Shown: positions 1 to 64,000 of the stretch, one piece after another | How the letters are laid out: every line of letters begins with the position of its first letter | Numbering within the stretch: the first letter of the stretch is position 1 | The notes under the pieces: generated by a model | The model's input: the letters and a program-made list of their open reading frames with translations, nothing else | Told to the model about the DNA's origin: nothing | The model's database searches: none | Program-made: the position numbers and the translations under genes | Assembly: GCA_964234715.1 (NCBI GenBank) | Contig: OZ174276.1 | Strand: one strand, 5' to 3' | DNA length: 64,000 bases | Source: Podarcis melisellensis | Taxonomy: Eukaryota

Positions 1-198
1 CCTGCCCAATTTGGGCCTTAGGGAGATAGGATCTTGGCCCAGCAGTCTGAAAATACTTCCCAACCCCGTTGTATGCAGTAGCATATAGAATACACACCAG
101 ATTCTGGCTGAGTGTGCTGTTTGTGTTTGTATGTGGAAAATGGGACCTGTGAGTCTTGCAAAGTTGCCTTACCTCTACTAAGAGTAGAATATTACATC

Positions 199-453
199 CA
201 GGGTAGGCAACCTAAGGCCCATGGGCCAGATGTGGGCCAATCACCTTCTCAATCTGGCCCACAGACGGTCCGGGAATCAGCGTGTTTTTACATAAGTAGA
301 ATGTGTCCTTTTATTTAAAATGCATCTCTGGGTTATTTGTGGGGCATAGGAATTTGTTCAATCCCCCCCCCAAAAAAAATATATAGTCCAGCCCCCCACA
401 TGGTCTGAGGGATGGTGGACTGGCCCATGGCTGAAAAAAGTTGCTGACCCCTG
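199..453. mobile_element. Non-autonomous hAT-type DNA transposon (MITE)
   Basis: Termini CAGGGTAGGCAAC...GTTGCTGACCCCTG with internal GGCCC subterminal repeats; target-site duplication degenerate. Confidence 0.7.
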
Positions 454-2174
454 GATTATATAATGGCAGCATATCATCTAATTTTTGAGGCTGGAAAAGA
501 GGCTGAAACTTTCCAATGGCAATTCTGTTCCAGTTCTATCTGCCAGAATTGGCTGTACCTACCCCATTCACTAAAGCAAACCTGTAACAAAGCCCCCCCG
601 CTTTCTTGCCTATTTTAAAAGGGCATTTTACTCAGTGTCCTGGGTATAGCATTCACTGAGGAAAGAAGTTCCATTAATTAGTTTCACCTTGCCAGCTATG
701 GGTGTCTGGTGCAAGACGGTATCATGGTCACTACGACTGTGCAGAAAGTGAGTAGCTGCATGGTCAGCAGGCCCTGCGAAGTAAGCCTCTGGGCCCTGAG
801 AGGCCAAACAATACCTGTGTTCCTTTATCCAAGTCTCTGGTGGCCCCCATTTTGATGAAGATTGTGGACTACAACACCTATGTGTGCCTGGATGCAGCTT
901 GCTAGTTTGGTGGGCGTCTCTGACTCTTAAAGGTTAGCATTAGCATGCTAGCTTTGTTATTTTCTGTTCTGTACTTGAATTCCCAAAAGTCTCCTTCCTT
1001 ACACTGTTAGTCCTTTATCTTTTTACTGGTAATAGGTTCTTATGCTTATGCTTCTAACCTGCTTAATAAAGTATTGCATTTATCCTGGTGTGGTTTCTTG
1101 AAGTAAGCCTGGCTCTAAATCTGGTACCTGGCTGCCTGGTGCTCCTGAATAATTTGTTTGTTTGGGGCTTAAGAGATAGAGAGTGAGTAGACGGTTTGGC
1201 GCTTGTCTCTGTGAATCCCAAGGATGTCCAGAAACAGTCTGGGGGCACTAACAGGGATGATGGCTGTACTACCTGGCAGGGTTGGTTTTCACCCTAGTTA
1301 TTCAATATCCCATTACAGCTCAGGAGATGGGCATCCAGGGTTCGGGTAGAACATTCCTTGGGGGTGGGGGCATTAGCAGCTTTGGGTATTAATTCTCCCC
1401 ATTTCTACAAAACCTAATTTCTCCTATCTCACCTGTTGGATGCTGCTGCTCTCTGCTAGCTTGACTCAGATGGAGTTATTTTTGTGTTGTAAGTATTGGG
1501 CCATGTCCCAAAATGGGGCTGCAGACTCCAGGCCGACTCAGGACAGGGTCATTGTCAAGCTGCTCTTAGATAGAAAAATCAAGATTAACCTTTCAATGTG
1601 TTGTCCTAGTCAGAATATCTGCGAGCCACACAAATGAAGAAATCAGATTTGAACTGGAGAGAATAGCAGTACAAGTAGTTTAGAAGTATTGATTTTAAAA
1701 ATATATTCCAAAGGTGGGAAGAGAGAATTCCAGGTTTGTTTGCTTTTAATATAAACATTTGTTTTAATTCTATACCTAATCTCCTCGGTTTATTGACAGC
1801 ATTCCACTACAGAGTGTTCTCCTTTTACTTAATTGTGTGCACAGCTCCCTTTATTTATTAAATTCTGGTCAAAATATGTCTTTATATGGCTCCATGAATG
1901 AATGTATTAGCCCATGCAATTGATCGACTTTGACTTCATTTGCCCAAGTTCATTACTGACTCATCAGAATGAAAAAGATGAGAGCTAGTCATAGGTGCTG
2001 AACTATTCAAAGCTTCAAATGGGAAAAAAAGAATCTGAATTCTTATTTAATTCAGTGGCAGATATGCCTAGGATGTTTGCTTTTCTCCCCTCCCAACTGG
2101 CACCACACGAGAATATTTCCTCCCTCCCCAACAATTTTAAGGAGTGTATGGTAAACTAACTGTTCTCGAGGTTA

Positions 2175-2375
2175 AGCACGTAAGGAGAGCCCTGCTGAAT
2201 TGGACCAAAGGCTAAATCTAGTTCAGCATCCTGTTTCCCACAGAGGCCAACAAGATGGCTATGGGAAGCCAGGACAGCAACATAATAGCCCTCTCCTCTT
2301 GTATCTTAGCAACTGTTATTCAGAGGCACATTGCCTCTGCCCCTGGAGGTAGTGACTTAGTAGCCACCCTTTTCT
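2175..2375 (-). mobile_element. CR1-like retroposon 3' segment (family also at 33580-33740 +, 37700-37800 +, 45505-45990 -)
   Basis: Recurrent motif gagcc-ctgctg-gat-c-ggccaaagg...ctagt-cagcatcctgtt-cacag-ggcca shared by four loci. Confidence 0.55.
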
Positions 2376-2646
2376 TCCAGGGACATGCCAGCAAGAGATA
2401 GTTACCAAGAAGTTACCACCTCAGGGGGATGTTGGATACTAAACTGTAAAATGTAAGCTTTGCTGAATTAATTAAGCAGAGTCTACAATAAATAACTGGC
2501 ACAGCAAAATAGAAATTTAATATTGAGCAGCGTAATAGTCACTTTTGTTGCAAAAGAAAGGAAGAGTTAAACTTACTTCTGCTTGGGAGAGGAAGAGGAA
2601 GTGCTTAGCAGCACACGCATAATAATACTGCAATAATATCAGTCAT

Positions 2647-2892
2647 GAAGAAGAAGAGTTTGGATTTGATATCCCGCCTTTCACTCCCCTTCAGGAGTCT
2701 CAAAGCGGCTAACATTCTCCTTTCCCTTCCTCCCCCACAACAAACACTCTGTGGGGTGAGTGGGGCTGAGAGACTTCAAAGAAGTGTGACTGGCCCAAGG
2801 TCACCCAGCAGCTGCATGTGGAGGAGCGGAGACACGAACCCGGTTCCCCAGATTAGGAGACTACCGCTCTTAACCACTACACCACGCTGGCT
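2647..2892 (-). mobile_element. tRNA-derived squamate SINE (Squam3-like), near full length
   Basis: Minus strand starts AGCCAGCGTGGTGTAGTGGTTAAGAGC (A box) and has GGTTCG (B box), with a (CTT)n tail; the 3' part recurs at 7432-7527 on +. Confidence 0.8.
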
Positions 2893-3430
2893 GATGATGG
2901 TTTGTGTGCCTGCCCATCAGTTCTATTTTTGAAGCTAATCTCTTTAAGGTACCTACTAACAGTAGCACCTGTGTGTCTCCTGGCACCAAATTGAATAGGA
3001 AACAGAAAGCAATTGCTTAAACTGTAATTTAGGCAGTGTGATGATGTTCATGGCTAAGTAATTGTTGATCACTGAACATACTGATATAGTGCTATTGATT
3101 GAACACATGGCAATTTACGAAGAACAGGTCTGATAGGTCCTTTACCCAACAATCTGCAAAAGAGAAAGCCACAACAAGAAGAAAAAACTCTGGAAGTGGG
3201 GACAGATAGAGGCGGAGGTAAACAGAATGAGAATAATGGGTTTATTTTAGCCTCACATACTTATAGGAGATAATTGGGGCAAAGATGTTATTCTAAATGC
3301 TTCATGAAACAGAGGAGGAACTGAGGAGTGATTTGATGGAGGTGAGGAGAAAGGTGTCCCAGAAGCCATTCTGAGAGGCGTAACAACCAGCAAGTGAGAA
3401 AGGGCAGAGTCATTTTAGGAAACAGGAGCG

Positions 3431-3507
3431 TGTTGTTGTTCTTGTTGTTTAGTCATTTAGTCGTGTGCGACTCTTCGTGACCCCATGGACCAGAGCACGC
3501 CAGGCAC
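3431..3507 (-). mobile_element. RTE-BovB LINE 3' terminal fragment
   Basis: (TTG)n tail followed by tagtcgtgtgcgactcttcgtgaccccatggaccagagcacgccagg, the characteristic BovB 3' end. Confidence 0.8.
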
Positions 3508-4133
3508 AGGATGGTGGTGAAATACAATATTAATATTTTGATATACTCTTATCAATTCAGGTGTGAATGGGATGGTTGGTAACCTACTTCTTACTATACA
3601 TTGTAAACTTGGTTTCTGATCTCAAGGTACAAAATAGGATGCCTATGTGTTTCCCTATGTGCCTATGTGTTTCCCCTTTAAAACACTTGGAAGTAGCAAC
3701 TGGAAAAGGATTGCTTCATCTTCATGTATTTGGGAAGAAGCTGGTGTGTGGGTGTGTGGGTGTGTAACCTTGTAGCCAACATGTATCATCCTTCTGAATT
3801 ATTTTATACTCATAGATTTCTCATGCTTCCTCTTCTAAATGTGGCTTTAAACACTTTAGTTCATCACCATACTCATCCATACTCCATACTCAAGGAAATA
3901 CTCATCCACAGACTGTGCTTGGCAATCCTGAACAAGTTGATTCAGATTTCGGCCATTAGTTCCTAGCTTAGGATTCCACCAGCACTGGATTTAGTGACCT
4001 CCTCATTATTCTGCTGCATATTCGGCATGAAATAAATATCACAGTTGTGCATTTGAAACAGATTTGAAAGCCACAAAATGAGGGGGAAAGAGATGGATGC
4101 ACAGCCCAATTGCCACTGGATATGGGGTGTATT

Positions 4134-4494
4134 GGGACGCGGGTGGCGCTGTGGGTAAAAGCCTCAGCGCCTAGGGCTTGCCGATCGAAAGGTCGGCGGT
4201 TCGAATCCCCGCGGCAGGGTGCGCTCCCGTTGCTCGGTCCCAGCGCCTGCCAACCTAGCAGTTCGAAAGCACCCCCGGGTGCAAGTAGATAAATAGGGAC
4301 CGCTTACTAGCGGGAAGGTAAACGGCGTTTCCGTGTGCAGCTCTGGCTCGCCAGAGCAGCGATGTCACGCTGGCCACGTGACCCGGAAGTGTCTCCGGAC
4401 AGCGCTGGCCCCTGGCCTCTTCAGTGAGATGGGCGCACAACCCCAGAGCCTGTCAAGACTGGCCCGTACGGGCAGGGGTACCTTTACCTTTACC
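4134..4494 (+). mobile_element. Sauria SINE, full length, 13-bp target-site duplication
   Basis: GGGACGCGGGTGGCGCTGTGG head, GGTTCGAATCC B box, (ACCTTT)n tail; TATGGGGTGTATT at 4121-4133 and 4495-4507. Confidence 0.92.
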
Positions 4495-7059
4495 TATGGG
4501 GTGTATTTCCCCCACTATCAAACTGCATGCTTGAACTATCAAAACCCGTGTTACCTGAGGAACCCGGCCAATTCACATTTCAGAATGCTTTGCTGTTGTT
4601 TTGAAGCAAACTTCTTATTGTCACAGTTGTAACAGATATCTTCAAGTGTGATTACAGGATGTATCCTAAACAGTGCATCTCAAAAGCATCGCTGCGGGTG
4701 TCTCTGAATACAAGGCGATGCTGTCATGGCAACAGGGTGTTACTTAGTAAGCATTCCACTTTGTTCAGGCAACAGGGGAAGGGTTTTGAATTTAGAAGAG
4801 AGTTACACGCACTCACACTGTTTGAAGCTGCCAGAGAGTACATGGCTGCAAATGGGGAGGCATCGAAAGGGATCTGATTTTGGAATCTGTTAGAGAAGGG
4901 GATATGAAAGGAACCTTGCATTAGGCAGCAGTGATGAGAGGGAGCTATGAGGGGGAAACCTCGCAGGGGGACAAAAGGTAAGAGACAAAGAGGCTGAGGG
5001 CAGCACAGACACATGAAATGCAATGAAGTGGATGCAGAGATCGTTGTGTGAAGTTGATACAAAGGGAAGCAGTAGAAGTTGAAGAATGTAAGAAGATATG
5101 GTGGGAAGCAGGGTTGGGGGAGAAATTTGATAGCATTGAAAGCTGAATCTATCAAGTTAACACATTCTAAAATAATACGTGAACTGAAACACAGGGCTCC
5201 TTTGAAATGTGGATTTATCTGAATTCTGCAATACAGTTCTCCAATCCAACAATGTTTGTATGTCTTAGGGGGAAGTGCATAAAAATGAATGCAAAACATA
5301 GATTATATCAGGGGAAATTGCTTGAAAAAATATGTACATTGGTCAAAACTGCATATAAAAATGTGTTTATCGTGAGAAATTTGCAGTAAAATTCTGATGA
5401 ATTTTCAATTGCTAACTGCTTCAAAATGTGGAGAACTGAATTTAAATGTGGAAAAATAAGAACCAAAAGCGGCAGATCCTTCCATCCTTGGCTGGAAGAC
5501 TAGGGGGCTTATTTGGGCTCATTAAGGTGTTGACATTTGTATGACACACTAGGTTAAAGGCCATGCTGACTCTCTAAAAGGTGCAACTTCACCAAACCTT
5601 TCCTCACACACTAGGCTCCTCATATATGCCAGGCTTATTAGAGCAAACAGCTAGGAAAGACCTTTCATAGTGCAAAACAAAATTATATTTTAAAGCTGCC
5701 ATGGCTGGGGGATTCTTTAAAAACACTGCTACTATCACCACCAACATCAACAGGCCACAGAGTTTGTCAGTTTCCAAGATAAGGTCATATTCATGCTGTG
5801 CAACCTTTTGTTTTTCATTGTAGAGAGTTTCCAGCACGAGAAACATCTCCTTTCAGTAAAAGAGCAAACAGACTTTCCACCAACACTCTTCTGCCCTCTG
5901 TAGTCATTCTCTTCCCACCTACTAAAGCAGAATTGGGGAAAGAGAGCCATCACAGTAGGTAGGAGGGAAATTGTTACTCACACTGGATAAATCTTGTACG
6001 TGCAGAGTAGCTGGAAATATTTAGAGAAGTGCCTCACCCTCCCTTGTTCTCATCCTTCTCTGTAATGGCTAAAACAAAATGCTTGTTTCTCCTACCCATG
6101 ATCGTATTGCATGTAGTAGTGGGAGACTGAAAGTTCTGTTTTGGATGCTACAGAAAAGCATGAGGGACTGACAGTATAAGCCACTCAGATTCACTATTCT
6201 TGTAAAACAAAGGCCTTACAAAATGTAGTGACCTCTCCGGAGTAATTTGTGGTAGTTTTATCTTGTGACCCACAGCCTCTGGCCAATGCCATTCCTCTTT
6301 GAGCCATGACCCTGATTCTAATTGCCTTCCTGACACATCTGCTTTTGGGGGAAATAGAGCATCCAAAATGCCAGTCATGGCATGCCATTTATCAGGTAGT
6401 TTGGTCTGATCATCTGTAGGCTATTTCCTCTCTTTGTCCAAGGACTGGTCCCAGTCTACCCGAAGTTACCAGTGCAACCAAAGAAGACTTCAGGTCTAGG
6501 TCTAGGAGTTCCTCGGTCCATGGTAGGGAGGGGCTTGAATAAGGTTGTGTCCTTATTCTTTTAAAGAACTCTGTGAAGTAAATGGTATTGGATATCTTGT
6601 TTCACGCCCTAATGTGAATCCTAGAAGACTTCCACAGTCTCCTTAAAATTCAGTGAAGTTTTTAGTGTTTGATGCCTTATTGTGTTTTAATTTGTTGGAA
6701 GCCACCCAGAGTGGCTGGGGTAACCCAGTCAGATTATTATTAAGGGCTTGAGAAATTTGTAGCACTTCTTGAACAGATATCACACTCATTGACTGTTGAG
6801 GGGACTCCTTAGATAGTGAAATAGTTTCTCCTGCTCCACATCTGAGATCACTCATCTCCACACTTCACTCAGCGGTCCTGTTGAAGTATGAAAATGAATG
6901 CATTGTGGGGAGGAGCCAGTAGCTGGCCTCACCCTTGGTTGTTTGTGCAGAGGCCTGCACCTGAACAATACTGGCAGGGTAAGTTGTGCATAGGGAGCCT
7001 ACAGGCATTTGGTTTCATCCACATGAGTTGTATGCCAAGGAGTGCCATCGAATCAGGAG

Positions 7060-7240
7060 TAGCCATAGTTTAATAGTAGAACACGTGCTGTGTGTACAGA
7101 ATGCCCCAGGTTCAATTCAGGACATATACAGTTTAAAAAGGATGAAGTAGGCATTTGGTGGGAAGAGGCCCTTGAGAGCTGCTGCATCAGATTATATTGG
7201 GTTAGATTACCAAGGATCTGACTCTGTGTCAGGCAGGTTC
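7060..7240 (+). mobile_element. Old tRNA-derived SINE family (also 25011-25200 -, 25370-25485 +, 39812-40000 +, 54810-54965 -)
   Basis: gccatagtt...tagaacac...cccaggttcaattc head and ctgactc...aggcaggttc tail shared among copies. Confidence 0.55.
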
Positions 7241-7431
7241 ATATATACCACGTTCACACACTGTTTTCCTTGTAAACACCTGCACAGGGCTAAAGCATAG
7301 GAACTGTAAGGTCAGACCACACTTGAGCTATCATTACATCAATGTAGGTGGGTTTATAGCACCCTCTCTTGCTTGCTGAATGTAATATTTTCTGTTTTGT
7401 ATAGATGTTGCAGTGCTTATTCAGTGGGAGC

Positions 7432-7527
7432 TGTTGGGAGGAAGGGAAAGGAGAATGTTAGCCGCTTTGAGACTCCTTCGGGTAGTAATAAAGCAGGATA
7501 TCAAATCCAAACTCCTCTTCTTCTTCT
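7432..7527 (+). mobile_element. 5'-truncated copy of the SINE at 2647-2892
   Basis: gagaatgttagccgctttgagactcct...ggatatcaaatccaaactc(ttc)n is the reverse complement of about 2650-2740. Confidence 0.75.
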
Positions 7528-7751
7528 AGAGATCCAGTAGTGATGTTAATGAAAGGCCTGGATGTAGAACAAAATAAGCCGATAGGTAGGTGACAAGAAA
7601 AGTTCAGGAAAGGATTATCACACACTCTTAGGGCTTTGTTTTGTTTGTTTGTTTATTGAATTTATATACCGCCCTATACCCACAGGTCTCAGGGTGGGTC
7701 ACAGAATAAATGCACACCCTGAAGCAACCAATAACTAATTGTGTGGTTTAC

Positions 7752-7886
7752 GGTGTGATAGCTCAGTCAATAGAGCATGAGACTCTTAATCTCAAGGTTG
7801 TGTGTTCGTGTCCTCTGGTGGGCAAGAGATTCCTGCATTTCACGGGGTTGGAACTTGTGGTCCATTCCAACTCTACAATTCTATGA
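7752..7886 (+). mobile_element. tRNA-Lys(CTT)-derived SINE with CR1-type tail
   Basis: tagctcagtcaatagagcatgagactcttaatctca matches the tRNA-Lys D and anticodon arms; ends ttccaactctacaattctatga. Confidence 0.7.
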
Positions 7887-8163
7887 ATCTATAGGGTGAT
7901 AAATCTGCGGGAATGAAAATTAAATGCTTTACCAGAGCAATAATAACAATGCATAGAATTTACTTTAACCCAAATCTACTTAGAGAAAATAGGAATCATA
8001 ATTGTCTGAATCTGTGCTGCCAAATGGTACTGAGTCACTGCTTTAAAGCAGGCAAATTGCACAAATATTGGCTTGGATCCTAAAATATGTGGACATAATG
8101 AAATTAAAGGAAGGAAAGTTTCCAGTTTCTTCCTACCCCTTGCAGTGGTTACACCCACAACTC

Positions 8164-8233
8164 ATGTTGACTGTCTATTCTCCTTTCCTTGTTCCAGTCA
8201 GCTTCTGGGTCTTTCATGTCAGCTGTAAGCTAG
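8164..8233 (+). CDS. Candidate upstream ACSL6 exon (coding first exon from ATG 8164, or 36-nt cassette 8198-8233)
   Basis: MLTVYSPFLVPVSFWVFHVSCKL ends at a phase-1 donor AG|GTGAGC that is in frame with exon 2; resembles the recalled human long-isoform leader MLTFFLVSGGSLWLFVE. Confidence 0.35.
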
Positions 8234-8620
8234 GTGAGCTGCATGGTGTCTTATCACTGTTATATGCTCTGCCAATCTGATCCTTCCATTTCTACTACTT
8301 TTGCAAATCCCATAAATTCCAGCCCTGCCACTATTGCCAGCCCAAACCTATGGAGAAATTATTATCACTTATAATATTAACAACCTGATTTAGGAAGGTT
8401 ATTGTTTACAAAGCCCTCTCACCTTTTAATAAACGTGGTATGACTATTGTGTCTCAGCACAGTCTGGCATCATGCCTGGGTGCTCTGCTCTGGGTCCAAT
8501 GGCTGGCAGGGATCATCATGGCCACCTCTGCAAGCCATTGAGTTTTAATTGAGCCTGCCCACAAACTTTTTACATCAGCAGTGGACTTACTGGGCCTGGG
8601 TATGCAAGTTTAAATTGCAA

Positions 8621-8704
8621 CCTCCTCCTCCTCCTCCTCCTCCTCCTCCTCCTCCTCCTCCTCCTCCTCCTCCTCCTTCTTCTTCTTCTTCTTCTTCTTC
8701 TTCT
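8621..8704. repeat. Compound (CCT)n(TCT)n microsatellite at a retroposon tail
   Basis: Direct reading; it produces the poly-Pro/Ser and poly-Arg ORFs. Confidence 0.95.
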
Positions 8705-9378
8705 ATTAAATTTGTATACTGCCCTATACTCGCAGGTCTCAGAGCAGTTCACAGGATAAAATCACAATATAAAAACAAAAAAATACATCATCAAAATAAA
8801 AACAGGTTCCTTAAAGGAACCTGAGCCTAGTTTTACAAAAAGCAGATGTGATACAACCCTGCTTCTGGCTTGTACCACTTTTGATACATGCTATTTTGCT
8901 GTTTGTCATTTTGTTTTGTTTTTGTAAGGATGCCTTGAATTGCCTTTAGTGAGAGAAGGCATTTAATAAATTTAATTATTTATTATTAATAATAATAGCT
9001 AGATCGTGGGTGTGCATATGCCTGAATATTTCCTGAATAGAAAAAGATAACACATGAACATGGAAAACTAGTACATCAGAAAAAAGACAATGGTTTTTTT
9101 TTCTGTGTGCAGATATTCCTACCCCCTCCCATGAAATAGCATTCAGGCATGAGAGTTCCCACAGGCAGCCAGAAACTGGGTTGCTACCACACATGTTGTG
9201 AGAACATAATCTGCAGTTTTCATACTTCCCCAACTTCTCTAATAGCTTCCTATCTTGTACTTCAGAATGCTATGCACAAAGCTAGAATGAATTCCTGACT
9301 TCTACGCTTGATTATTTACAAACCATTACACTGAGGGATAAAGCCAAAGAGCTTGGAAAATTTCCAAACAAACAAAAC

Positions 9379-9511
9379 NNNNNNNNNNNNNNNNNNNNNN
9401 NNNNNNNNNNNNNNNNNNNNNNNNNNNNNNNNNNNNNNNNNNNNNNNNNNNNNNNNNNNNNNNNNNNNNNNNNNNNNNNNNNNNNNNNNNNNNNNNNNNN
9501 NNNNNNNNNNN
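9379..9511. other. Assembly gap (133 N)
   Basis: Run of N. Confidence 1.
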
Positions 9512-10509
9512 CTTCAAAGATATTCAGAATTCTCCTTGTGGCTGGCAATGCCGTTGGATAATTATCTCTGTTCCATCACTGAACATGAAACCAATGACCC
9601 ACTGGAGCGATTTCTAATTTCTGAAACTCTTTCTGGGAGCTGGCCTTGCCTTCGCTGAAGGGACAAGCGTAGGTGAGCTTGTGGTTGTTGCAGGATGAAC
9701 TAGTGGGTTTATGTTGGGTGCATTTTAATTGTGTGTCCTCTCAGTAAAGTACTACTGTGGCGCTTCTCTGTGAAATAGATTTGCTGTGGCAGTAGCAGCC
9801 CTGTGTCCTGTAGCTCTCTGGAAAGCTATTGTAGTCTATTGGACCTGAAGTGATGGCTGTAGTTTGCCTAATGCCACCTGAGTTTTGCTATATACCAGCA
9901 CATCATTCACTGCACCAAACCAAACAATAAGCACCCTACGTTCTGATGTCTGTTGGCAGGAATTTAAGCTACAGCTTTATGTTAAAAAAACTGGTTTCTT
10001 ATAAATTCTTCAAGGGTGCTCAAAGTGGAGGCAAGTAAACAAGCAGGTTTTAAGCATTCTCAAAGATGTACACCGAAAGTGTTATGGCTTTAGTTCTGGT
10101 CTAAATTTTCTGTTAAGGGTTTTCATAACTGAGGGATTTGCTGCTTCTCACAGACTTGCTTTTGTTTTCAACATGCTGTGATGTCATGTCATTATGAGGT
10201 TGTTATTGAGGCTTAATGATATTTGAAATGAAATCTTTAAGTAAGCACCGAGCCCTTCCCTTGCTGGAAGCAGCTTTTGTGTGGGCATTTTCCGTTGTTT
10301 TCTTAATAAGACTATAGTTATAGGAGAGGCGCAGCAACCATGAGTTGGTTGATATATTACTTGGGCCACAGAAAGTGGCATGCTAGTTACAAGTGTCCCA
10401 TTTCATCCCCTGGACCCCGGAAATATTATGAAGCGAGATGCACTATGGGTGGGTGTCAAGGCCCAATCTGAGTCAGTGCTGACACAAGACCCTTGGCTGC
10501 TGAGGTAAA

Positions 10510-10805
10510 GGAGAAGATGGCCTTGACATCTGAAGGGAAAGCGTTCCACGTGGAGGGCATCACTACTGAGAAGGTCTTCTGCCTGGTTCCCTGTAACTTC
10601 ATTTCTCACGGTGATGGAACCAGCAAAAGACCCTCGGAGGAGGATCTCCATGTCTGGGCTGAATGATAGAGGTGGAGATGCTCCTTCAGGTATACTGGGC
10701 CGAGGCAGTTTAGGGCTTCAAAGGTCAGCACCAACACTTTGAATTGCTCGCGGAAATGTACTGAGAGCCTGGGAAGATCCTTTAAGATTGGTGTTGCATG
10801 GTCCT
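10510..10805 (-). mobile_element. Degenerate L2-like LINE 3' region
   Basis: agaaggtcttctgcctggttccc...aggtcagcaccaacactttgaattg is typical of antisense squamate L2 ORF2 ends. Confidence 0.5.
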
Positions 10806-10884
10806 AAAAAATCCCACCTTTGGGGTCCTCTGTCTTTTGACCCTGCTGTGAACTAATTCATTGTTTCTCCATTGGGTTCTGCAG

Positions 10885-11105
10885 AAGTTGCCATTTCAAT
10901 CTTTGAAAAGATGCAAGCGCAAGAGATCCTCAGGAACCTGCGGCTTCCAGAGATTGAAGACTTCAGTCAGTTTTTCCGAAGTTTGCCAGCTGCTACCTTG
11001 GTTGGCATTGGTGCCTTTGCAGCTGTTGTTGCTTACTGGTTGGCCAGCCGGCCAAAAGCAGTGAAACCACCATGTGACCTCCTGATGCAATCAGAAGAAG
11101 TTGAG
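10885..11105 (+). CDS. ACSL6: ACSL6 exon 2 (acceptor at 10884; ATG of MQAQE at 10911; N-terminal transmembrane anchor)
   Basis: ttctgcag|AAGTTGCC...GTTGAG|gtgagt; (E)[22 protein letters not shown]...[16 protein letters not shown]...SEEVE. Confidence 0.95.
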
Positions 11106-14100
11106 GTGAGTCTTTATGCTCTTTACAAAGAACGAGAGTTGGACTTTATGAAAAGTTGTTGCTGTGTTTTTGCTGTGCTTTTTTCATTAGTAGGCAGCAT
11201 GGCTCTTACATTATTGATTTTTTACAATATTCATAAGCAGCAATCTTAAACGTTGTGGCAGTACAATTGATTTTAACAGAATGGCTTGCCCAAAGTGGTT
11301 TTTGAGTTTTCCTCTGGATACTAATAGTGACTTTATATTTTCCAAAAGTAAAATCTGGTATTTTAGTACATGGATTCTGCTCAAAGACTTTGTGAGTGAG
11401 TTGTAGTGGGTGTGTTAAGGGATGGATATTTCTAAATGTATTGGTCAGTGTGAGATATTAGATTACAGAGCAATTCAGTCCACCTTGTGTCAGGATGGGG
11501 AGGGAAGGATGAGTCGGATTGAGCAAAAGTATCTCTCAGCCCAGCTCTGCCACAGGCAGCCACTACCAGAGTGCATTGCAGCAGTGCAATCTTGGAAGTC
11601 ACCTGACAGATATTATGGAGAAATAAAGAGTGTCATCAGCATGCCAACTTCAATTTGAATCAATATTCATCATGACTGCTCCCAAAGGCTTTGCGTCAAT
11701 TCCCTGGGGATAAAATAGCACCCTGTGGCACCCTATAGCATAACTGTCAAGGGTGCAAAAAACCTTCTCTTCATCTTACTGTCTGGACTTGGCTACTTAA
11801 TATAGCTGTAGAAGCACTGGATGTCTCACTATGCCCATCCCATGGAGCCTGCCCAGGGGGATATCATGGTTGACTGTATTAAAAGCCACAGACAGATTGA
11901 GAAACAGAAGTAAAGTTGCCCTCCTCTTCTTTCTCCTTTGGTAAAGCTCACCCAACAGGATGGCCATGGCCTGCTTGATATCATAGCCTGGCCTGAATGC
12001 AAATTGAAATGGGACTAGATAATCCATATAATCCACAAATGCCTGTCGCTGCCCCTAGGGTTAGGTATTTGCAACTGGTTGGTAGTTTGTCCAAGCCAAT
12101 GGATCCAGGGCTGGCTTCTTTAGGAGTGGGCGCAATATCACCGCTTTTAAGGCAATAGGGACCACCCTCTCACACCACATAATGTTAACCCACGGTCTGG
12201 ACCCAACCAATCATCCAATCAAATCCCCTCTGCTAAACCAAGAGGGACCTTGTCCACATCCTCAGTTGTATAAACTTAAACTGATCCCATGAAACATTGG
12301 ACTGTGTAGCATTGAGTAGTTCAGTTGGAGATACAAGAACAGAGCCAAGGTCACTCAAAAGTTGAGGTATATATCAGAACAAACTTAGTATGACCTGCTT
12401 GTCTGCAGATTACTGCCATGTGCGCCTCTCAACCACATATTTGTTTCTGCAGCAAAAATGCCTTGATCCAAATAATTACTGAAAATTTCATTAGCTTGGT
12501 ATTACTATGATATCTTATTTTTTAAAATATGTTTGTTTGTGATGAACAAGCACTTTCAAAAAAGCACTTGCTGGACTGAATTCCAGTTCTGTGGAGCAAA
12601 GTGTTTTTTGTGCTGACCTTCACCGAAAATGATAAAACATGGGATATCTAGCTGCCTAAATATTAATGAAATATTTACATGTTTGTTTTCTGAAAAATGA
12701 ATGATGCAATACAATCCCCTTGCCATTGTTCTTGTTTGTAATCCTTGGAGACATATTTGTAAAAGCCTAGACAAAGCAAGGTAATTATACTATTGAGATT
12801 CCTGTTATGGTACTCAAAAACTCCTCATTATTATTTTATTTTTAAAGTCCTTACAAAAACTTACCTATGGTAATTGTGCACTCTAATCCTTTATGCTTTT
12901 GGGGTTACCTAGTGTTATCCAAATATATAATTTTGAGACAGCTGAAAACAAACTACTTGGGCACGGTGGATGTTGAAGTGGTTTTATCACATGGGCTTAT
13001 GAGGGATTGCTGAGGCAAATGGACTGCTCAACCAGTGATACACGAAGCTTTCCCCCCTACTCTGAGAAATCACCAAGCAACCATGCAGTAAGCCTAGAAA
13101 GACCAATCGGAGAAAGGAATTCAGAATGAAAATACTGAAGGGGCAGAAGTCAACACAGAGGAATAATTAAGAATACATTGTCTCTGAACTGTAATGATGA
13201 GATCTAGTTTTTTTCAAGTCCACTAATCACAAGGATCAGCCATACCTAAACCAGGTATTTTCTTCAACCGATCTGGATAAGGATGACATAATAATGATGA
13301 TGATGATGATGATGTCCAGGCTGTTTAGTGGATTTATTCATTTTATTTGAAATAGGAAAGTTCAGGAAAATTTTGATTGAAACTTTAGGCTACTCTTTGA
13401 TGTATAAAATAAGGAGACAATTAAAATGTTCCCACTACATTAGAAATGAGATAGTAGGCCACAAAATTCACATTGTGCCAGTGTTCAACTACATAAAGAG
13501 ACACTGTCAAAGGTGAGTAGGGGGAAAGCAACTGTTTTGAAGGTTGAGGCACACAGCTGTGTATAGAACAGTTTCCCCCCCCCTCCAATTGACTTCTTTG
13601 TGAGTAACATGAATGATGCAGCAAGACTCATGAAATATACATTTAATTCCATGCAAGTGTCCACAGGGAGCATTTCTGCAGCCAGCGGTAAGAGTATTTT
13701 GAAAGCACATTGTACAAAACAAGGATTCAGAAAAATCAATACGGCAAAATTGCAGGTTTGGAATGTTCTGTAATGTTATGCATAAACGAAGCATAAATAG
13801 AAACTTTTAGCAAGCAATTATGTTTTCACTGCACCGTAACATGTTGCTTTGAAGGTAACGCAGATTGATATATCCATCCACATGCTCTCCTACAGGCTGA
13901 GGCTCCTGAAAACGCATGCTTGTATGCTATTTGGCCTTTCAGCGATCATGCTGCCACTATTTATTCTGTAGCACAATCCAAGCATCCGCATGTGTAAGCA
14001 GTTGCACAATCTGGGTTTTAAATCAAGCAGGCGGCCTGCGTGAGAAGAGGAAGCTCCTTGCTACAGACTTTTGCAACTCTTGGAAGAGTTGTTCGTAGAA

Positions 14101-17100
14101 CAGAGATGACACGCTAGAGAGGAGGGGCTTAGTGTCCTCCCCACTCCGCACTGTGTGATTGCTTACACATGAGCACAGCTAAACGCCCAAATAGTGCTAC
14201 TGTAAATTGACAAAAGGGACATAGCCAGGCATGTCAACTCTCACATTCCTTAGGATCTTGACAGTCTTGCCGGAAAGACGTGAAAAGGGCGGTGGTGGAG
14301 AAACCAGGGACAAGAAGAGATCAATGTGAGCAAATGAAGCTATATGTAGGTGTAGGCTGCATGTCTGTTTGCATTGGAGATTAAGGAGTGTTTCGCATAG
14401 CTTTCTTTATACTGTCTCAGAGTCTGCACTTCAATGGCTTTAAGAACTTTGTCTGGGAAACTGGAATGCGACTCTAAGGACCAAACTCCTGATCTCCCAT
14501 TGTCTGTGTTGTTTCACTGTAGGGCTGGGATGGTGCACGGAGATCTGTAATAGGCAACAGCTCCCAACTGCTAACCCACTACTATGATGATGCAAGGACC
14601 ATGTATGAGGTTTTTAGAAGGGGTTTTAATATCTCTGGTAAGTATTTGGAAGTGTTAATGTGGACTTGTAAATCATAATGTTCATCTTCTCGCCTAAACT
14701 TCCTACTAGACCCACAGGGGGCTGTTGGCTCAGTTTCTGTAAGAGGCCAGTTGTGAACTGAACTTTGATGTTGACCAAGACTGGAAACTGCAATGGGCTG
14801 GAAGCAGTTTGGGATCTAGAAAACGAGGTGGTGGTCCAAATTGTTCACTGTAATTGATATTGCAACCCTTGCACATTGGTTCAAACAGCTTCAGCATCTA
14901 GCAGTATTAACTATGTGTGTGCTTTCTGGCAGCCCCTCTTTGGGTGAACAGTAATCAAGGTATAAATTACTCTGTTCTGAAGCAAAAGAGATAATATAGC
15001 TAATTCCAGGAGGAGCTAAAATCATGCTATAACATGCTATAACAATTCTACCTTTAGGATAAATCTGATGTTATAATCACACCCTATATAGCCCTCCCTT
15101 CCATCCCTCCTGAAAAATATGCAGTATTTTGTTCTTGTTAGATGGAGGTTTTTCTTATTTTCCCTTCTGCCAAAGCAAACTGAACCAATGGGAGGTGACA
15201 TTTAGAATGGAAGTATCAATCAGATAATGATGATGCAGCCCTCTAGAGTCTAGATATATTAATAAGGCAGTGGAGGTGCTTAATGTCACAGTCACCTTCT
15301 CATTTCTAAATGAGAACACTGAATGGTCCTTGAGGGAACTTACAGAATGCAATATTCCATTAGGCAAGATAGCTTCTGTTTGCATTTGATGGTTCTCTGT
15401 ATGAACTCCTGGATTGCTGACATACACCCTGACCTTGATAATAACAATGGTTTATTTTTAGGCATGCTGTCCTCCTGAGGAGCACTCAGGCTGCCAGGAA
15501 GTGCATTATTAACCATCTTTTTGGGAAAGAATTATGGTTCTTATAGCTCATTTAATCTGTTTTCCTTTAGAAAATGGCCCATGCTTAGGATTCAGGAAAC
15601 CAAAACAGCCTTACCAGTGGTTGACCTATAAAGAGGTGAGGTTCATGTTATATTTTTCTTAATAGAACAACAACATTAGAAGAGTTCACATTGTTGTGAA
15701 CTTAGTAATGCTCACATATGGAAGGTTTCTGTAGTGTCCATATGATGTTGTCCTCATTAAGATGACATCCCATACCTCCTTTCCAATTTTATCTGGTGTT
15801 CTGTGTGTCTGCCGGTGCGGTTGCTCGAGAGCGAACAGGCAAGACTCCCACTTTTCTTTTCAAGGCTTTATTATCTGTACAGAACATTTACAGTGCAGAG
15901 CGTCTCAAGTCCAGGTCTGCTCAGTCGCTAGCAGAATCTGGGAGTGGGCGGTCCTTAAACTTTCCCTAGCATAGCAGTCTTTTGACCCCCATCCTATGCC
16001 TCCCCTCTCTGCACGTAAACTGACTGCGCAGAGAGGGCGTGGGCAAAGGGGGATATGCTTCCCCCCTGCTTTGCTCAGGCCCAGTGTTGCGGCTCTTTCT
16101 AGCATCTTTCGAGCCCTGCATCACTTCCCCACTGGAGGCGGGGCTTCCCTCCTCGCCAGAGGAAAGAGCTGCTTTGCACGATCTTCGGAGGCTCCCTGTA
16201 ACCCAACTGCCCTTCCACCTCTCGCCTCTGAGCTGATGGCAGTTCCCTGACATCTAGATTTACTATTTCTGAAGGGAGGGAGGTTAAAATCAAATTATTT
16301 AATGGGAAAACAATATGGGACAGCATTTTGATGAATATGATGTTGTGTGGATGCTGCTCAAAACTTCCATGCATGAGAACCACCAAATTCACAGTAAACG
16401 TGTGTGTGTGTGTGTGTGTGTGTGTAGGTTCATTTTAGATATCATAAGTCCCTGTATATTTTACAAAAACTATACCAATCAGTATTCCGTTATTGCATCC
16501 ATCAAAAGTTATTTACACTGTTTAATTTATCTTAATGCTGCCAGTGTTTTCAGCTGTACACAATTATTTCTCATATATTCAATAACTGTTTTCCAATCTT
16601 CTTTAAATGTATGTTCTTCTTGTTCTCTTATCCTATATGTTAAGTCTGCAAGTTGTGCATATTCTGTCAACTTAAGTTGCCATTCTTCTTTAGTTCACAG
16701 TAAACAGCTCTTTATGATACGCGGGTGGCGCTGTGGGTTAAACCACAGAGCGTAGGGCTTGCTGATCGGAAGGTTGGTGGTTCGAATCCCTGTGACGGGG
16801 TGAGCTCCCGTTGCTCGGTCCCTGCTCCTGCCAACCTAGCAGTTTGAAAGCACGAAGTGCAAGTAGATAAATAGGTACCGCTCTGGCGGGAAGGTAAACG
16901 GCGTTTCCGTGCGCTGCTCTGGTTCACCATAAGCGGCTTAGTCATGCTGGCCACATGACCCGGAAGCTGTATGCCGGCTCCCTCGGCCAGTAAAGTGAGA
17001 TGAGCACCGCAACCCGAGTCGGTCACGACTGGACCTAATGGTCAGGGGTCCCTTTACGTTTATTCATTTAGTTTAGGTTTGCATTGAGCTCACTGTGTTC

Positions 17101-20100
17101 TGCAGGGCAGGGCCCTCTTGCAGACATCATCTTATCAGGAGATCTGTTCCGCACCATGTTTGAATGGAGCCTTTAGTGTGGTGGCACCCACCCTTTATGT
17201 CTCCTTATGGCTCCCTCAGCCAAGAAAGCAAGATGAGTGCCGCAACCCCAGAGTTGTCTGCGACTGGACCTAATGGTCAGGGGTCCCGTTATCTTTACCT
17301 AAACTCCTCTTTGGAAGTGCCCATACACTATAAGAGCTGTTTGTGAACAGACAAACACAAAATCCCTGTTAAGAATATCATTGGATTTGCCTAATGCAAT
17401 GTGCAAGATGATCCTCTGTTAATTCTCCTTAAGTGTTTTCTTTTACTTTCAGGTTGCCGAAAGAGCAGAAGCATTGGGATCAGGTTTACTCCAAAAGGGG
17501 TGCAAACCATCAGCAAGTCAGTTTATTGGGGTTTTTGCACAAAACCGGCCAGAGGTGAGCTTCAAGAAAACCAGAGCCTTATCTCCAACGTCACATTTTA
17601 TTCATATTTATTGCAAACTGTAACTTATACCTTTCATAATCTCCTTCCAGTGGATCATTTCTGAGCTGGCTTGCTATACCTATTCCATGGTTGTGGTTCC
17701 CCTGTATGATACGTTAGGCCCTGGAGCCATTCGTTATATTATCAACACAGGTAAAAAGAAATGTAGATTCATTGTGAGTAAATAGCTTCATAGAAAGCTA
17801 ATTTTGCTATGTAAAACAGCAACCGTTTTGCCTGTTCAAAGGGAGCATTATTTCACCAATAAGAATCGCTTCACTTCTGAATCCTCACTTTCTAGTGAAA
17901 TGTTAGAAGAGGAAAACAGAAGGTCTTGCACACACACAAAAGACTGACTGGGAGGTTACAGGTGGTTGTTTTATCACACGACTGATATATAACGGTACTC
18001 CTTGGCAGGATGATATAGCCAACCAAGCTACCCTAGGGCAGTTTGGTTGACTTTGTGTTTTATTGTGTAGGTTGTCAAGCCAATATCAACATTGTGATAT
18101 TTAATAGGTACTTTTAGTGTTAATATTCAAATACTGCATCTTTTTAAGATCCTTTACCAAGTCCTCATTCCCTACAAAAAAAAAGCTATTCAAATTCCAT
18201 CAGGCCAATCAGCCCTAACCTGTCAAATTCATACCTTTGAATGCACTTCAGAAGATACCCAAGGTGAAATTTGAACACTAAGCACTAGTATCAACAGGGT
18301 CTAGTTGTGGCTCTGTAATCGTTTCCTTTTTGGAGTTCCAGGGTAACACTAGTTCATTTCAGCAGTCATCCACTGGCAATATGGTACCAGAACACCTGTA
18401 CTTTTATTTTGCGTTTTGGCTTTTTTTCTGGCAACAATCATTTCCCATCAGAAAAAATCAATCTCTCTGCTCCCTTTCTTTTTAAACACTAAAACAACTG
18501 AAGGCGTATACCAGAATTTCCAAAGGAAAACTGTCATAAAATGTGTGTGAGAGTGCGTTATTTTGTATCCTGCTTTTTGCCCAAAGACCCCAAAGTGGCT
18601 CATGACATTTATAAAGTAGGGCACTTTCAGCCATGGGGAGAGTCAGGCCAGAAGATGAAGAACAAGTTGAAAACTAGGAGAACAAGTTGAAAACTAAAAT
18701 TTTAAAATACTGAAATCAAGATAAACAGAAGAAAGCAAGTGTGGTTGATGAGCCTGGAAAAGCAAGAGCTGTTAAATTAAGGAATTGGTGTATTTGTTTA
18801 TTTGAGCTATTCCTCTGTATCGACCCGGGTGAAGTACAAAACATCTGGTCTGGTCATACTCCAAAAAAATCCATCCACTTAAGACCATTGATTTCAGTGC
18901 TCTATTCTGAATATGACTCAGTTGGACATCACCAATTAAATAAAAGCCAGCCAACCAAATAATAAAATAAGCAACAGCAAGGCATACTAAAATGCACCAA
19001 TGAACAAAAAAGTCACTTAAAAACCAGAGTAGGTGAATCAACATAAAGCACTTAAAATGCATAGGCAAATGAATTAACCTTAAGCTGTGCATTGAAATGA
19101 TAACAATGTTGGTGCTGCTTCTTCCTGTAAAGGGTGGGAGGGCATTTCACAGATGGGAGGCCACCACAGAAAAGGCTCCTCTGCATTCCTATATCTCTTT
19201 GTATAGTGGTCAGTGACAAATTTCAATGGAGGGCGGATTATGATTTTTTAAAAAGAGAAATGTGTTGACACTGCACTGCAATTTTTTCAAACTTATTTTC
19301 TGTTTGTTTCTTTGTGTGTTTAGCTGATATTTCTATAGTAGTTTGTGATAAGCCTGAAAAAGCCAGAATCCTCTTAGAAAATGTAGAGAAAAAACAAACT
19401 CCGGGCTTGAAATTCATTATTTTGATGGACCATTTTGAGAAGGATCTTAAAGAAAGAGGGCAAAAGTGCGGAGTTCAAATCCAGGCTATGCAGGAAGTAG
19501 AGGTAAGGTTCTTATCCACTGTTTAACTGATCTCACGTTACACTGTTTATGCAGTTAAGCAGGAGTTCCACAGAATTATAACAAATTAAAGTTATGTGAT
19601 ATGCCATCATTGTGTGTGTGTGTGTGTGAAGACTTGTCAAGACTAGCACAAGTATAAAATGCACTGATGGACAATCAAAGATGGCCAAAGTAATAATAAT
19701 AAGAGGTGATTATTTTTTATGTCCATGCTTTTCATTGTGCAAACAGTTTTTCCTCTTATTTGTCGCCATCTGATATTAAAACATGACACAAGCAAATGAG
19801 AGGCACACTGCAGAAAGGCATCTGCAGAAAGCGTAGCCCTGGTGACTCAAGAAAGTGGGCCAATCCACAGGCTATAGCATGGGTGGCTAACCTCTGGCCT
19901 TCCAGATGTTGTTGGGACTCAAACTTCCATCACCCCCAGCCAGCATGGCCAATGGTCAAGGATGATATGCCAGAACATCTAAAGGGCACCAGGTTAGCCA
20001 CCTTCTTGCGGCAGGGCTAAAGGCCTTTGGCCAATCCACATGTATTAAATTGTTCTCCTTTTTATTAAATCCTTTCAGGACTGTGGTCGAGAAAGTCGGC

Positions 20101-23100
20101 GTGCCCCTGTAGTGAGTATAATCCCTTTTATTCCACACTGAACAGTTCCTCATAAACAATGAGTACAATTTACCACAAACGTCCCCGGTGCAAGCATAAC
20201 TGAAATGAATGAAAGCTGCAGAACAACCTGTCTCTGTGCATGGCCCATTTGTTTTAATGAAAGCTGGTGCAGGGGTCTTTGTAGATGATTCTCATATTTA
20301 AGTACCATGTGGTTTTAAATGGAATCCAAGTTACTCGTGAAAAGCACAATTGGCCACGTTTCTTGCTGTGTATTAGAAGTTGTGCCCCTGGGTCCCTTTT
20401 TTCTGTTTTGGGGATATTTCAGCTTAATGGACGAGGCATGAGATAAGTAAAATGGCAGTAAGATGGGGAAAGGAAAATTTGCTTTGGAGGAGGAGGTAAG
20501 ACACTTGGTAAATATAGTCTAGTACAGATAAGTGCCTAGCCGAACTAGATGCTAGAGGTGGCCACCGAAACAGTTATTAAAAAGGGCCCTTCTTCATTAT
20601 AAAGCACCCTGGGTAAACAAATTGAGTGCTTAAACATTCAATATGATCAGAGACTACAAAGTGATCCACTGTGGGCCAGAAATTAAAAATTCTGAGTTTT
20701 TCTCACATGAAGTATCAGCTGAGAAAAAAATAAAGCAGTGAACTCTGAGGAAATGAATGTGCTGGGCACCTACTACTGTGCTGGTCCCGAGAGTTAACCG
20801 TGCAGCGAGGTCCGAGTCCAGTCTGAGGTCAAGGGTGTGGTATGGAGGCTGTCTGTCAAAGCTGAAGCGGGGTCCAAGGTAGGGAGTCGGGTGAGGTCAG
20901 GAACTCTGGCAGAAGAGCAGGACAGGGTGCAGGCAGGAACAGGCTACCAACAATGTTGCTCCTGCAACCTGGGACTGGGGCTGGCTGGCTTTTATCTGCC
21001 CTGAGGCATAGGGTGGCCCCGGTCCACAGGTGACTCGCCTCTCCTGGCCTGGGGTGTAAATCATATAAATAAGTAAAATAAATGAACTAAGACATTTCTT
21101 TTTCTTCCATGACTTTTCTAGCCTCCTCGACCAGAAGATCTATCAATAGTCTGTTTTACTAGTGGCACTACAGGTAAACTTTACCAGTTTTGCAACAGTT
21201 TTCTTTGGGCCTTAATAATGGTGACATTGTACAGAAAAGCATTTTGATTCCATTAAAATAATATGTAAATAGATATCAGATGTATGTAAATTAAAGTTAT
21301 GTATATATTTTAAAACATATTTCATATATACCAGAAGACAGAGCACAGTTTTAGGGTTCAGTATTAAATGCTAAACCACATTTAATCTAAAGTGGAAGTG
21401 GAATCTGCTGATCTAGTTGTGGCTGTGTGAGAGGAGAGAGAATGAATGAGTGGACAAGCCTATGGCAGCGGGAGGGCTAGGTTCCTTCTCCTGACAGGAA
21501 ACCATTTTTGCCTTCAACATGACTTTTTTTCCTGCTTCCTGCCATGTTGAGGTGGCAACTCTAGAAACTGCAGCCTAAATATGCTTGGGACCCTCCAAGA
21601 CAGCAGGAGGAAGGGTGCAATGGCTGTAGGAGAAAAGGGAAATTTGTGAACATCGCTCCTGTTCATTGAAGCCTTCAGTGGATCAAAGAGCCTTCTGTGA
21701 ATAGAAGTACGCCATACAAAATAGCCCTAAATGTTTTAAATAAAAATAATTATCATTGCTAGTCTAAACATCAGTTGGGGACTATCTAGGGTGTGAGACA
21801 CAGTCCAAATCAGAGACTCGGAACCAAACCCTATTCTTTACCTTGGGGTACATTCTTCCCATATATGCACATACACTTCTGACTTGCCCTACAGGTGTTG
21901 GGCCAAGCTACACAGTCTTAGTTAACACGGTTATTGTATTAACACAATTGATGATAGATCCATTGCTGCTAATTTAGATGTCACTTATGGACAAAATTCT
22001 GGCCAAAAACATGCTGCTGTCTGAGGCAAGGGGCAAGATGGTGCTGCCTCCCATATTCCTCAGACAAAAACCAAATGGATTGCTTTGGAGAAATCCCGGT
22101 GGGCGTCTTAAGCAATACTGAAGTCATGGTTTGAGATATATAAAGCTACAACACACAAACCTTTGAAAGCATTTAAAAGCTGCTTGCTTTTCAAGGTAGT
22201 CCAGGAGCAAGCATGTTCATTTTAAGTGAGGCCCCTTGGAGGAAAAGCTTATTGTGCCCTCTTTCAACACCAGATAGAAAAGTATTCCTTAGGGAATGGA
22301 AAAGGTCCATTGCTAGTGGTCCCTTGAGGTTCGTTTTGTGGTTACATGCGGGGCTTTTTACACCTCCCTTCCATGAGTGTGCTTTCTTTAAAACTAGTGC
22401 AATTAAAGCATCTTAAATTGTTAAAGTGCTCAACAAATCAGCTGAGAATGTGCATCCTTTTATGGCTCACTGTATACTAGATAATCCAGAGGCAGTTTCC
22501 TGAGAGAGTCCGGTGGTGCTGGTTGTCTCTGCTATATACCAACTATAATCTTCCCTTCAGTCTTTCCATGACAGACTTGTTTATGACAATAGTGTTCACA
22601 GAAGTCTAATTTCATCTGCATGATAGGCATAATGGAAGGGAATCCTGATTTAACTACAGCTGTGCTGGGATTTCAAATGTATGCACAGAGCTCAGTTTGG
22701 GTCACTGAGGTGGTTCTGCTTTATCAGTGGTGGAGAATCTGTGGTGCTTCAGGTTTTGCTGAACTCCTCCCATCATCCCTGACCATCGGTCCTGCTGGCC
22801 GGGGCTGATGTAAGGCGAGAGTCCAGAAACATCTGGCATGCTGCAGGTTCCTCATCTCCGTATTATGCTTTGGTCCAGAAAAAGAAACGGGATTTCCCTT
22901 TAATTCAACTTTGGAAACTCTTAAGTGTTCCTTTGATGTATTTTTCTTCTTCCATTCTCCAGGTAACCCTAAAGGTGCTATGCTGACTCATGGGAATGTG
23001 GTTGCTGATTTTTCAGGTTTTTTGAAAGTAACAGAGGTGAATATTCTATCTGATTTATTTATGTTGCAAAAAAAAAAATCAGCAGAATGTGTAACATGCA

Positions 23101-26100
23101 GTGAATCGGTTACTTTGATGTGGAAACAGCTACCGGATGTGAAACTGCCTTTTTGAGAGGTCCTCCTTGCCTTGGTGCATCTGGTGATACTCTTTCAAAC
23201 AGAGCTGGGTTGAGTGTGTTTTTTTGCAGGATGCTGAAATCTCCAGATCCATCAAAATAATTCAGGTATCAGTTAAGATACTAGCCTACAATGGTCAGTG
23301 AGTCTTTTTCCTCCTAGAAAAGGTTTCACAATTTTGTTTAAGTCTTTATCCTCTTTTGTATGAGGATAACATCCCAACTTGAGGATAAAGTTAGAAATAT
23401 TTTGGAAAGAGGGAAGTAAATCAGGGCTGGAGCAGTGTGTCCTCAGCTTCAAAATGAGATAGCAGTTGCCTAAAATGGGTCACAGAACTCTGAACGCTTC
23501 TTCTCTTTGTGCTCTGGAAGAATTGCCAATAGGAATGTCATTTTCCATCATTCTCTGTCTGTCTCTCTCTCTCTGTACTCCAGATTGGAGTATATACCAT
23601 AAATGTGTTTTCCTACAGTAAAGCTTCATCTGCATTGCTGAAAAACCTCAGTCTTGGTGCAGTGCCTTATTAGGTGCACTGATAGTCTTCCCATTGTATT
23701 TACCAACTCTTCTAACTGGTTGACTTTTGCTTTCTTAAAGCATGGGTCCTACAATTAATGCAGTAGCAGGAAGCATGGTGGGGCCGTGCCACTCATCTGA
23801 CCTCCCTCCAGCTGAATCACTACTGCATACCATGATGATGAGGGACAGTGGCAAGCCAGTACAGTGCAAATGCACCAGCAGGAGCACTGTATTAGTTCCG
23901 CAGGCACGTTGGCACTGTGCTAACCTTAGTGGCATCTTGCTCTTTCCCCTCTCCATCCTGGTATGCAGCAGCGACTCAGTCAGAGGAACTTCAGCTGAGT
24001 GGCAAAGGCCTACCACGCTGTCAGCTTCTGTATTTATGTAAGTCATAATTCATAGGGGCTTACATGGATATAATCTCCTGTAAGACTGTGAGGAGTTATC
24101 ACCGTAATATGAGAAGGAAATATAATTGTAAAATGTAGCCACAGGTGATTCCTTCTGTGTATTGCTCTTCTTGGTTTGAATCTGAAATAATGTAATGTCT
24201 TTGGAGGTTAAATGAGAACCTAGAATCAATGATGGGTTGTAAAAATAGGATCAAATTATCCTACATCAAAGCATTGTTACATCAAAGGATTTGTCCAGCC
24301 TTAGCAAGAATGTGTTGGCCTGTTCATGAAAGTTTAGTACAATTGAGGAACATGTGCCATCGGTCTCTCTGTTCCTGGATGAATGCATCCAGAAGAAAGT
24401 TACTTTATATAGTCCTGTTCTTAGAATCACTAAACAGGATTAGAAACACCACTCCACATTTTAGATGTGTGATTTATGATCACTGTTGTTTCAGTTAGTT
24501 TGCCATGATTTCCATAGCCTAAATAAATAAATAGTAGGTTCAAGGTTGGTAGCTTAATTCTTTTTGCCATTCGTGAGCATGTTTAGTGTTACGGGCTGGG
24601 CTTACAATTCCGTAGCAGTTTAATTCCACGTTAATTACCCTTCAAGTGTCCTTATGGATAATGTGGATCAAACTCACTTTCCTTTAAAAAAATAAATTGA
24701 ACAAAAGAGAGGAAGATAAAAAGATGGCCTCTTCCAGTGAGAAAACTTTGTGATCATGGTAGCAAAAATCTGCTGGGTATTAACTAATGTTACATTATCA
24801 TTTAAAGTTGATATCCAAGTGCCGATTTAAGCCATAGCAGGCGGCTAATACTTTAAGTCTGCAAGATTAGTTCATAAGGTTGCCTTCTTTTTCTCTCCCT
24901 AGTAGGATTTCTATGCCAAGCTGCCTGGTAGGAAATATCTAATCTATTAAATTTTGGTTATCAGATTGCCTTTGTATCCCCGCAAAGTGTCACCTGCTAC
25001 ATTTCTATTGAAGAACATAGGAAGCTGTCTTATAAACCGAGTCCGACCATTGGTCTGTCTGTCTCAGTATCTAACACTGACTGGCAGCAGCTCTCCAGAA
25101 TTTCAAACAGCAATCTTTTCCAGCCCTACCTGGAAATACCAGGGATTGGACCTGGAACTTTTTGCAAGCAAAGCACATAGGTTCCAGCACCGAGCCACAG
25201 TCCTGCTTATCAGGTAGCTTATTAGTGGCAAAAGAATCCTGCCAGGGAGGGGTGAGGATCCTGTCAACCTTATGATCCAATCTTCTGGTCTTGAGCTGTA
25301 CTAATGCTCAAATGGGTATTTGGAAATAAAGTTTAAATCATTTGCCACACACGGTGTGCAAAAAAGATCTGCTGTAGCCGAGTGGTGCAGGTCTTCGGTT
25401 CAGTTCCCAGCATCTGCCCACAGGGCTGTGGAGGACTCCTGCCTGACAGTCTGGAAATCTGCATCCAGTCAGTGCAGAGTGATAGACTGTGGCTTCCCAT
25501 GCTCCCAATTCAGGTGAATGTTGGCACTCGGCTTTGTTGTTTAGCAACCAGACACCTTTGCAGGAAACCTCTTAGGAGAAAAGAGCTATGCCTTGCCTTG
25601 GACTATTACAGGGCAATAGAAGTGTCAAGGACAGAGGATATGAAGCCCACACGCATTGGTCGAAGGGCATGCTCGCCACCAGCTCTCCGCACGTGCCCTG
25701 CGCAGCGGAGAGCACTCTCTGCATACGTCCCTGTGTTCTTCACCACTCCTGCTAACATAGTTCCATTGGTGTTGTGGCCTAACGCATTACTTCAAACACT
25801 GTTCTCTTTTTTTCTCGCTTAATAATCTTTACCCCTTTTGCTCCTCTTGGTGCCATTTTTCTTTTTTATTGTTTTATGACTTTCTTGTTGTGTCTTCCTG
25901 TCAGTGTTTCTTTCCTTTCTGTCTCCCATGCCCTTCATCTGCAGAAAGTGATCTTTCCGAGACAGGACGATGTGCTCATCTCCTTCCTGCCTTTGGCTCA
26001 CATGTTTGAAAGAGTGATCCAGGTAAGAAACCTGTCTAGACTGACCCGGGCCTTGCGGGGCTCCTTGTTTTTGTTTTTTTTCCAGAGTCAGTGGTCTCCT

Positions 26101-29100
26101 ACATTTGAGGATGCACACATTTCCTATTTGCCTTTAGCACACATGTTTGAGAGAATGGTACAGGTAAGGTCTTAGTGTCAGTGGAAGTCCACTAATTCCC
26201 CTTGATCAATGAGTCTGCTAATGGTCACATTTGTATGCCACACTAAACTGTAGTTTAGCATGACGCGCATAAGCTGCACAGAGCTGCAGTGTCAGGCTTA
26301 CACACTCCTCCTCCTCTGCATGGCTGAGAAAAGGAGTGATTTCAACATGTTCCATTTCCACAAGCCCAGTTCAAAGCATAGTTTCTTGAAGCTGTATTGT
26401 TTAAACTAACCATAGTTAACATTAAGAACAGCTCTAGGTTTAGGCAACATGGGAAACAGTGCTTAACCCAAAGTGAAGGCTTTTGAACTCCTCCTCATGG
26501 CTGCACGGAAGTAAGAGAGGGGAGGAGAGGGAAGAGCCTGAGGCAGGCATAGGCAAACTTGGCCCTCCAGATGTTTTGGGACTACAACTCCCATCATCCC
26601 TAGCTAAAAGGACCAATGGTCAGGGATGATGGGAGTTATAGTCCCAAAACACCTGGAGGGCTGAGTTTGCCTATGCCTGGCCTGAGGCTTAATGCTGCCT
26701 GTGCACATCCATGGTTTAGCCATGGTTTTGGTTTTACTGAGGATTCAGCGGCTGCAATGTGGTTTGCAACTACAGCCTGTCTACTGTAAAAGTAAAAACA
26801 CTTACACTCCAGAAATGCCATGAGCTATTTGACAGGGGGAATTTTCAGGCCCCAGTTCTTTGGCACCTCCCCACCCCAGATTATATCCCCCAACTTCCAG
26901 CTTCTGCAGAACCTGTCTGCTGCAGCATAACAGGATAGTGACTGCTCCAAAACTAGTGTTGAAATTTCTAGTGGACTTAAACACGACTGAATGAGCATTC
27001 TTTTATTCCACTGACTTAAAGCTGGGTCTGAAGAAAACTGTCCCCAACAGAGCCTGAATCACAGCATCCAGTGTAGTTTTCCTTTAGCAAGGAAACAAAT
27101 ATCAACAAACGTCTCTTTTAAAGAAACTTTTATATAAATTTGAGATTAATCTAGTTACGATGCAAAAGAATGGAAAGGCCCAGAGGTTAAATAATAACAA
27201 CATTCTGAGAGAGGCTAGAAATTGCACAACTCTTGATAACAGATTTAGGGGTGGGGAGGAGAAAAATGCCTCCCTATCCCGTTCTGCTGAGATATTCCTT
27301 CTGTCAATGGACAGGCAGCATTGAGTACTCCCCTACAGAAATTAACAACCGGAGAGGCAGTTTTCACAAGCAGCATAATGACAGTAGCTGCTGCCAGTTC
27401 ATAAATCATCTGGTTCACATATTACACTGTCTATGCTAACATATACTGGGAAAAGTACAAGACCCTTTGCATGAAGGTGTCCTGGCTCCCACCCAACACA
27501 CAGAAACCCTAACATGTGAGTAAGAAGAGATGCTTATTTAGGCAAATAATGGTACAAGGTCAGCAGAAGACAAAGAGTTCAGGAGTTCAGGAATCAGGGA
27601 ATACTTTCAGAACTGGATGGAAGCAACAAAGATGTCCCGATAGGTTTCATGCCCCACCCACTAACCTTTTAAAGGCATGTCATGCTCACTCACAAGAGTC
27701 ACTCACTTTGTAGGAATGTCAGAATTGCAGCCATGTGCTCCTTCAGGGTGGGTGGGTCTGCTCCCTTCTGCGAAGGTGGCAGCTGCTTCTAGGCAACAAT
27801 ACTGCACCCTAGGCTCCAGATTCCCTGTCTAGCAACGCCTGATCTCACCATTCAGGTCTCCTTTCAGTTTCCTCCTCCGATGTTGGGGCTTGCCAATCCA
27901 AACCCGATCCCAATCACACAGCTGAGATCTTAACATTATGACTAAATGACCCATACTAAATGACCCAGATCAAGGAGCGCTATTCATAAACACCCAAATA
28001 ATGCTTAAGAAAGCATTCTTTAAATGAGCAGGAAGAATAGTCACTATGTATGTGATTAAACTAAAATTTATTTATTTTTTCTGCCTTTCCCATCACAGTC
28101 CGTAGTGTATTGCCATGGCGGGCGAATTGGGTTCTTCCAAGGGGACATTCGCCTACTGTCTGATGATATGAAAGCACTGCGTCCCACCATATTTCCTGTT
28201 GTGCCAAGACTGCTGAACAGGATGTATGACAAGGTAAGCCTAACATATGTTTTAGGGATTAAAACAATCAGTGATGGTCTACAGTCTTGTTACCCAATGA
28301 AGTTAAGTGGACCTACTGAATACTATTTTTTCGCATCTTGAATTCTTTGGCTGCTTTGCTTTCCACTTTGCCGTAAACCAGCAGTAACAAACTTACTCAG
28401 AATTATCACATTTGAAAAGTGAAACGAACTCCCAAGTTATACCTAGTTTTGTGCATTACTGTTTATTACATGTAGACAGTATAACTTGCACATCCACAGT
28501 ATGAGTCTCCCTTCTGTCTGATGTTGTAGCTTAGCAGATAGGATACTGAACAGAAGAAACCTGTGCCTCTAGTTCCACCACCTACGCTTTTCTATGCCTG
28601 AAGATTATTCTTGCTAGCAGGATGCCCAGAAGGTGAGCTTTGACTTGTGAAGGCATGGTCTGTTAATCAAAGCTGTTTTGCTTACTAAATTAATGTATGG
28701 GTTCACACAATGGAAAGGAGTCTTAAAGTGATTTCAAGAAAAGAAAAGCACAAAATTACATTATAAAAATATTCATACAAACGATACAGCACCCAGTCTG
28801 CTTTATCAGAGAAGCTCCCTTTCCACCTACTTGCAAAAAGCAAGTGTTAAGGTGTCATGTGCAATGTTATTAGGGCTGTTTGTGAGTGGGGAATTAGCAT
28901 CCCAGTCATACTTAAAAACCTTTCTCCTGAGCAGCCTGAAGTTTCTAAATGCAAGCCTCCTCACTACTGGGCCATGGGAAGTTTCTGACAGGGAGCCACT
29001 GTAGATTCTTTCCAGCACTCTGATTGTGCCTTGTTTGTAGGCAGGGAATGTGTACTAGGGCAAGGTGATGTCATTTATACGTTCCCAGCTGTCACCATGG

Positions 29101-31763
29101 ACTGATTGGTGCTTTACATGCACGGGGTGCTGCTAAGCTGTGAAAGATACACAACAGCAAATTTTCCAGAGATGCTTCAAGAGTGTCTGTTAAGAATTGA
29201 CCTACTTTCTTTTTTCTAATGATGTTATGACTGCACTATGCTTGATTTACCCGTCATATCCGGATACTATGAATGTGATACACGTTTATTATTGGTACCC
29301 AGTTCTTGTCTAAGTTTTCTGTATCCGCCCCCCTAGATACAAAACAGACTTCTAGATACAATTTATATATTTTTTGTGGAAGTTGATTCAACGTTCTTTC
29401 TTTTTCTTTAATGAAATCTGATATGGAAGGCAAGCATGTGTACATCATATTGCAACATTTGCCAGTAAAGAATTTTGGGGGGATGGTGGTGGGGCTGACT
29501 TCTGGTGAAATCTCGTCTATCTGGATAGACAATAGAGAAGGATCTGTATGTGTAGAAACCAGCCAATGATAACATTTATATTTACTGTTCTGCCCACTTC
29601 CACCTGTGACCCCACCCAATCCTGGAATGTGGCCCTCAGCAAGGACTGTGTCCCGTGGGCTGCCGAAGCCTGTACATTTCTTTGCTTTTTCACATCTTAG
29701 CTGTGTACCAGCATTGTATACCTGAGAATGGATTTGAAAGCAGGAAAAGGAGCTTGTGAACCAACATACTTGAAGTTGTAACGGCAACGTGAAAGAAGTC
29801 TGACTTCCACTCCCTAACATTTTTGTATGTGGGGCTGTTTATAAAATGATTTCTGATGAATCTTAGGTTGGTTTGACATGGAGATTTGCCATAATTGCCA
29901 CTTCATAAAACATTAATAAAAATAACAGCCAGCCACAATTAGCTCATTAACAGACTGGGAACTGCTCTGCAGCAGCCAGATGTTTCTATTCTGTTGTTAC
30001 AATATCCCCAATAATTCTATATAGCTGTGCCAAGCTAATTACACAATGGAAGCCCTTGGGATACCTTAATCTCTATACATACTTTTCAGTGATTTTGTTT
30101 TCCCTTAGAAGAGAACAGAAAGCATAATTCAGAGTGAATTGCAGCAGAAGAGCTTTATTGTTAACTTTTAGCAGTGGTATAGTTATGATTAATTCAAACA
30201 ATTAATTATACCGCTGGCATCTGCGGAGCCCTGTCTGCTTATGCCAGTGATAAATTTGGTCCCGCTTCCCTTTTAAGCTGTGCAATCTTTTCTCTCTCCC
30301 CACGCCCTGCCATTCTGCATTCTCTTAGATCTTCAGTCAAGCAGACACCCCACTGAAACGCTGGCTTCTGGAATTTGCTGCCAAGCGTAAAAAGGCAGAA
30401 GTTCAAAGTGGAATAATCAGAAATGACAGCCTGTGGGATAGACTATTCTTTAATAAAATACAGGTAAGGATCTGGAAAAAAATGGGCACTTGTGCAAGGA
30501 ACCCTTTACGAAAATGAAATTGTACATGAAACTAGAAAAATTACTAATGGGGGGGGGAGGCAACCTTTCCCAGGGAGCCTTCTTGCCCTGTAAAGGATTG
30601 GGTTTTGGCCCCAGCAGCCATTTTTATGGGTGAGGCCTGTGAATGGCATTGTTATTCAAATGAATGGAGACAAACCTTGGGCTGAGTGGGTCCCAGTCAC
30701 TGTTTGTCCCCTAGCAACAGTTTTACTGTCCTTCAAAGGAGCAGTAAACCAGGAAGTCTCTTTCAGTCTGGCTTTTAATCTAAACTGGAGAATCTGGATG
30801 CTCCCTGACTTTATTTTCAGGCATGAGCCACCGCACTTCCCTGTCTTTGCAACAGACAGAAGCAACTTGTTTAAGAGTCAACTAATCTTTCACTCTCTAT
30901 CGGCTGTTTAGTTTTATGCAAGTTCACAAGTACCTAAACTGTGAAAATCACAGGAAATGTTGCTATCAAAGTGACTAATTCAGGACTGCTGGAGTAAACA
31001 AAGAGACCCCAAATAGGCGCCATTCTTCTTATAGAATCCCAATCCTCTTACTGTGAAAATTCACAGACCAAAAGTGAAATTTAATGTAGCTTTAAGGAGA
31101 TTGTTCATCAGTGCAAATATTTCTGCTTACCTGATATAACAATCTCATTCCTGCTCCCCTGTGTGCTGTTCTGGGGTTACTTTCAAACCCCCAGAGCACA
31201 TCTGGGAGCAGGGCATGAGGCAAGAAATGAAGCCATTACTAGAAACACAAAAGGAAAGCTTGGACCAGTAAGAAGCAAGATCATATTCAGAGTCTATCAG
31301 AAGGTCTCAAATACATTAGTTAAGAGTTTTACTCAACAGTACTTGCTTCAACCAATTGTGTGTTCCTCCAGAAAAATGGTAATGATAAAAAATTAAAAGC
31401 AAGACACTAAAATACAAGGTTGTAGCCAGTTGTGGCTTTGCAGTAGTAGAAAATGCTTATGATTGTGTATGGCGGGGCATCCAATTTTCACCCATTGTTC
31501 CTACCTGCTACTCCTCTGTACCTTATCCCATGCTATTTGGAACAGCTTTGTAGGGATTGCAGTGGGTAGGGAAGGAATCCATGAAAACTGGATGTCATGG
31601 TTTGCCTGAGGGTACACTTTCTGCTAGTGCAAAACCATCACTGGATACAGACAATCCAGTTTTATTTGACATGAAAACAGAATACTCTACAGCCCATATT
31701 ATGCATTCAGAACTACGCTCCCTCCCCACCCCATTTCTCCCAGAACATCATTCACCTAGGCTG

Positions 31764-31805
<42 letters not shown>

Positions 31806-34800
31806 CAAGGTCAGGAATGTAGCTGTTTGCATGGTGAGGCCCTGGGCCCCGCAGTTCCATTAGATAATAAACATACAGACACAAATGTTTAAGTTAATGG
31901 GATAAAACAGGCCACAACTTTATTGGTTACAGAGGTGAGCAGCTTGGCTTAGGCATTGGGTGAAACCGGATTATATCCTGACTCCTGCACATCTGCAGGG
32001 AGTCTCATAAGGGTAAACCACTGGTAGGGGGAGCCCTATGATATACATCGATTAAGAGCACCCCCAGGGTCCCCGATGGGGTCAAGACATGGCTTTGGAC
32101 AGGATCCACACGCCCGGGTCCCTTTAACAGGATACCCTTAACGTGGAGGGGCAGGCAGAGGCAACAACCTCCCCTCCCACAAACAAGGCTTACCAAATGT
32201 CTAACCACCACTCAAGCCCTAAAGGCTCGCCGCCAACTTAAATGGCTAGTGGCCATGCCCCCGGCCAACCTGATTGGCCAGCTGGGGGGGCGTGATGCGG
32301 CTGGGAGTCCCTATGACTTGGGTGGCATCCCTCCACCCACAGCTGGGTTACTGGGAGGTCCTGGATGCACTCCTGCAACACTGTCTGCCCCCCCCCCCGG
32401 GAAAGGGAGTGGACTTCCAGCATGCAGTGTGATCTTCATAAATGTGGGAGAGGAAAGAGGTTTGGAAATATAGGCATAAACTATTCAACTAGATCTAACG
32501 GGTAGGCTGATCTTTGTTGTCCCTGAAAGCCCAGAGGATACTGTGCAAATATGTACAATAACTTCTTTATGCTACATGCTGTTTTTTCAAAGTTCTCTTT
32601 GATCAACAGGCAAGCCTGGGTGGCTGTGTTAGGATGATTGTAACAGGAGCCGCTCCTGCTTCCCCCACTGTTCTGGGCTTCCTTCGAGCAGCCCTGGGAT
32701 GTCAGGTATGTTGCACCTGTACATTTATCCTGTTGCACTTTTTATTTCCTAGCTAGAAGTTCTGCTACCATTAGGGGAAAGCTAGATTGTTAAAAATGAG
32801 CTGTGGTATTAACTAATAACACTGTGGGAACTAAACACATCCATAATAGAAATAGGGAGAGTTAAGTATTAGGACCATATAAAGAGCCATGTTTACGTAT
32901 AGCAAGTCCCTTGCAAAAGTAATAAGCTAATGGTAAAGATCTGATCAGAACTTGTGTCTAGATTTAAATTTACAGCTCAGATCAGGTGGGGGAGGTACTA
33001 TAGACAGATTGGGGCCAGATTTGTCTGCCTTCCAGATCTGTCTAAGGGGAATCCCCCTCCTTGGATGCCCCTGTGTTTCCTAGATACCATTGAAGACCTC
33101 CTATTTTAAGAAACAAGTTGGATGCACCCACCCTTCTTAAATGGGTGTTCAAGGTGGCAGGGATGCTGAGTAAGACAAACCCAGCTTGCAGTGTCTTTCC
33201 TTTTTCTTTAGCAGCAACCACCAACAGGCCTTTTCAGGGGTGGGCAGAGGTCTGTAGCACTAAACTTGACCAATAATTGGCTCATGCCATTCTCAGCCAG
33301 CTACTAGTGGTTTTCCTAGCTTGCAGTACGAGTTCCAAAGTGCATCCTCTTCAGCTGCTCCCAGAGTTCCTACAAAGGAGAGATTTCTCCCCCATCTTTA
33401 ATGTCTTTCTCCATCTCTAAATTCAGCAATCAGAAGCTATTATTGTACACAATTGTAATTTAGATTGTGTTCTTCCTGAGTCCCAACACTGGAGAGAAAA
33501 GTATTTATTGCTCATTTATTTATTTTTGGCCTTCAAATAAAATGGTGAAATTAGCATCATCTTGTTTAAATGATGCAGGCCTCTGAATACCTGTTCTGCC
33601 TCTGAATACCAGTTGCTGAGGATCGCAAGTAGGAGAATTCGTCTGTCCGCTTGTCCTGCTTGAAGGATTCCAACAGGCATCTGATTTGACTAGATGGAGC
33701 TTTGGTCTGACCCAGTAAAGTTGTTCTTATTTTCTTACATACTTTTGACAGGTATATGAAGGCTATGGTCAAACAGAATGCACAGCTGGCTGTACCTTCA
33801 CTACTCCAGGGGACTGGACATCAGGTAATAAACCAGGCAGGGTACTGAATCATCAATTAATCAATTGCCTTTTTACGCATCGTGAAATAATTCACAGATA
33901 AATAATAAAAACAGCTAAGAAGAATTGTAAAAACAATACATAAACCAAATAAAGTTAGCTGTGAAAACAGTACAAAATGAACATCAAAGACAGGGACCTT
34001 TTCATCCAGCTGGAAAAGCTTGTTGAAACAAATATGTCTACCATTTCCCCACCAGAAACTACAGATAGTGGGCACCTTTCATATCCCAAGAGAGATAAAT
34101 GTTCCAAAAACAGGAGCAGCCACACTGAAAACTCTGCTTTGAAATACTGTGGCTTCTGATATTTCAGAGATTTTGAGGATAAACTCCTGTAGAATGCAGT
34201 GACCTACTAGGTATATGAGGAATAAGGCAGTCCCTCAAGAAATTCTGTTTTAGAATGCAAGTTTAATTAGCTTATTTAAGCTTGAAAACAATTAGGTCAG
34301 AATCCTAAGATGCTATGTATGTGCGTGCAGGAGAATGACGTGTAATCGTGATATACTTTGCAGCTTTGGGCTCAGCGTTTTTCACTGCCAAAAAGGCAAG
34401 CAGCTTTAAAAACCAATCAGTGGTTTGTCCCTTTTCTCACTGAAACAACAGCTGTGCTCAGCCTAAACAAATGCTACTTACCAGTATGCGTATATCATTT
34501 CTTTAGATCCCAGCTTCTGTGACTTACGATAATCTGTGGCCCTGTTTGGATTTTGTTTCCTCCTTTGGATTGTCCTTAGAAAGAGATGAGCTCTGGGTTA
34601 TATGTGCTCTTTCCCCTCACTCCTAATTACCATTATTATTTTTCACTAGGCTAGCAATAAAACTGCATCTTCAGCAATGTTCAGATACTTTTATGATAAT
34701 AATCTGCTGTAGTCGTTTTACTTTTGTTTTTCTTTAATTTTTTTTTAAAAGACGAATGTCTCCTTGGCAAGAAGCCAGTGACTCGATTGCAGAGCAGTCT

Positions 34801-37800
34801 CCTTCACCAGAGAGCACTGTGAACTGCACTGCCACTTTCATAAATCTATGTCAAGGGATTAGATCCTGCACTGGGCAGGTTGTTGGCCTAGATGACCTTT
34901 ATGGTACCTTGCAACTTAAAAACTATCATCTCTCTGTGATTTGCAGGTCATGTTGGAGCACCTTTGCCCTGTAATTTAATCAAGCTGGTGGATGTTGAAG
35001 AACTAAATTACTTTTCTTCTAAAGGAGAAGGAGAGGTAACATGCACTCTTCCTGAACTCTTTGCTGTCTCACTTGTAGTTTAAAAAAGCCAATGAACCAT
35101 TTTCCAGAGACAAGATCTGTCACTCCTTTACAGGAGATAGGAGGGTGCAAAGATATATATATATTTATTGAGGACATGACCAACAAGCTCAGGTGCAGGA
35201 AGAGGTTGCTCTGGTGCTCAGAAAGGCAAGCGAGCAAGTCGGGCATTGGCTCTCATTCTTTCATTTCAGTACTGATGATCCAAACTTCATGTAGGGTAAT
35301 AGCAAGAATTCCTGGAACTGACAGGAGCTGGGAAGGGACAAGGTTCATGACATAACTCCTTAGAAGCCTAGTTTAGGATGAACAGCTAAAGGAAAATAGG
35401 CACAATGAAATATACACAGCATCCTTGGAGTAAGATAGTGGCAGTGGAGTTAGACATTCATCTTGTCTTGCTGGCCAGGATTAGTATTGTGGTGAGGCTG
35501 CTTTCTGATTACTGTGGACTATTATTTTGGATTTGCCTTGAAGGAATGCAGGAGCACAGTTTGGTTTTGAACAAAAAACGGTTCATCATTAAAAGATGGT
35601 TTCTTGGTTCTCTCTGGAATAATTTTTTTTGGGGGGGGGGGACAAAGAAGAGTGGCACCTGAAAGTCCAGCAAATAAGTTATAGCGCAAACTTTCATAGT
35701 CTTAGGGCATAAGTTATTGCGGACTATGAAAGCTTATACCATGAGGCATTTCTTAAGTCTTCTACAAGACTCTTTCTGCTGCAACAGTCTGATATGGCAA
35801 CACACATTTCACACCCAGCTGACGATGGTGTAAGCAAAATATGTGCATTTGAGAAAGAAACAGAAGAGCAACTGGAGTTTTGGAGACAGAGAAAGCTTGG
35901 AGCTGTAAGCTAACAGCAGCTGAGGAGGAAGAAAGGTGTCTTTCTCTGGCAATCTGGTGTGGGAGCAGTGGACTGGCTTTGTTGAATGTTAAGCTGTCTG
36001 CCTCCACCTATGCTTGACTTGCATATATTTATTTAATACATAATTTTATTTTGCAAACTGCAGTACAGTAAACAACAACAACAAAGCAAAAGGTTGCAGA
36101 TTTCTCATGCATTATTGTTACAGGATATAATTGGGGGGATAAGAATTAAATAATAATAATTAAAACAACTATCTGATATAGCCTCTCCAAAATACAGCAC
36201 AGGTAGCTGGATAAATTTGTAAATAAACCCAAATATTACAAAACATCCTAAATTGCAAACGATGCTTCTATCCTGCCTGTTGTGCATCTAACAGTATGTT
36301 GTGTTGGCTCAGGCTGGTCTTTACTCAGATAGAACAGAAAACCTTCACTCAGGAAGCATTACACATGTTCCAGTCTACTCATTGTTGGCACAGAGTCCTC
36401 ATAGGCAAACAGCTGTGCTTCTAGAACTCACAGGTCCAGCTTCCTGAAAGTCTCCCACCTTGTGTCAGTGGTGCCAACTGTATATTTGTGTGATTGGCCC
36501 TCCCCTCCCCAGAAAAGGGTTATGCCAGTATTCAGTGGCATGTGATTATAAAATAAGAGTTCCTTGTGTGGCTCAGTCTAACCCATAGGCTGAGGTTCTT
36601 GAAGACTTTTTGCCTATATATTCATCATTTGTGTGAAGTTATAACAATTGGCCTAAGTCTCTCTTTTTAAGTCTACCTTGCAGTGTACCAGCAAATCTAT
36701 CTCTTGCAGATTTGTGTGAAAGGTCCAAACGTTTTCAAGGGCTACCTGAAAGATAGAGAGAAAACCACGGAAGCTTTAGACAAGGATGGATGGCTTCATA
36801 CTGGGGATGTCGGGAAGTGGTTGCACGTATGTACTGAAATGCAAACTTTGCACACTAAGATTGCAGGTTTACAAGCCCCTCTGACCAAAGGAATAAGTGA
36901 ATTAGACATTGATGTGTACGTCAGATCATGAGTATAGTGGTGGATAAATATTACTACTGTGTGATGTGAGTATATGCCAGACCCACATCAGGGTTCAGCT
37001 CCAACATGGTTCCCTTCAGATTCCAACCCTCCCCTGGCCTTATTTTATGGGTTTATAGGCTACCTCATAGCAATTGTCACAACTTACTGGTGGATAAGGA
37101 ATTGGGTTGGGAAGTCTATGTGGGTGGGATGGAGGCTCCTCCCCTGCTCCATGGTCACAGGGTATCCCCTTAATGGGAGCCTGGGGGAAGTACTTCTTGT
37201 TCTGATACCTAGCTTGGGAGCTAATGGGCTACAGCACCCCAAATGGTGATTTTGGGGTTTGCCTGGATATGATACATACTGTGATATGTTTCTGTCCCTG
37301 TGGGGTGACCCATAACCTTGATCAACCCTGCCAGTCATCCACCAGCAGTTGGGCTGGTTGAGTTCAGGATACCCACTCAATGCCTACCCAAAACCTGCTG
37401 ACGCCTATAGTTGTAGCCTGTTTAAATCCCAACATAGCTGTTCTTTGTGTTGTTGTCATTATACCTAACAGCCTCCCCGCCCGTGGCTCTACTATACCTG
37501 GGTCTGCCACTTTCTGTTAGGTTTCATAGATATTTGACCTTAGCTTCTTTGGCCAGTCTGAGAAATTTGAAATCTGTTTGAATTCTGCTGCTCAAAAGGG
37601 ACCCAGTAGACTGGAGCTGAGTTACAGGCAAGGCGATCTCACTTTTCCCTAGCTCTATGTGATTACTTGCTGCTGCATAAGCGAGTCCCCACTTGCAGAC
37701 TTCCCTTCGGCATCTGATTGGCCCCTATGGGAGATAGGATGCTGGACTGAATTGGCCTTAGGCCTGATCCAGCAGACAGACTCTTCTTACATTCTTATGT

Positions 37801-40800
37801 TATTTTTTACTCACAGAATGGTACACTTAAAATAATTGATCGAAAAAAGCATATATTTAAACTGGCTCAGGGAGAATACATTGCACCAGAGAAAATTGAG
37901 AATATCTACATTCGCAGCGAGCCTGTTGCCCAGATATATGTGCATGGAGATAGTTTACAGGTAACGCTATCCATTTTCTAAACATTCCTTGAAATTTGGT
38001 CATGCCTTTTATACCATTTTGTTTTGTTTCCTGGGTTGGGGGGGTTGCGTTTAGGAACAGGCAAGGTGTCATGTTTATTCCGTTTAATAATGTTCAAAAT
38101 GGATACAAGATGTTGGTGTCTGTTACCTGCTGAGCAGGTAAGTTCAGCAGCTAGATACATACAGTAGTTTAATGAGAGGAGCACAGCATTTGCTCACTGA
38201 TGTCCCAGGCACGAGGCATTCTAGGACATGTAGCAAACTTTCTGGCGTAGTGGTCATTGATTGACCTGCATACTCTATAAAGTCTGTATAGATCAATAGG
38301 GAAACAACTGCATAAGCAGAGTCAAGCAACACACCCCACATGCAGATTTTGTAACATTTGGGGCCAGCCTCCTGATGGAACTAGAAGAGCTGAAGGACTA
38401 TGGAGGAGAAGTGGGAGTAACCTTACTGCAGAACTATTTACTGTATATGGAAGCCATTATCAAAAGTTAAGAGAACAGAGCTCTGCTCTGAACCTACACA
38501 CACACACAGAGTGCTCTGACTCTTGTGATAAGCAGAAGCTGCTGTATCATTGTTTGAGGAATGGGGGCAAAGGGCAAAGAACTTGACAAGCACTCTTATA
38601 TAGAAAGCACAGATAAGAGGGCACAGCAAAATTCAAGGGATCAAGAAGGGTTTGCTGTGTCACAAATACAGTCCCCAATTTTATCTGTATCGTTGCAGGC
38701 CTTCCTGGTGGGGATTGTTGCACCTGATGCTGAAATCATGCCAGCCTGGGCCAAGAAAAGAGGCTTTGATGGAACTTTTGCAGAGCTCTGTAAAAATGCG
38801 GTAAATTGCTTATGCACATGCTCCTGTGCAATTCAGTGCCAATTTGGGCTGTGTGTGCACAGACAAACATAGATTATAATTCTAATTGGTAGATCAGAAT
38901 TTGCCAGTGCACTGAAAGAGCCTTATGGCGAATGATGCAATATGATAAGCTGAAAGGCCAACTTCAATGTTACATTAAAAGCAGCCTTCCATATCCTGTT
39001 GCCCCCAAGATGTTTTGGACTCCCAACTCCCAGCAGCTCTAGCCAGCAAGGCCAATGGTCAGGGATGATGGGAACTGTAATCCAGAATATCAGGAGAGCA
39101 CCAAGATGGGAATGGCTGAATTAAAACAGTTCAGCTAATGTGTTTGGATCTGACTGTGACCTTTTCTTTAGGAAAAAAGCAGCTATAGGGGGCTCTGAAC
39201 TGGATCAGATCCACAGCACGGAAGGAGGGAGCTTAACTATGCCCTGTTTTCCTGCTAATAATAATGCCCCCAAAGGACATATTTACTGCTTTGGATAGTT
39301 TTCAAGAAAAGGGAAGAGGTGTTTTAATCCTGGTCAGGATCCCCCACAGCTTCTTATCATAAAGAAAGGCACAGCCAAGTCCAAAGCACAGTAGTTAAAA
39401 CTGCTTTTGACATAATGTGTAATTCTGGCTCTAAGTAGCTAGGTGATTACTGTGTTAAGAGACTGGGACATCTGTTAGAAAGATTCCATTAGATAAGCAA
39501 AGCTCTGTCCTATAACAGGAGCTAGTATAACATCTTGGGTTTTTTCCACTTTCTTTATCAGTACTGTTCCATTGCTACAAGATGACATCTATTTTTTTGC
39601 ACAGTGAGATATGCTTTTGTTTCATTTTGTTTTTTGGAGGCTTGGAATGTCTGAGCCAGCGCCAAATCATGTGATTTCTCTGCTGTTGCCTAGACTAGAT
39701 AAAGATTGCAGTAATGTTCCAGAAAGAAGACAGCAAAGCTACTAAAGAGCAGGTTTTATTTCTTCTATGGGTGTTCCAGCACATTTACCTTTGGTGGAAG
39801 CCATAAGCAAAGGACCATAGTTCAGTGGTGGACATATGTACTACCTGAAAAAAGGGGTCAAGATTCTCAACACTCCCTGGATGTTCCAGGAATTGAAAGA
39901 GCCCATGTCTGAAACCCTATAGAACTTCTATGAGTCAGTGTAGGCTATCCTGAACTAGATAGACAAATAGCCCAACTCATTATAAAGCAGTTCCTACGCT
40001 CCTATGTATTTGAATAATTAATTAATTCCCCACTCCTGTGTGACAAAGCCAGGTGGGCTACTACCACTTGAGTAAGGGGATGGAAATATGTAGAGCAGCT
40101 AGGAGTCAGCAGTAGCAAAAGTAAATCCTGGCAACATTCTTGGGATGTTCAAGAAATAAGGCTGTAATCCTATCCCTGCTTACCTGGGAGTAAGTTCCAT
40201 TGAACTCAGTAGAACTTACTTCTGAGTAGATGCCTACGCTATAATCCAGCGACTTGGTTATTAGAACACTAAGGAAGTAGACTGTAAGCACTTTCTCTTT
40301 AGATTGCCAGCTGATCAAGGCTGGGAACTGGTCTCTGTGCAAAATGCAATTCATATTGACAGCATTAGATAAATAACATTGAAAATGGCATCAGTGTAAG
40401 GTATAGGGAATGTTTTCTGTGGAATGGAATGGAATCTACTATTTTTGAACTGGCATTATAAGATACAGTTTCAGTCACTGAACTCCTTTGTACTTTAATT
40501 TTAAATGCAAAGAGGAAAGTGAGAGCTCTGAGCTCTGAGAACAAGTTCCAATACAACATGCCAGAATAAGAATTTAAGTCTTTCCCCTGCAAACATATGT
40601 TCATGCTTGGGAAATTTAAATCAAAGAGGTATTTCAGACACTTCTGCATGAAGACTACAGGACCAGAATTCCTTAAGGATGGGCAATGTTTTTCAAGCTG
40701 AGAGCCACATAACCTTCTGATCAATCTTGCAAGGGCCAAAATGGGTGGAGTAACAAATGTAATTTTTACCTTTTGTACAATAGGCTATTTTGTACTAACA

Positions 40801-41673
40801 CTCAAGCACCCTGCCTCTATCCTCCCCATAACAGAGTTCAAAGACACATTCCAGATGGGCGTATTTGGAGTGCAAAGCTTGGCATGTGAAGGGTATGACC
40901 TGAGGAGAATTTCAATGGCCAAAGAGGTCTGGGGGGCGGGGGACGACGACACACAATTCATCCCTCTGCCTGATATTTCCCATCCTTGTCCTACATAGTA
41001 TAATCACATTTCATCCTCTGTTTCTTTGAAAAGTTAATTGTCAATAAAGAGCCAAATAAATAATTATTTAAATATTGGAACATTATTTGAACAGGACTTC
41101 CTGGCTGTAAATGTTCTCATATGTAACAGGACTTCCTGGCTGTAAATGTTCTCATATGTTCTTACTTAGGAGCTCAAAAAAGCAATAATGGAAGATATGG
41201 TGCAGTTAGGGAAAGAGAGTGGACTTCATTCGTTTGAACAGGTAAATACTAAATACTGATGATAGCTTTTGATTACTAGATGCAGATGAGCTGCTTCTTT
41301 GTGATTGAATAGCAGGAATTTTAGCATGCATTATGTAAAAGCCCCAATGCCTCGCTTATGCTTTGTGGTTCAGTACTCAAATGTGTGTTTTTCTATGAAA
41401 TAAAACTATCCTTGTCTGTTTATGAATGCATGAAAGGTAATGTTAAAGAAGGTCTCTCTATGATAGATAACATGATAAAATATTTGAAACACCATTCCAT
41501 TCAAGCCAGAGCAGTATTGGAAAGTCAGCTTAATTACCATTCTTGTAGCTGACCTGGAAAATACAGCTGTTCTGTTTGTCCCCCATCCATGGACTAATCT
41601 CCTCCTGACGTAGGTATTTTTGTGGCAGACCTACAAACCTTCAATAAGGGAAGTTCAAAAATGGACATAATGT

Positions 41674-41754
<81 letters not shown>

Positions 41755-43560
41755 ATCTTTTAAGAAGTGTGATCTAAAACAAGGTCATGTTGTGATTCTA
41801 TTATTTTTAAAAACACAAATGTAACAGCTGTAACATTCGTATAATGACATAAATTTCTAAGCGTGCCTGCATTTGTGCACTAGATTTGGCAACAGCATAA
41901 TAAATGCACTTGCAGTGTCATAATGCATACACTAAACAAGAATAGAGACTATAGAAACTAATTCCACATAAAGCTTTCCTGCTTTTTCAAAAACTGGTCT
42001 ATAAAAAAATGTTGAGAACTGACTGTCTCTTAAAATTGCTTTTTTCTCCCATGCTGTAAACCTCCCTGTGATGAAATATACTAATCTATCAATTCATCTA
42101 ATATAATCCTTGGGGGGTATGGGGGGCACATATGCCTGTGTTCTCTGCAGCATTTCAGCACTGTGTAGTGAGGTGGGCGGGGGGAACCCTCCTAAATGAA
42201 TTCTTAAAATCACAAGCAGGAAACATGGGTACAAAGAAGATATTAAGGGCAAAGCCTTTCCCTCTATAGTCACTGCCAGCTGCTTGGGTAATGATTTTGG
42301 GTGTTCTTAGCTCAGGGAGGCAACAAAGAATCAAAAATATGCAAGTTGCGTTGTACCCAGTACTTCTTATAATGAGCTCCTGACACTTTAATGAACAAAT
42401 GCACATTTAAACATCATAGTTTCCTATGAGGTCTATATTCAGGATTAACACATGATTTAACACTGCTTTCTGCAACATAGAAGATGGATGGCTAATGTGT
42501 TACTCTTTAATTGTAAAAATGCAAATAAAACATAAATGATCCTTAAGTTGCTTCCAGAATTAATGCTTAGCACCAACACATTTTTAACAGCAGCAGCAAA
42601 GATTTTGCCAACATGAAACTTTGAAGTGTGCACTGCAGTTCATTTTCAGTGCTAAAGGTAGTCAAGTGTTTTTAAAGTTAAAATTTAATTTTCCCTAGCG
42701 CCAGTTATTTCTGCAGAAGGTGGAGAGAACTCAGCATGTCCTCATTGTGTCTCAATCCTAGAATCAAGCCTTTTAAGATTGTTTTTGATGCAGAAATGTA
42801 TTTTTAAAAGTCTGTTGATAAAATATACCTTGTGTCTGCCATTAAATGCCAAGTGATAACAGCAACAGCCAAATTTAGAATTTCTGTTCCAATGTCTCTG
42901 GGAGATATATACTAAAGCAACAGGGACAGAACCTCATCCATGCAGCAAGCTACCTCATTCTCAAATAAGCATGCGCAGGATTGCACACTAAATTTGTTCA
43001 CCTTTCAATAACAAGCCACGCAAATAAAAAGCAACAAAACTTCTAAATATCTAAATAGTCTGGGTTGTATTAAGGAGCCAGATAAACAAAAATACAGAGT
43101 GACTGCTTACTATAATTTATGCTGTAAAAGTCACATGCTTTGCCCTATAGGGGGGACCTTTTGTTCAAAAAGCCAGTGTATTGGGCAAAGCTAGGGACAT
43201 TATTGATGAATTGCTGCAACTAAAAGGCCGAATTTAAAAGTAGGCAGGTGTTAGCACTGAGCTATTACATCCTACATAGGAGTGGGTGTGCAGAATAATA
43301 CTTGGCAGAGTGACCAATGTGATATGTCTGGAACACAGCTATCAAATCAGCCGTTTCCTTTTATTCAACGTTAAAGTATATTTTTATAAACATGTTGACT
43401 TGTTTTCCCCCCCTCATAGGTTAAAGCTGTTTACATCTACCCCGAAATGTTCTCTGTACAAAATGGTTTGTTGACACCTACGTTAAAAGCTAGGAGACCG
43501 GAGCTGAGAGAATTTTTCAAGAAACAGATAGAAGAGCTTTATTCAAGCATCTCCATCTGA
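10911..43560 (+). CDS. ACSL6: Long-chain-fatty-acid--CoA ligase 6, spliced CDS: join(10911-11105,14523-14637,15571-15635,17453-17554,17651-17750,19324-19502,20079-20111,21122-21173,22963-23036,[25945-26022 OR 26086-26163],28099-28233,30329-30463,32610-32705,33752-33824,34947-35035,36710-36826,37817-37960,38699-38800,41170-41241,43420-43560); 2097 nt, 698 aa plus stop
   Basis: All introns GT-AG with consistent phases. Translation has the AMP-binding P-loop [19 protein letters not shown] and the FACS motif [26 protein letters not shown] and the gate pair KVIFPRQDD / SQWSPTFED are diagnostic of ACSL6 rather than ACSL1 or ACSL5 (recalled sequences). Confidence 0.97.
11800..12240 (-). mobile_element. 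L2/CR1-clade LINE reverse transcriptase fragment
   Basis: [16 protein letters not shown]...[16 protein letters not shown] resembles the RT motif QSGFRPGHSTETAL...LDLSAAFDTVDH. Confidence 0.8.
14523..14637 (+). CDS. ACSL6: ACSL6 exon 3
   Basis: ctgtag|GGC...TCTG|gtaagt; [38 protein letters not shown]. Confidence 0.95.
15571..15635 (+). CDS. ACSL6: ACSL6 exon 4
   Basis: ctttag|AAAAT...GAG|gtgagg; [22 protein letters not shown]. Confidence 0.95.
15797..16252 (-). mobile_element. Solo LTR (Gypsy-like)
   Basis: TG...CA termini, flanks TCTGG/TCTAG (5-bp target-site duplication with one mismatch), AATAAA on the minus strand near 15867, CpG-rich. Confidence 0.65.
16399..16424. repeat. (TG)n microsatellite
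   Basis: Direct reading. Confidence 0.95.
16716..17062 (+). mobile_element. Sauria SINE, near full length
   Basis: Same head, B box and body as 4134-4494. Confidence 0.9.
17209..17300 (+). mobile_element. 5'-truncated Sauria SINE
   Basis: gatgagtgccgcaacccc...gactggacctaatggtcaggggtccc duplicates about 16976-17055. Confidence 0.8.
17453..17554 (+). CDS. ACSL6: ACSL6 exon 5
   Basis: tttcag|GTT...GAG|gtgagc; [34 protein letters not shown]. Confidence 0.95.
17651..17750 (+). CDS. ACSL6: ACSL6 exon 6
   Basis: ttccag|TGG...ACAG|gtaaaa; [33 protein letters not shown]; follows a 96-nt intron. Confidence 0.95.
19324..19502 (+). CDS. ACSL6: ACSL6 exon 7
   Basis: gtttag|CTGAT...GAG|gtaagg; [14 protein letters not shown]...QAMQEVE. 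Confidence 0.95.
20079..20111 (+). CDS. ACSL6: ACSL6 exon 8 (33 nt)
   Basis: tttcag|GAC...GTA|gtgagt; [11 protein letters not shown]. Confidence 0.92.
20776..21055 (-). mobile_element. LTR-like fragment
   Basis: GC-rich insert with caggaac/caggg repeats and a minus-strand TATA-like ttttat; boundaries unclear. Confidence 0.35.
21122..21173 (+). CDS. ACSL6: ACSL6 exon 9 (first half of P-loop)
   Basis: ttctag|CCT...ACAG|gtaaac; [17 protein letters not shown]. Confidence 0.95.
22963..23036 (+). CDS. ACSL6: ACSL6 exon 10
   Basis: ctccag|GTAAC...GAG|gtgaat; [25 protein letters not shown]. Confidence 0.96.
25945..26022 (+). CDS. ACSL6: ACSL6 exon 11, F-gate variant (mutually exclusive)
   Basis: ctgcag|AAA...CAG|gtaaga; 78 nt; [26 protein letters not shown]. 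Confidence 0.95.
26086..26163 (+). CDS. ACSL6: ACSL6 exon 11, Y-gate variant (mutually exclusive)
   Basis: ttccag|AGT...CAG|gtaagg; 78 nt; [26 protein letters not shown]. Confidence 0.95.
26544..26679. mobile_element. Palindromic hAT MITE with perfect 8-bp target-site duplication; older copies near 19880, 22725, 38985, 45348, 48385, 50140, 53235, 61082 and 62846
   Basis: CAGGCATAGGCAAACT...AGTTTGCCTATGCCTG; GCCTGAGG at 26536-26543 and 26680-26687. Confidence 0.92.
28099..28233 (+). CDS. ACSL6: ACSL6 exon 12
   Basis: tcacag|TCC...AAG|gtaagc; [20 protein letters not shown]...RLLNRMYDK. Confidence 0.96.
30329..30463 (+). CDS. ACSL6: ACSL6 exon 13
   Basis: tcttag|ATC...CAG|gtaagg; [22 protein letters not shown]...LFFNKIQ. 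Confidence 0.96.
31767..31804. repeat. (TG)n microsatellite
   Basis: Direct reading. Confidence 0.95.
31801..32430 (-). mobile_element. LTR-like or DIRS-like repeat; related element at about 36975-37510 on +
   Basis: Minus strand AATAAAGTTGTGGCCTGTTTTATCC vs ATAGTTGTAGCCTGTTTAAATCC near 37407; both end TGCCAC. Confidence 0.45.
32610..32705 (+). CDS. ACSL6: ACSL6 exon 14
   Basis: caacag|GCA...CAG|gtatgt; [32 protein letters not shown]. Confidence 0.96.
33752..33824 (+). CDS. ACSL6: ACSL6 exon 15
   Basis: tgacag|GTA...TCAG|gtaata; [24 protein letters not shown]. Confidence 0.96.
34947..35035 (+). CDS. ACSL6: ACSL6 exon 16
   Basis: ttgcag|GTCAT...GAG|gtaaca; [30 protein letters not shown]. 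Confidence 0.96.
36710..36826 (+). CDS. ACSL6: ACSL6 exon 17
   Basis: ttgcag|ATT...CAC|gtatgt; [15 protein letters not shown]...[14 protein letters not shown]. Confidence 0.95.
37817..37960 (+). CDS. ACSL6: ACSL6 exon 18
   Basis: tcacag|AAT...CAG|gtaacg; [48 protein letters not shown]. Confidence 0.96.
38699..38800 (+). CDS. ACSL6: ACSL6 exon 19
   Basis: ttgcag|GCC...GCG|gtaaat; [34 protein letters not shown]. Confidence 0.95.
41090..41159. repeat. Perfect 35-bp tandem duplication
   Basis: AACAGGACTTCCTGGCTGTAAATGTTCTCATATGT at 41090-41124 and 41125-41159. Confidence 0.95.
41170..41241 (+). CDS. ACSL6: ACSL6 exon 20
   Basis: acttag|GAG...CAG|gtaaat; [24 protein letters not shown]. Confidence 0.95.
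41681..41754. repeat. Compound (CT)n(CA)n microsatellite
   Basis: Direct reading. Confidence 0.95.
43420..43560 (+). CDS. ACSL6: ACSL6 last coding exon, TGA at 43558-43560
   Basis: tcatag|GTT...; [46 protein letters not shown]. Confidence 0.96.
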   Translation, partial: VKAVYIYPEMFSVQNGLLTPTLKARRPELREFFKKQIEELYSSISI

Positions 43561-46500
43561 CACCAGGGGAAAATTCTTCAGAATAATGGACTCTGTAGCA
43601 ACATTAGGATAATACTGAAACGTGAAAAGGGCGCAGTTGAAACGAATAAGCATCTGACCTTCCACGCAAGCCTTCTGTTGTCGGAAGACACCATCACTGA
43701 GTAATTCTTTTACCATCTAGTTCTAGTTCCTCTTGTTGTAATGGATGCTTTTGAAGATTGCTTAAAAACATATTGGACAACCGTTAAGCTACTTTCAATC
43801 CCACTCCTTCTGAAAGCATTTTACAGACACCTTTGTTATTAATACCTGCAAAACATAAACAAAGATCCCTTAGCAAACAGGAAAGAAAGATTAGACCTGC
43901 CCATTTTGTATGACACTCCTCTAAGCTCCTGGATGATTCAATAATGTGATAGGGTTTCCAGATGTCTCTCTGTATGGGTACCATTAAGAACTCTTTAGAA
44001 GCAAGCAGTTCCCAGGTTGCACATCATGCACACACCTTCCTTAGCATGGTACGGCACCTTCCTTCGTGTGGTGTAGCTTCACCCTTGGCTGCTACTGCGT
44101 GCATATGTGGCCAAGAACTCCTCACTGCAACTGAGCTCTTAAAAGTACCAGGGTCCCACTCAGCGAGATATCTGACAAAGACTAGTGGTCTACCTCAATG
44201 TTCTTGGATGCTCAAAGCCAGAAATAAATCTGTTACCCTGATGTAGAACTTAAAACTGGAATTGTTTAATCGTTCTTTAAGTGGTAGCACTTATGCTTTC
44301 CCTGCAAGACATAAATTGAATTCACCTTGTGCGAGCCATTCACGAAAAGAACAGAAGGGAGGAAGAGTCTGGATTTCATATGTATGGAAGTAGGAAGAGC
44401 TTTGGATTTCATGCCTACTTAATACAATGTAGTGGCACATGCTGGGTGAATGCTAACCTGTAATTGCCAGAAATGTCAGAAATGTTACAGGCCCTGGATT
44501 TTTTTGTATTTCTTGTGTCTTGGATGTTTCTGAAATTAGCAAGGGATCTCTGTGGGCTGCTCCTTTTAAAGAACTGACTGCCTTGTGTTGTGGCAGCTAC
44601 CTGACAGCAACTTGCAAAACAGAAGGGTAGTTGGTATAAACATGCTGCATAATTTTGCAGCTTCCACTCCCCACCACCCCAGTGGATTCCAAATAGAATA
44701 GGATTTTGAGTCAGAACTTTCCCTTTGCAGCACTTTATAGCGGTGCACTTCAGGAGAACTGAGCTGGCTTTAAATAATTTAAAGAGGATGCAGAGTCTTA
44801 ACAAACAGCTTTTTGGCCACATCATCTGACTTTAAAGCAGCTTCTTCCAGCTTCTTCTTCCACCAGGCTAGCTTCTACTCCAAGTCCCCACCTCTTATTC
44901 TCATGCATTCCGATAGCAAGCACTTCTAAGCTAATAGCAGTAAAGGCTTCACTCCCTTGACAATGGCCTTGAGAGGGATTCACTTGACTGAATAATAAAA
45001 ATAAATGTAGAAAAAGAGCCTGTTCCCATATTTTTTTAGGCCAACACCTTAGAAATTTGCCTAAACAAATAAATGTCTCAGTGGAGAAACTAACGCTTGC
45101 TCTGGAGAACCTGCACAAGCCTTCTTATGATGCCCAGGAATTGCAAGTAGATCAGGGATGAGAACAAGCCAGGTGGTGCTGGACACCCAATGCCCCATCC
45201 ACCAGCACATCCAGTAGTCAGAGCTGATAGGACTTGCTGAAGTTCCCTCTCTCTTATGCAACTACTAAAGGTGCAGGGGCCATGTCCCCTTCTGCATCTG
45301 ACTACTTTAAATATAGTTTTCTGCTCTGAAGTAGTCATTTGATTCAAGGGTTGGGGAACCTGCAGCTGGGCTAAAACTCCATTCACACCTGACAGCTGAC
45401 CATGCTGGGTGAGGCTGATGGGACTCAGGAGTTCAACACCATCTGGAGGGCAACAGGTTCCCTACCCTGGCATAGTTAGTACTAGTACCTGCATACAGGA
45501 GGACACAAGAAGATCTCTGCTGGATCAAACCTAAACCCAGTCTACTCCACCATTCTGTTTCTACAGTGGCCTGCCAGGTGTTCATGGGAATCCTGCAACA
45601 TGAGTGTAGCAACACCATTCCTACTTGCATTCCTAACACTGGCGGTAGATCATAGCTATCAATATTAGTAGCCATTGAAAGCTTTACCCTCCATAAATTT
45701 GTCTCTCTTTTAAAGCCATCCAAGCTGGTGGCCATCAATATCTTGCGGTAGTGAATTCCACAATTTAACTATGCACAAAAATAGCATTTCCTGAAACTTC
45801 CAACATTCAACTTCATCGAAGTTCTATATATACTTTCTGCACATCATGCATAATTTCATACACCTCTGTTATGGATGCATGTTTGCCTTTTCCCCAAACT
45901 AGAAAGCCCTAAATATTGGGATCTTTCCTTATAAGAGAGTGTATTGTATTGTTTTGGTTGGTCCTTCCTGCACAACTATTCCTCATTGGTGGCTGTGGCA
46001 CGGTTAGGTGAATGTCTGAGTTCAAATGCCATAGCTATATGAACACAGCCATAGAACCAAATCCAGTGCTAACAGATTACACGGCTTTCTTGAAACTGTC
46101 TCCCCAGACGTAGTCCAGATTTTCTAAAGTTCTCAACACACAGCACCTAGCATGGAGAAAGAAGCTTGTGACCATATTAATACAGGAGCTGCTTCTGATG
46201 TAGATCAGCATGAGTGGAAAAGCTGAAAGGTGGTGAATAGGATGGCAAGGTTCAAAAGAAGGCTTTCTGTATAGAAGAGGGAATTTTAGCATCTGCAGTC
46301 TGCATGACACCTGCTGAATTTCCCCATATATATCACTATTCAAGGAGCGGTAACTTGTCTTTTTTGCACCTGGAGCTCCCTAATGTTACTTTTTCCATGA
46401 GGAAACCTGGGAGGTTTTAGGACATCTGAACTATCCATGAGACATCAAGAAGTCTTGGGCTTGTTTGAGTTGAAGTAGACCTACTATCTCCATATCATCT

Positions 46501-48789
46501 TACCAATAACTATGGTGTTAAATGATTTATCCACATGGAGCTGCTAAATCAGTCAAGTTGAAGGGTGACCAAAGTGAACTTAAGATTGCAAGTTTTTTTT
46601 AGAAATTAGAGAGACGGCGAATTAATGAGCAAGTGTTTATGCTGAGCCTGGTTAATTAATGTCTGTTCTGAACAAACTGTTAAGATTTCAAAAGTGACTG
46701 CACTTTTGAAGTAGTACTTCCAGTACAAAAAGTACTTCTTTTGTAGTTTTCAAATGCCTGTTCTGATTTCTTGATAGCCCAGCTACAAAGGTTTCACTTT
46801 ATGCTTAAACTTACCTGATTATCCAGGTTCTATCAGTGCAAAAGCAGAATTAAAGCCAGTAATTTAGGCTTCACTGTCTGAGCATAAGTCTCACTGAACT
46901 CAATGGGACTAACTTCTAGTAGCTATGTATAGACTGCACTGTTAGATCCACACTTGAATACTAGGCTGCAATTTTACAGCAGATAATGACACCACATACT
47001 TTTCATATTCATTGGAGGAGGAAGGTACACAAGTTTGTTGTGTGTGTTCTTTTCATTTAGGTTAAGGCATTGCTTGGGAATGATTTTCTAAATGCTTACT
47101 TCCCTGAGCTGTAAACATTGGAGAAAACTGGCCCACAGATTAAAAGCAGGTCTACAGTATATGAAATTGAGGATTTATAGTTGGCACTGGCTCTAAAATT
47201 CTCTCATGGCCCCAATTTACAATCTACAAAGGTTACTTAGATATTTATTGAACTTTTACTTGAAGCAGTACATAGGAACATATTGGGCAGGATCCAGCCA
47301 AAGCCCCTTGGGTATGATCCAGCCACCATTCTCTTTGATTTCAGTTAGACAAGCATTTTCTTAAATCTTAGATATTTTCTAGTGAAACCAAGAGTTCTTA
47401 AAATGATTAACACTGGTTGGCTCTAGCATATTTTTCTTAAAGAAAAAAATTCAATTGTGCATTTCCCTTCATTGAGGAATTGCAATTCCTTAAACCATCA
47501 TAAGGAAAATCCCAGTAATCACAATTGCCCACTCTAGTGGCTAAGTTGTGAATGTTGTTCAATATACACAAACCCACACAAGTTTGCTGCAGAAAAAGGA
47601 GCCAAGCTACGGCTTGGCCCTGTATGCTTGCTAAACATTGCAAGATGTATTACACTGCAGTTAGGCAAATAGGACAAACACTATGGCCTATGGACAGATT
47701 GCTATCTGCCTGTCATTTGCAATGGATATCTGTCTCTGGATTCAAAGACTACTAGGGAGTATGCATCCTTGAAATTTAGGTGCCCTTTATATGATATGAC
47801 GGTAGCATGAGAGCCACTTACTCCTGGCTTTATGCCACATTCATGCTGCAACATTTAAGAGCCTGGCAGCACTTGAGTTAAGCATCATACAGGTCCTTCC
47901 CACCCAATCATCACCCTTTTACCTCACCTATGAAACAAGTACATTAGAAGAACCCATTGCTGCTGTGCTGGTTGCCCACATGGCCATGGGCTTTTAAAAG
48001 TTATAAAGGCTAAATACAATGCCATAATTGTAATGAATGAATGTGGTTCCTACATTGTACCCAGAATACAAGAAGGACACCTTACCAAGTAAACATGCAT
48101 ACCCTGAGCTGTCAGTACTTAAAGAAAAACATATAAAAGCATAAATCAGAAAACGAACTAGGTTTAAATAAATTGTAAGTTTTCCTATATCAGCAAATGT
48201 GCATATGCCAGTTTAGGATATGCACTATTACACCAGTACTATTACACTATTACACTGTTACCGCACCAAAGGCTATTGCTTGTGGTGTGGGAATATTATT
48301 TCTATCAGAGTTTTTTGTACTAGCACTAGTACCTGATCCTAAAAAGATAATGTAATATATGGGAGGTAGACAAAGTGCTGCCCTACAGGTATTGATGGAT
48401 TATGAGCTCCATCATCTCTGATCACTGGTTGTGCTTGCTGGTACTCAAGTGGAGGTGCATCAATGTCTGGAGGGCAACAGATTGGCACAATGACACCTGC
48501 ATGATGTTACGCCAGCAGGAAAGATCAACACCCCAGCCAGTTAAAATCAGAGTTCATGGCCATCATGACATGCTAGTCAAAACAGAGTCAACAACCTTTG
48601 GCCAGCCAATCCAGGATTTTGTATATACTCTGAATCGGATTGCAAACTACAGTGAAATTAATAGGTCAATTTATCATCAAAAGTACTAGAATTAAACCAA
48701 GACAAGTTCAGAATACATAATAATGGGATTTATCTATTCGTTACACACCCATTCTATGAGCCCATTCTGCTGCTGACACTCTTTGGTGA

Positions 48790-50043
48790 TACTGGTGATA
48801 TAGATCTTGCTTCAGTCAAAAACCAAGACGGCCTTGGCTGCTGATTTATGCTGAGAAAAGGGACAGGGGATTGTGACCCAGGATCTCTTGGTGGATTTTG
48901 CAACCATCTGGAATCCAGTATCCAACTGACAGGCTCTCTCCATTGGAGGTTGGATGCACTGTACTATACTTCAGTGGTTCCACTCCTACTTTGATGATCA
49001 GTTCCAGAAGGTGGCATTTGCATTATGGGGCCCTGTGGTATTTACACAATGGGGTCCCCATGTTTCCATCTTGCCTTCTATTTTCCTAAATACATACATG
49101 AACATAGCAACACCATTCAGGGATTTAAGAGTGAGGTGCTGCCAGCAAACTGATGTCACTGAGCTCCACTTCCAGACGAAGCAATGGAGATGCTGAATTG
49201 GTATGGATCATTCACTGGCTCCAGACAAGAAAGAGGTGAATGGTTTGTCTGAGCACAGAAGTGCTGTTGAACCAGTTCTGGGTGGAGTTTCATTCCCTCT
49301 AAGGAATCACGTTCATAGTTTGGAAGCAATCATCCAACACTATCTCTGGAAGCCTAAGTGTCACCTGTGGCATACAGTGTTCCCAGCTAAGGATGATGTG
49401 CTAGTTGCAACTCCTCAACAGAGGTAGCACGGCCACATTTATGCCCTAGTAACCTCCAGTTTATACTACTACAGTGCATTACAAAGGCTTCTGAAGATTT
49501 CTCAAAAATTTCAGCTAGTTCAAAATTCAGTTGCTTCAGTACTTACTGTGATTGGCCTTATGGAACATATCACTTCTCTTAACTGCCTCTGCTTTGGACA
49601 CAATTCAAACTGCTGATGGCCACCTTGAAACCCTTAGATGGCCAATGATCCTGGGTCCATAAAGGGTCACCTTTTCCCACAAAAGTCTGCCCAAATGTTA
49701 TTACCACTAGAGATCATTTTAAGAGATCCTCCCTGTGTCACTTAAGTTAGGTGTGAGCAGAGAGAGGGCTTTCTTTCTTGTGGCACTACATATGTCGAAT
49801 GTCCTCCCCAGACTGATGTATTCTGCTACCTGTTGAATACAGTTTTTATTATTTTAATACATGTCCAGTGTAGATTGCTTTAAGTGACATATTGTTGGTT
49901 CTACTGGTTATTAATATGCACTATTATACTTCTGTTGATTTGATTTTCTGATTTTTTAAAACTGAGCTTTATTGTATTAGGTATTTTCTTCCAGCTCTTT
50001 TTACCTGAAGGCTAGTATATAAATATTTTTAATTAAAATAAAG
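48790..50043 (+). mobile_element. Degenerate L2-like LINE (RT region to 3' tail)
   Basis: Frameshifted remnants (WFHSYFDDQFQKVA, ggggtcccca for GVPQG) and an A-rich tail near 50040. Confidence 0.65.
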
Positions 50044-53000
50044 AAATTTGAGGGCAAGGAAACAAAAATGGTGATCCTCTCCAGTTATCACTCTGCAGGG
50101 CAAGACCATCCAAAGATCAGGTGTTTAGGTGGACAAAGGAAGACTTCCTCAAGCTAGTGCCCTACAGATGTTTTGGATTACAATTTCCATCAACCCCAGC
50201 CAGCATAGTCAGTGGTCAGGGATGAGGGGAGCTCTAGTCTAAAATGTCTGGCAGGCACCAGGTTGGGGAAGCCTGATCTAGCTCAGCTCAGGTTCTGGTA
50301 GGAGGGATGGGAATACTGGTCATGCCCCATGACCCTGAGCAGATAAGATGAAGCAAGCTGATTCTACATTCCTAGAACTTAACTAAGGAATGCACAGTAT
50401 TTAAAGATGAGTTGTGTTCTTAGTTATTAGAGGGAATCTCTGTGTTAGCTGGTTCATACATGCATGTTCATCACTTGATGACTTGTGGTTATTGTGTGAA
50501 CTGTGTCCACCAGAAAAGCATGGCATTTGATACGAGGTGAAGTAAGACAATATGGAGGTTTTGTTCCTGGTCATTGACATCTATTTTCCACACACGTCAT
50601 CTCTTCATTTTGGAACCTCATCAAAGTGATAAACTTGCATGTGTAAATCTGCGATGGACTGAACCAGGGCCTAAGTAAGTTATACAAGAAAATTCGGTCA
50701 TTACTGCAGGTTTAAAATAATATTACATAGTTTTATATTATGAATACCTGTTGTTAAAGTCTTCCCCATAAACTATCAAAGAGCCAAAAAGCATATACAA
50801 GTGAAATAAAAAGCAGTATTAGGACCCATTTATTTGACAAATCACCCTGCAGTCAAATGAGGATTTTCAGCGTATCCTGCATGAAAAGAAGCTGCAATTC
50901 CTTTACAAACATTTTTGCAGCACATGACTGGTAATGACAGTAAAATCTTGTATCTTGTCAATATCTTGGATTTGATTATTATCGCATATATCAAAAAAGC
51001 AGCTTCTATCTTTTAACAGGTTTCTTTTTTTTAATGAAACAGATTAACTTGAACATTATAAACTATTGTTTTCCATCTGTGAAAAGCACAAACTGGTGAT
51101 CTATATGTAAATAAACTATGACATGAATGTAAACTTTAAAAGTAATAATACTATTTTTGCATGAAATCTGACAAAGAGATGTACTGGTTCTCACAGAAAA
51201 CTATGGAAATATTTCATCTAGGGATTATTAGTACAATAGACGGAACATTGTTTTCTTTTAAAGTAAACAAGCTTTTGCTAAAACAGAATTTTTCTTGCTT
51301 TGTAGAATTTACCAAAATGAAAGCTGGAAGCTTGGATGCTTTAGAACTAATGCTACCCAAGCACTAGTGAGATTCAATCTGCAATCTTATATACGTTTGC
51401 CTGGGAGTAAGCCCTGCTGAAAATAAGTGGAGCAGTTTTATGTAGAATTACAAATTTGGCCTGATAATGGCCCAAATGAGGTCTGCACGCAATGAATCAG
51501 GGTTAGATACGTTAGGAAAAATCCTCCCTCCCGCCACTGAACTAGAATGCCTACTCTTTCTGCTGCTACTGGGGAGTTTTTCCTGACTACTGTTTTCCCC
51601 ATAAGAGTTTCTATGCCACAGAAGTATTTATGTGAAATCTATCTCTTTGTCCTTAAGAGTACACTGATTAACAGGGACAAAGGAATGAATGTCTTATGAA
51701 TTTAATTTTTTGCCCATCAAAGCCTCCCCACGCCCTTAATACCACTATGGCAGGAGGTGTTGTAAGTTATATGATTGAGCTCTATTTTCAAATCAAATTG
51801 CCAACTGCCTTGTTCATTTCATCTCCTTTGGCTTGAATGTGTAGCAGAATGGGCTGGTGTTTTAACTCCAAAAATGCCAGAGGAAAGAGGCATTATAGAG
51901 GCATATGTAGTAGGCATGGCGGTAGGGTGGCCAGGTAATGGTGACTGGTGAGGTTACACACTACTACAACACTCATTCCACTCTAGGCAAGGCACTACAT
52001 CCATGAACTTTGATCTTAAAAGGACTGCACTAACTGCAATGAAAGCTCCCAAAATAGCTACAATCACTTTTTTAAAAAGCAAAAGAAAAGCGGGACAGCA
52101 GTTAGAAAAAGATGGAAGTAAATGGCTGGGGAGATTTACCTGAAATCTTGCAAATACTGTAAAGTGAGTAAGCAAATGGCTTTTACTATAGAGAAAATGA
52201 CTAGTGTGGAAGTATGTACTTATTATTATCACTGCAGGTTAATGAGAACCACCACCTCCATACCACCAAAGTACTAGTATTGATAGCTTGATGACCTGAA
52301 ATGGAGAGGGAGCATTGCCAAGTGGGGCGCTGAGCATATTCATTCTGCTTTCCTATTTATAGCAGCATCCCTAAGTTCTGCAGAAGTAGTCAATGTTTTT
52401 TTTATTTTTAAAAAAAAGAAGTTCTGATACTTACATTGATAAAAAGTGCTGTGGGTGGCAGCACAAAATGGCTGCCATGGACAACCAAAAAAGAGGTGAT
52501 GGTACTCTGTACCAGAGAGTACAGAGAGAGAGTACAAAATTATTGCAAGTAGTGAAACTAAGTAGACCAATAGCTCCTGCCAAAATCCTATCTTAAGTTC
52601 CAAAAGTTATCCTGGTGTGGGGGAAGCAGATAATCACTGAAGGTTGATCCCTTATGCAATAACACTAAATTAGCCAGAAAGCGCTGTACTAAATGCAAAT
52701 TCACTAAGATGGCAGTCTCTGTAAGCAAAAGGTGGCTGCATGTTTAGGCATCAGCAGTCACTAGGAAAGTCAAGACTAAGTACCTGAACTCAAGTCTGCA
52801 ATTCTTCTGCTTTGTGTGTGTGAGCGCGTGTATGTGTTTTAAGGCCAACAGCTTCAATAACTTGCAAAAAGCCAATCTGGACCTCTGTAGTAAGATGTAC
52901 ATATTTATTTCAATGGGATTTGCTTACAAGTAGGTTTTGGGCTTCTTAAAAAGTAGGGGCAGGGGGAGGTCAATTAGCATTACCTGTGCACTTACCTGGA

Positions 53001-54177
53001 AGTATTGCATAGGATTGCACAGTTAAGACTGTGAACCTGATAGATGATGAAGTTAAGCAATAAATAGTCTGTTTTCAGGGTGTCCAGTTGTAAGGGATAA
53101 CAAAATTCTTGTAACTTTAGCACTTTTGAAAAAAAAAGAGAGAAAGACAGTAATTTAAGCAAGTGCAGCTTTCCTTGATGCTGCATGATGAGTTGCATCT
53201 GCCAAAAATGTAAATCCCAGCAGCCATGGGGAATCGGTAGCTGTCCAGATGTTACCTTATGCCATCCCTGACCATTGGTTGCGCTTGTTGGGTCTTATGG
53301 GAGTTGGGAGACCAACAAGCTATGGAGGGCCTACATTTTTCCCCATCCCTGTGTTAAAATGTGCAGGAGCTCAGCACTCTTTCACATTTGGTCACACTAA
53401 AGGACTTGCAGCAAAAGCAGTTCATGATCAGGGAAGAAAACAAAGAAACAAAAAAGACCCCAACAAACACCAGCCACAATTGTTCCCAATTAGGATTTTT
53501 CTGTGAGACAACAGCACTTCTATAAAAACCTTACCCTATCTATCATACCGCAATAGAACAACATGCCTGCATTCAAATAAGAGTAAAACATTGCAAGTCA
53601 AACAGCCATTTCCCCTAAATATACTGCTTATTCTATTTTCAACTAAAGAAAAATGAAGAGATTAAAATGCAAGGACTTATTTGTTTAAGAACAATTGTAA
53701 TTAAATATTCTATCCTCCCTAGTTTTGGTATATCCGCATGTATACTTAAAATACAAAGAAGCAAATGTGGGATTTTTGTTTTGTAAAGAACTGAAAGACT
53801 GTCAGGTTTCTCAAATTTGTTAATATTCCTCTTGACTGACAAATAAAATATTTTATACAAAAATTGTTTTATTCTAGTATTTTGTCTGTGTGGTCAGTAA
53901 CTAGTCATTCAGAAATGAGTGCCTATACCTATACTATATTATGCTTGTTTTCTTTTCTTTTTTTTAACAACCAAAGAAACACTGCATTCTGAGGTCCATT
54001 TCAGAAATCTATGCTTTCTGACTTCAATGTCTTTGCAGATAAAGAGGAACCTGTCTGCAATCGCTTGAGTTTATTCTCGTTATGAAACTGGCAGTAACAA
54101 CAGAAGAAAATGTATGAGCTTGTTTAACATGAATGGATGGGAATGTATAGTATTTTTTCAGACAATGTGTTTAAAAG

Positions 54178-54183
54178 AATAAA
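54178..54183 (+). terminator. Candidate distal poly(A) signal for ACSL6 (others at 44223, 50805, 51110)
   Basis: AATAAA after an AU-rich, TGTA-containing stretch and before a GT-rich tract; usage unknown. Confidence 0.3.
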
Positions 54184-55156
54184 GTCAATAGAATTATTCA
54201 GCTTATTTTCCCACTCTGTGTATTAATGTAGTCTTCAACTGATCCCCTTTTTATATATTTCCCCCCTCATGGTTTAACACAAATGGACAAGAGGCTCACA
54301 ATTTTCAGTTGTTCAAAGTCAAAACAGCCTCGTATGCTGTAACTTTAGCAGAGCAAGAGAAACAGATGCTCAAACAGGTGTGGGGGCACTCAAGGACTGA
54401 GAGGAAAATTCACGCAAAATCTATCACCGCTATATATAATTCAATTTTATTAGGTGTGCTTTATGCTGGTGGATCCTGTTCCGTAAACTGAGAGTTAAGT
54501 TTGGAACTCTCACATTGCACTGCTCTTCTAGGGCTTCCCCATCTTAGAAAACGGGTAGCGAATTGAATTAAATTAATTAAATTAAATTAATTGAATTTAT
54601 TGAATGTTTGAACACTTCCTCTGTAACAACAAACAACAACATCTGTCTGTGGGATGCCCTGATTTGCACAAGAACCTTTGAGGGGGGCAGGAGATGGGGG
54701 AGAATTCCAACATGCAATAGCTCACATGGATTCTGAAGTAGTACCATTCCAAGAGCTTGGGACCTCATGACTCATAATCACAGAGACAAGGAAATACCGT
54801 ACATCTAATAATACCATTGGTCTGTTTAGCTGAGAATTGTCTATAACTGGCAGTGGGTCTCCATGGTTTCAGATAAGAGTCTTTCTAAGCCCCACCTGAA
54901 GTGGCTAAGGATGGAGTCTGTGACCTTCTGTATGCACCATAAATTCTCCATCTATTTAGCTACAGCATCTTCCCCTGAAGGAATTCAGTAAAGAACAATT
55001 GTATGCCAGCCCTAGTATATTTAGAGTCACTAGCTTGAATACTGGAAAGATGTCATTTCCTCATCAGGATTACCAAATTTGAAACACATAGAGGAATTAT
55101 TGTCAACACCAGTTCACAGTGCCACCTACTGAACAACAACATGGCTGTGCATATAC

Positions 55157-55159
<3 letters not shown>

Positions 55160-55191
<32 letters not shown>
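55160..55191. repeat. (TG)n microsatellite followed by a CA-rich tract
   Basis: Direct reading. Confidence 0.95.
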
Positions 55192-55192
<1 letters not shown>

Positions 55193-55626
55193 ACGCACTC
55201 ACACACACACACGTACACCCCCATGTCTCCAGCTTAATTCAACATACAATTCACATTTCACATTTTAATTATTCTTTAGGTTTTCCCCTCAAACTCAGCT
55301 TAGTATTTCATGCCAGTTTGGTGTTTGCAAATAGCAAACATACCGCTTTCATCAACACCTATTCACATAGCATTTGATAGACTGTATGTACGCAAAAACA
55401 CTATGCCTCTATTAATAAACTCATTACAACTAATGATTAATCTGTTAGCAAAACCACAATAAAAAGTACAGTAAAGGTTTGCCCATGTTGTTCCAAATTG
55501 GTCAGCACTACTAATCAAGACTGTGCTATTATATTACTCCCTTAATCATATGAGAATTTCTGCGCAGAATAGCTTGATATTGGGGATGTACCGCTGCCAG
55601 TCTGAGGTTCTTTTGCCAGTGCAATA

Positions 55627-55800
55627 CCATATTTACTCGATTCTAATGCGCCATCAAATCTAATGTGCACCTTAATTTTCAGACCCTTGAAACCAAAAAA
55701 AGTATTTGCTGGCAAATGTAAAGGTGCCATCAAATCTAACTTTAATTTTCGCAGCGTAATTTAGCCAAAAAAGGTGAGCATTAGATTTGAGTAAATACGG
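55627..55800. mobile_element. Tc1/mariner-type MITE
   Basis: TA|CCATATTTACTCGATTCTAATGC...GCATTAGATTTGAGTAAATACGG|TA: inverted termini with TA target-site duplication. Confidence 0.85.
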
Positions 55801-56079
55801 TATTTGATATTTGCTGGGATGGGCATGTATGTTGCCATGGGCAACCTCCAAGGACTCTGACTCTTCCTGGTTCTTTTATTTGCATGGGACTAATTATTTC
55901 TTGGTCCCAACAAATGCCCTTGTGAAGAAACTACTACTAGGCAAACAGCACCCCCTTTCCCCAAAACAAGCAAAACACACTCAGACAAAACCATACACAT
56001 CAAACCACACACAGTAGGCCAAGCACAATGCCTGTCCAATAATCTAAAACATAAAGGAAAGCACACACAACCTTACCAT

Positions 56080-56580
56080 GCAGTGACAGTTTTCTTTTTT
56101 ACTAGTGACAGTTCTCTCCTTCTAAAAAATAGTATTAGTGTTTTTCTCTTATCCCTCCCAAATTTAAGACGGTTTAGCTGGGAGGCAAAGCTAACTCGTG
56201 GCCTCCACCTGCCCCACCCTCTTCCTTTCCTAATAAATTTGGGAATAATCCTAGAGGTATTCTGGGAAGAAGAAAGGAAAATGGCCGAACGGTTGAAAGC
56301 TGACTTATGCCTCCTACAGGTAAAAATAGAAGGGGCTCGAGGCCTGCAGGGGACCCCAGACTTAAACTATTTATCAACACTGGTGCAGGTATGGATCAGG
56401 TCCTGTGACCTGCGTTTTGGTTTGACTCCTTTATTTCTGCCACGCCAGAAGCCTCAGGACCTCCTGGCTCTTTGCTGCCATTTGTGTTCTCTCAGAATGG
56501 GGCTGAATTTGAAACCTGAGGCAGTTCTCAGTAGGGGAAGGGGAATACCCTGAGGCGAGACAGCTGCCTCCTCTCAGTTG
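56080..56580 (+). promoter_or_regulatory. Candidate promoter or first exon region of the MEIKIN-like gene
   Basis: Non-repetitive, locally CpG-enriched; MYB-type site AACGGTTG (56288-56295); donors CAG|GTAAAA (56319) and CAG|GTATGG (56388). Confidence 0.35.
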
Positions 56581-57528
56581 CTCAGGCAGTATTTGTATTA
56601 TTTAATCCAAACGTTTCATTTTCTTTTCGCTTGGTTGCATGATCTTTTGCCCATAGCACTGCAGGCAGTCACAGTTAAAGGCATATCCACGCTGAAACAA
56701 AAAGTGGGTTTGGAGGTAGCTTGCAGCCTGAGGAACCTTGGGAAGTGTAGTTCTGTGAGGGAAGCAGGGCTGCTTGCCTGACAGAAAATAGTCAGCACCT
56801 TCAAAAAGTTATAATTCACAGAGTGGGCAGGGAACAGTAGCAACAGTTGACAGTGATTTTTAGGTATGTGTTGCAGAAAGGGTATAAGTGTGGTGAGTAG
56901 GAGGTGGTAACATTCAGCAACAAAATCCTATCATAACTAGATTTAAACCAGCTTAATAGTCAAACGATAGTTTGAGGGATGGAAATGCTTGGGATCTTTA
57001 ACCAATAACTCAGTCTTGTTTACTAATCTACAGCTCCCAGGATTCTTTGTGGATTCATGGGAGAGAAAACTGCCAAAGGTTTATATAGTAATTTGAGTGT
57101 AGGGTGTTTGGCGCTTGAAATTATATTCTAGCCAATGTTTGTTTTTTGAAGTGTGTGTGTGTGTTTAATTTGGTGGGGGGATATTTGGGTTTAGAATTGA
57201 ACATACTCTCTGGCACACTGCGCTCCAGTGAAAACATTTCTGTTCTGTGGGGCTGACAGCCCCTTTATACAGTGAGTTAATATAGGATAATATGGGGGTA
57301 AATATGGATTTGTTTAATCCTTCAGGGAGTAAACCACAAGAGCTTAAAGAAGTTTCAAGAAAGCCAGCAATCCACCAATAAGACTCTTCCCTTCCCTAAA
57401 TGTCATGGTTTTGGTTTTTCCTGGCATCTATGCTTGGATTATATTTTACTTGTCAGAATCTCTTTTCTTAGTATTGCCTCTTACCGCTTTGTAGGCAGCA
57501 TTGCTGTGAGGAAAAGCAAATAAAGAGG

Positions 57529-57631
57529 ATGGACTGGGTGAAATTGCGTTCCTATTCCCGGAAGAGGCGGGCTCAACAGAATGTCCATTGTGCATCTCCT
57601 ATCCCAGCTGCGGCAGCATCTGCTGCTGTAG
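57529..57631 (+). CDS. MEIKIN: MEIKIN-like coding exon A (exon probably starts at 57495; alternative phase-1 donor at 57712)
   Basis: MDWVKLRSYSRKRRAQQNVHCASPIPAAAASAAV vs recalled human MWPLRVYTRKKREGQR; acceptor tttgtag|57495; donor GTAG|gtgaaa; syntenic position downstream of ACSL6. Confidence 0.75.
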
Positions 57632-59138
57632 GTGAAAGGAATACTAAAGCCAAAGGGAGTCGGCTGCGCCTAGATCTGCTTTCTGGACCTCGGCAGGAAC
57701 CTCATGTCAGAAGTAATCATTCATGCAACTACCTTGTCCTTCCCCATCACATTCCTGTTTGTCTGGATTAATTACAATATTTGTTGTGTCTTTGCGTAGT
57801 GGCACAAAGGCCCTAACTACTCTACTGTGTACTGTCTAAAAATGTGTAGAATGTACTCTTAATGTAGTCACTTTATGTACTCTTAATGTAGTCACTCTTA
57901 ATGGAAACACTTTATTGGTGAAATTGGTAGTGGGGAAGAGGGTGAGGTGTTTGTGAATGTGTTGGGGGCTTATCTCACCTGCTATGTCTTGATGAGTATT
58001 GTAGAAAGCTGCTTGGCCTGCTAAATGCATTACATGGGACACAGAGATGGGGCTTATTGCTTTCCTCAGTTTGGTTTGTATTCATAGTTTTTGTCACAGT
58101 TGCTCAGACCCTGACAACACTGAGCTCATTACTCCAGTATGTGCTCCTTCTGCAACACTGAATGTCAACAGTGAACTCGGTCCTGATGTCAGTCTTTACC
58201 ATCCCAGCTAAAAATCACCAGCTGCAAATACAAATCAACTGTCCCCAGGGCACACAAGGATGAATCCTACCCTTTGAGCCACCTCACAGTGGAATCCTGT
58301 CTTAGGATGCAAGCACCATTGAACCTAGTGAAACTTACTTCTCGGTAAACAGGCATAAGATTGGGTCTTGAGCCAGTTGCTGTTTTGCTTTTTCCAAGGT
58401 TCTCACTGTTTTTGAAAGCAACACTCCTATCACCTGGTGTTTTTCCAAGCTGTTGAATCCCCACCCTCTCAGGCCACTTTCTAAATACATACCGTACATA
58501 CGGACTTTATGCAAACAGAACACTGATGTTGCCATTCAAGAGTGGTGGTTCATCCAAGTCTCCTATTTTGGAAATTTTTGATGGTGTTCACAGTTATTTC
58601 CCCCACACCTGCAATGGTTAGAAACAGCCATTTTTATAAATTGTGTGTGGGTGCCACTGACAACAACACCTGTTCTCATCTGTCGCCAAAATAATTTGCC
58701 CCTCTTGAAATGCAAAGAGCAGGTGGTAAATCTGAATATAGTTATGCACACTTAAGTCAGTGGTGGACTTTGGTCTTTCAGATTTCAGTGTCGCCTTGTG
58801 GGCAGCCAAAATTCAGCACCCCCCTTCCTCTCACCACCTGTTTGGCTCAATTCAGTACATCATAGTTGTGGTTCCCCCTATTGCGGTAGAACCAGTCATG
58901 CTGCCCTAAATCCACCTCTGCTTAAATCCTGTTGTTCCCAGGGGGATTTGCAGATTATTCTCAAATATTTTTGAAGTAAAGTGTTGCTTCATTGTGACAT
59001 AGCCCTCAGTCACATGACAAAAAGATCCTTGTTAGGGGGAGGAGGATAAAGACCAAGTATGGCTGCAGTCTTACCATATGGAGTATTTACCTGTGTGAAG
59101 AATAGGTGGAAATGTAACCTGTTGATGATTATTCTACC

Positions 59139-59285
59139 CAGTGCTTTTTTCTTGGGGGACGCAGGGGGACGCATACCCCTAAACATTTTGTGAATCTAGG
59201 TTTAGCCTCATTGAGGGGCAGTATTTCAATATGAGTAGGAAAATGAGAGCACCCCTAAACTTTTTTTTAAAGAAAAAAAGCACTG
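59139..59285. mobile_element. hAT MITE with perfect 8-bp target-site duplication
   Basis: CAGTGCTTTTTT...AAAAAAAGCACTG; ATTCTACC at 59131-59138 and 59286-59293. Confidence 0.9.
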
Positions 59286-60957
59286 ATTCTACCTAAACAG
59301 CTCTTAAAACTGTGCAGCAAAAGCCTTTGATCCAGATAGGCTTGGTTTACCAAGTGCATTAAATTGGACTGTCAGTAGGGGGAGCTTTTTGCCTTCTGAT
59401 ATTGTACTAAGTCTTGGGAGCATCAAGATTTGCCTTAATTTCTTTTTTAAAGAAACTGATAGCAAAACCTGATGAAAATTAAAAGGTGCAAAGGAGTTGT
59501 TCTTGCAAATCTCTGGAGATTGAGAGCTTAACATGTGTCTTGATTTCACAGTTGTACTAGGACCTTCCTTTTGAGAGCAGAAATTCCATTATAGTGCAAC
59601 TCTGAGGTTTTCTTTTGCTCATTCTTTGTTGACTTGCTAGAGTTGTGTTGTCCGTAGCCGATACACAAACGAAACAAATGTGGAGTAATCTACTGACCTT
59701 GAAGAGAATCTGTTCAGGGTGGGTTAACATGCTTTTTAATGCACCCAACTGTATGTGCACATGTCTTTGCTTTGTTTGCATGCCAAACTATGGTGTATCA
59801 GGGCTGTGCAGACTCCTGAAGAGGATCTCCCAGCTGCTTTACTTCCCCCAAGTCATTTTACTCCTGTACTGTGATGAGTTTGGGTTGGCTTAGCTTGTTG
59901 TACAAACCTAGGTTCATGGTTAAGCTCTTTCCTTGTTTACCATGAGCTGCAACCAAGAACAAACCATTCAGTTACTGTGACATATGAACTAGTCCTGCAT
60001 ATATTCCCATACATTCCTAGGCAGCCGCACCAATTGCAGAGTGAGGAATGGCAGGCCAGCCTAGGCAAACTGTTTAATGGAGCATTCCAATAAATGATCT
60101 CGCAGTGAGGTTTAACAGAAGGGTAAGTAGGCCATTCACCCAGTGTTTAGCAATCTGCTGGGTGAAGTGTTTGCTGCCCTCCATTAAATGCAATTGCAGC
60201 AGGGAAGGGTGTTTCACCAAGCAGTTTAGCAAGTTGCACTTTGAAGGCCCTCTTCATTAAACCTCTCTTCAGCCATGTTTGGTAATCTGATGGGTAGATG
60301 GGAGCTTGCATCCAACACACCATATCCTTCAACCCTTGCCCCCGAGGTTTGAAAGCCCCATGGGTCACTTGAAGTCCCAACAATCAGGGCTTCAAAGGGA
60401 AACATTGCCTGGTGTCACTATGATGTCAGGTGGGCAGCATGGAGGTCGGGGACGGACTATGGGGTTTATGGGTGAAGTTTAAAGAATGGGGAGTTAGCCC
60501 AGGGGGTTGGTGAGCAGGGGCAGAACCCCTTGTGTGTGTAAGTGTGTGTGTATGCATCTATGGAAATGTAAGTTGAGTGGCTAATATACACTCAAAGAAA
60601 ATGTGCACATAATCCATGAAGAAGAAACTGTGTACATTCCCTGTTCAATATAAATAATCTCAAACAATCATGGAGGAATGTGCATATCTCGGTTTGAATT
60701 TTGCACATACTCGGGGCACCAGAAATAATTACATTGAAGCCCTTCACTCAGCACCTGTATACAAGTTGGGTGAATGCCAAACAACTGTGACGTCTTAACA
60801 CAAAGAGATGATTCTTACTCTCTCTTTACAACAGAGCAAACACTTTGGGTAAATGTAGGACTTTAGGTTAATATCAATTTATACAGTTTATACAATATTT
60901 GTTCTGTTGGATCATAATCCTGTGTTTGGCTAAACATTCGCTTTTTTCTCCCTGTAG

Positions 60958-61048
60958 GACAAATTGGAAATGCCTTTAAAAAAGCATTGCCCAAAATTCA
61001 AGAAGCCTCTGGGGTGACCCAGATGGACTGTCTTTCAGTGGAACAAAG
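60958..61048 (+). CDS. MEIKIN: MEIKIN-like coding exon B (phase 1 to 2)
   Basis: cttttttctccctgtag|GA...CAAAG|gtatag; (G)QIGNAFKKALPKIQEASGVTQMDCLSVEQ; LPKIQE vs recalled human LSKIAE. Confidence 0.75.
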
Positions 61049-61468
61049 GTATAGATTCCAGTTATTCTATTATTGGATCTGGGGGAAGGTCTTGAGCACT
61101 TGAGGCCCCATAGATGTTGTTGGACTACAAATCCCATCAACTCTGACAATTGGCTATGCTGATTGCTTGGAGTCCAACAACTTCTGGAAAGCACCAAGTT
61201 CCACACCACCAGTCTAGAAACTGTCAATATGATGATGCAATTCAGCTTTAATTGTATTTATAGGCGTTATGGCCAGGACAGGAAGGACTTGCCTTGTTTT
61301 GAGCAACATCCCCAGAGCAATAATAATGCCAATTTCTGTTCTCAATGTGTTGGTTTAAGTTCAAATTAAAAGAAATCATTCTTCTCAGAAATTCCAGATA
61401 TCAGAGTTGGTTTGAAATTGCCTATGAAAAATACAGACCCATATTTGTGCTGTATCCCCCCCCCATAG

Positions 61469-61547
61469 CACTGAATTAAATGAAAATGAAAACAGAAGCA
61501 TGGAGGTGAATAAAAGTATCAATAAAATGGGCACTGCTGTATTAAAG
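61469..61547 (+). CDS. MEIKIN: MEIKIN-like coding exon C (phase 2 to 0)
   Basis: ccccatag|C...AAG|gtatgt; (S)TELNENENRSMEVNKSINKMGTAVLK; ENRSME vs recalled human ENRSSE. Confidence 0.72.
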
Positions 61548-62541
61548 GTATGTATTTAATTGTTAAACCTCTTAAATCCCAACAAATCTATGTACTACTG
61601 GTAGGGTAAAAACGAAAGACTGCTGCACCTTCAGAGTCCAGCCAATCAAAATACATATACAGTATTTTGTATGCAGCCAGTGGTGTGTCATGGAGCTGGT
61701 TTGTACATCACACTAAGCCAAAATCACAATTAAGCCATGCTAGCTCCTAGGCAGCATGGTAAGTGGTCAGGGATGATGGGAGTTATAATTCAAAATATAT
61801 GGAAAGCACCAGGTTGTTTCTGTATGTATTCTGTGGTTCTGACTTTAAAGTGGGGGCAAATCCATCTCTCTGAGGTACGTGGAAATATCAGGGTTTGCAG
61901 TAATCACCAGCATAATTAGTGTACCAGCCTCTCTGATTGCTGGGAGAATTTTAGTGTGGAGGAATATTAGAAGTCATACTGTTTCAAGTGGTTGGTGTGG
62001 AACAGATGAATTGTCATAAAGACCTATGAATATTGTCCAGGTAAGTTCATGGCTATGCTCTATTCACATTGACTTGGATAGTGGCTGGAAATGTGCATCA
62101 ATCACAATGAAATTTATACAAGTTGACAATACCACTATAGAGGTTCAGTGCCCAGGAAATAACCACCATATGGGTTCAGCTTTAAATTATTCTCTCTGTC
62201 ATGTTAGTCTCCACACAGAACCTCTGATCTTAACAGAGACTGTGCTTGGAAGAAATTCTGGGGCTTTGTGGTGAATGAGAAATTCTCCCATTCTGCTTGA
62301 TGACCTTCTGCAGATGAACAATTTACATAATTTAAAATTGCTTCCATGTGGCCATTGATAATACATTTCAAATCCAAGAGTTGCTCTGATCAATGTTAAG
62401 GAATATTTTGTTAATGACAAAACTGTGCAGAACTGTTTCTTTCTGATAAATTATTTTCATGAATTTTGTATGGTCATAAGGGAAATCACAGTTTTATCTA
62501 CGTCATACCTTGTCATCTCCATCTTTCACTGTTGTTCTTAG

Positions 62542-62602
62542 GATTCTTTGCATTTAAGCTCTGCAAGTAAAGAGAGTGCGAGATATAGTGAAACTACATC
62601 AG
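62542..62602 (+). CDS. MEIKIN: MEIKIN-like coding exon D (phase 0 to 1, 61 nt)
   Basis: gttcttag|GAT...TCAG|gtgagt; DSLHLSSASKESARYSETTS(G) vs recalled human ...NSELVSG. Confidence 0.75.
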
Positions 62603-63972
62603 GTGAGTATGCTTAAGCATACTGGATCAGGAACTGTATTCTTCTAAATATTATTCCAAGTTCCCTAATGTGACTAGTCTTCATGTTAATATTTTAGTTC
62701 CCCCAACCCAATTTTAATTCCCCCAACCCAACTCTGTGGCCAGTGCTGAAGCTTTCCTCAGGAGCAATACATATCACTAGTGTTTCTTGTTCAGCCTTCT
62801 ACATAAGAAGAAGAAGGGCAGGGGGAAAATGAATTATTGGGTGAACAGGAGTGAATAACCTTTGGCCCTTCAGATGTTGCTGAATTACAACTCCCATAAT
62901 CCCTGAGCACTTGGACTGCTGGAAGTTGTAGTTCAGCAACCTCTGGAGGGCCACAGGTTCTTCACCTCTGATCTAGAAATACCAGTGGGTGTTCTAGATA
63001 GCTTTGCTGAATGCTTGGGCTTCAAGTTGGTGCTAGCAGCATTGGTTTTAGGTCATGTACTTGGTTATGTATTATAACTAGAGATTTGCAGACCTTTAAA
63101 AAAAACACAGAAAAACGTTTTTCCAGTTTTTTCCTATTTCCGAAAAATTGGAGGAAAGGTTCTCTTCCCCCCACTATTTTTTCTTGGGGGGGGGGGGAAT
63201 TCCAGGCCTTCACATCACTAATTATAACAGACTTCTAAAAATTCAAGTAGATTTTGAGCACCAGTCTGTAGACCAGGATATAACTTTTAATGCCTTGCGG
63301 ATCTGTATAGCCCAAATATGTGGATAATAACTTAATATTCATTCCCATCAACAATCCTTTTAATTGACTGCTCACAATGGCTGATGTCACCTAAGTCCTA
63401 GTCTTATTTCCACCCTAATCATATTGTGCACTTTGGGTCATTTGGTCCGCTGCCCATCTGATGAAGAAAAGGGATCGCCAGTTACTTTGTTGAAATCCTC
63501 AATATTCTTATTATATTATAAACCTGTTCTGTTCAGTTTAATTAACCATTTTAAACCATGGCACTACATAGAAGTGGTGCTGTTTATCATTTCCAGGATA
63601 CCTACAGTATTTCTTTTATATAGAATAAATATATTACTGCTTATGATGGAAGCTGAAAACATTGCATGTATACTGAAACAAGTGCAGAGGTTTGAGTATT
63701 GGACTAGGAGACTATGGTTCAAATGCGCTTTCAGCCATGAAACTCACTGGGTTACTTTGGCCCAGTTGCCATCTTTCAATCAAACCTCCCTCACAGGGTT
63801 ATTGTGAGGGTAAAAGAGGGATGGAAAGAACCATGTGGATGTATGTCACCTGGAGCTCCTTGGAGGAAATTTAGGACATGTAATATAATAATAAATGAAA
63901 ACTAATCCAATTGAACCTATTACTGTTGCTGTTCTCCATCCTTCTCTCATGTGGCCTGCCTTCTGTTCACAG

Positions 63973-64000
63973 GACTATATTGTATAACCTATTGCAACAT
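63973..64000 (+). CDS. Possible start of the next MEIKIN exon, truncated by the window end
   Basis: Long pyrimidine tract then cacag|GA CTA TAT...; phase-1 compatible, (G)LYCITYCN; too short to confirm. Confidence 0.2.

Follow-up and report, generated by a model that had tools for sequence, protein, structure and literature searches.

Does the DNA that follows an acyl-CoA synthetase gene in the wall lizard Podarcis melisellensis contain a gene for MEIKIN, and has that gene escaped annotation? MEIKIN, a fast-evolving, disordered protein, is also named meiotic kinetochore factor or 'meiosis-specific kinetochore protein'. A reading of the raw sequence of a 64,000-nucleotide stretch of contig OZ174276.1 (assembly GCA_964234715.1), here called the window, had led to the original prediction of a divergent MEIKIN orthologue in four short exons near its end. 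It is now almost certain that positions 57495-62602 on the plus strand are the 5′ part of a lacertid MEIKIN gene, which encode residues 1-138 of a protein of about 430 residues; the 64-kb window thus holds 138 of about 430 codons.

Exon structure and splicing

The exon borders were examined with contigs from four runs (X1-X4) on two related species, not on the animal from which the window was sequenced. The runs are presumed, as a guess, to be RNA, and their tissue is given as a code. The contigs were aligned to 6,000 letters starting at 57450. In X2 and X4, both from organism B, spliced contigs contain the joints 57712>60958, 61048>61469 and 61547>62542, all with GT..AG borders, and the second of these was also found in X1 from organism A. 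Two joints were aligned as 61046>61467 and 61545>62540, and the cut was shifted by +2 to give the positions above. In both species the depth of the spliced contigs is restricted to exons; contigs of X1 and X3 stop at 57711. Gonad-specific junction reads had been proposed as a check on the prediction; these three joints, from presumed-RNA runs of related species, show splicing at the borders given. The resulting features are listed in Table 1.

Table 1. Features of the MEIKIN locus in the window
Feature	Position	Strand	Remarks
Long-chain acyl-CoA synthetase gene, coding span	10911..43560	+	ACSL-type exon peptides in ORFs; stop 43558-43560
5′ start of first coding exon, untranslated or possibly coding	57495..57528	+	acceptor AG 57493-57494
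MEIKIN coding exon 1	57529..57712	+	ATG + 61 codons + 1 base, phase 1; donor GT 57713
MEIKIN coding exon 2	60958..61048	+	phase 1 in, 2 out; joints on both sides
MEIKIN coding exon 3	61469..61547	+	phase 2 in, 0 out; joints on both sides in X2, X4
MEIKIN coding exon 4	62542..62602	+	phase 0 in, 1 out; donor GT 62603; joint 61547>62542

The four exons had been predicted with open frames and AG/GT borders, which is correct, and exons 2, 3 and 4 were placed exactly. The contig joints reveal an error in the donor of exon 1, which had been thought to end at 57631 (donor 57632); spliced contigs use 57712. Since exon 1 runs to 57712 instead of 57631, 27 residues are added with no change of phase, and the coding part within the window is 138 codons with no stop, rather than the 111 of the predicted peptide. 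The longer exon still ends in phase 1, so that the predicted phase chain stands, and the codon split between exons 1 and 2, formerly read as g+ga (G), is a+ga (R).

Might the shorter exon 1 be a genuine minor isoform alongside the long form? There is a usable GT at 57632 (TAG|gtgaaagg) in the same phase, and rare variants are dropped from contigs. Against this, the joint 57631>60958 is absent from all four runs, donor 57632 is used in no contig (X1-X4) and in no annotated relative, and none of the isoforms annotated in P. muralis or other squamates omits the 27 residues in this way. The region that would be skipped is also conserved at the protein level among other squamates (..DLLSxPRQEP..). 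Such an isoform is very unlikely, and the long exon 1 is used in what follows.

At the 5′ end, contigs of X2, X3 and X4 begin to match at 57488-57493 and carry 17-198 extra 5′ letters that are absent from 57450-57492. These letters, which lie beyond the acceptor at 57493-57494, indicate that an upstream exon exists. From 57495 to the ATG at 57529 the frame is open, with no in-frame stop, and the annotations of some relatives extend N-terminally (P0010, P0006); the ATG at 57529 may therefore not be the sole start. The alternative first exon of an Ensembl isoform from P. muralis (P0128; start MWSNLLTLKRICSG), which the window encodes near 59.68 kb, was left out of the model, as contig depth at 59650-59849 is zero.

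Comparison with other Podarcis species

The four exons are collinear with residues 1-61, 63-91, 93-118 and 119-138 of Podarcis MEIKIN. The reference records were XP_028573837 (RefSeq) and A0A670J0F1 (Ensembl/UniProt, 'Meiotic kinetochore factor') for P. muralis, XP_053224584 for P. raffonei and CAI5766610 ('Uncharacterized protein') for P. lilfordi. Exon borders, phases and splice contexts in all three species equal those of the window. Identities by exon are 56-58/61, 27-29/29, 25-26/26 and 18-19/20, with P. lilfordi at 58/61, 29/29, 26/26 and 19/20. Over residues 1-138 the window is 92-97% identical to the three proteins; it differs by 4 to 9 residues in 136 compared positions and is identical to none of them, which points to DNA of a further species or population.

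The P. muralis locus contains the whole gene, whereas the window contains the first four coding exons alone. A motif search of 62603-64000 and tblastn with eight relatives found no exon 5 there, and the motif search of the same interval found no SPExxR-type separase motif. Exon 5 is unseen within the window because it lies just past base 64000: that of P. muralis (GMTLPTGVSHFLL..YSSPEIFR; GMTLPTGVS..SSPEIFR) corresponds to a position some 210-350 bases downstream of the window. In full-length Podarcis MEIKINs the SPExxR separase-type site (SSPEIFR) is about 150-180 residues in, and SPExxR is present in 125/125 sauropsid MEIKIN relatives checked. A conserved C-terminal block, ..NPPEICCIIKASP.., is present in the proteins of relatives. 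The predicted PLK1-binding phospho-motifs and C-terminal CENP-C-binding region are encoded past base 64000.

With the window ending before exon 5 and 300 codons outside view, it could be argued that the lizard carries a decaying or truncated MEIKIN, in which exons 1-4 are intact and the remainder is lost or broken. The finding that 9 of the 12 codons that differ from P. muralis alter the residue, as under relaxed selection, could be read in the same way. MEIKIN is, however, generally fast-evolving, and the same pattern is found between species with full annotated genes. The four exons have no stops, every splice site is kept relative to P. muralis, including a shared exon 4 donor context, and exons are more conserved (97.1% identical to P. 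muralis DNA) than introns and surrounding DNA (93-96%). Collinearity with P. muralis continues to the end of the window. A pseudogene is thus extremely unlikely, and an intact MEIKIN gene is the preferred reading.

Relationship to annotated MEIKIN proteins

Exon peptides were queried one by one, and strung together solely for codon, stop and composition counts. With exon 1 as the query, phmmer matched seven N-termini (E 6.5e-16 to 2.7e-07), the lowest E value being that of Hemicordylus MEIKIN. Six of the seven are squamate proteins named MEIKIN by NCBI or UniProt; the seventh is a 69-aa assembly fragment without a name. Two longer proteins, P0001 and P0009 (1114 and 1384 aa; 15-19 stretches), were set aside, as they match only the alanine/serine-rich, low-complexity part of exon 1. 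When the matched MEIKIN proteins were used in tblastn, the four exons were found in order at 57529, 60960, 61470 and 62542. A profile search gave 211 matches; the Meikin family PF27928, taken for the relatives from precomputed tables, is present in 120/120 of those listed, nearly all of them named MEIKIN. The matches listed include about 30 squamates, turtles, crocodilians and more than 60 bird clusters, and no mammalian sequence. Comparison with vertebrate MEIKIN had been proposed along with the prediction, and, for sauropsid proteins, the tblastn and profile searches bear it out.

Pfam scans of the four exon peptides, and likewise of full-length Podarcis and Python MEIKIN, returned no family, but PF27928 is missing from the local Pfam copy and these null results carry no weight. 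The probable link between squamate and mammalian MEIKIN rests on database names and on the precomputed family PF27928.

The proposal that no gene is present, and that short open stretches of intergenic DNA happen to be flanked by GT/AG borders and to follow one another, for which one might cite the frequency of stop-free AG/GT-bordered stretches in 5 kb of vertebrate DNA, the visibility of a sizeable ORF for exon 1 alone and the first donor originally chosen (57632), which was indeed a chance site, is already refuted by identical borders spliced in contigs of two species and by matches to annotated proteins, with E down to 6.5e-16 and congeners 95-100% identical.

Gene order

The MEIKIN exons start about 14 kb after the end of the ACSL-type gene, on the same strand. 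Pfam AMP-binding fragments were found in the latter at 22911 and 28105, and a PDB sequence search with one of its exons gave no match. This gene is probably ACSL6 rather than ACSL1, judged by its sequence, its position and the cattle gene order. In cattle the order is CSF2, IL3, ACSL6, MEIKIN, FNIP1 (PMC13185250). Positions 47678-64000 of the window are collinear with the P. muralis MEIKIN locus, with 93-96% DNA identity, and in that species FNIP1 (FNIP_N/M/C) follows 9.4 kb after the MEIKIN coding range on the same strand. FNIP1, which was to be sought beyond MEIKIN, is present downstream in the orthologous locus. The predicted MEIKIN orthologue between ACSL6 and FNIP1 is upheld by exon-wise similarity to squamate MEIKINs, by collinearity with P. 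muralis and by spliced contigs from presumed-RNA runs.

Annotation status

The gene had been described as hidden, or missed by homology annotation. RefSeq or Ensembl names MEIKIN in P. muralis, in P. raffonei and, among the matches listed, in about 30 other squamates, and the Pfam family PF27928 exists; with the gene named in close wall lizards and many squamates, lizard MEIKIN is not hidden. That it is left uncharacterised is true of some submitter annotations, which read 'Uncharacterized protein' in P. lilfordi and 'hypothetical protein' in Phrynosoma, Phrynocephalus and Naja. Transfer of the MEIKIN name to such entries is consequently a small practical gain. The lizard gene is real, probably expressed, as judged by presumed-RNA contigs of relatives, already known and ordinary. 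What is gained is a correct 5′ model, with 138 codons in four exons and an upstream exon, and little beyond existing annotation. Reading raw sequence alone did recover a real gene of short exons, with one donor wrong.

The N-terminal fragment and its possible function

The exon 2 peptide includes LPKIQE and VTQMDC. The first, at 60987-61004, is an instance of LPxIxE, which is kept in 123/125 sauropsid MEIKINs. An LxxIxE motif in Meikin was pointed out in a 2020 review, which asked for it to be tested (PMC7072534); the motif was thus already noted, and only the depth of its conservation is new here. We suggest tentatively, and with more doubt than confidence, that LPxIxE may be a working PP2A-B56 dock on the fragment removed by separase, such that MEIKIN would deliver PP2A-B56 as well as PLK1 to meiosis I kinetochores, with the phosphatase arm lost at anaphase I. 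That LPxIxE and SPExxR are conserved across sauropsids is a useful pointer for work on the MEIKIN N-terminal fragment.

The function of lizard MEIKIN is inferred from mammalian work. In mammals, separase removes an N-terminal piece of Meikin at anaphase I. In the human protein the separase site is S149/ELFR 151-154, according to the domain map of Maier et al., and the N-terminal fragment binds neither PLK1 nor CENP-C (bioRxiv 10.1101/2020.11.29.402537). Residues 1-138 would lie within this piece, which is disordered and in human is named N-Meikin. As the window encodes the N-terminal fragment, the binding regions mapped by experiment all fall outside it. By homology, lizard MEIKIN would be bound to CENP-C at the kinetochores of meiosis I and there recruit PLK1, by which sister kinetochores would be held together and the protection of centromeric cohesin helped.

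Comparison with known systems

Moa1 of Schizosaccharomyces pombe and Spo13 of Saccharomyces cerevisiae, two Polo kinase-binding kinetochore factors specific to meiosis I, are functional counterparts of MEIKIN by analogy in the literature. To our knowledge, no detectable sequence relation between them and MEIKIN is to be expected. The closer comparison is with human and mouse MEIKIN (Kim et al., 2015; Maier et al.), which share the position between ACSL6 and FNIP1, by way of the cattle gene order. The proteins belong to one length class, 373-434 aa, and the human ELFR site at 151-154 is comparable in position to the Podarcis SSPEIFR.

Identity of the gene

The original prediction held that a divergent squamate MEIKIN, the meiosis-specific kinetochore protein, is encoded by four exons in the window. 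Translations of the four stretches were reproduced from the window sequence: MDWVKLRSYS...SAAV (57529-57630), GQIGNAF...SVEQ (60957-61046), TELNENENRS...AVLK (61470-61547) and DSLHLSSASKESARYSETTS (62542-62601). A script check found AG and GT flanking all four, and, as had been said, a sizeable ORF is listed for exon 1 alone (57529-57771, 80 aa).

Homology searches were run exon by exon. With exon 1 (57529-57711, 61 aa) as query against 1.84 billion representative proteins, phmmer returned nine matches at E<=0.001, two of which, both long, of low complexity and matched in 15-19 stretches, were set aside. In the remaining seven, at E 6.5e-16 to 2.7e-07, the match to residues 1-60 lies at the protein's own N-terminus or directly follows a short extension of it. 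One is an unnamed 69-aa assembly fragment; the other six, of 230-435 aa, from Hemicordylus, Python, Tiliqua, Eublepharis, Sphaerodactylus and Phrynocephalus, are all named meiosis-specific kinetochore protein by NCBI or UniProt. When the matched proteins were compared with the window by tblastn, their first 140 residues fell on exons 1-4 in order, with nothing else notable, and alignment of the window exons with relatives gave the same order. A profile built from eight of these relatives matched 211 proteins; all of the 120 matches listed, which come from squamates, turtles, crocodilians and birds, carry the precomputed Pfam family PF27928, named Meikin.

The closest match is the Podarcis cluster. 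For exons 1 to 4 in turn, identities are 58/61, 29/29, 26/26 and 19/20 with P. lilfordi, 56/61, 29/29, 26/26 and 19/20 with P. raffonei, and 57-58/61, 27/29, 25/26 and 18-19/20 with P. muralis. The exons align to Podarcis MEIKIN residues 1-61, 63-91, 93-118 and 119-138, and the two codons that the RNA-supported model splits between exons are precisely those for residues 62 (R) and 92 (S). Collinearity with named squamate MEIKINs in these searches upholds the proposed orthology.

Positions of features in the window
Feature	Position	Strand	Remarks
Run of N	9379-9511		133 N in a row (gap or masked)
Long-chain acyl-CoA synthetase exons	about 10.9 kb to 43560	+	ORFs, Pfam AMP-binding fragments
Paired ACSL exon candidates	25876-26175	+	two, adjacent and similar, within one ORF listing
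MEIKIN exon 1 (coding)	57529-57712	+	
RSYSRKRR	57547-57570		exon 1; includes YSRK(R)
MEIKIN exon 2	60958-61048	+	
LPKIQE	60987-61004		exon 2; candidate PP2A-B56 docking motif (pattern LxxIxE)
MEIKIN exon 3	61469-61547	+	
MEIKIN exon 4	62542-62602	+	
Splice joint	57712>60958		GT..AG; contigs of X2 and X4
Splice joint	61046>61467		GT..AG with cut +2 (61048>61469); X2, X4 and also X1 (organism A)
Splice joint	61545>62540		GT..AG with cut +2 (61547>62542); contigs of X2 and X4
Start of alternative P. muralis Ensembl isoform P0128	59675-59720	+	MEIKIN intron 1; codes MWSNLLTLKRICSG
Interspersed intronic repeats	59139-59285, 61050-61249, 61650-61849, 62850-63049	both	

Spliced contigs and the gene model

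No sequencing run was recorded as RNA. Four runs guessed to be RNA (X1-X4) contain 5-7% of sampled words, about the fraction of the 5.1 kb taken up by the four exons, and their contigs were placed on 57450-63449. X2 and X4, two samples of organism B from one study, yielded one long contig each (975 and 1511 letters), covering 57488/57493-57712, 60958-61046 and 61467-61545 and then joining to 62540; contigs of X1 and X3 end at 57711. Inter-exon depth in X2 and X4 is zero, high-copy repeats excepted. Exon-only cover with GT..AG joints is the pattern expected of spliced RNA. Each exon shows a few letter differences between contigs and window, so the contigs come from close relatives, not from the source animal. 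In the contigs of organism A, positions 57611, 57635 and 57643 carry the P. muralis letters T, C and G, so that organism A may be P. muralis itself or closely related to it; in organism B the set differs (57619 C, 57642 G, 61013 A).

The joints place the borders of exons 2, 3 and 4 exactly where they had been predicted, to the base. The exon 1 donor had been put wrongly at 57632; the donor in use is 57713, 81 bases further. Exon 1 coding sequence is then 184 bases, or 61 codons plus 1, and since its phase is the same, the frame of the later exons holds. The correction adds 27 residues (GERNTKAKGSRLRLDLLSGPRQEPHV...), makes the codon split between exons 1 and 2 aga (R), not gga (G), and lengthens the predicted 111-codon peptide to 138 codons, with 0 stops when exons 1-4 were joined in a script for counting.

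The 1511-letter contig extends about 1 kb 3′ of exon 4. At the other end, 17-198 contig letters 5′ of the match fall outside 57450-57492, and an acceptor AG lies at 57493-57494; another exon must therefore exist upstream, 5′ of 57450. Between 57495 and the ATG the frame contains no stop, and N-terminal extensions are annotated in some relatives (Hemicordylus isoform X1, Tiliqua). At the start of isoform P0128 there was no depth in the placed contigs of X1-X4.

The intronic repeats are SINE-like elements with a core ...ggactacaa(a/c)tcccat.... They attract hundreds of contigs in 4/4 runs, with summed depth up to thousands, and gave many false joints between copies.

Locus and annotation

The P. 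muralis MEIKIN gene was taken together with 10 kb on either side (L001; coding range 10001-28303). Over 47678-64000 the window runs collinear with L001 1-17260 (93-96% identity), and P. muralis exons 1-4 have lengths and splice contexts identical to those of the window. Neither motif search nor tblastn found exon 5 within 62603-64000, because the orthologous exon (GMTLPTGVSHFLL...YSSPEIFR; L001 17470-17610) lies about 210 bases past the point corresponding to the window's last base.

The predicted order ACSL6-MEIKIN-FNIP1 holds for FNIP1, which in L001 (FNIP_N, FNIP_M, FNIP_C) begins 9.4 kb after MEIKIN on the same strand, and for an ACSL-type gene 5′, whose last exon ends 14 kb before the MEIKIN ATG. 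From position and the human protein we take this gene to be ACSL6 rather than a paralogue; its paired exon candidates resemble the mutually exclusive Phe/Tyr "gate" exons of ACSL6. The cattle order is CSF2, IL3, ACSL6, MEIKIN, FNIP1 (PMC13185250).

RefSeq and Ensembl already call and name the gene in other Podarcis species and in dozens of further reptiles and birds, so the expectation that homology annotation could miss it is not supported. That annotation could leave it uncharacterised applies only to some submitter annotations: "Uncharacterized protein" in P. lilfordi and "hypothetical protein" in Phrynosoma, Phrynocephalus and Naja. The Podarcis cluster contained no protein identical to the window exons; a model from the source genome itself is thus either missing from the collection or not annotated.

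Motifs, rate of change and comparison with human MEIKIN

At the place of LPKIQE, L-x-x-I-x-E is present in 119/125 sauropsid relatives and [LMF]xx[ILV]xE in 123/125, mostly as LPKIKE or LPKIQE. A 2020 review had already pointed out LxxIxE in Meikin and called for tests (PMC7072534). N-terminal YSx[KR] occurs in 32/37 squamate, 4/24 turtle and crocodilian, and 0/64 bird MEIKINs, a distribution which argues that YSRK(R) is not a feature of the whole family and that a family-wide PDS5-binding role for YSR is unlikely.

Exons 1-4 are 97.1% identical to those of P. muralis (adjoining DNA, 93-96%), and 9 of the 12 differing codons change the residue, in agreement with the fast evolution that had been claimed. 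The protein is disordered, constrained yet fast-changing.

Human MEIKIN has 373 aa and is cleaved by separase after ELFR (151-154), with S149 assisting; fragment 1-154 does not bind PLK1, and the C-terminal fragment binds PLK1 via phospho-sites and CENP-C via its C-terminus (bioRxiv 10.1101/2020.11.29.402537). The separase-type site SPExxR is present in 125/125 sauropsid relatives checked and would be coded by the exon after exon 4. The window's 138 residues would correspond to most of the N-terminal fragment.

Follow-up and report, generated by a model that had tools for sequence, protein, structure and literature searches.

The first coding exon of a gene on the + strand of Podarcis melisellensis contig OZ174276.1, probably the lizard orthologue of MEIKIN, encodes within its first 14 residues the peptide R7-S8-Y9-S10-R11-K12-R13-R14 (57547..57570; positions are those of the window, the whole 64-kb stretch of DNA that was analysed). 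Its RSYSR core matches the consensus of the YSR/PIM class of PDS5-binding peptides, and the overlapping RKRR run resembles a nuclear localisation signal (NLS). The likeliest single reading, though still less probable than not, is that residues 7-14 form a docking site of this class which would fit the APDAP (HIM) pocket at the N-terminus of PDS5A/B, and lizard MEIKIN would then be a candidate addition, put forward with the same reserve, to a ligand class comprising WAPL, sororin, haspin and ATRX. MEIKIN's roles in cohesion protection and mono-orientation have so far been explained via Plk1 alone, which is bound by the C-terminal half of the protein; a direct contact between MEIKIN and PDS5, if true, would link the kinetochore both to the machinery of cohesin release and to the separase switch.

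Gene identity and exon structure

Upstream of the motif, on the same strand, lie the exons of an acyl-CoA synthetase gene (33761..43620, end approximate), which by its sequence is probably ACSL6-like. Exons were located at about 33761, at about 36800 (encoding HTGDVGKW) and at about 37859, and the last coding exon ends at ~43.6 kb, leaving ~14 kb to the ATG at 57529. On the human map, MEIKIN begins a short way past the 3' end of ACSL6, both genes lying on one strand, and since the lizard window presents the same order, the downstream gene is probably MEIKIN. This call draws on synteny and on the resemblance of lizard exon 1 to the human MEIKIN N-terminus, which presumably contains RVYTRKKR. 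The separase ExxR site, the Polo-box-binding S-T-P sites and the C-terminal CENP-C-binding domain of MEIKIN would presumably lie past base 64000, the exons within the window amounting, if joined, to ~85 aa.

Coding exon 1 (57529..57631, +) runs from the ATG to a phase-1 donor, TAG/GTGAAA, and comprises 34 codons and one further base, encoding MDWVKLRSYSRKRRAQQNVHCASPIPAAAASAAV(G); the open reading frame from this ATG begins MDWVKLRSYSRKRRAQQ... The start codon has a good Kozak context (-3 is A, +4 is G), and a CpG island is absent at exon 1. The nearby in-frame stop 5' of the ATG, at 57469-71, overlaps the 'ag' of a possible splice acceptor, and from a second acceptor-like site (tttgtag/gcag at 57495/6) the frame is open into exon 1, so that residue 1 is not provable as the N-terminus from sequence; the ATG at 57529 is nonetheless the probable start, and the motif would accordingly be N-terminal, as the sequence-only reading had described it.

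Exon 2 (60958..61048, +) follows about 3.3 kb behind the exon 1 donor and encodes (G)QIGNAFKKALPKIQEASGVTQMDCLSVEQ between the acceptor ctgtag/ga and a best donor AAG/GTATAG. It stays open only with the phase-1 donor of exon 1, whereas an alternative phase-0 donor, GCT/GTAGGT, creates a stop in exon 2 and was dropped; the two exons thus form a coherent, splice-compatible model. Within exon 2, LPKIQE (60987-61004, +) fits the LxxIxE pattern of PP2A-B56 docking sites; once the exons are spliced as modelled, ~45 residues separate it from the YSR motif. A candidate exon 3 at 62542-62602 (+) is open in phase 0 only, where it encodes DSLHLSSASKESARYSETTS. The best exon 2 donor (AAG/GTATAG, phase 2, after 61048) would make it read R-I-L-C-I-stop, and it fits only the weaker phase-0 donors GGG/GTGACC after 61013 or TCA/GTGGAA after 61037. 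This phase clash implies either an exon 2 that ends earlier than in the model or a true exon 3 at another place.

Among three congeneric species, ~2% diverged by word share, the 103-nt coding sequence of exon 1 shows no differences, and the surrounding sequence differs at 57452, 57459, 57634, 57643, 57718 and other positions. The identity of the coding sequence is not significant, as only ~1.6 changes would be expected in it. No RNA run was found to contain the exon 1 stretch, which, as regards the start codon, is counted against the docking reading. One putative RNA run, whose contig begins at 57561, just past the Tyr9 codon, seems instead to be DNA, at low coverage, from a relative ~9% diverged and was set aside.

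Position and rarity of the motif

Reading the codons shows the coordinates and residue numbers of the sequence-only reading, which had placed RSYSRK at residues 7-12 and the motif at bases 57547-57570, to be exact. The codons are R7 cgt (57547-49), S8 tcc (57550-52), Y9 tat (57553-55), S10 tcc (57556-58), R11 cgg (57559-61), K12 aag (57562-64), R13 agg (57565-67) and R14 cgg (57568-70). The Tyr9 codon (57553..57555, +) would specify the counterpart of the tyrosine that WAPL, sororin and ATRX insert into the PDS5B pocket. With the ATG at 57529 as the start, the motif lies at the extreme N-terminus, and a Pro/Ala/Ser-rich stretch comes next.

RSYSR meets both the strict pattern [K/R][S/T]YSR and the broad pattern [R/K]-[S/T]-Y-[K/S/T/G/A]-[Q/R/K/A]. 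In a six-frame translation of the 64 kb (~128,000 codons), the strict pattern occurs once, at the exon 1 site, the number expected at average residue frequencies being about 0.24. When the 35 residues of exon 1 were shuffled (n=200,000), the strict motif arose in 0.0225% of shuffles and the broad motif in 0.35%, and the motif is therefore rarer than local composition predicts. The uniqueness of the match in six frames and its rarity among the shuffles both count in favour of PDS5 docking. At average residue frequencies, the strict motif has an estimated chance rate of ~2e-6 per position, or ~20 instances per vertebrate proteome, which means that a single match does not validate itself and that context must carry the argument; this chance expectation is counted against PDS5 docking.

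The predicted structure of the peptide counts against PDS5 docking. AlphaFold2, run on the 35-mer alone as a single sequence, a setting biased towards helices, predicts a helix rather than an extended peptide over residues 3-22 (57535-57594), with pLDDT of ~90 for residues 1-20. W3, L6 and Y9 would share one face of this predicted helix, which leaves room for another way of docking or for another partner.

Comparison with known PDS5 ligands

That WAPL and sororin bind PDS5 through [K/R][S/T]YSR and that haspin uses a related motif, as the sequence-only reading had stated, is borne out by the literature: the consensus is stated for WAPL and sororin in PMC8198109, competition of the haspin motif at PDS5 is described in PMC12264150, and the YSR-like motif of haspin also appears in PMC10656103. 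The consensus is located in WAPL region 1-33 and sororin 131-171, and mutations of YSR abolish PDS5B binding (PMC8198109). The tyrosine of the WAPL, sororin and ATRX motifs inserts into a hydrophobic pocket of PDS5B, with the haspin and ATRX variants occupying the same pocket in competition with WAPL; ATRX places Y1419 of its RSYK[Q/K] motif there, and sororin reads KVRRSYSRL (PMC12264150). For a structure of the WAPL motif bound to PDS5B, PDB 5HDT, the papers PMC8198109, PMC10656103 and PMC12264150 cite Ouyang et al. 2016. Short fragments suffice for binding, namely WAPL 1-28, which contains KTYSR, and ATRX 1394-1443 (PMC12264150), and this too speaks for docking by a short MEIKIN peptide.

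The closest positional parallel to lizard MEIKIN is WAPL, whose KTYSRK shares with it the extreme N-terminal location, the YSRK tetrapeptide, basic and hydroxyl residues at -2 and -1, respectively, and presumably a non-globular setting. PDS5B binding has been demonstrated for WAPL and is a proposal for MEIKIN, and WAPL carries FGF motifs and a C-terminal HEAT-repeat domain for cohesin release, neither of which occurs in the two MEIKIN exons of the window. Sororin has the identical RSYSR core, and its full motif is given as [M/W]S[K/Q]KVRRSYSRL (PMC10656103). Its W-S-K-K-V-R-R lead-in resembles the W-V-K-L-R of lizard MEIKIN in that an aromatic residue stands ahead of a basic stretch; two one-residue gaps are needed to align them, the spacing from W to Y differing by two residues. 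Sororin would also resemble MEIKIN in the role proposed here, that of a WAPL competitor protecting cohesion. Unlike in MEIKIN, however, its motif is internal (131-171 in human), an FGF motif follows within 15 residues and a sororin box lies at the C-terminus. The strict consensus fit with a sororin-identical core and a WAPL-like YSRK, the placement in the first 14 residues next to that of WAPL within 1-28, and the sororin-like W-x-K-L-R lead-in are all counted for PDS5 docking.

ATRX, with RSYK[Q/K], and haspin, with its PIM, share with MEIKIN a Tyr-centred [R/K]-[S/T]-Y-x-[basic] motif and a site of action at centromeres, where they protect centromeric cohesion while sitting in the WAPL pocket of PDS5B. 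They provide a precedent for unrelated centromere proteins acquiring the motif. Both are mitotic factors whose motifs mutation (ATRX Y1419A) and competition assays have validated, in contrast to MEIKIN, which is meiosis-specific and whose motif is a candidate. Regulation of cohesion, in several cases at centromeres, is common to all known users of the PDS5 pocket (PMC12264150), and this common role with MEIKIN is a further point for the docking reading. Even WAPL and sororin can do without the motif, and the WAPL YSR is not known to be needed for releasing activity, which counts against docking.

Conservation in human MEIKIN bears on the same question. If the human sequence is RVYTR, Tyr and Arg are kept, and the residue at -1 is Val, isosteric with the Thr of WAPL but outside every published consensus; this presumed Val is likewise counted against PDS5 docking. 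Should the Tyr prove not to be conserved, the motif would be a lineage-specific coincidence within an NLS-like cluster.

Other readings of the N-terminus

It is unlikely that the basic cluster is all that matters here, with R11-K12-R13-R14, together with R7 and K5, forming a monopartite NLS or a non-specific chromatin or DNA contact in which Tyr and Ser are incidental and PDS5 plays no part; an NLS was the alternative that the sequence-only reading had named. Residues 11-14 match the classical pattern of four K/R in a row, the kinetochores where MEIKIN works are nuclear, the literature searched maps no other NLS in it, and basic, Ser-rich nuclear tails raise the odds of YSR-like strings above those for average composition. 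Shuffling, however, produced the strict motif in only 0.02% of cases even with the composition of exon 1, and a classical monopartite NLS needs neither the Tyr, nor the two Ser, nor the exact YSR register. If the presumed mammalian sequence is right, W, L and Y are kept besides the basic residues, and a pure NLS would need none of them. That RKRR by itself would account for a basic cluster is counted against PDS5 docking. The two roles, docking and nuclear import, would in any case be compatible, and RKRR may serve import too.

The N-terminus could also serve a partner other than PDS5, which we consider quite unlikely. It would then act either as an amphipathic basic helix presenting W3, L6 and Y9 or as a phosphosite for a basophilic kinase or of 14-3-3 type, R-S-Y-S having its Arg at -3 relative to Ser10, together with the nearby LPKIQE. 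The confidently predicted helix is consistent with the former, although predictions on short single-sequence peptides over-call helices. RSYS fits the RSxS and RxxS patterns and LPKIQE is LxxIxE-like, but the Pro at +2 of a classical 14-3-3 site is absent, and the literature searched proposes no such partner.

About as improbable is that the match arose by chance, in a lineage-specific, fast-evolving disordered N-terminus, or that the sequence is not coding as read, the start or the exon being wrong. The expected number of strict matches per proteome, the many proteins and motifs scanned in the first reading, the candidate acceptor with an open frame upstream of the ATG, and the lack of RNA support for exon 1 and of database relatives for exons 1 and 2 all point this way; against it stand the phase compatibility of the exons, the good Kozak context, the expected place 3' of the ACSL6-like gene and, weakly, a coding sequence identical in three congeners amid variable flanks.

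A possible role in meiotic cohesion

The docking reading, if correct, suggests a mechanism in which MEIKIN, anchored on CENP-C by its C-terminus at the meiosis-I kinetochore, would insert Tyr9 of its N-terminus into the PDS5 pocket used by the KTYSR of WAPL. PDS5-bound cohesin would thereby be held at the centromere core, or WAPL would be excluded from it, or both, as is done by sororin, haspin and ATRX in mitosis. At anaphase I, separase cleavage frees MEIKIN's N-terminal fragment and would switch the protection off. Generalised to vertebrates, MEIKIN would be a meiosis-specific, kinetochore-tethered PDS5 ligand whose YSR occupies the WAPL pocket, possibly alongside a PP2A-B56 docking motif, and which stabilises PDS5-bound centromeric cohesin in meiosis I until separase cleavage ends the protection; in this full form the proposal is unlikely. 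A B56 site beside a PDS5 site would, by analogy, recall the interplay of Sgo1-PP2A with sororin.

Several observations on MEIKIN would fit such a role. In human, N-Meikin (1-154) shows no Plk1 binding, is lost from the kinetochore once separase cleaves and has no known partner, and the activities of full-length Meikin and C-Meikin differ; both points are counted for PDS5 docking. Under the full proposal, N-Meikin would gain its missing function and the difference between full-length and cleaved MEIKIN would be explained. In fission yeast lacking Moa1/meikin, Mis4-cohesin but not Pds5-cohesin is increased at the core centromere, and in Plo1-site mutants the mono-orientation defect is partly suppressed when wpl1 is deleted (PMC10917647), data which are also counted in its favour. 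The ligand class would be a known one, with new, meiotic and separase-switched logic, extending the theme of unrelated centromere proteins such as haspin and ATRX borrowing the WAPL docking peptide.

Other data from meiosis and mitosis weigh against PDS5 docking. The preprint text on immunoprecipitation of human Meikin from mitotic HeLa cells names CENP-C and Plk1 and leaves PDS5 unmentioned, and in mouse oocytes the bulk of REC8 cohesin resists WAPL. Kinetochore-bound MEIKIN could, moreover, protect only local cohesin. Titles and abstracts of the literature searched, covered from 2020 onward for sororin, contain no motif link of MEIKIN to PDS5 or WAPL and no direct contact between MEIKIN and PDS5. 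PDS5 binding by MEIKIN, with any effect on WAPL, is what the sequence-only reading had proposed, and it stands here as a tentative hypothesis.

Searches for relatives and minor observations

Searches for relatives of the gene were made with several portions of it. The 30-mer of exon 2, picked as query so that retrieval would be unbiased toward the motif, returned no MEIKIN relative in an exhaustive HMMER search against 1.84 billion representatives; its sole match, a 609-aa repeat protein (E 9.8e-4), is spurious. A word-index search with the 80-aa exon 1 open reading frame and a 99-aa stop-free stretch found no relative among the proteins of 44-173 aa that it covers, and as MEIKIN has ~400 aa this blank result is uninformative on full-length MEIKINs. 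Exons 1-3 gave no match in Pfam, being short relative to its search thresholds, and these short exons matched nothing in phmmer against the PDB or in the ESM Atlas. Peptide strings such as RVYTRKK, RSYSRKR and similar do not occur in the full text of the papers searched. A degenerate pattern, M-W-x-L-R-x-Y-[ST]-R-K-[KR]-R, built on what we take to be the mammalian MEIKIN N-terminus, matched one metagenome locus (L001) by chance; the contig is bacterial and carries a 421-aa open reading frame that by eye looks like a HipA-like kinase.

A run of 133 N at 9379-9511 is either a gap in the assembly or masked sequence. Very high-copy interspersed repeats occupy ~59000-59400, ~61100-61200, ~61600-61800 and ~62850-62960, and there contig word depth in four runs exceeds that of the flanks thousands-fold; joints between one repeat and another are numerous. 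These repeats, within the introns of the putative MEIKIN gene, look like SINE-type elements. Intron 1 also contains a tandem duplication of ~24 nt at 57853-57899 (+; gtactcttaatgtagtcact...), and in related species a 7-nt insertion lies behind 57847.

Follow-up and report, generated by a model that had tools for sequence, protein, structure and literature searches.

The window (the whole stretch of 64,000 nucleotides analysed here) carries on its forward strand the exons of a long-chain acyl-CoA synthetase and, downstream of these, the first part of a gene that protein homology identifies as MEIKIN, from a Podarcis-type lacertid (Table 1). The exons encoding the AMP-binding signature of the synthetase lie at ~21–38 kb, with the last exon of the gene near 43.5 kb; taken singly, its exons give weak matches to the Pfam AMP-binding model, and we take the gene to be ACSL6 from the likeness of its C-terminus to that of ACSL6, together with synteny. 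MEIKIN runs on past the end of the window, and what follows it can be seen in the corresponding locus of Podarcis lilfordi, to which the window DNA is 97.7% identical: there, MEIKIN is followed by FNIP1 in the same orientation, such that MEIKIN sits between an ACSL-type gene (in the window) and FNIP1 (in the P. lilfordi locus), with the order ACSL6-MEIKIN-FNIP1 the same in mammals. In the human genome, ACSL1 is followed by CENPU in the way that ACSL6 is followed by MEIKIN, on one strand; since MEIKIN and CENPU are both kinetochore proteins that dock PLK1, and both lie downstream of ACSL genes, the two might be copies that go back to vertebrate genome duplication. A run of 133 N at 9379–9511 is either an assembly gap or a masked stretch.

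Table 1. Features of the acyl-CoA synthetase and MEIKIN genes, in window coordinates
Feature	Position	Strand	Basis
ACSL6-like long-chain acyl-CoA synthetase exons (upstream neighbour)	17700–43610	+	AMP-binding signature exons, weak Pfam AMP-binding
Coding part of MEIKIN exon 1, from Met1 into the first base of the Arg62 codon (donor A/GTAATC)	57529–57712	+	phmmer, tblastn
MEIKIN exon 2 (91 nt; phase 1 in, phase 2 out; ‘exon B’ of the preliminary description)	60958–61048	+	AG/GT borders, homology
Upstream flank QIGNAFKKA, preceded by the junction Arg and the exon-1 end ...HVR; the basic patch, in the 15 residues before the motif	60960–60986	+	
LPKIQE core, L-x-x-I-x-E (P1–P6), in MEIKIN exon 2	60987–61004	+	translation, orthologue alignment
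P7–P9, A-S-G in the window species	61005–61013	+	translation
MEIKIN exon 3 (79 nt)	61469–61547	+	identity to P. lilfordi residues 93–118, borders
MEIKIN exon 4 (61 nt)	62542–62602	+	95% identity to P. lilfordi residues 119–139, borders

Exon structure of MEIKIN

The unspliced open reading frame starting at the ATG at 57529 was compared by phmmer with 1.84 billion representative proteins, and this exon-1 frame matched proteins named meiosis-specific kinetochore protein with E-values of 2e-16 to 5e-7. Seven of the nine significant matches begin at their own N-terminus and cover query residues 1 to 45–72; six of these are proteins of 230–435 residues and one is a 69-residue fragment, and relatives of the matched proteins are named ‘meiosis-specific kinetochore protein’ (Pfam PF27928, Meikin) by their sources. 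When P. lilfordi MEIKIN (P0014) was compared with the window by tblastn, four exons were located: residues 1–61 correspond to 57529–57711 (95% identity), residues 63–91 to 60960–61046 (100%), residues 93–118 to 61470–61547 (identical) and residues 119–139 to 62542–62604 (95%). With the phmmer matches, and with exons 1–4 95–100% identical to P. lilfordi MEIKIN residues 1–139, the name given to the gene in the preliminary description stands; it is not a hidden gene, since MEIKIN is annotated already in many squamates. Exons were searched singly and never joined into one spliced query, and the support for them is homology rather than transcripts of the window species; with their split codons included, exons 1–4 have AG/GT borders throughout and consistent phases.

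Two other splicing arrangements were considered and rejected: an exon-1 donor at 57631/57632 was ruled out, as homologues extend the exon to 57712, and splicing exon 2 straight to exon 4 produces a frame clash, which the intervening exon 3 resolves. At position 57634, inside coding exon 1, related species read A and the window reads G. Approximately 5 kb of intron 1 in the P. lilfordi locus (L001 10964–15995) is absent from the window (58486–58498), reflecting either an insertion or a deletion. In every DNA run, contigs reach very high depth at 59000–59400, 61050–61200, 61600–61800 and 62800–63000, with numerous repeat-type joints, which marks these places as interspersed, SINE-like repeats; one of them starts ~60 bases past the donor of exon 2. 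The P. lilfordi protein also contains a separase site, SPEIFR, and a conserved C-terminal block; in the window gene the separase site, the PLK1-docking sites and the CENP-C-binding C-terminus all fall past the window end.

MEIKIN residues 1–17 (57529–57580) contain the block M-D-W-x-K-L-R-x-Y-S-R-K-R, conserved in squamates, turtles, crocodilians and mammals, whereas birds begin with another sequence rich in Arg/Lys; in the AlphaFold2 model, residues 3–17 are a predicted helix and the sole part with a pLDDT above 55. Just beyond this, at residues 23–26, is a nearly invariant [S/T]-P-x-P element (S-P-I-P in the window, 57595–57606), with Pro in 35 of 36 taxa at both Pro columns, which sits ~48 residues upstream of the LxxIxE motif described below and is likely to be a CDK site within reach of a phosphatase docked there. 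The coelacanth orthologue (Latimeria chalumnae, P0063), which is misnamed ‘serine/arginine repetitive matrix protein 2’ (SRRM2) by its source, has a long insertion of repeats rich in Ser, Pro and Arg, which separates the conserved middle block from the conserved C-terminal one.

An LxxIxE motif in exon 2

The preliminary description had reported the hexapeptide LPKIQE, and translation of the forward strand yields exactly this sequence at the place given, within a canonical 91-nt exon; the minus strand holds nothing relevant there. The exon is preceded by a polypyrimidine tract and AG and followed by GTATAG, and the frame that encodes LPKIQE is the sole open one of its three forward frames. The strict pattern L..I.E is itself degenerate, with 29 matches across the 127,996 six-frame positions of the window (2.3e-4 per position), and ~0.007 matches are expected by chance in a 30-residue exon and ~0.09–0.12 in a 400-residue protein. 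As ~0.1 matches are thus expected in any protein of that length, a single match is weak evidence alone; the evidence lies in its conservation.

Conservation was followed in at least 160 MEIKIN sequences from squamates, turtles, crocodilians, birds and mammals, drawn from three homology searches (the third contributing the best 120 of 523), and in one coelacanth protein from the same searches. Among the matches listed, ~153 sequences contain the motif region, and in every one of these the aligned position reads L-x-x-[I/V/L]-x-E. The motif was flagged as absent in eight sequences, seven of which are N-terminally truncated partials or a shorter isoform; the eighth, a camel isoform, does have the motif, positioned outside the distance filter.

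Residues were counted by position across 96 distinct orthologous 15-residue versions among the matches listed. In this set P1 is Leu and P6 is Glu in all 96, and P4 is Ile in 91, Val in three and Leu in two. Among the same listed versions, P2 is Pro in 83 of 96, P3 is Lys in 76 (79%), the residue two before the Leu (P-2) is Lys or Arg in 81 (84%) and P9 is Glu or Asp in 82 (85%); P5 is Lys in 53%, P7 is Lys in mammals, and P8 is Ser in 29 of 96, often those of squamates and turtles. The 15 residues upstream hold between two and seven Lys/Arg (mean four) in all of the distinct versions listed. Mammals contribute LPKIKE, LQRITE, LRKITE, LPKIAE, LPRIAE, LPEIAE, LQKISE, LPKISE, LRKIAE and LPKIVE, with two lemur orthologues reading LPKIAE and LPRIAE, and the coelacanth has LPILKE; the preliminary description gives LSKIAE for human MEIKIN. 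Retention of L, I and E is therefore broader than the preliminary description had claimed, spanning squamates, turtles, crocodilians, birds, mammals and the coelacanth, with P4 changed to Val or Leu in a few. Birds, amphibians and fish had been singled out in advance as groups in which loss would speak against the motif: it is kept in birds, and the lobe-finned fish in the sample carries the variant just given.

A balanced alignment of 36 taxa, running from the N-terminus to the separase site, places these observations in context. Only seven of its 223 columns are invariant: four belong to the separase site, SPExxR (its S, P, E and R), two are the motif L and E, and the last is a Ser elsewhere; the Ile column is kept in 34 of the 36 taxa, with conservative replacements in the others. 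The motif L and E are thus conserved on a par with the separase site, and in all taxa aligned the motif lies ~100 residues N-terminal of the point of separase cleavage. The surrounding exon had been described as otherwise unalignable, which holds roughly for mammals versus sauropsids; it does not hold within sauropsids, where exon 2 aligns along its whole length.

The motif is found in a comparably short, ag/gt-flanked exon in tortoise, kiwi, gharial and alpaca, with exon limits inferred from the extent of the protein match. Between these species and the lizard, the codons of the motif differ synonymously (Leu TTG/TTA, Ile ATT/ATC, Glu GAA/GAG), which shows that the constraint acts on the protein. 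An internal control is provided by a second match to the pattern, L-S-x-I-L-E, which lies within a much better conserved block, after NSTLLDTSKA, at residues 220–225 of P. lilfordi MEIKIN (LSQILE, beyond the window); this is complete in turtles, archosaurs and some squamates, and its Glu is lost in mammals and many squamates, so that not every LxxIxE in MEIKIN keeps L, I and E. LPKIQE is a real, deeply conserved short linear motif.

The motif and the docking rules of B56

According to published work, the motif recognised by B56 is [LMFI]xx[ILV]xE, in which Leu and Ile are preferred and Glu is obligatory, and affinity rises when P2, P7, P8 or P9 is acidic or phosphorylated (PMC10970375; docking rules are also given in PMC8809670); further affinity comes from a basic patch that lies up to ~15 residues before the motif, through an acidic patch on B56 (PMC7108865). 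The core pattern is present in the LPKIQE of the window, with the preferred Leu at P1 and Ile at P4, and in all 96 distinct versions among the matches listed, each of which also has two to seven upstream Lys/Arg in keeping with the basic-patch rule. Of the affinity-enhancing positions, P9 is acidic in most species and Gly in that of the window, and P8 is Ser in some, whereas Pro occupies P2 and Lys or Asn is frequent at P7. An engineered B56 inhibitor carries the sequence LPTIHEEEE (PMC7327492), and Pro at P2 is therefore compatible with tight binding. Features that could weaken affinity are Lys at P3, P5 and P7 (the last in mammals), a Pro at P2 that is not phosphorylatable and, in the window species, A-S-G at P7–P9; as the B56 pocket prefers acidic or phosphorylated residues, the basic inner and flanking ones may reduce affinity. 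If the motif binds B56 at all, we would expect the interaction to be moderate or weak.

AlphaFold2, run on P. lilfordi MEIKIN with 22 homologues, gave a mean pLDDT of 41 and placed no secondary structure in residues 18–210, with a small rise in confidence at residues 68–74, over the start of the motif; essentially the whole protein, the motif region included, is thus predicted to be disordered and accessible. In the searchable literature we found no data on MEIKIN–B56 binding, co-purification or localisation, and no published conservation analysis of the MEIKIN LxxIxE site.

Discussion

We propose that the conserved motif in exon 2 of MEIKIN is a candidate docking site for PP2A-B56, engaging the LxxIxE pocket of B56; on the basis of its pattern and flanks we consider this reading somewhat probable; the basic patch that precedes the motif would aid docking, as would the acidic residue that most species have at P9. 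One point against it is that P2 (Pro in 83 of the 96 distinct versions among the matches listed), P3 (Lys in 76) and P-2 (Lys/Arg in 81) are kept beyond what B56 needs, which hints at an additional or different partner. One could then read the whole island, K-x-L-P-K-I-x-E-x-x-E, as a docking motif for some protein other than B56, with the match to LxxIxE coincidental or secondary, and the net basic character of the sequence, unusual among strong B56 motifs, points the same way. Saying this, the positions that never or hardly ever change are precisely the three that determine B56 binding; mammals vary at P2 (Q/R/S), P3 (E/R) and P-2 (H/Q/P) but not at L, I and E, and no other known class of motif accounts for those three residues together. 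We regard a different partner as unlikely.

The basic residue at P-2 also raises the idea of a cyclin-docking RxL (Cy) motif, K-x-L-P, that would bring cyclin-CDK1 for the priming phosphorylation of the S/T-P sites of MEIKIN. In motifs of this type, [RK]-x-L precedes a hydrophobic residue or Pro; the window has K-A-L-P, with Lys/Arg at P-2 in 81 of 96 and Pro after the Leu in 83 of 96 versions among the matches listed. PLK1 binding by MEIKIN is known to need multi-site phosphorylation (bioRxiv 10.1101/2020.11.29.402537), which would suit such a role; however, several lineages have H, Q, E, T, A or P in place of the basic residue, and the Ile at P4 and Glu at P6, both dispensable for an RxL motif, are kept, making this reading distinctly improbable. 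More improbable still is an APC/C KEN-box degron that would set the stability of the N-terminal fragment: L-P-K-I-K-E-N, in turtles and many birds, does overlap a KEN box at P5–P7, and ELM predicts a KEN box in the N-fragment of Xenopus laevis MEIKIN (bioRxiv 10.64898/2026.09.11.750869), but KEN is found in just 33 of the 96 distinct versions among the matches listed, is absent from mammals and most squamates, and is Q-E-A in the window, whilst neither of the Xenopus MEIKIN fragments is degraded across the MI–MII transition. The alignment also led us to reject a D-box or a SUMO consensus, as the basic residue is out of register and the P5 Lys is not conserved. There is lastly the view that the match arose by chance and has no function, the region being kept for reasons that act on the nucleotides, such as splicing signals in a short exon. 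The pattern is degenerate (~0.1 strict matches expected per 400-residue protein) and the exon has a mere 91 nt; yet across six vertebrate groups and over 150 sequences L and E never change, their codons differ synonymously, and neighbouring residues of the same exon vary freely. This view is effectively refuted.

Returning to PP2A-B56 as the favoured partner, a model for what such docking might do can be drawn from what is known of the protein. Full-length MEIKIN is anchored at meiosis-I kinetochores through its C-terminus, via CENP-C, and also carries PLK1; in human MEIKIN, separase cuts at residues 151–154, after which the N-fragment (1–154), which does not bind PLK1, leaves the kinetochore, and the C-fragment keeps CENP-C and PLK1 binding at a lower potency (bioRxiv 10.1101/2020.11.29.402537). 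A phosphatase docked on this kinetochore-anchored, PLK1-carrying protein would sit beside PLK1, and we suggest that the motif serves to hold a pool of PP2A-B56 on full-length MEIKIN at meiosis-I kinetochores. There it might dephosphorylate MEIKIN itself, for instance at conserved S/T-P sites, one potential target being the Ser at P6 of the separase site, ~100 residues downstream of the motif, and might also act on nearby substrates such as REC8. The preliminary description had further proposed that the site could act with a YSR-like PDS5 motif as a cohesion-protection module in the N-terminus. In vitro, PP2A-B56 dephosphorylates engineered sites 12 or 70 residues from an LxxIxE motif at similar rates, and one at 130 residues more slowly (PMC7327492). 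Since the motif lies ~100 residues upstream of the cleavage site, it is located on the separase-released fragment, and cleavage at anaphase I would part the docking site from the kinetochore-bound C-fragment. On balance we lean modestly towards a model in which full-length MEIKIN, through this motif, keeps PP2A-B56 at meiosis-I kinetochores until separase severs the tether at anaphase I.

It is tempting to go one step further, and to view separase cleavage of MEIKIN as a phosphatase-release switch, in which an N-fragment bearing the B56 site is cut from a kinetochore-bound C-fragment that keeps PLK1, removing the MEIKIN-tethered pool of PP2A-B56 and so helping to deprotect centromeric REC8 for meiosis II; we offer this extension as a speculation that is probably wrong. 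The established centromere route for meiotic PP2A-B56 runs through SGO2 and BubR1, and published models place MEIKIN upstream, acting via PLK1 and BUB1, all of which counts against direct recruitment of PP2A-B56 by the motif. A mutant in just three residues could probe the role of the N-terminal half of MEIKIN, and the same mutant could probe how protection of centromeric cohesin is lost between meiosis I and II in vertebrates, a matter still debated. If B56 binding is true, MEIKIN would be one kinetochore scaffold holding both PLK1 and an opposing phosphatase; if it is false, the motif still marks a functionally constrained site with a partner worth finding.

The idea of an LxxIxE in Meikin is already published. 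Keating, Touati and Wassmann (Cells 2020) state that Meikin, Rec8, Emi2 and cyclin B3 each have at least one LxxIxE in disordered regions, and suggest that these be explored (PMC7072534); their passage on the Meikin LxxIxE comes without a position, conservation analysis or experiment. The present analysis adds the conservation of an individual site, the features that flank it, and its place on the separase-released fragment.

Comparison with known systems

One close likeness is to the KARD of BubR1 (L-S-P-I-I-E-D-S), the kinetochore receptor for PP2A-B56, which shares the L-x-x-I-x-E core and likewise lies in a disordered part of a kinetochore protein that interacts with PLK1. PLK1 phosphorylates P8 of the BubR1 motif and so strengthens binding (PMC10970375), and many squamate and turtle MEIKINs have Ser at this position. 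Where BubR1 has a Ser-Pro that can be phosphorylated by CDK, however, the candidate motif of MEIKIN has Pro-Lys at P2–P3; MEIKIN is also more basic, and is meiosis-specific.

A K/R-rich patch within ~15 residues N-terminal of LxxIxE, like that of MEIKIN, is found in KIF4A, RepoMan, AIM1 and NHS (PMC7108865). Those four are validated by ITC, co-immunoprecipitation and crystal structures, whereas the putative MEIKIN patch is both shorter and less uniform (2–7 K/R).

With the shugoshin (SGO1/SGO2)–PP2A-B56 complex, the established protector of centromeric REC8, the candidate site in MEIKIN would share an end, namely PP2A-B56 at meiosis-I centromeres. The means would differ, as shugoshin binds PP2A-B56 through a coiled coil and is not known to use an LxxIxE peptide, and MEIKIN is currently placed upstream of SGO2.

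Finally, the regulator Emi2, which like MEIKIN is specific to meiosis, contains a B56 motif, L-S-T-L-R-E, that has been validated, has a basic residue inside it and binds weakly, with a KD of ~41 uM (PMC7108865). P4 is the weaker Leu in Emi2 and the preferred Ile in MEIKIN.
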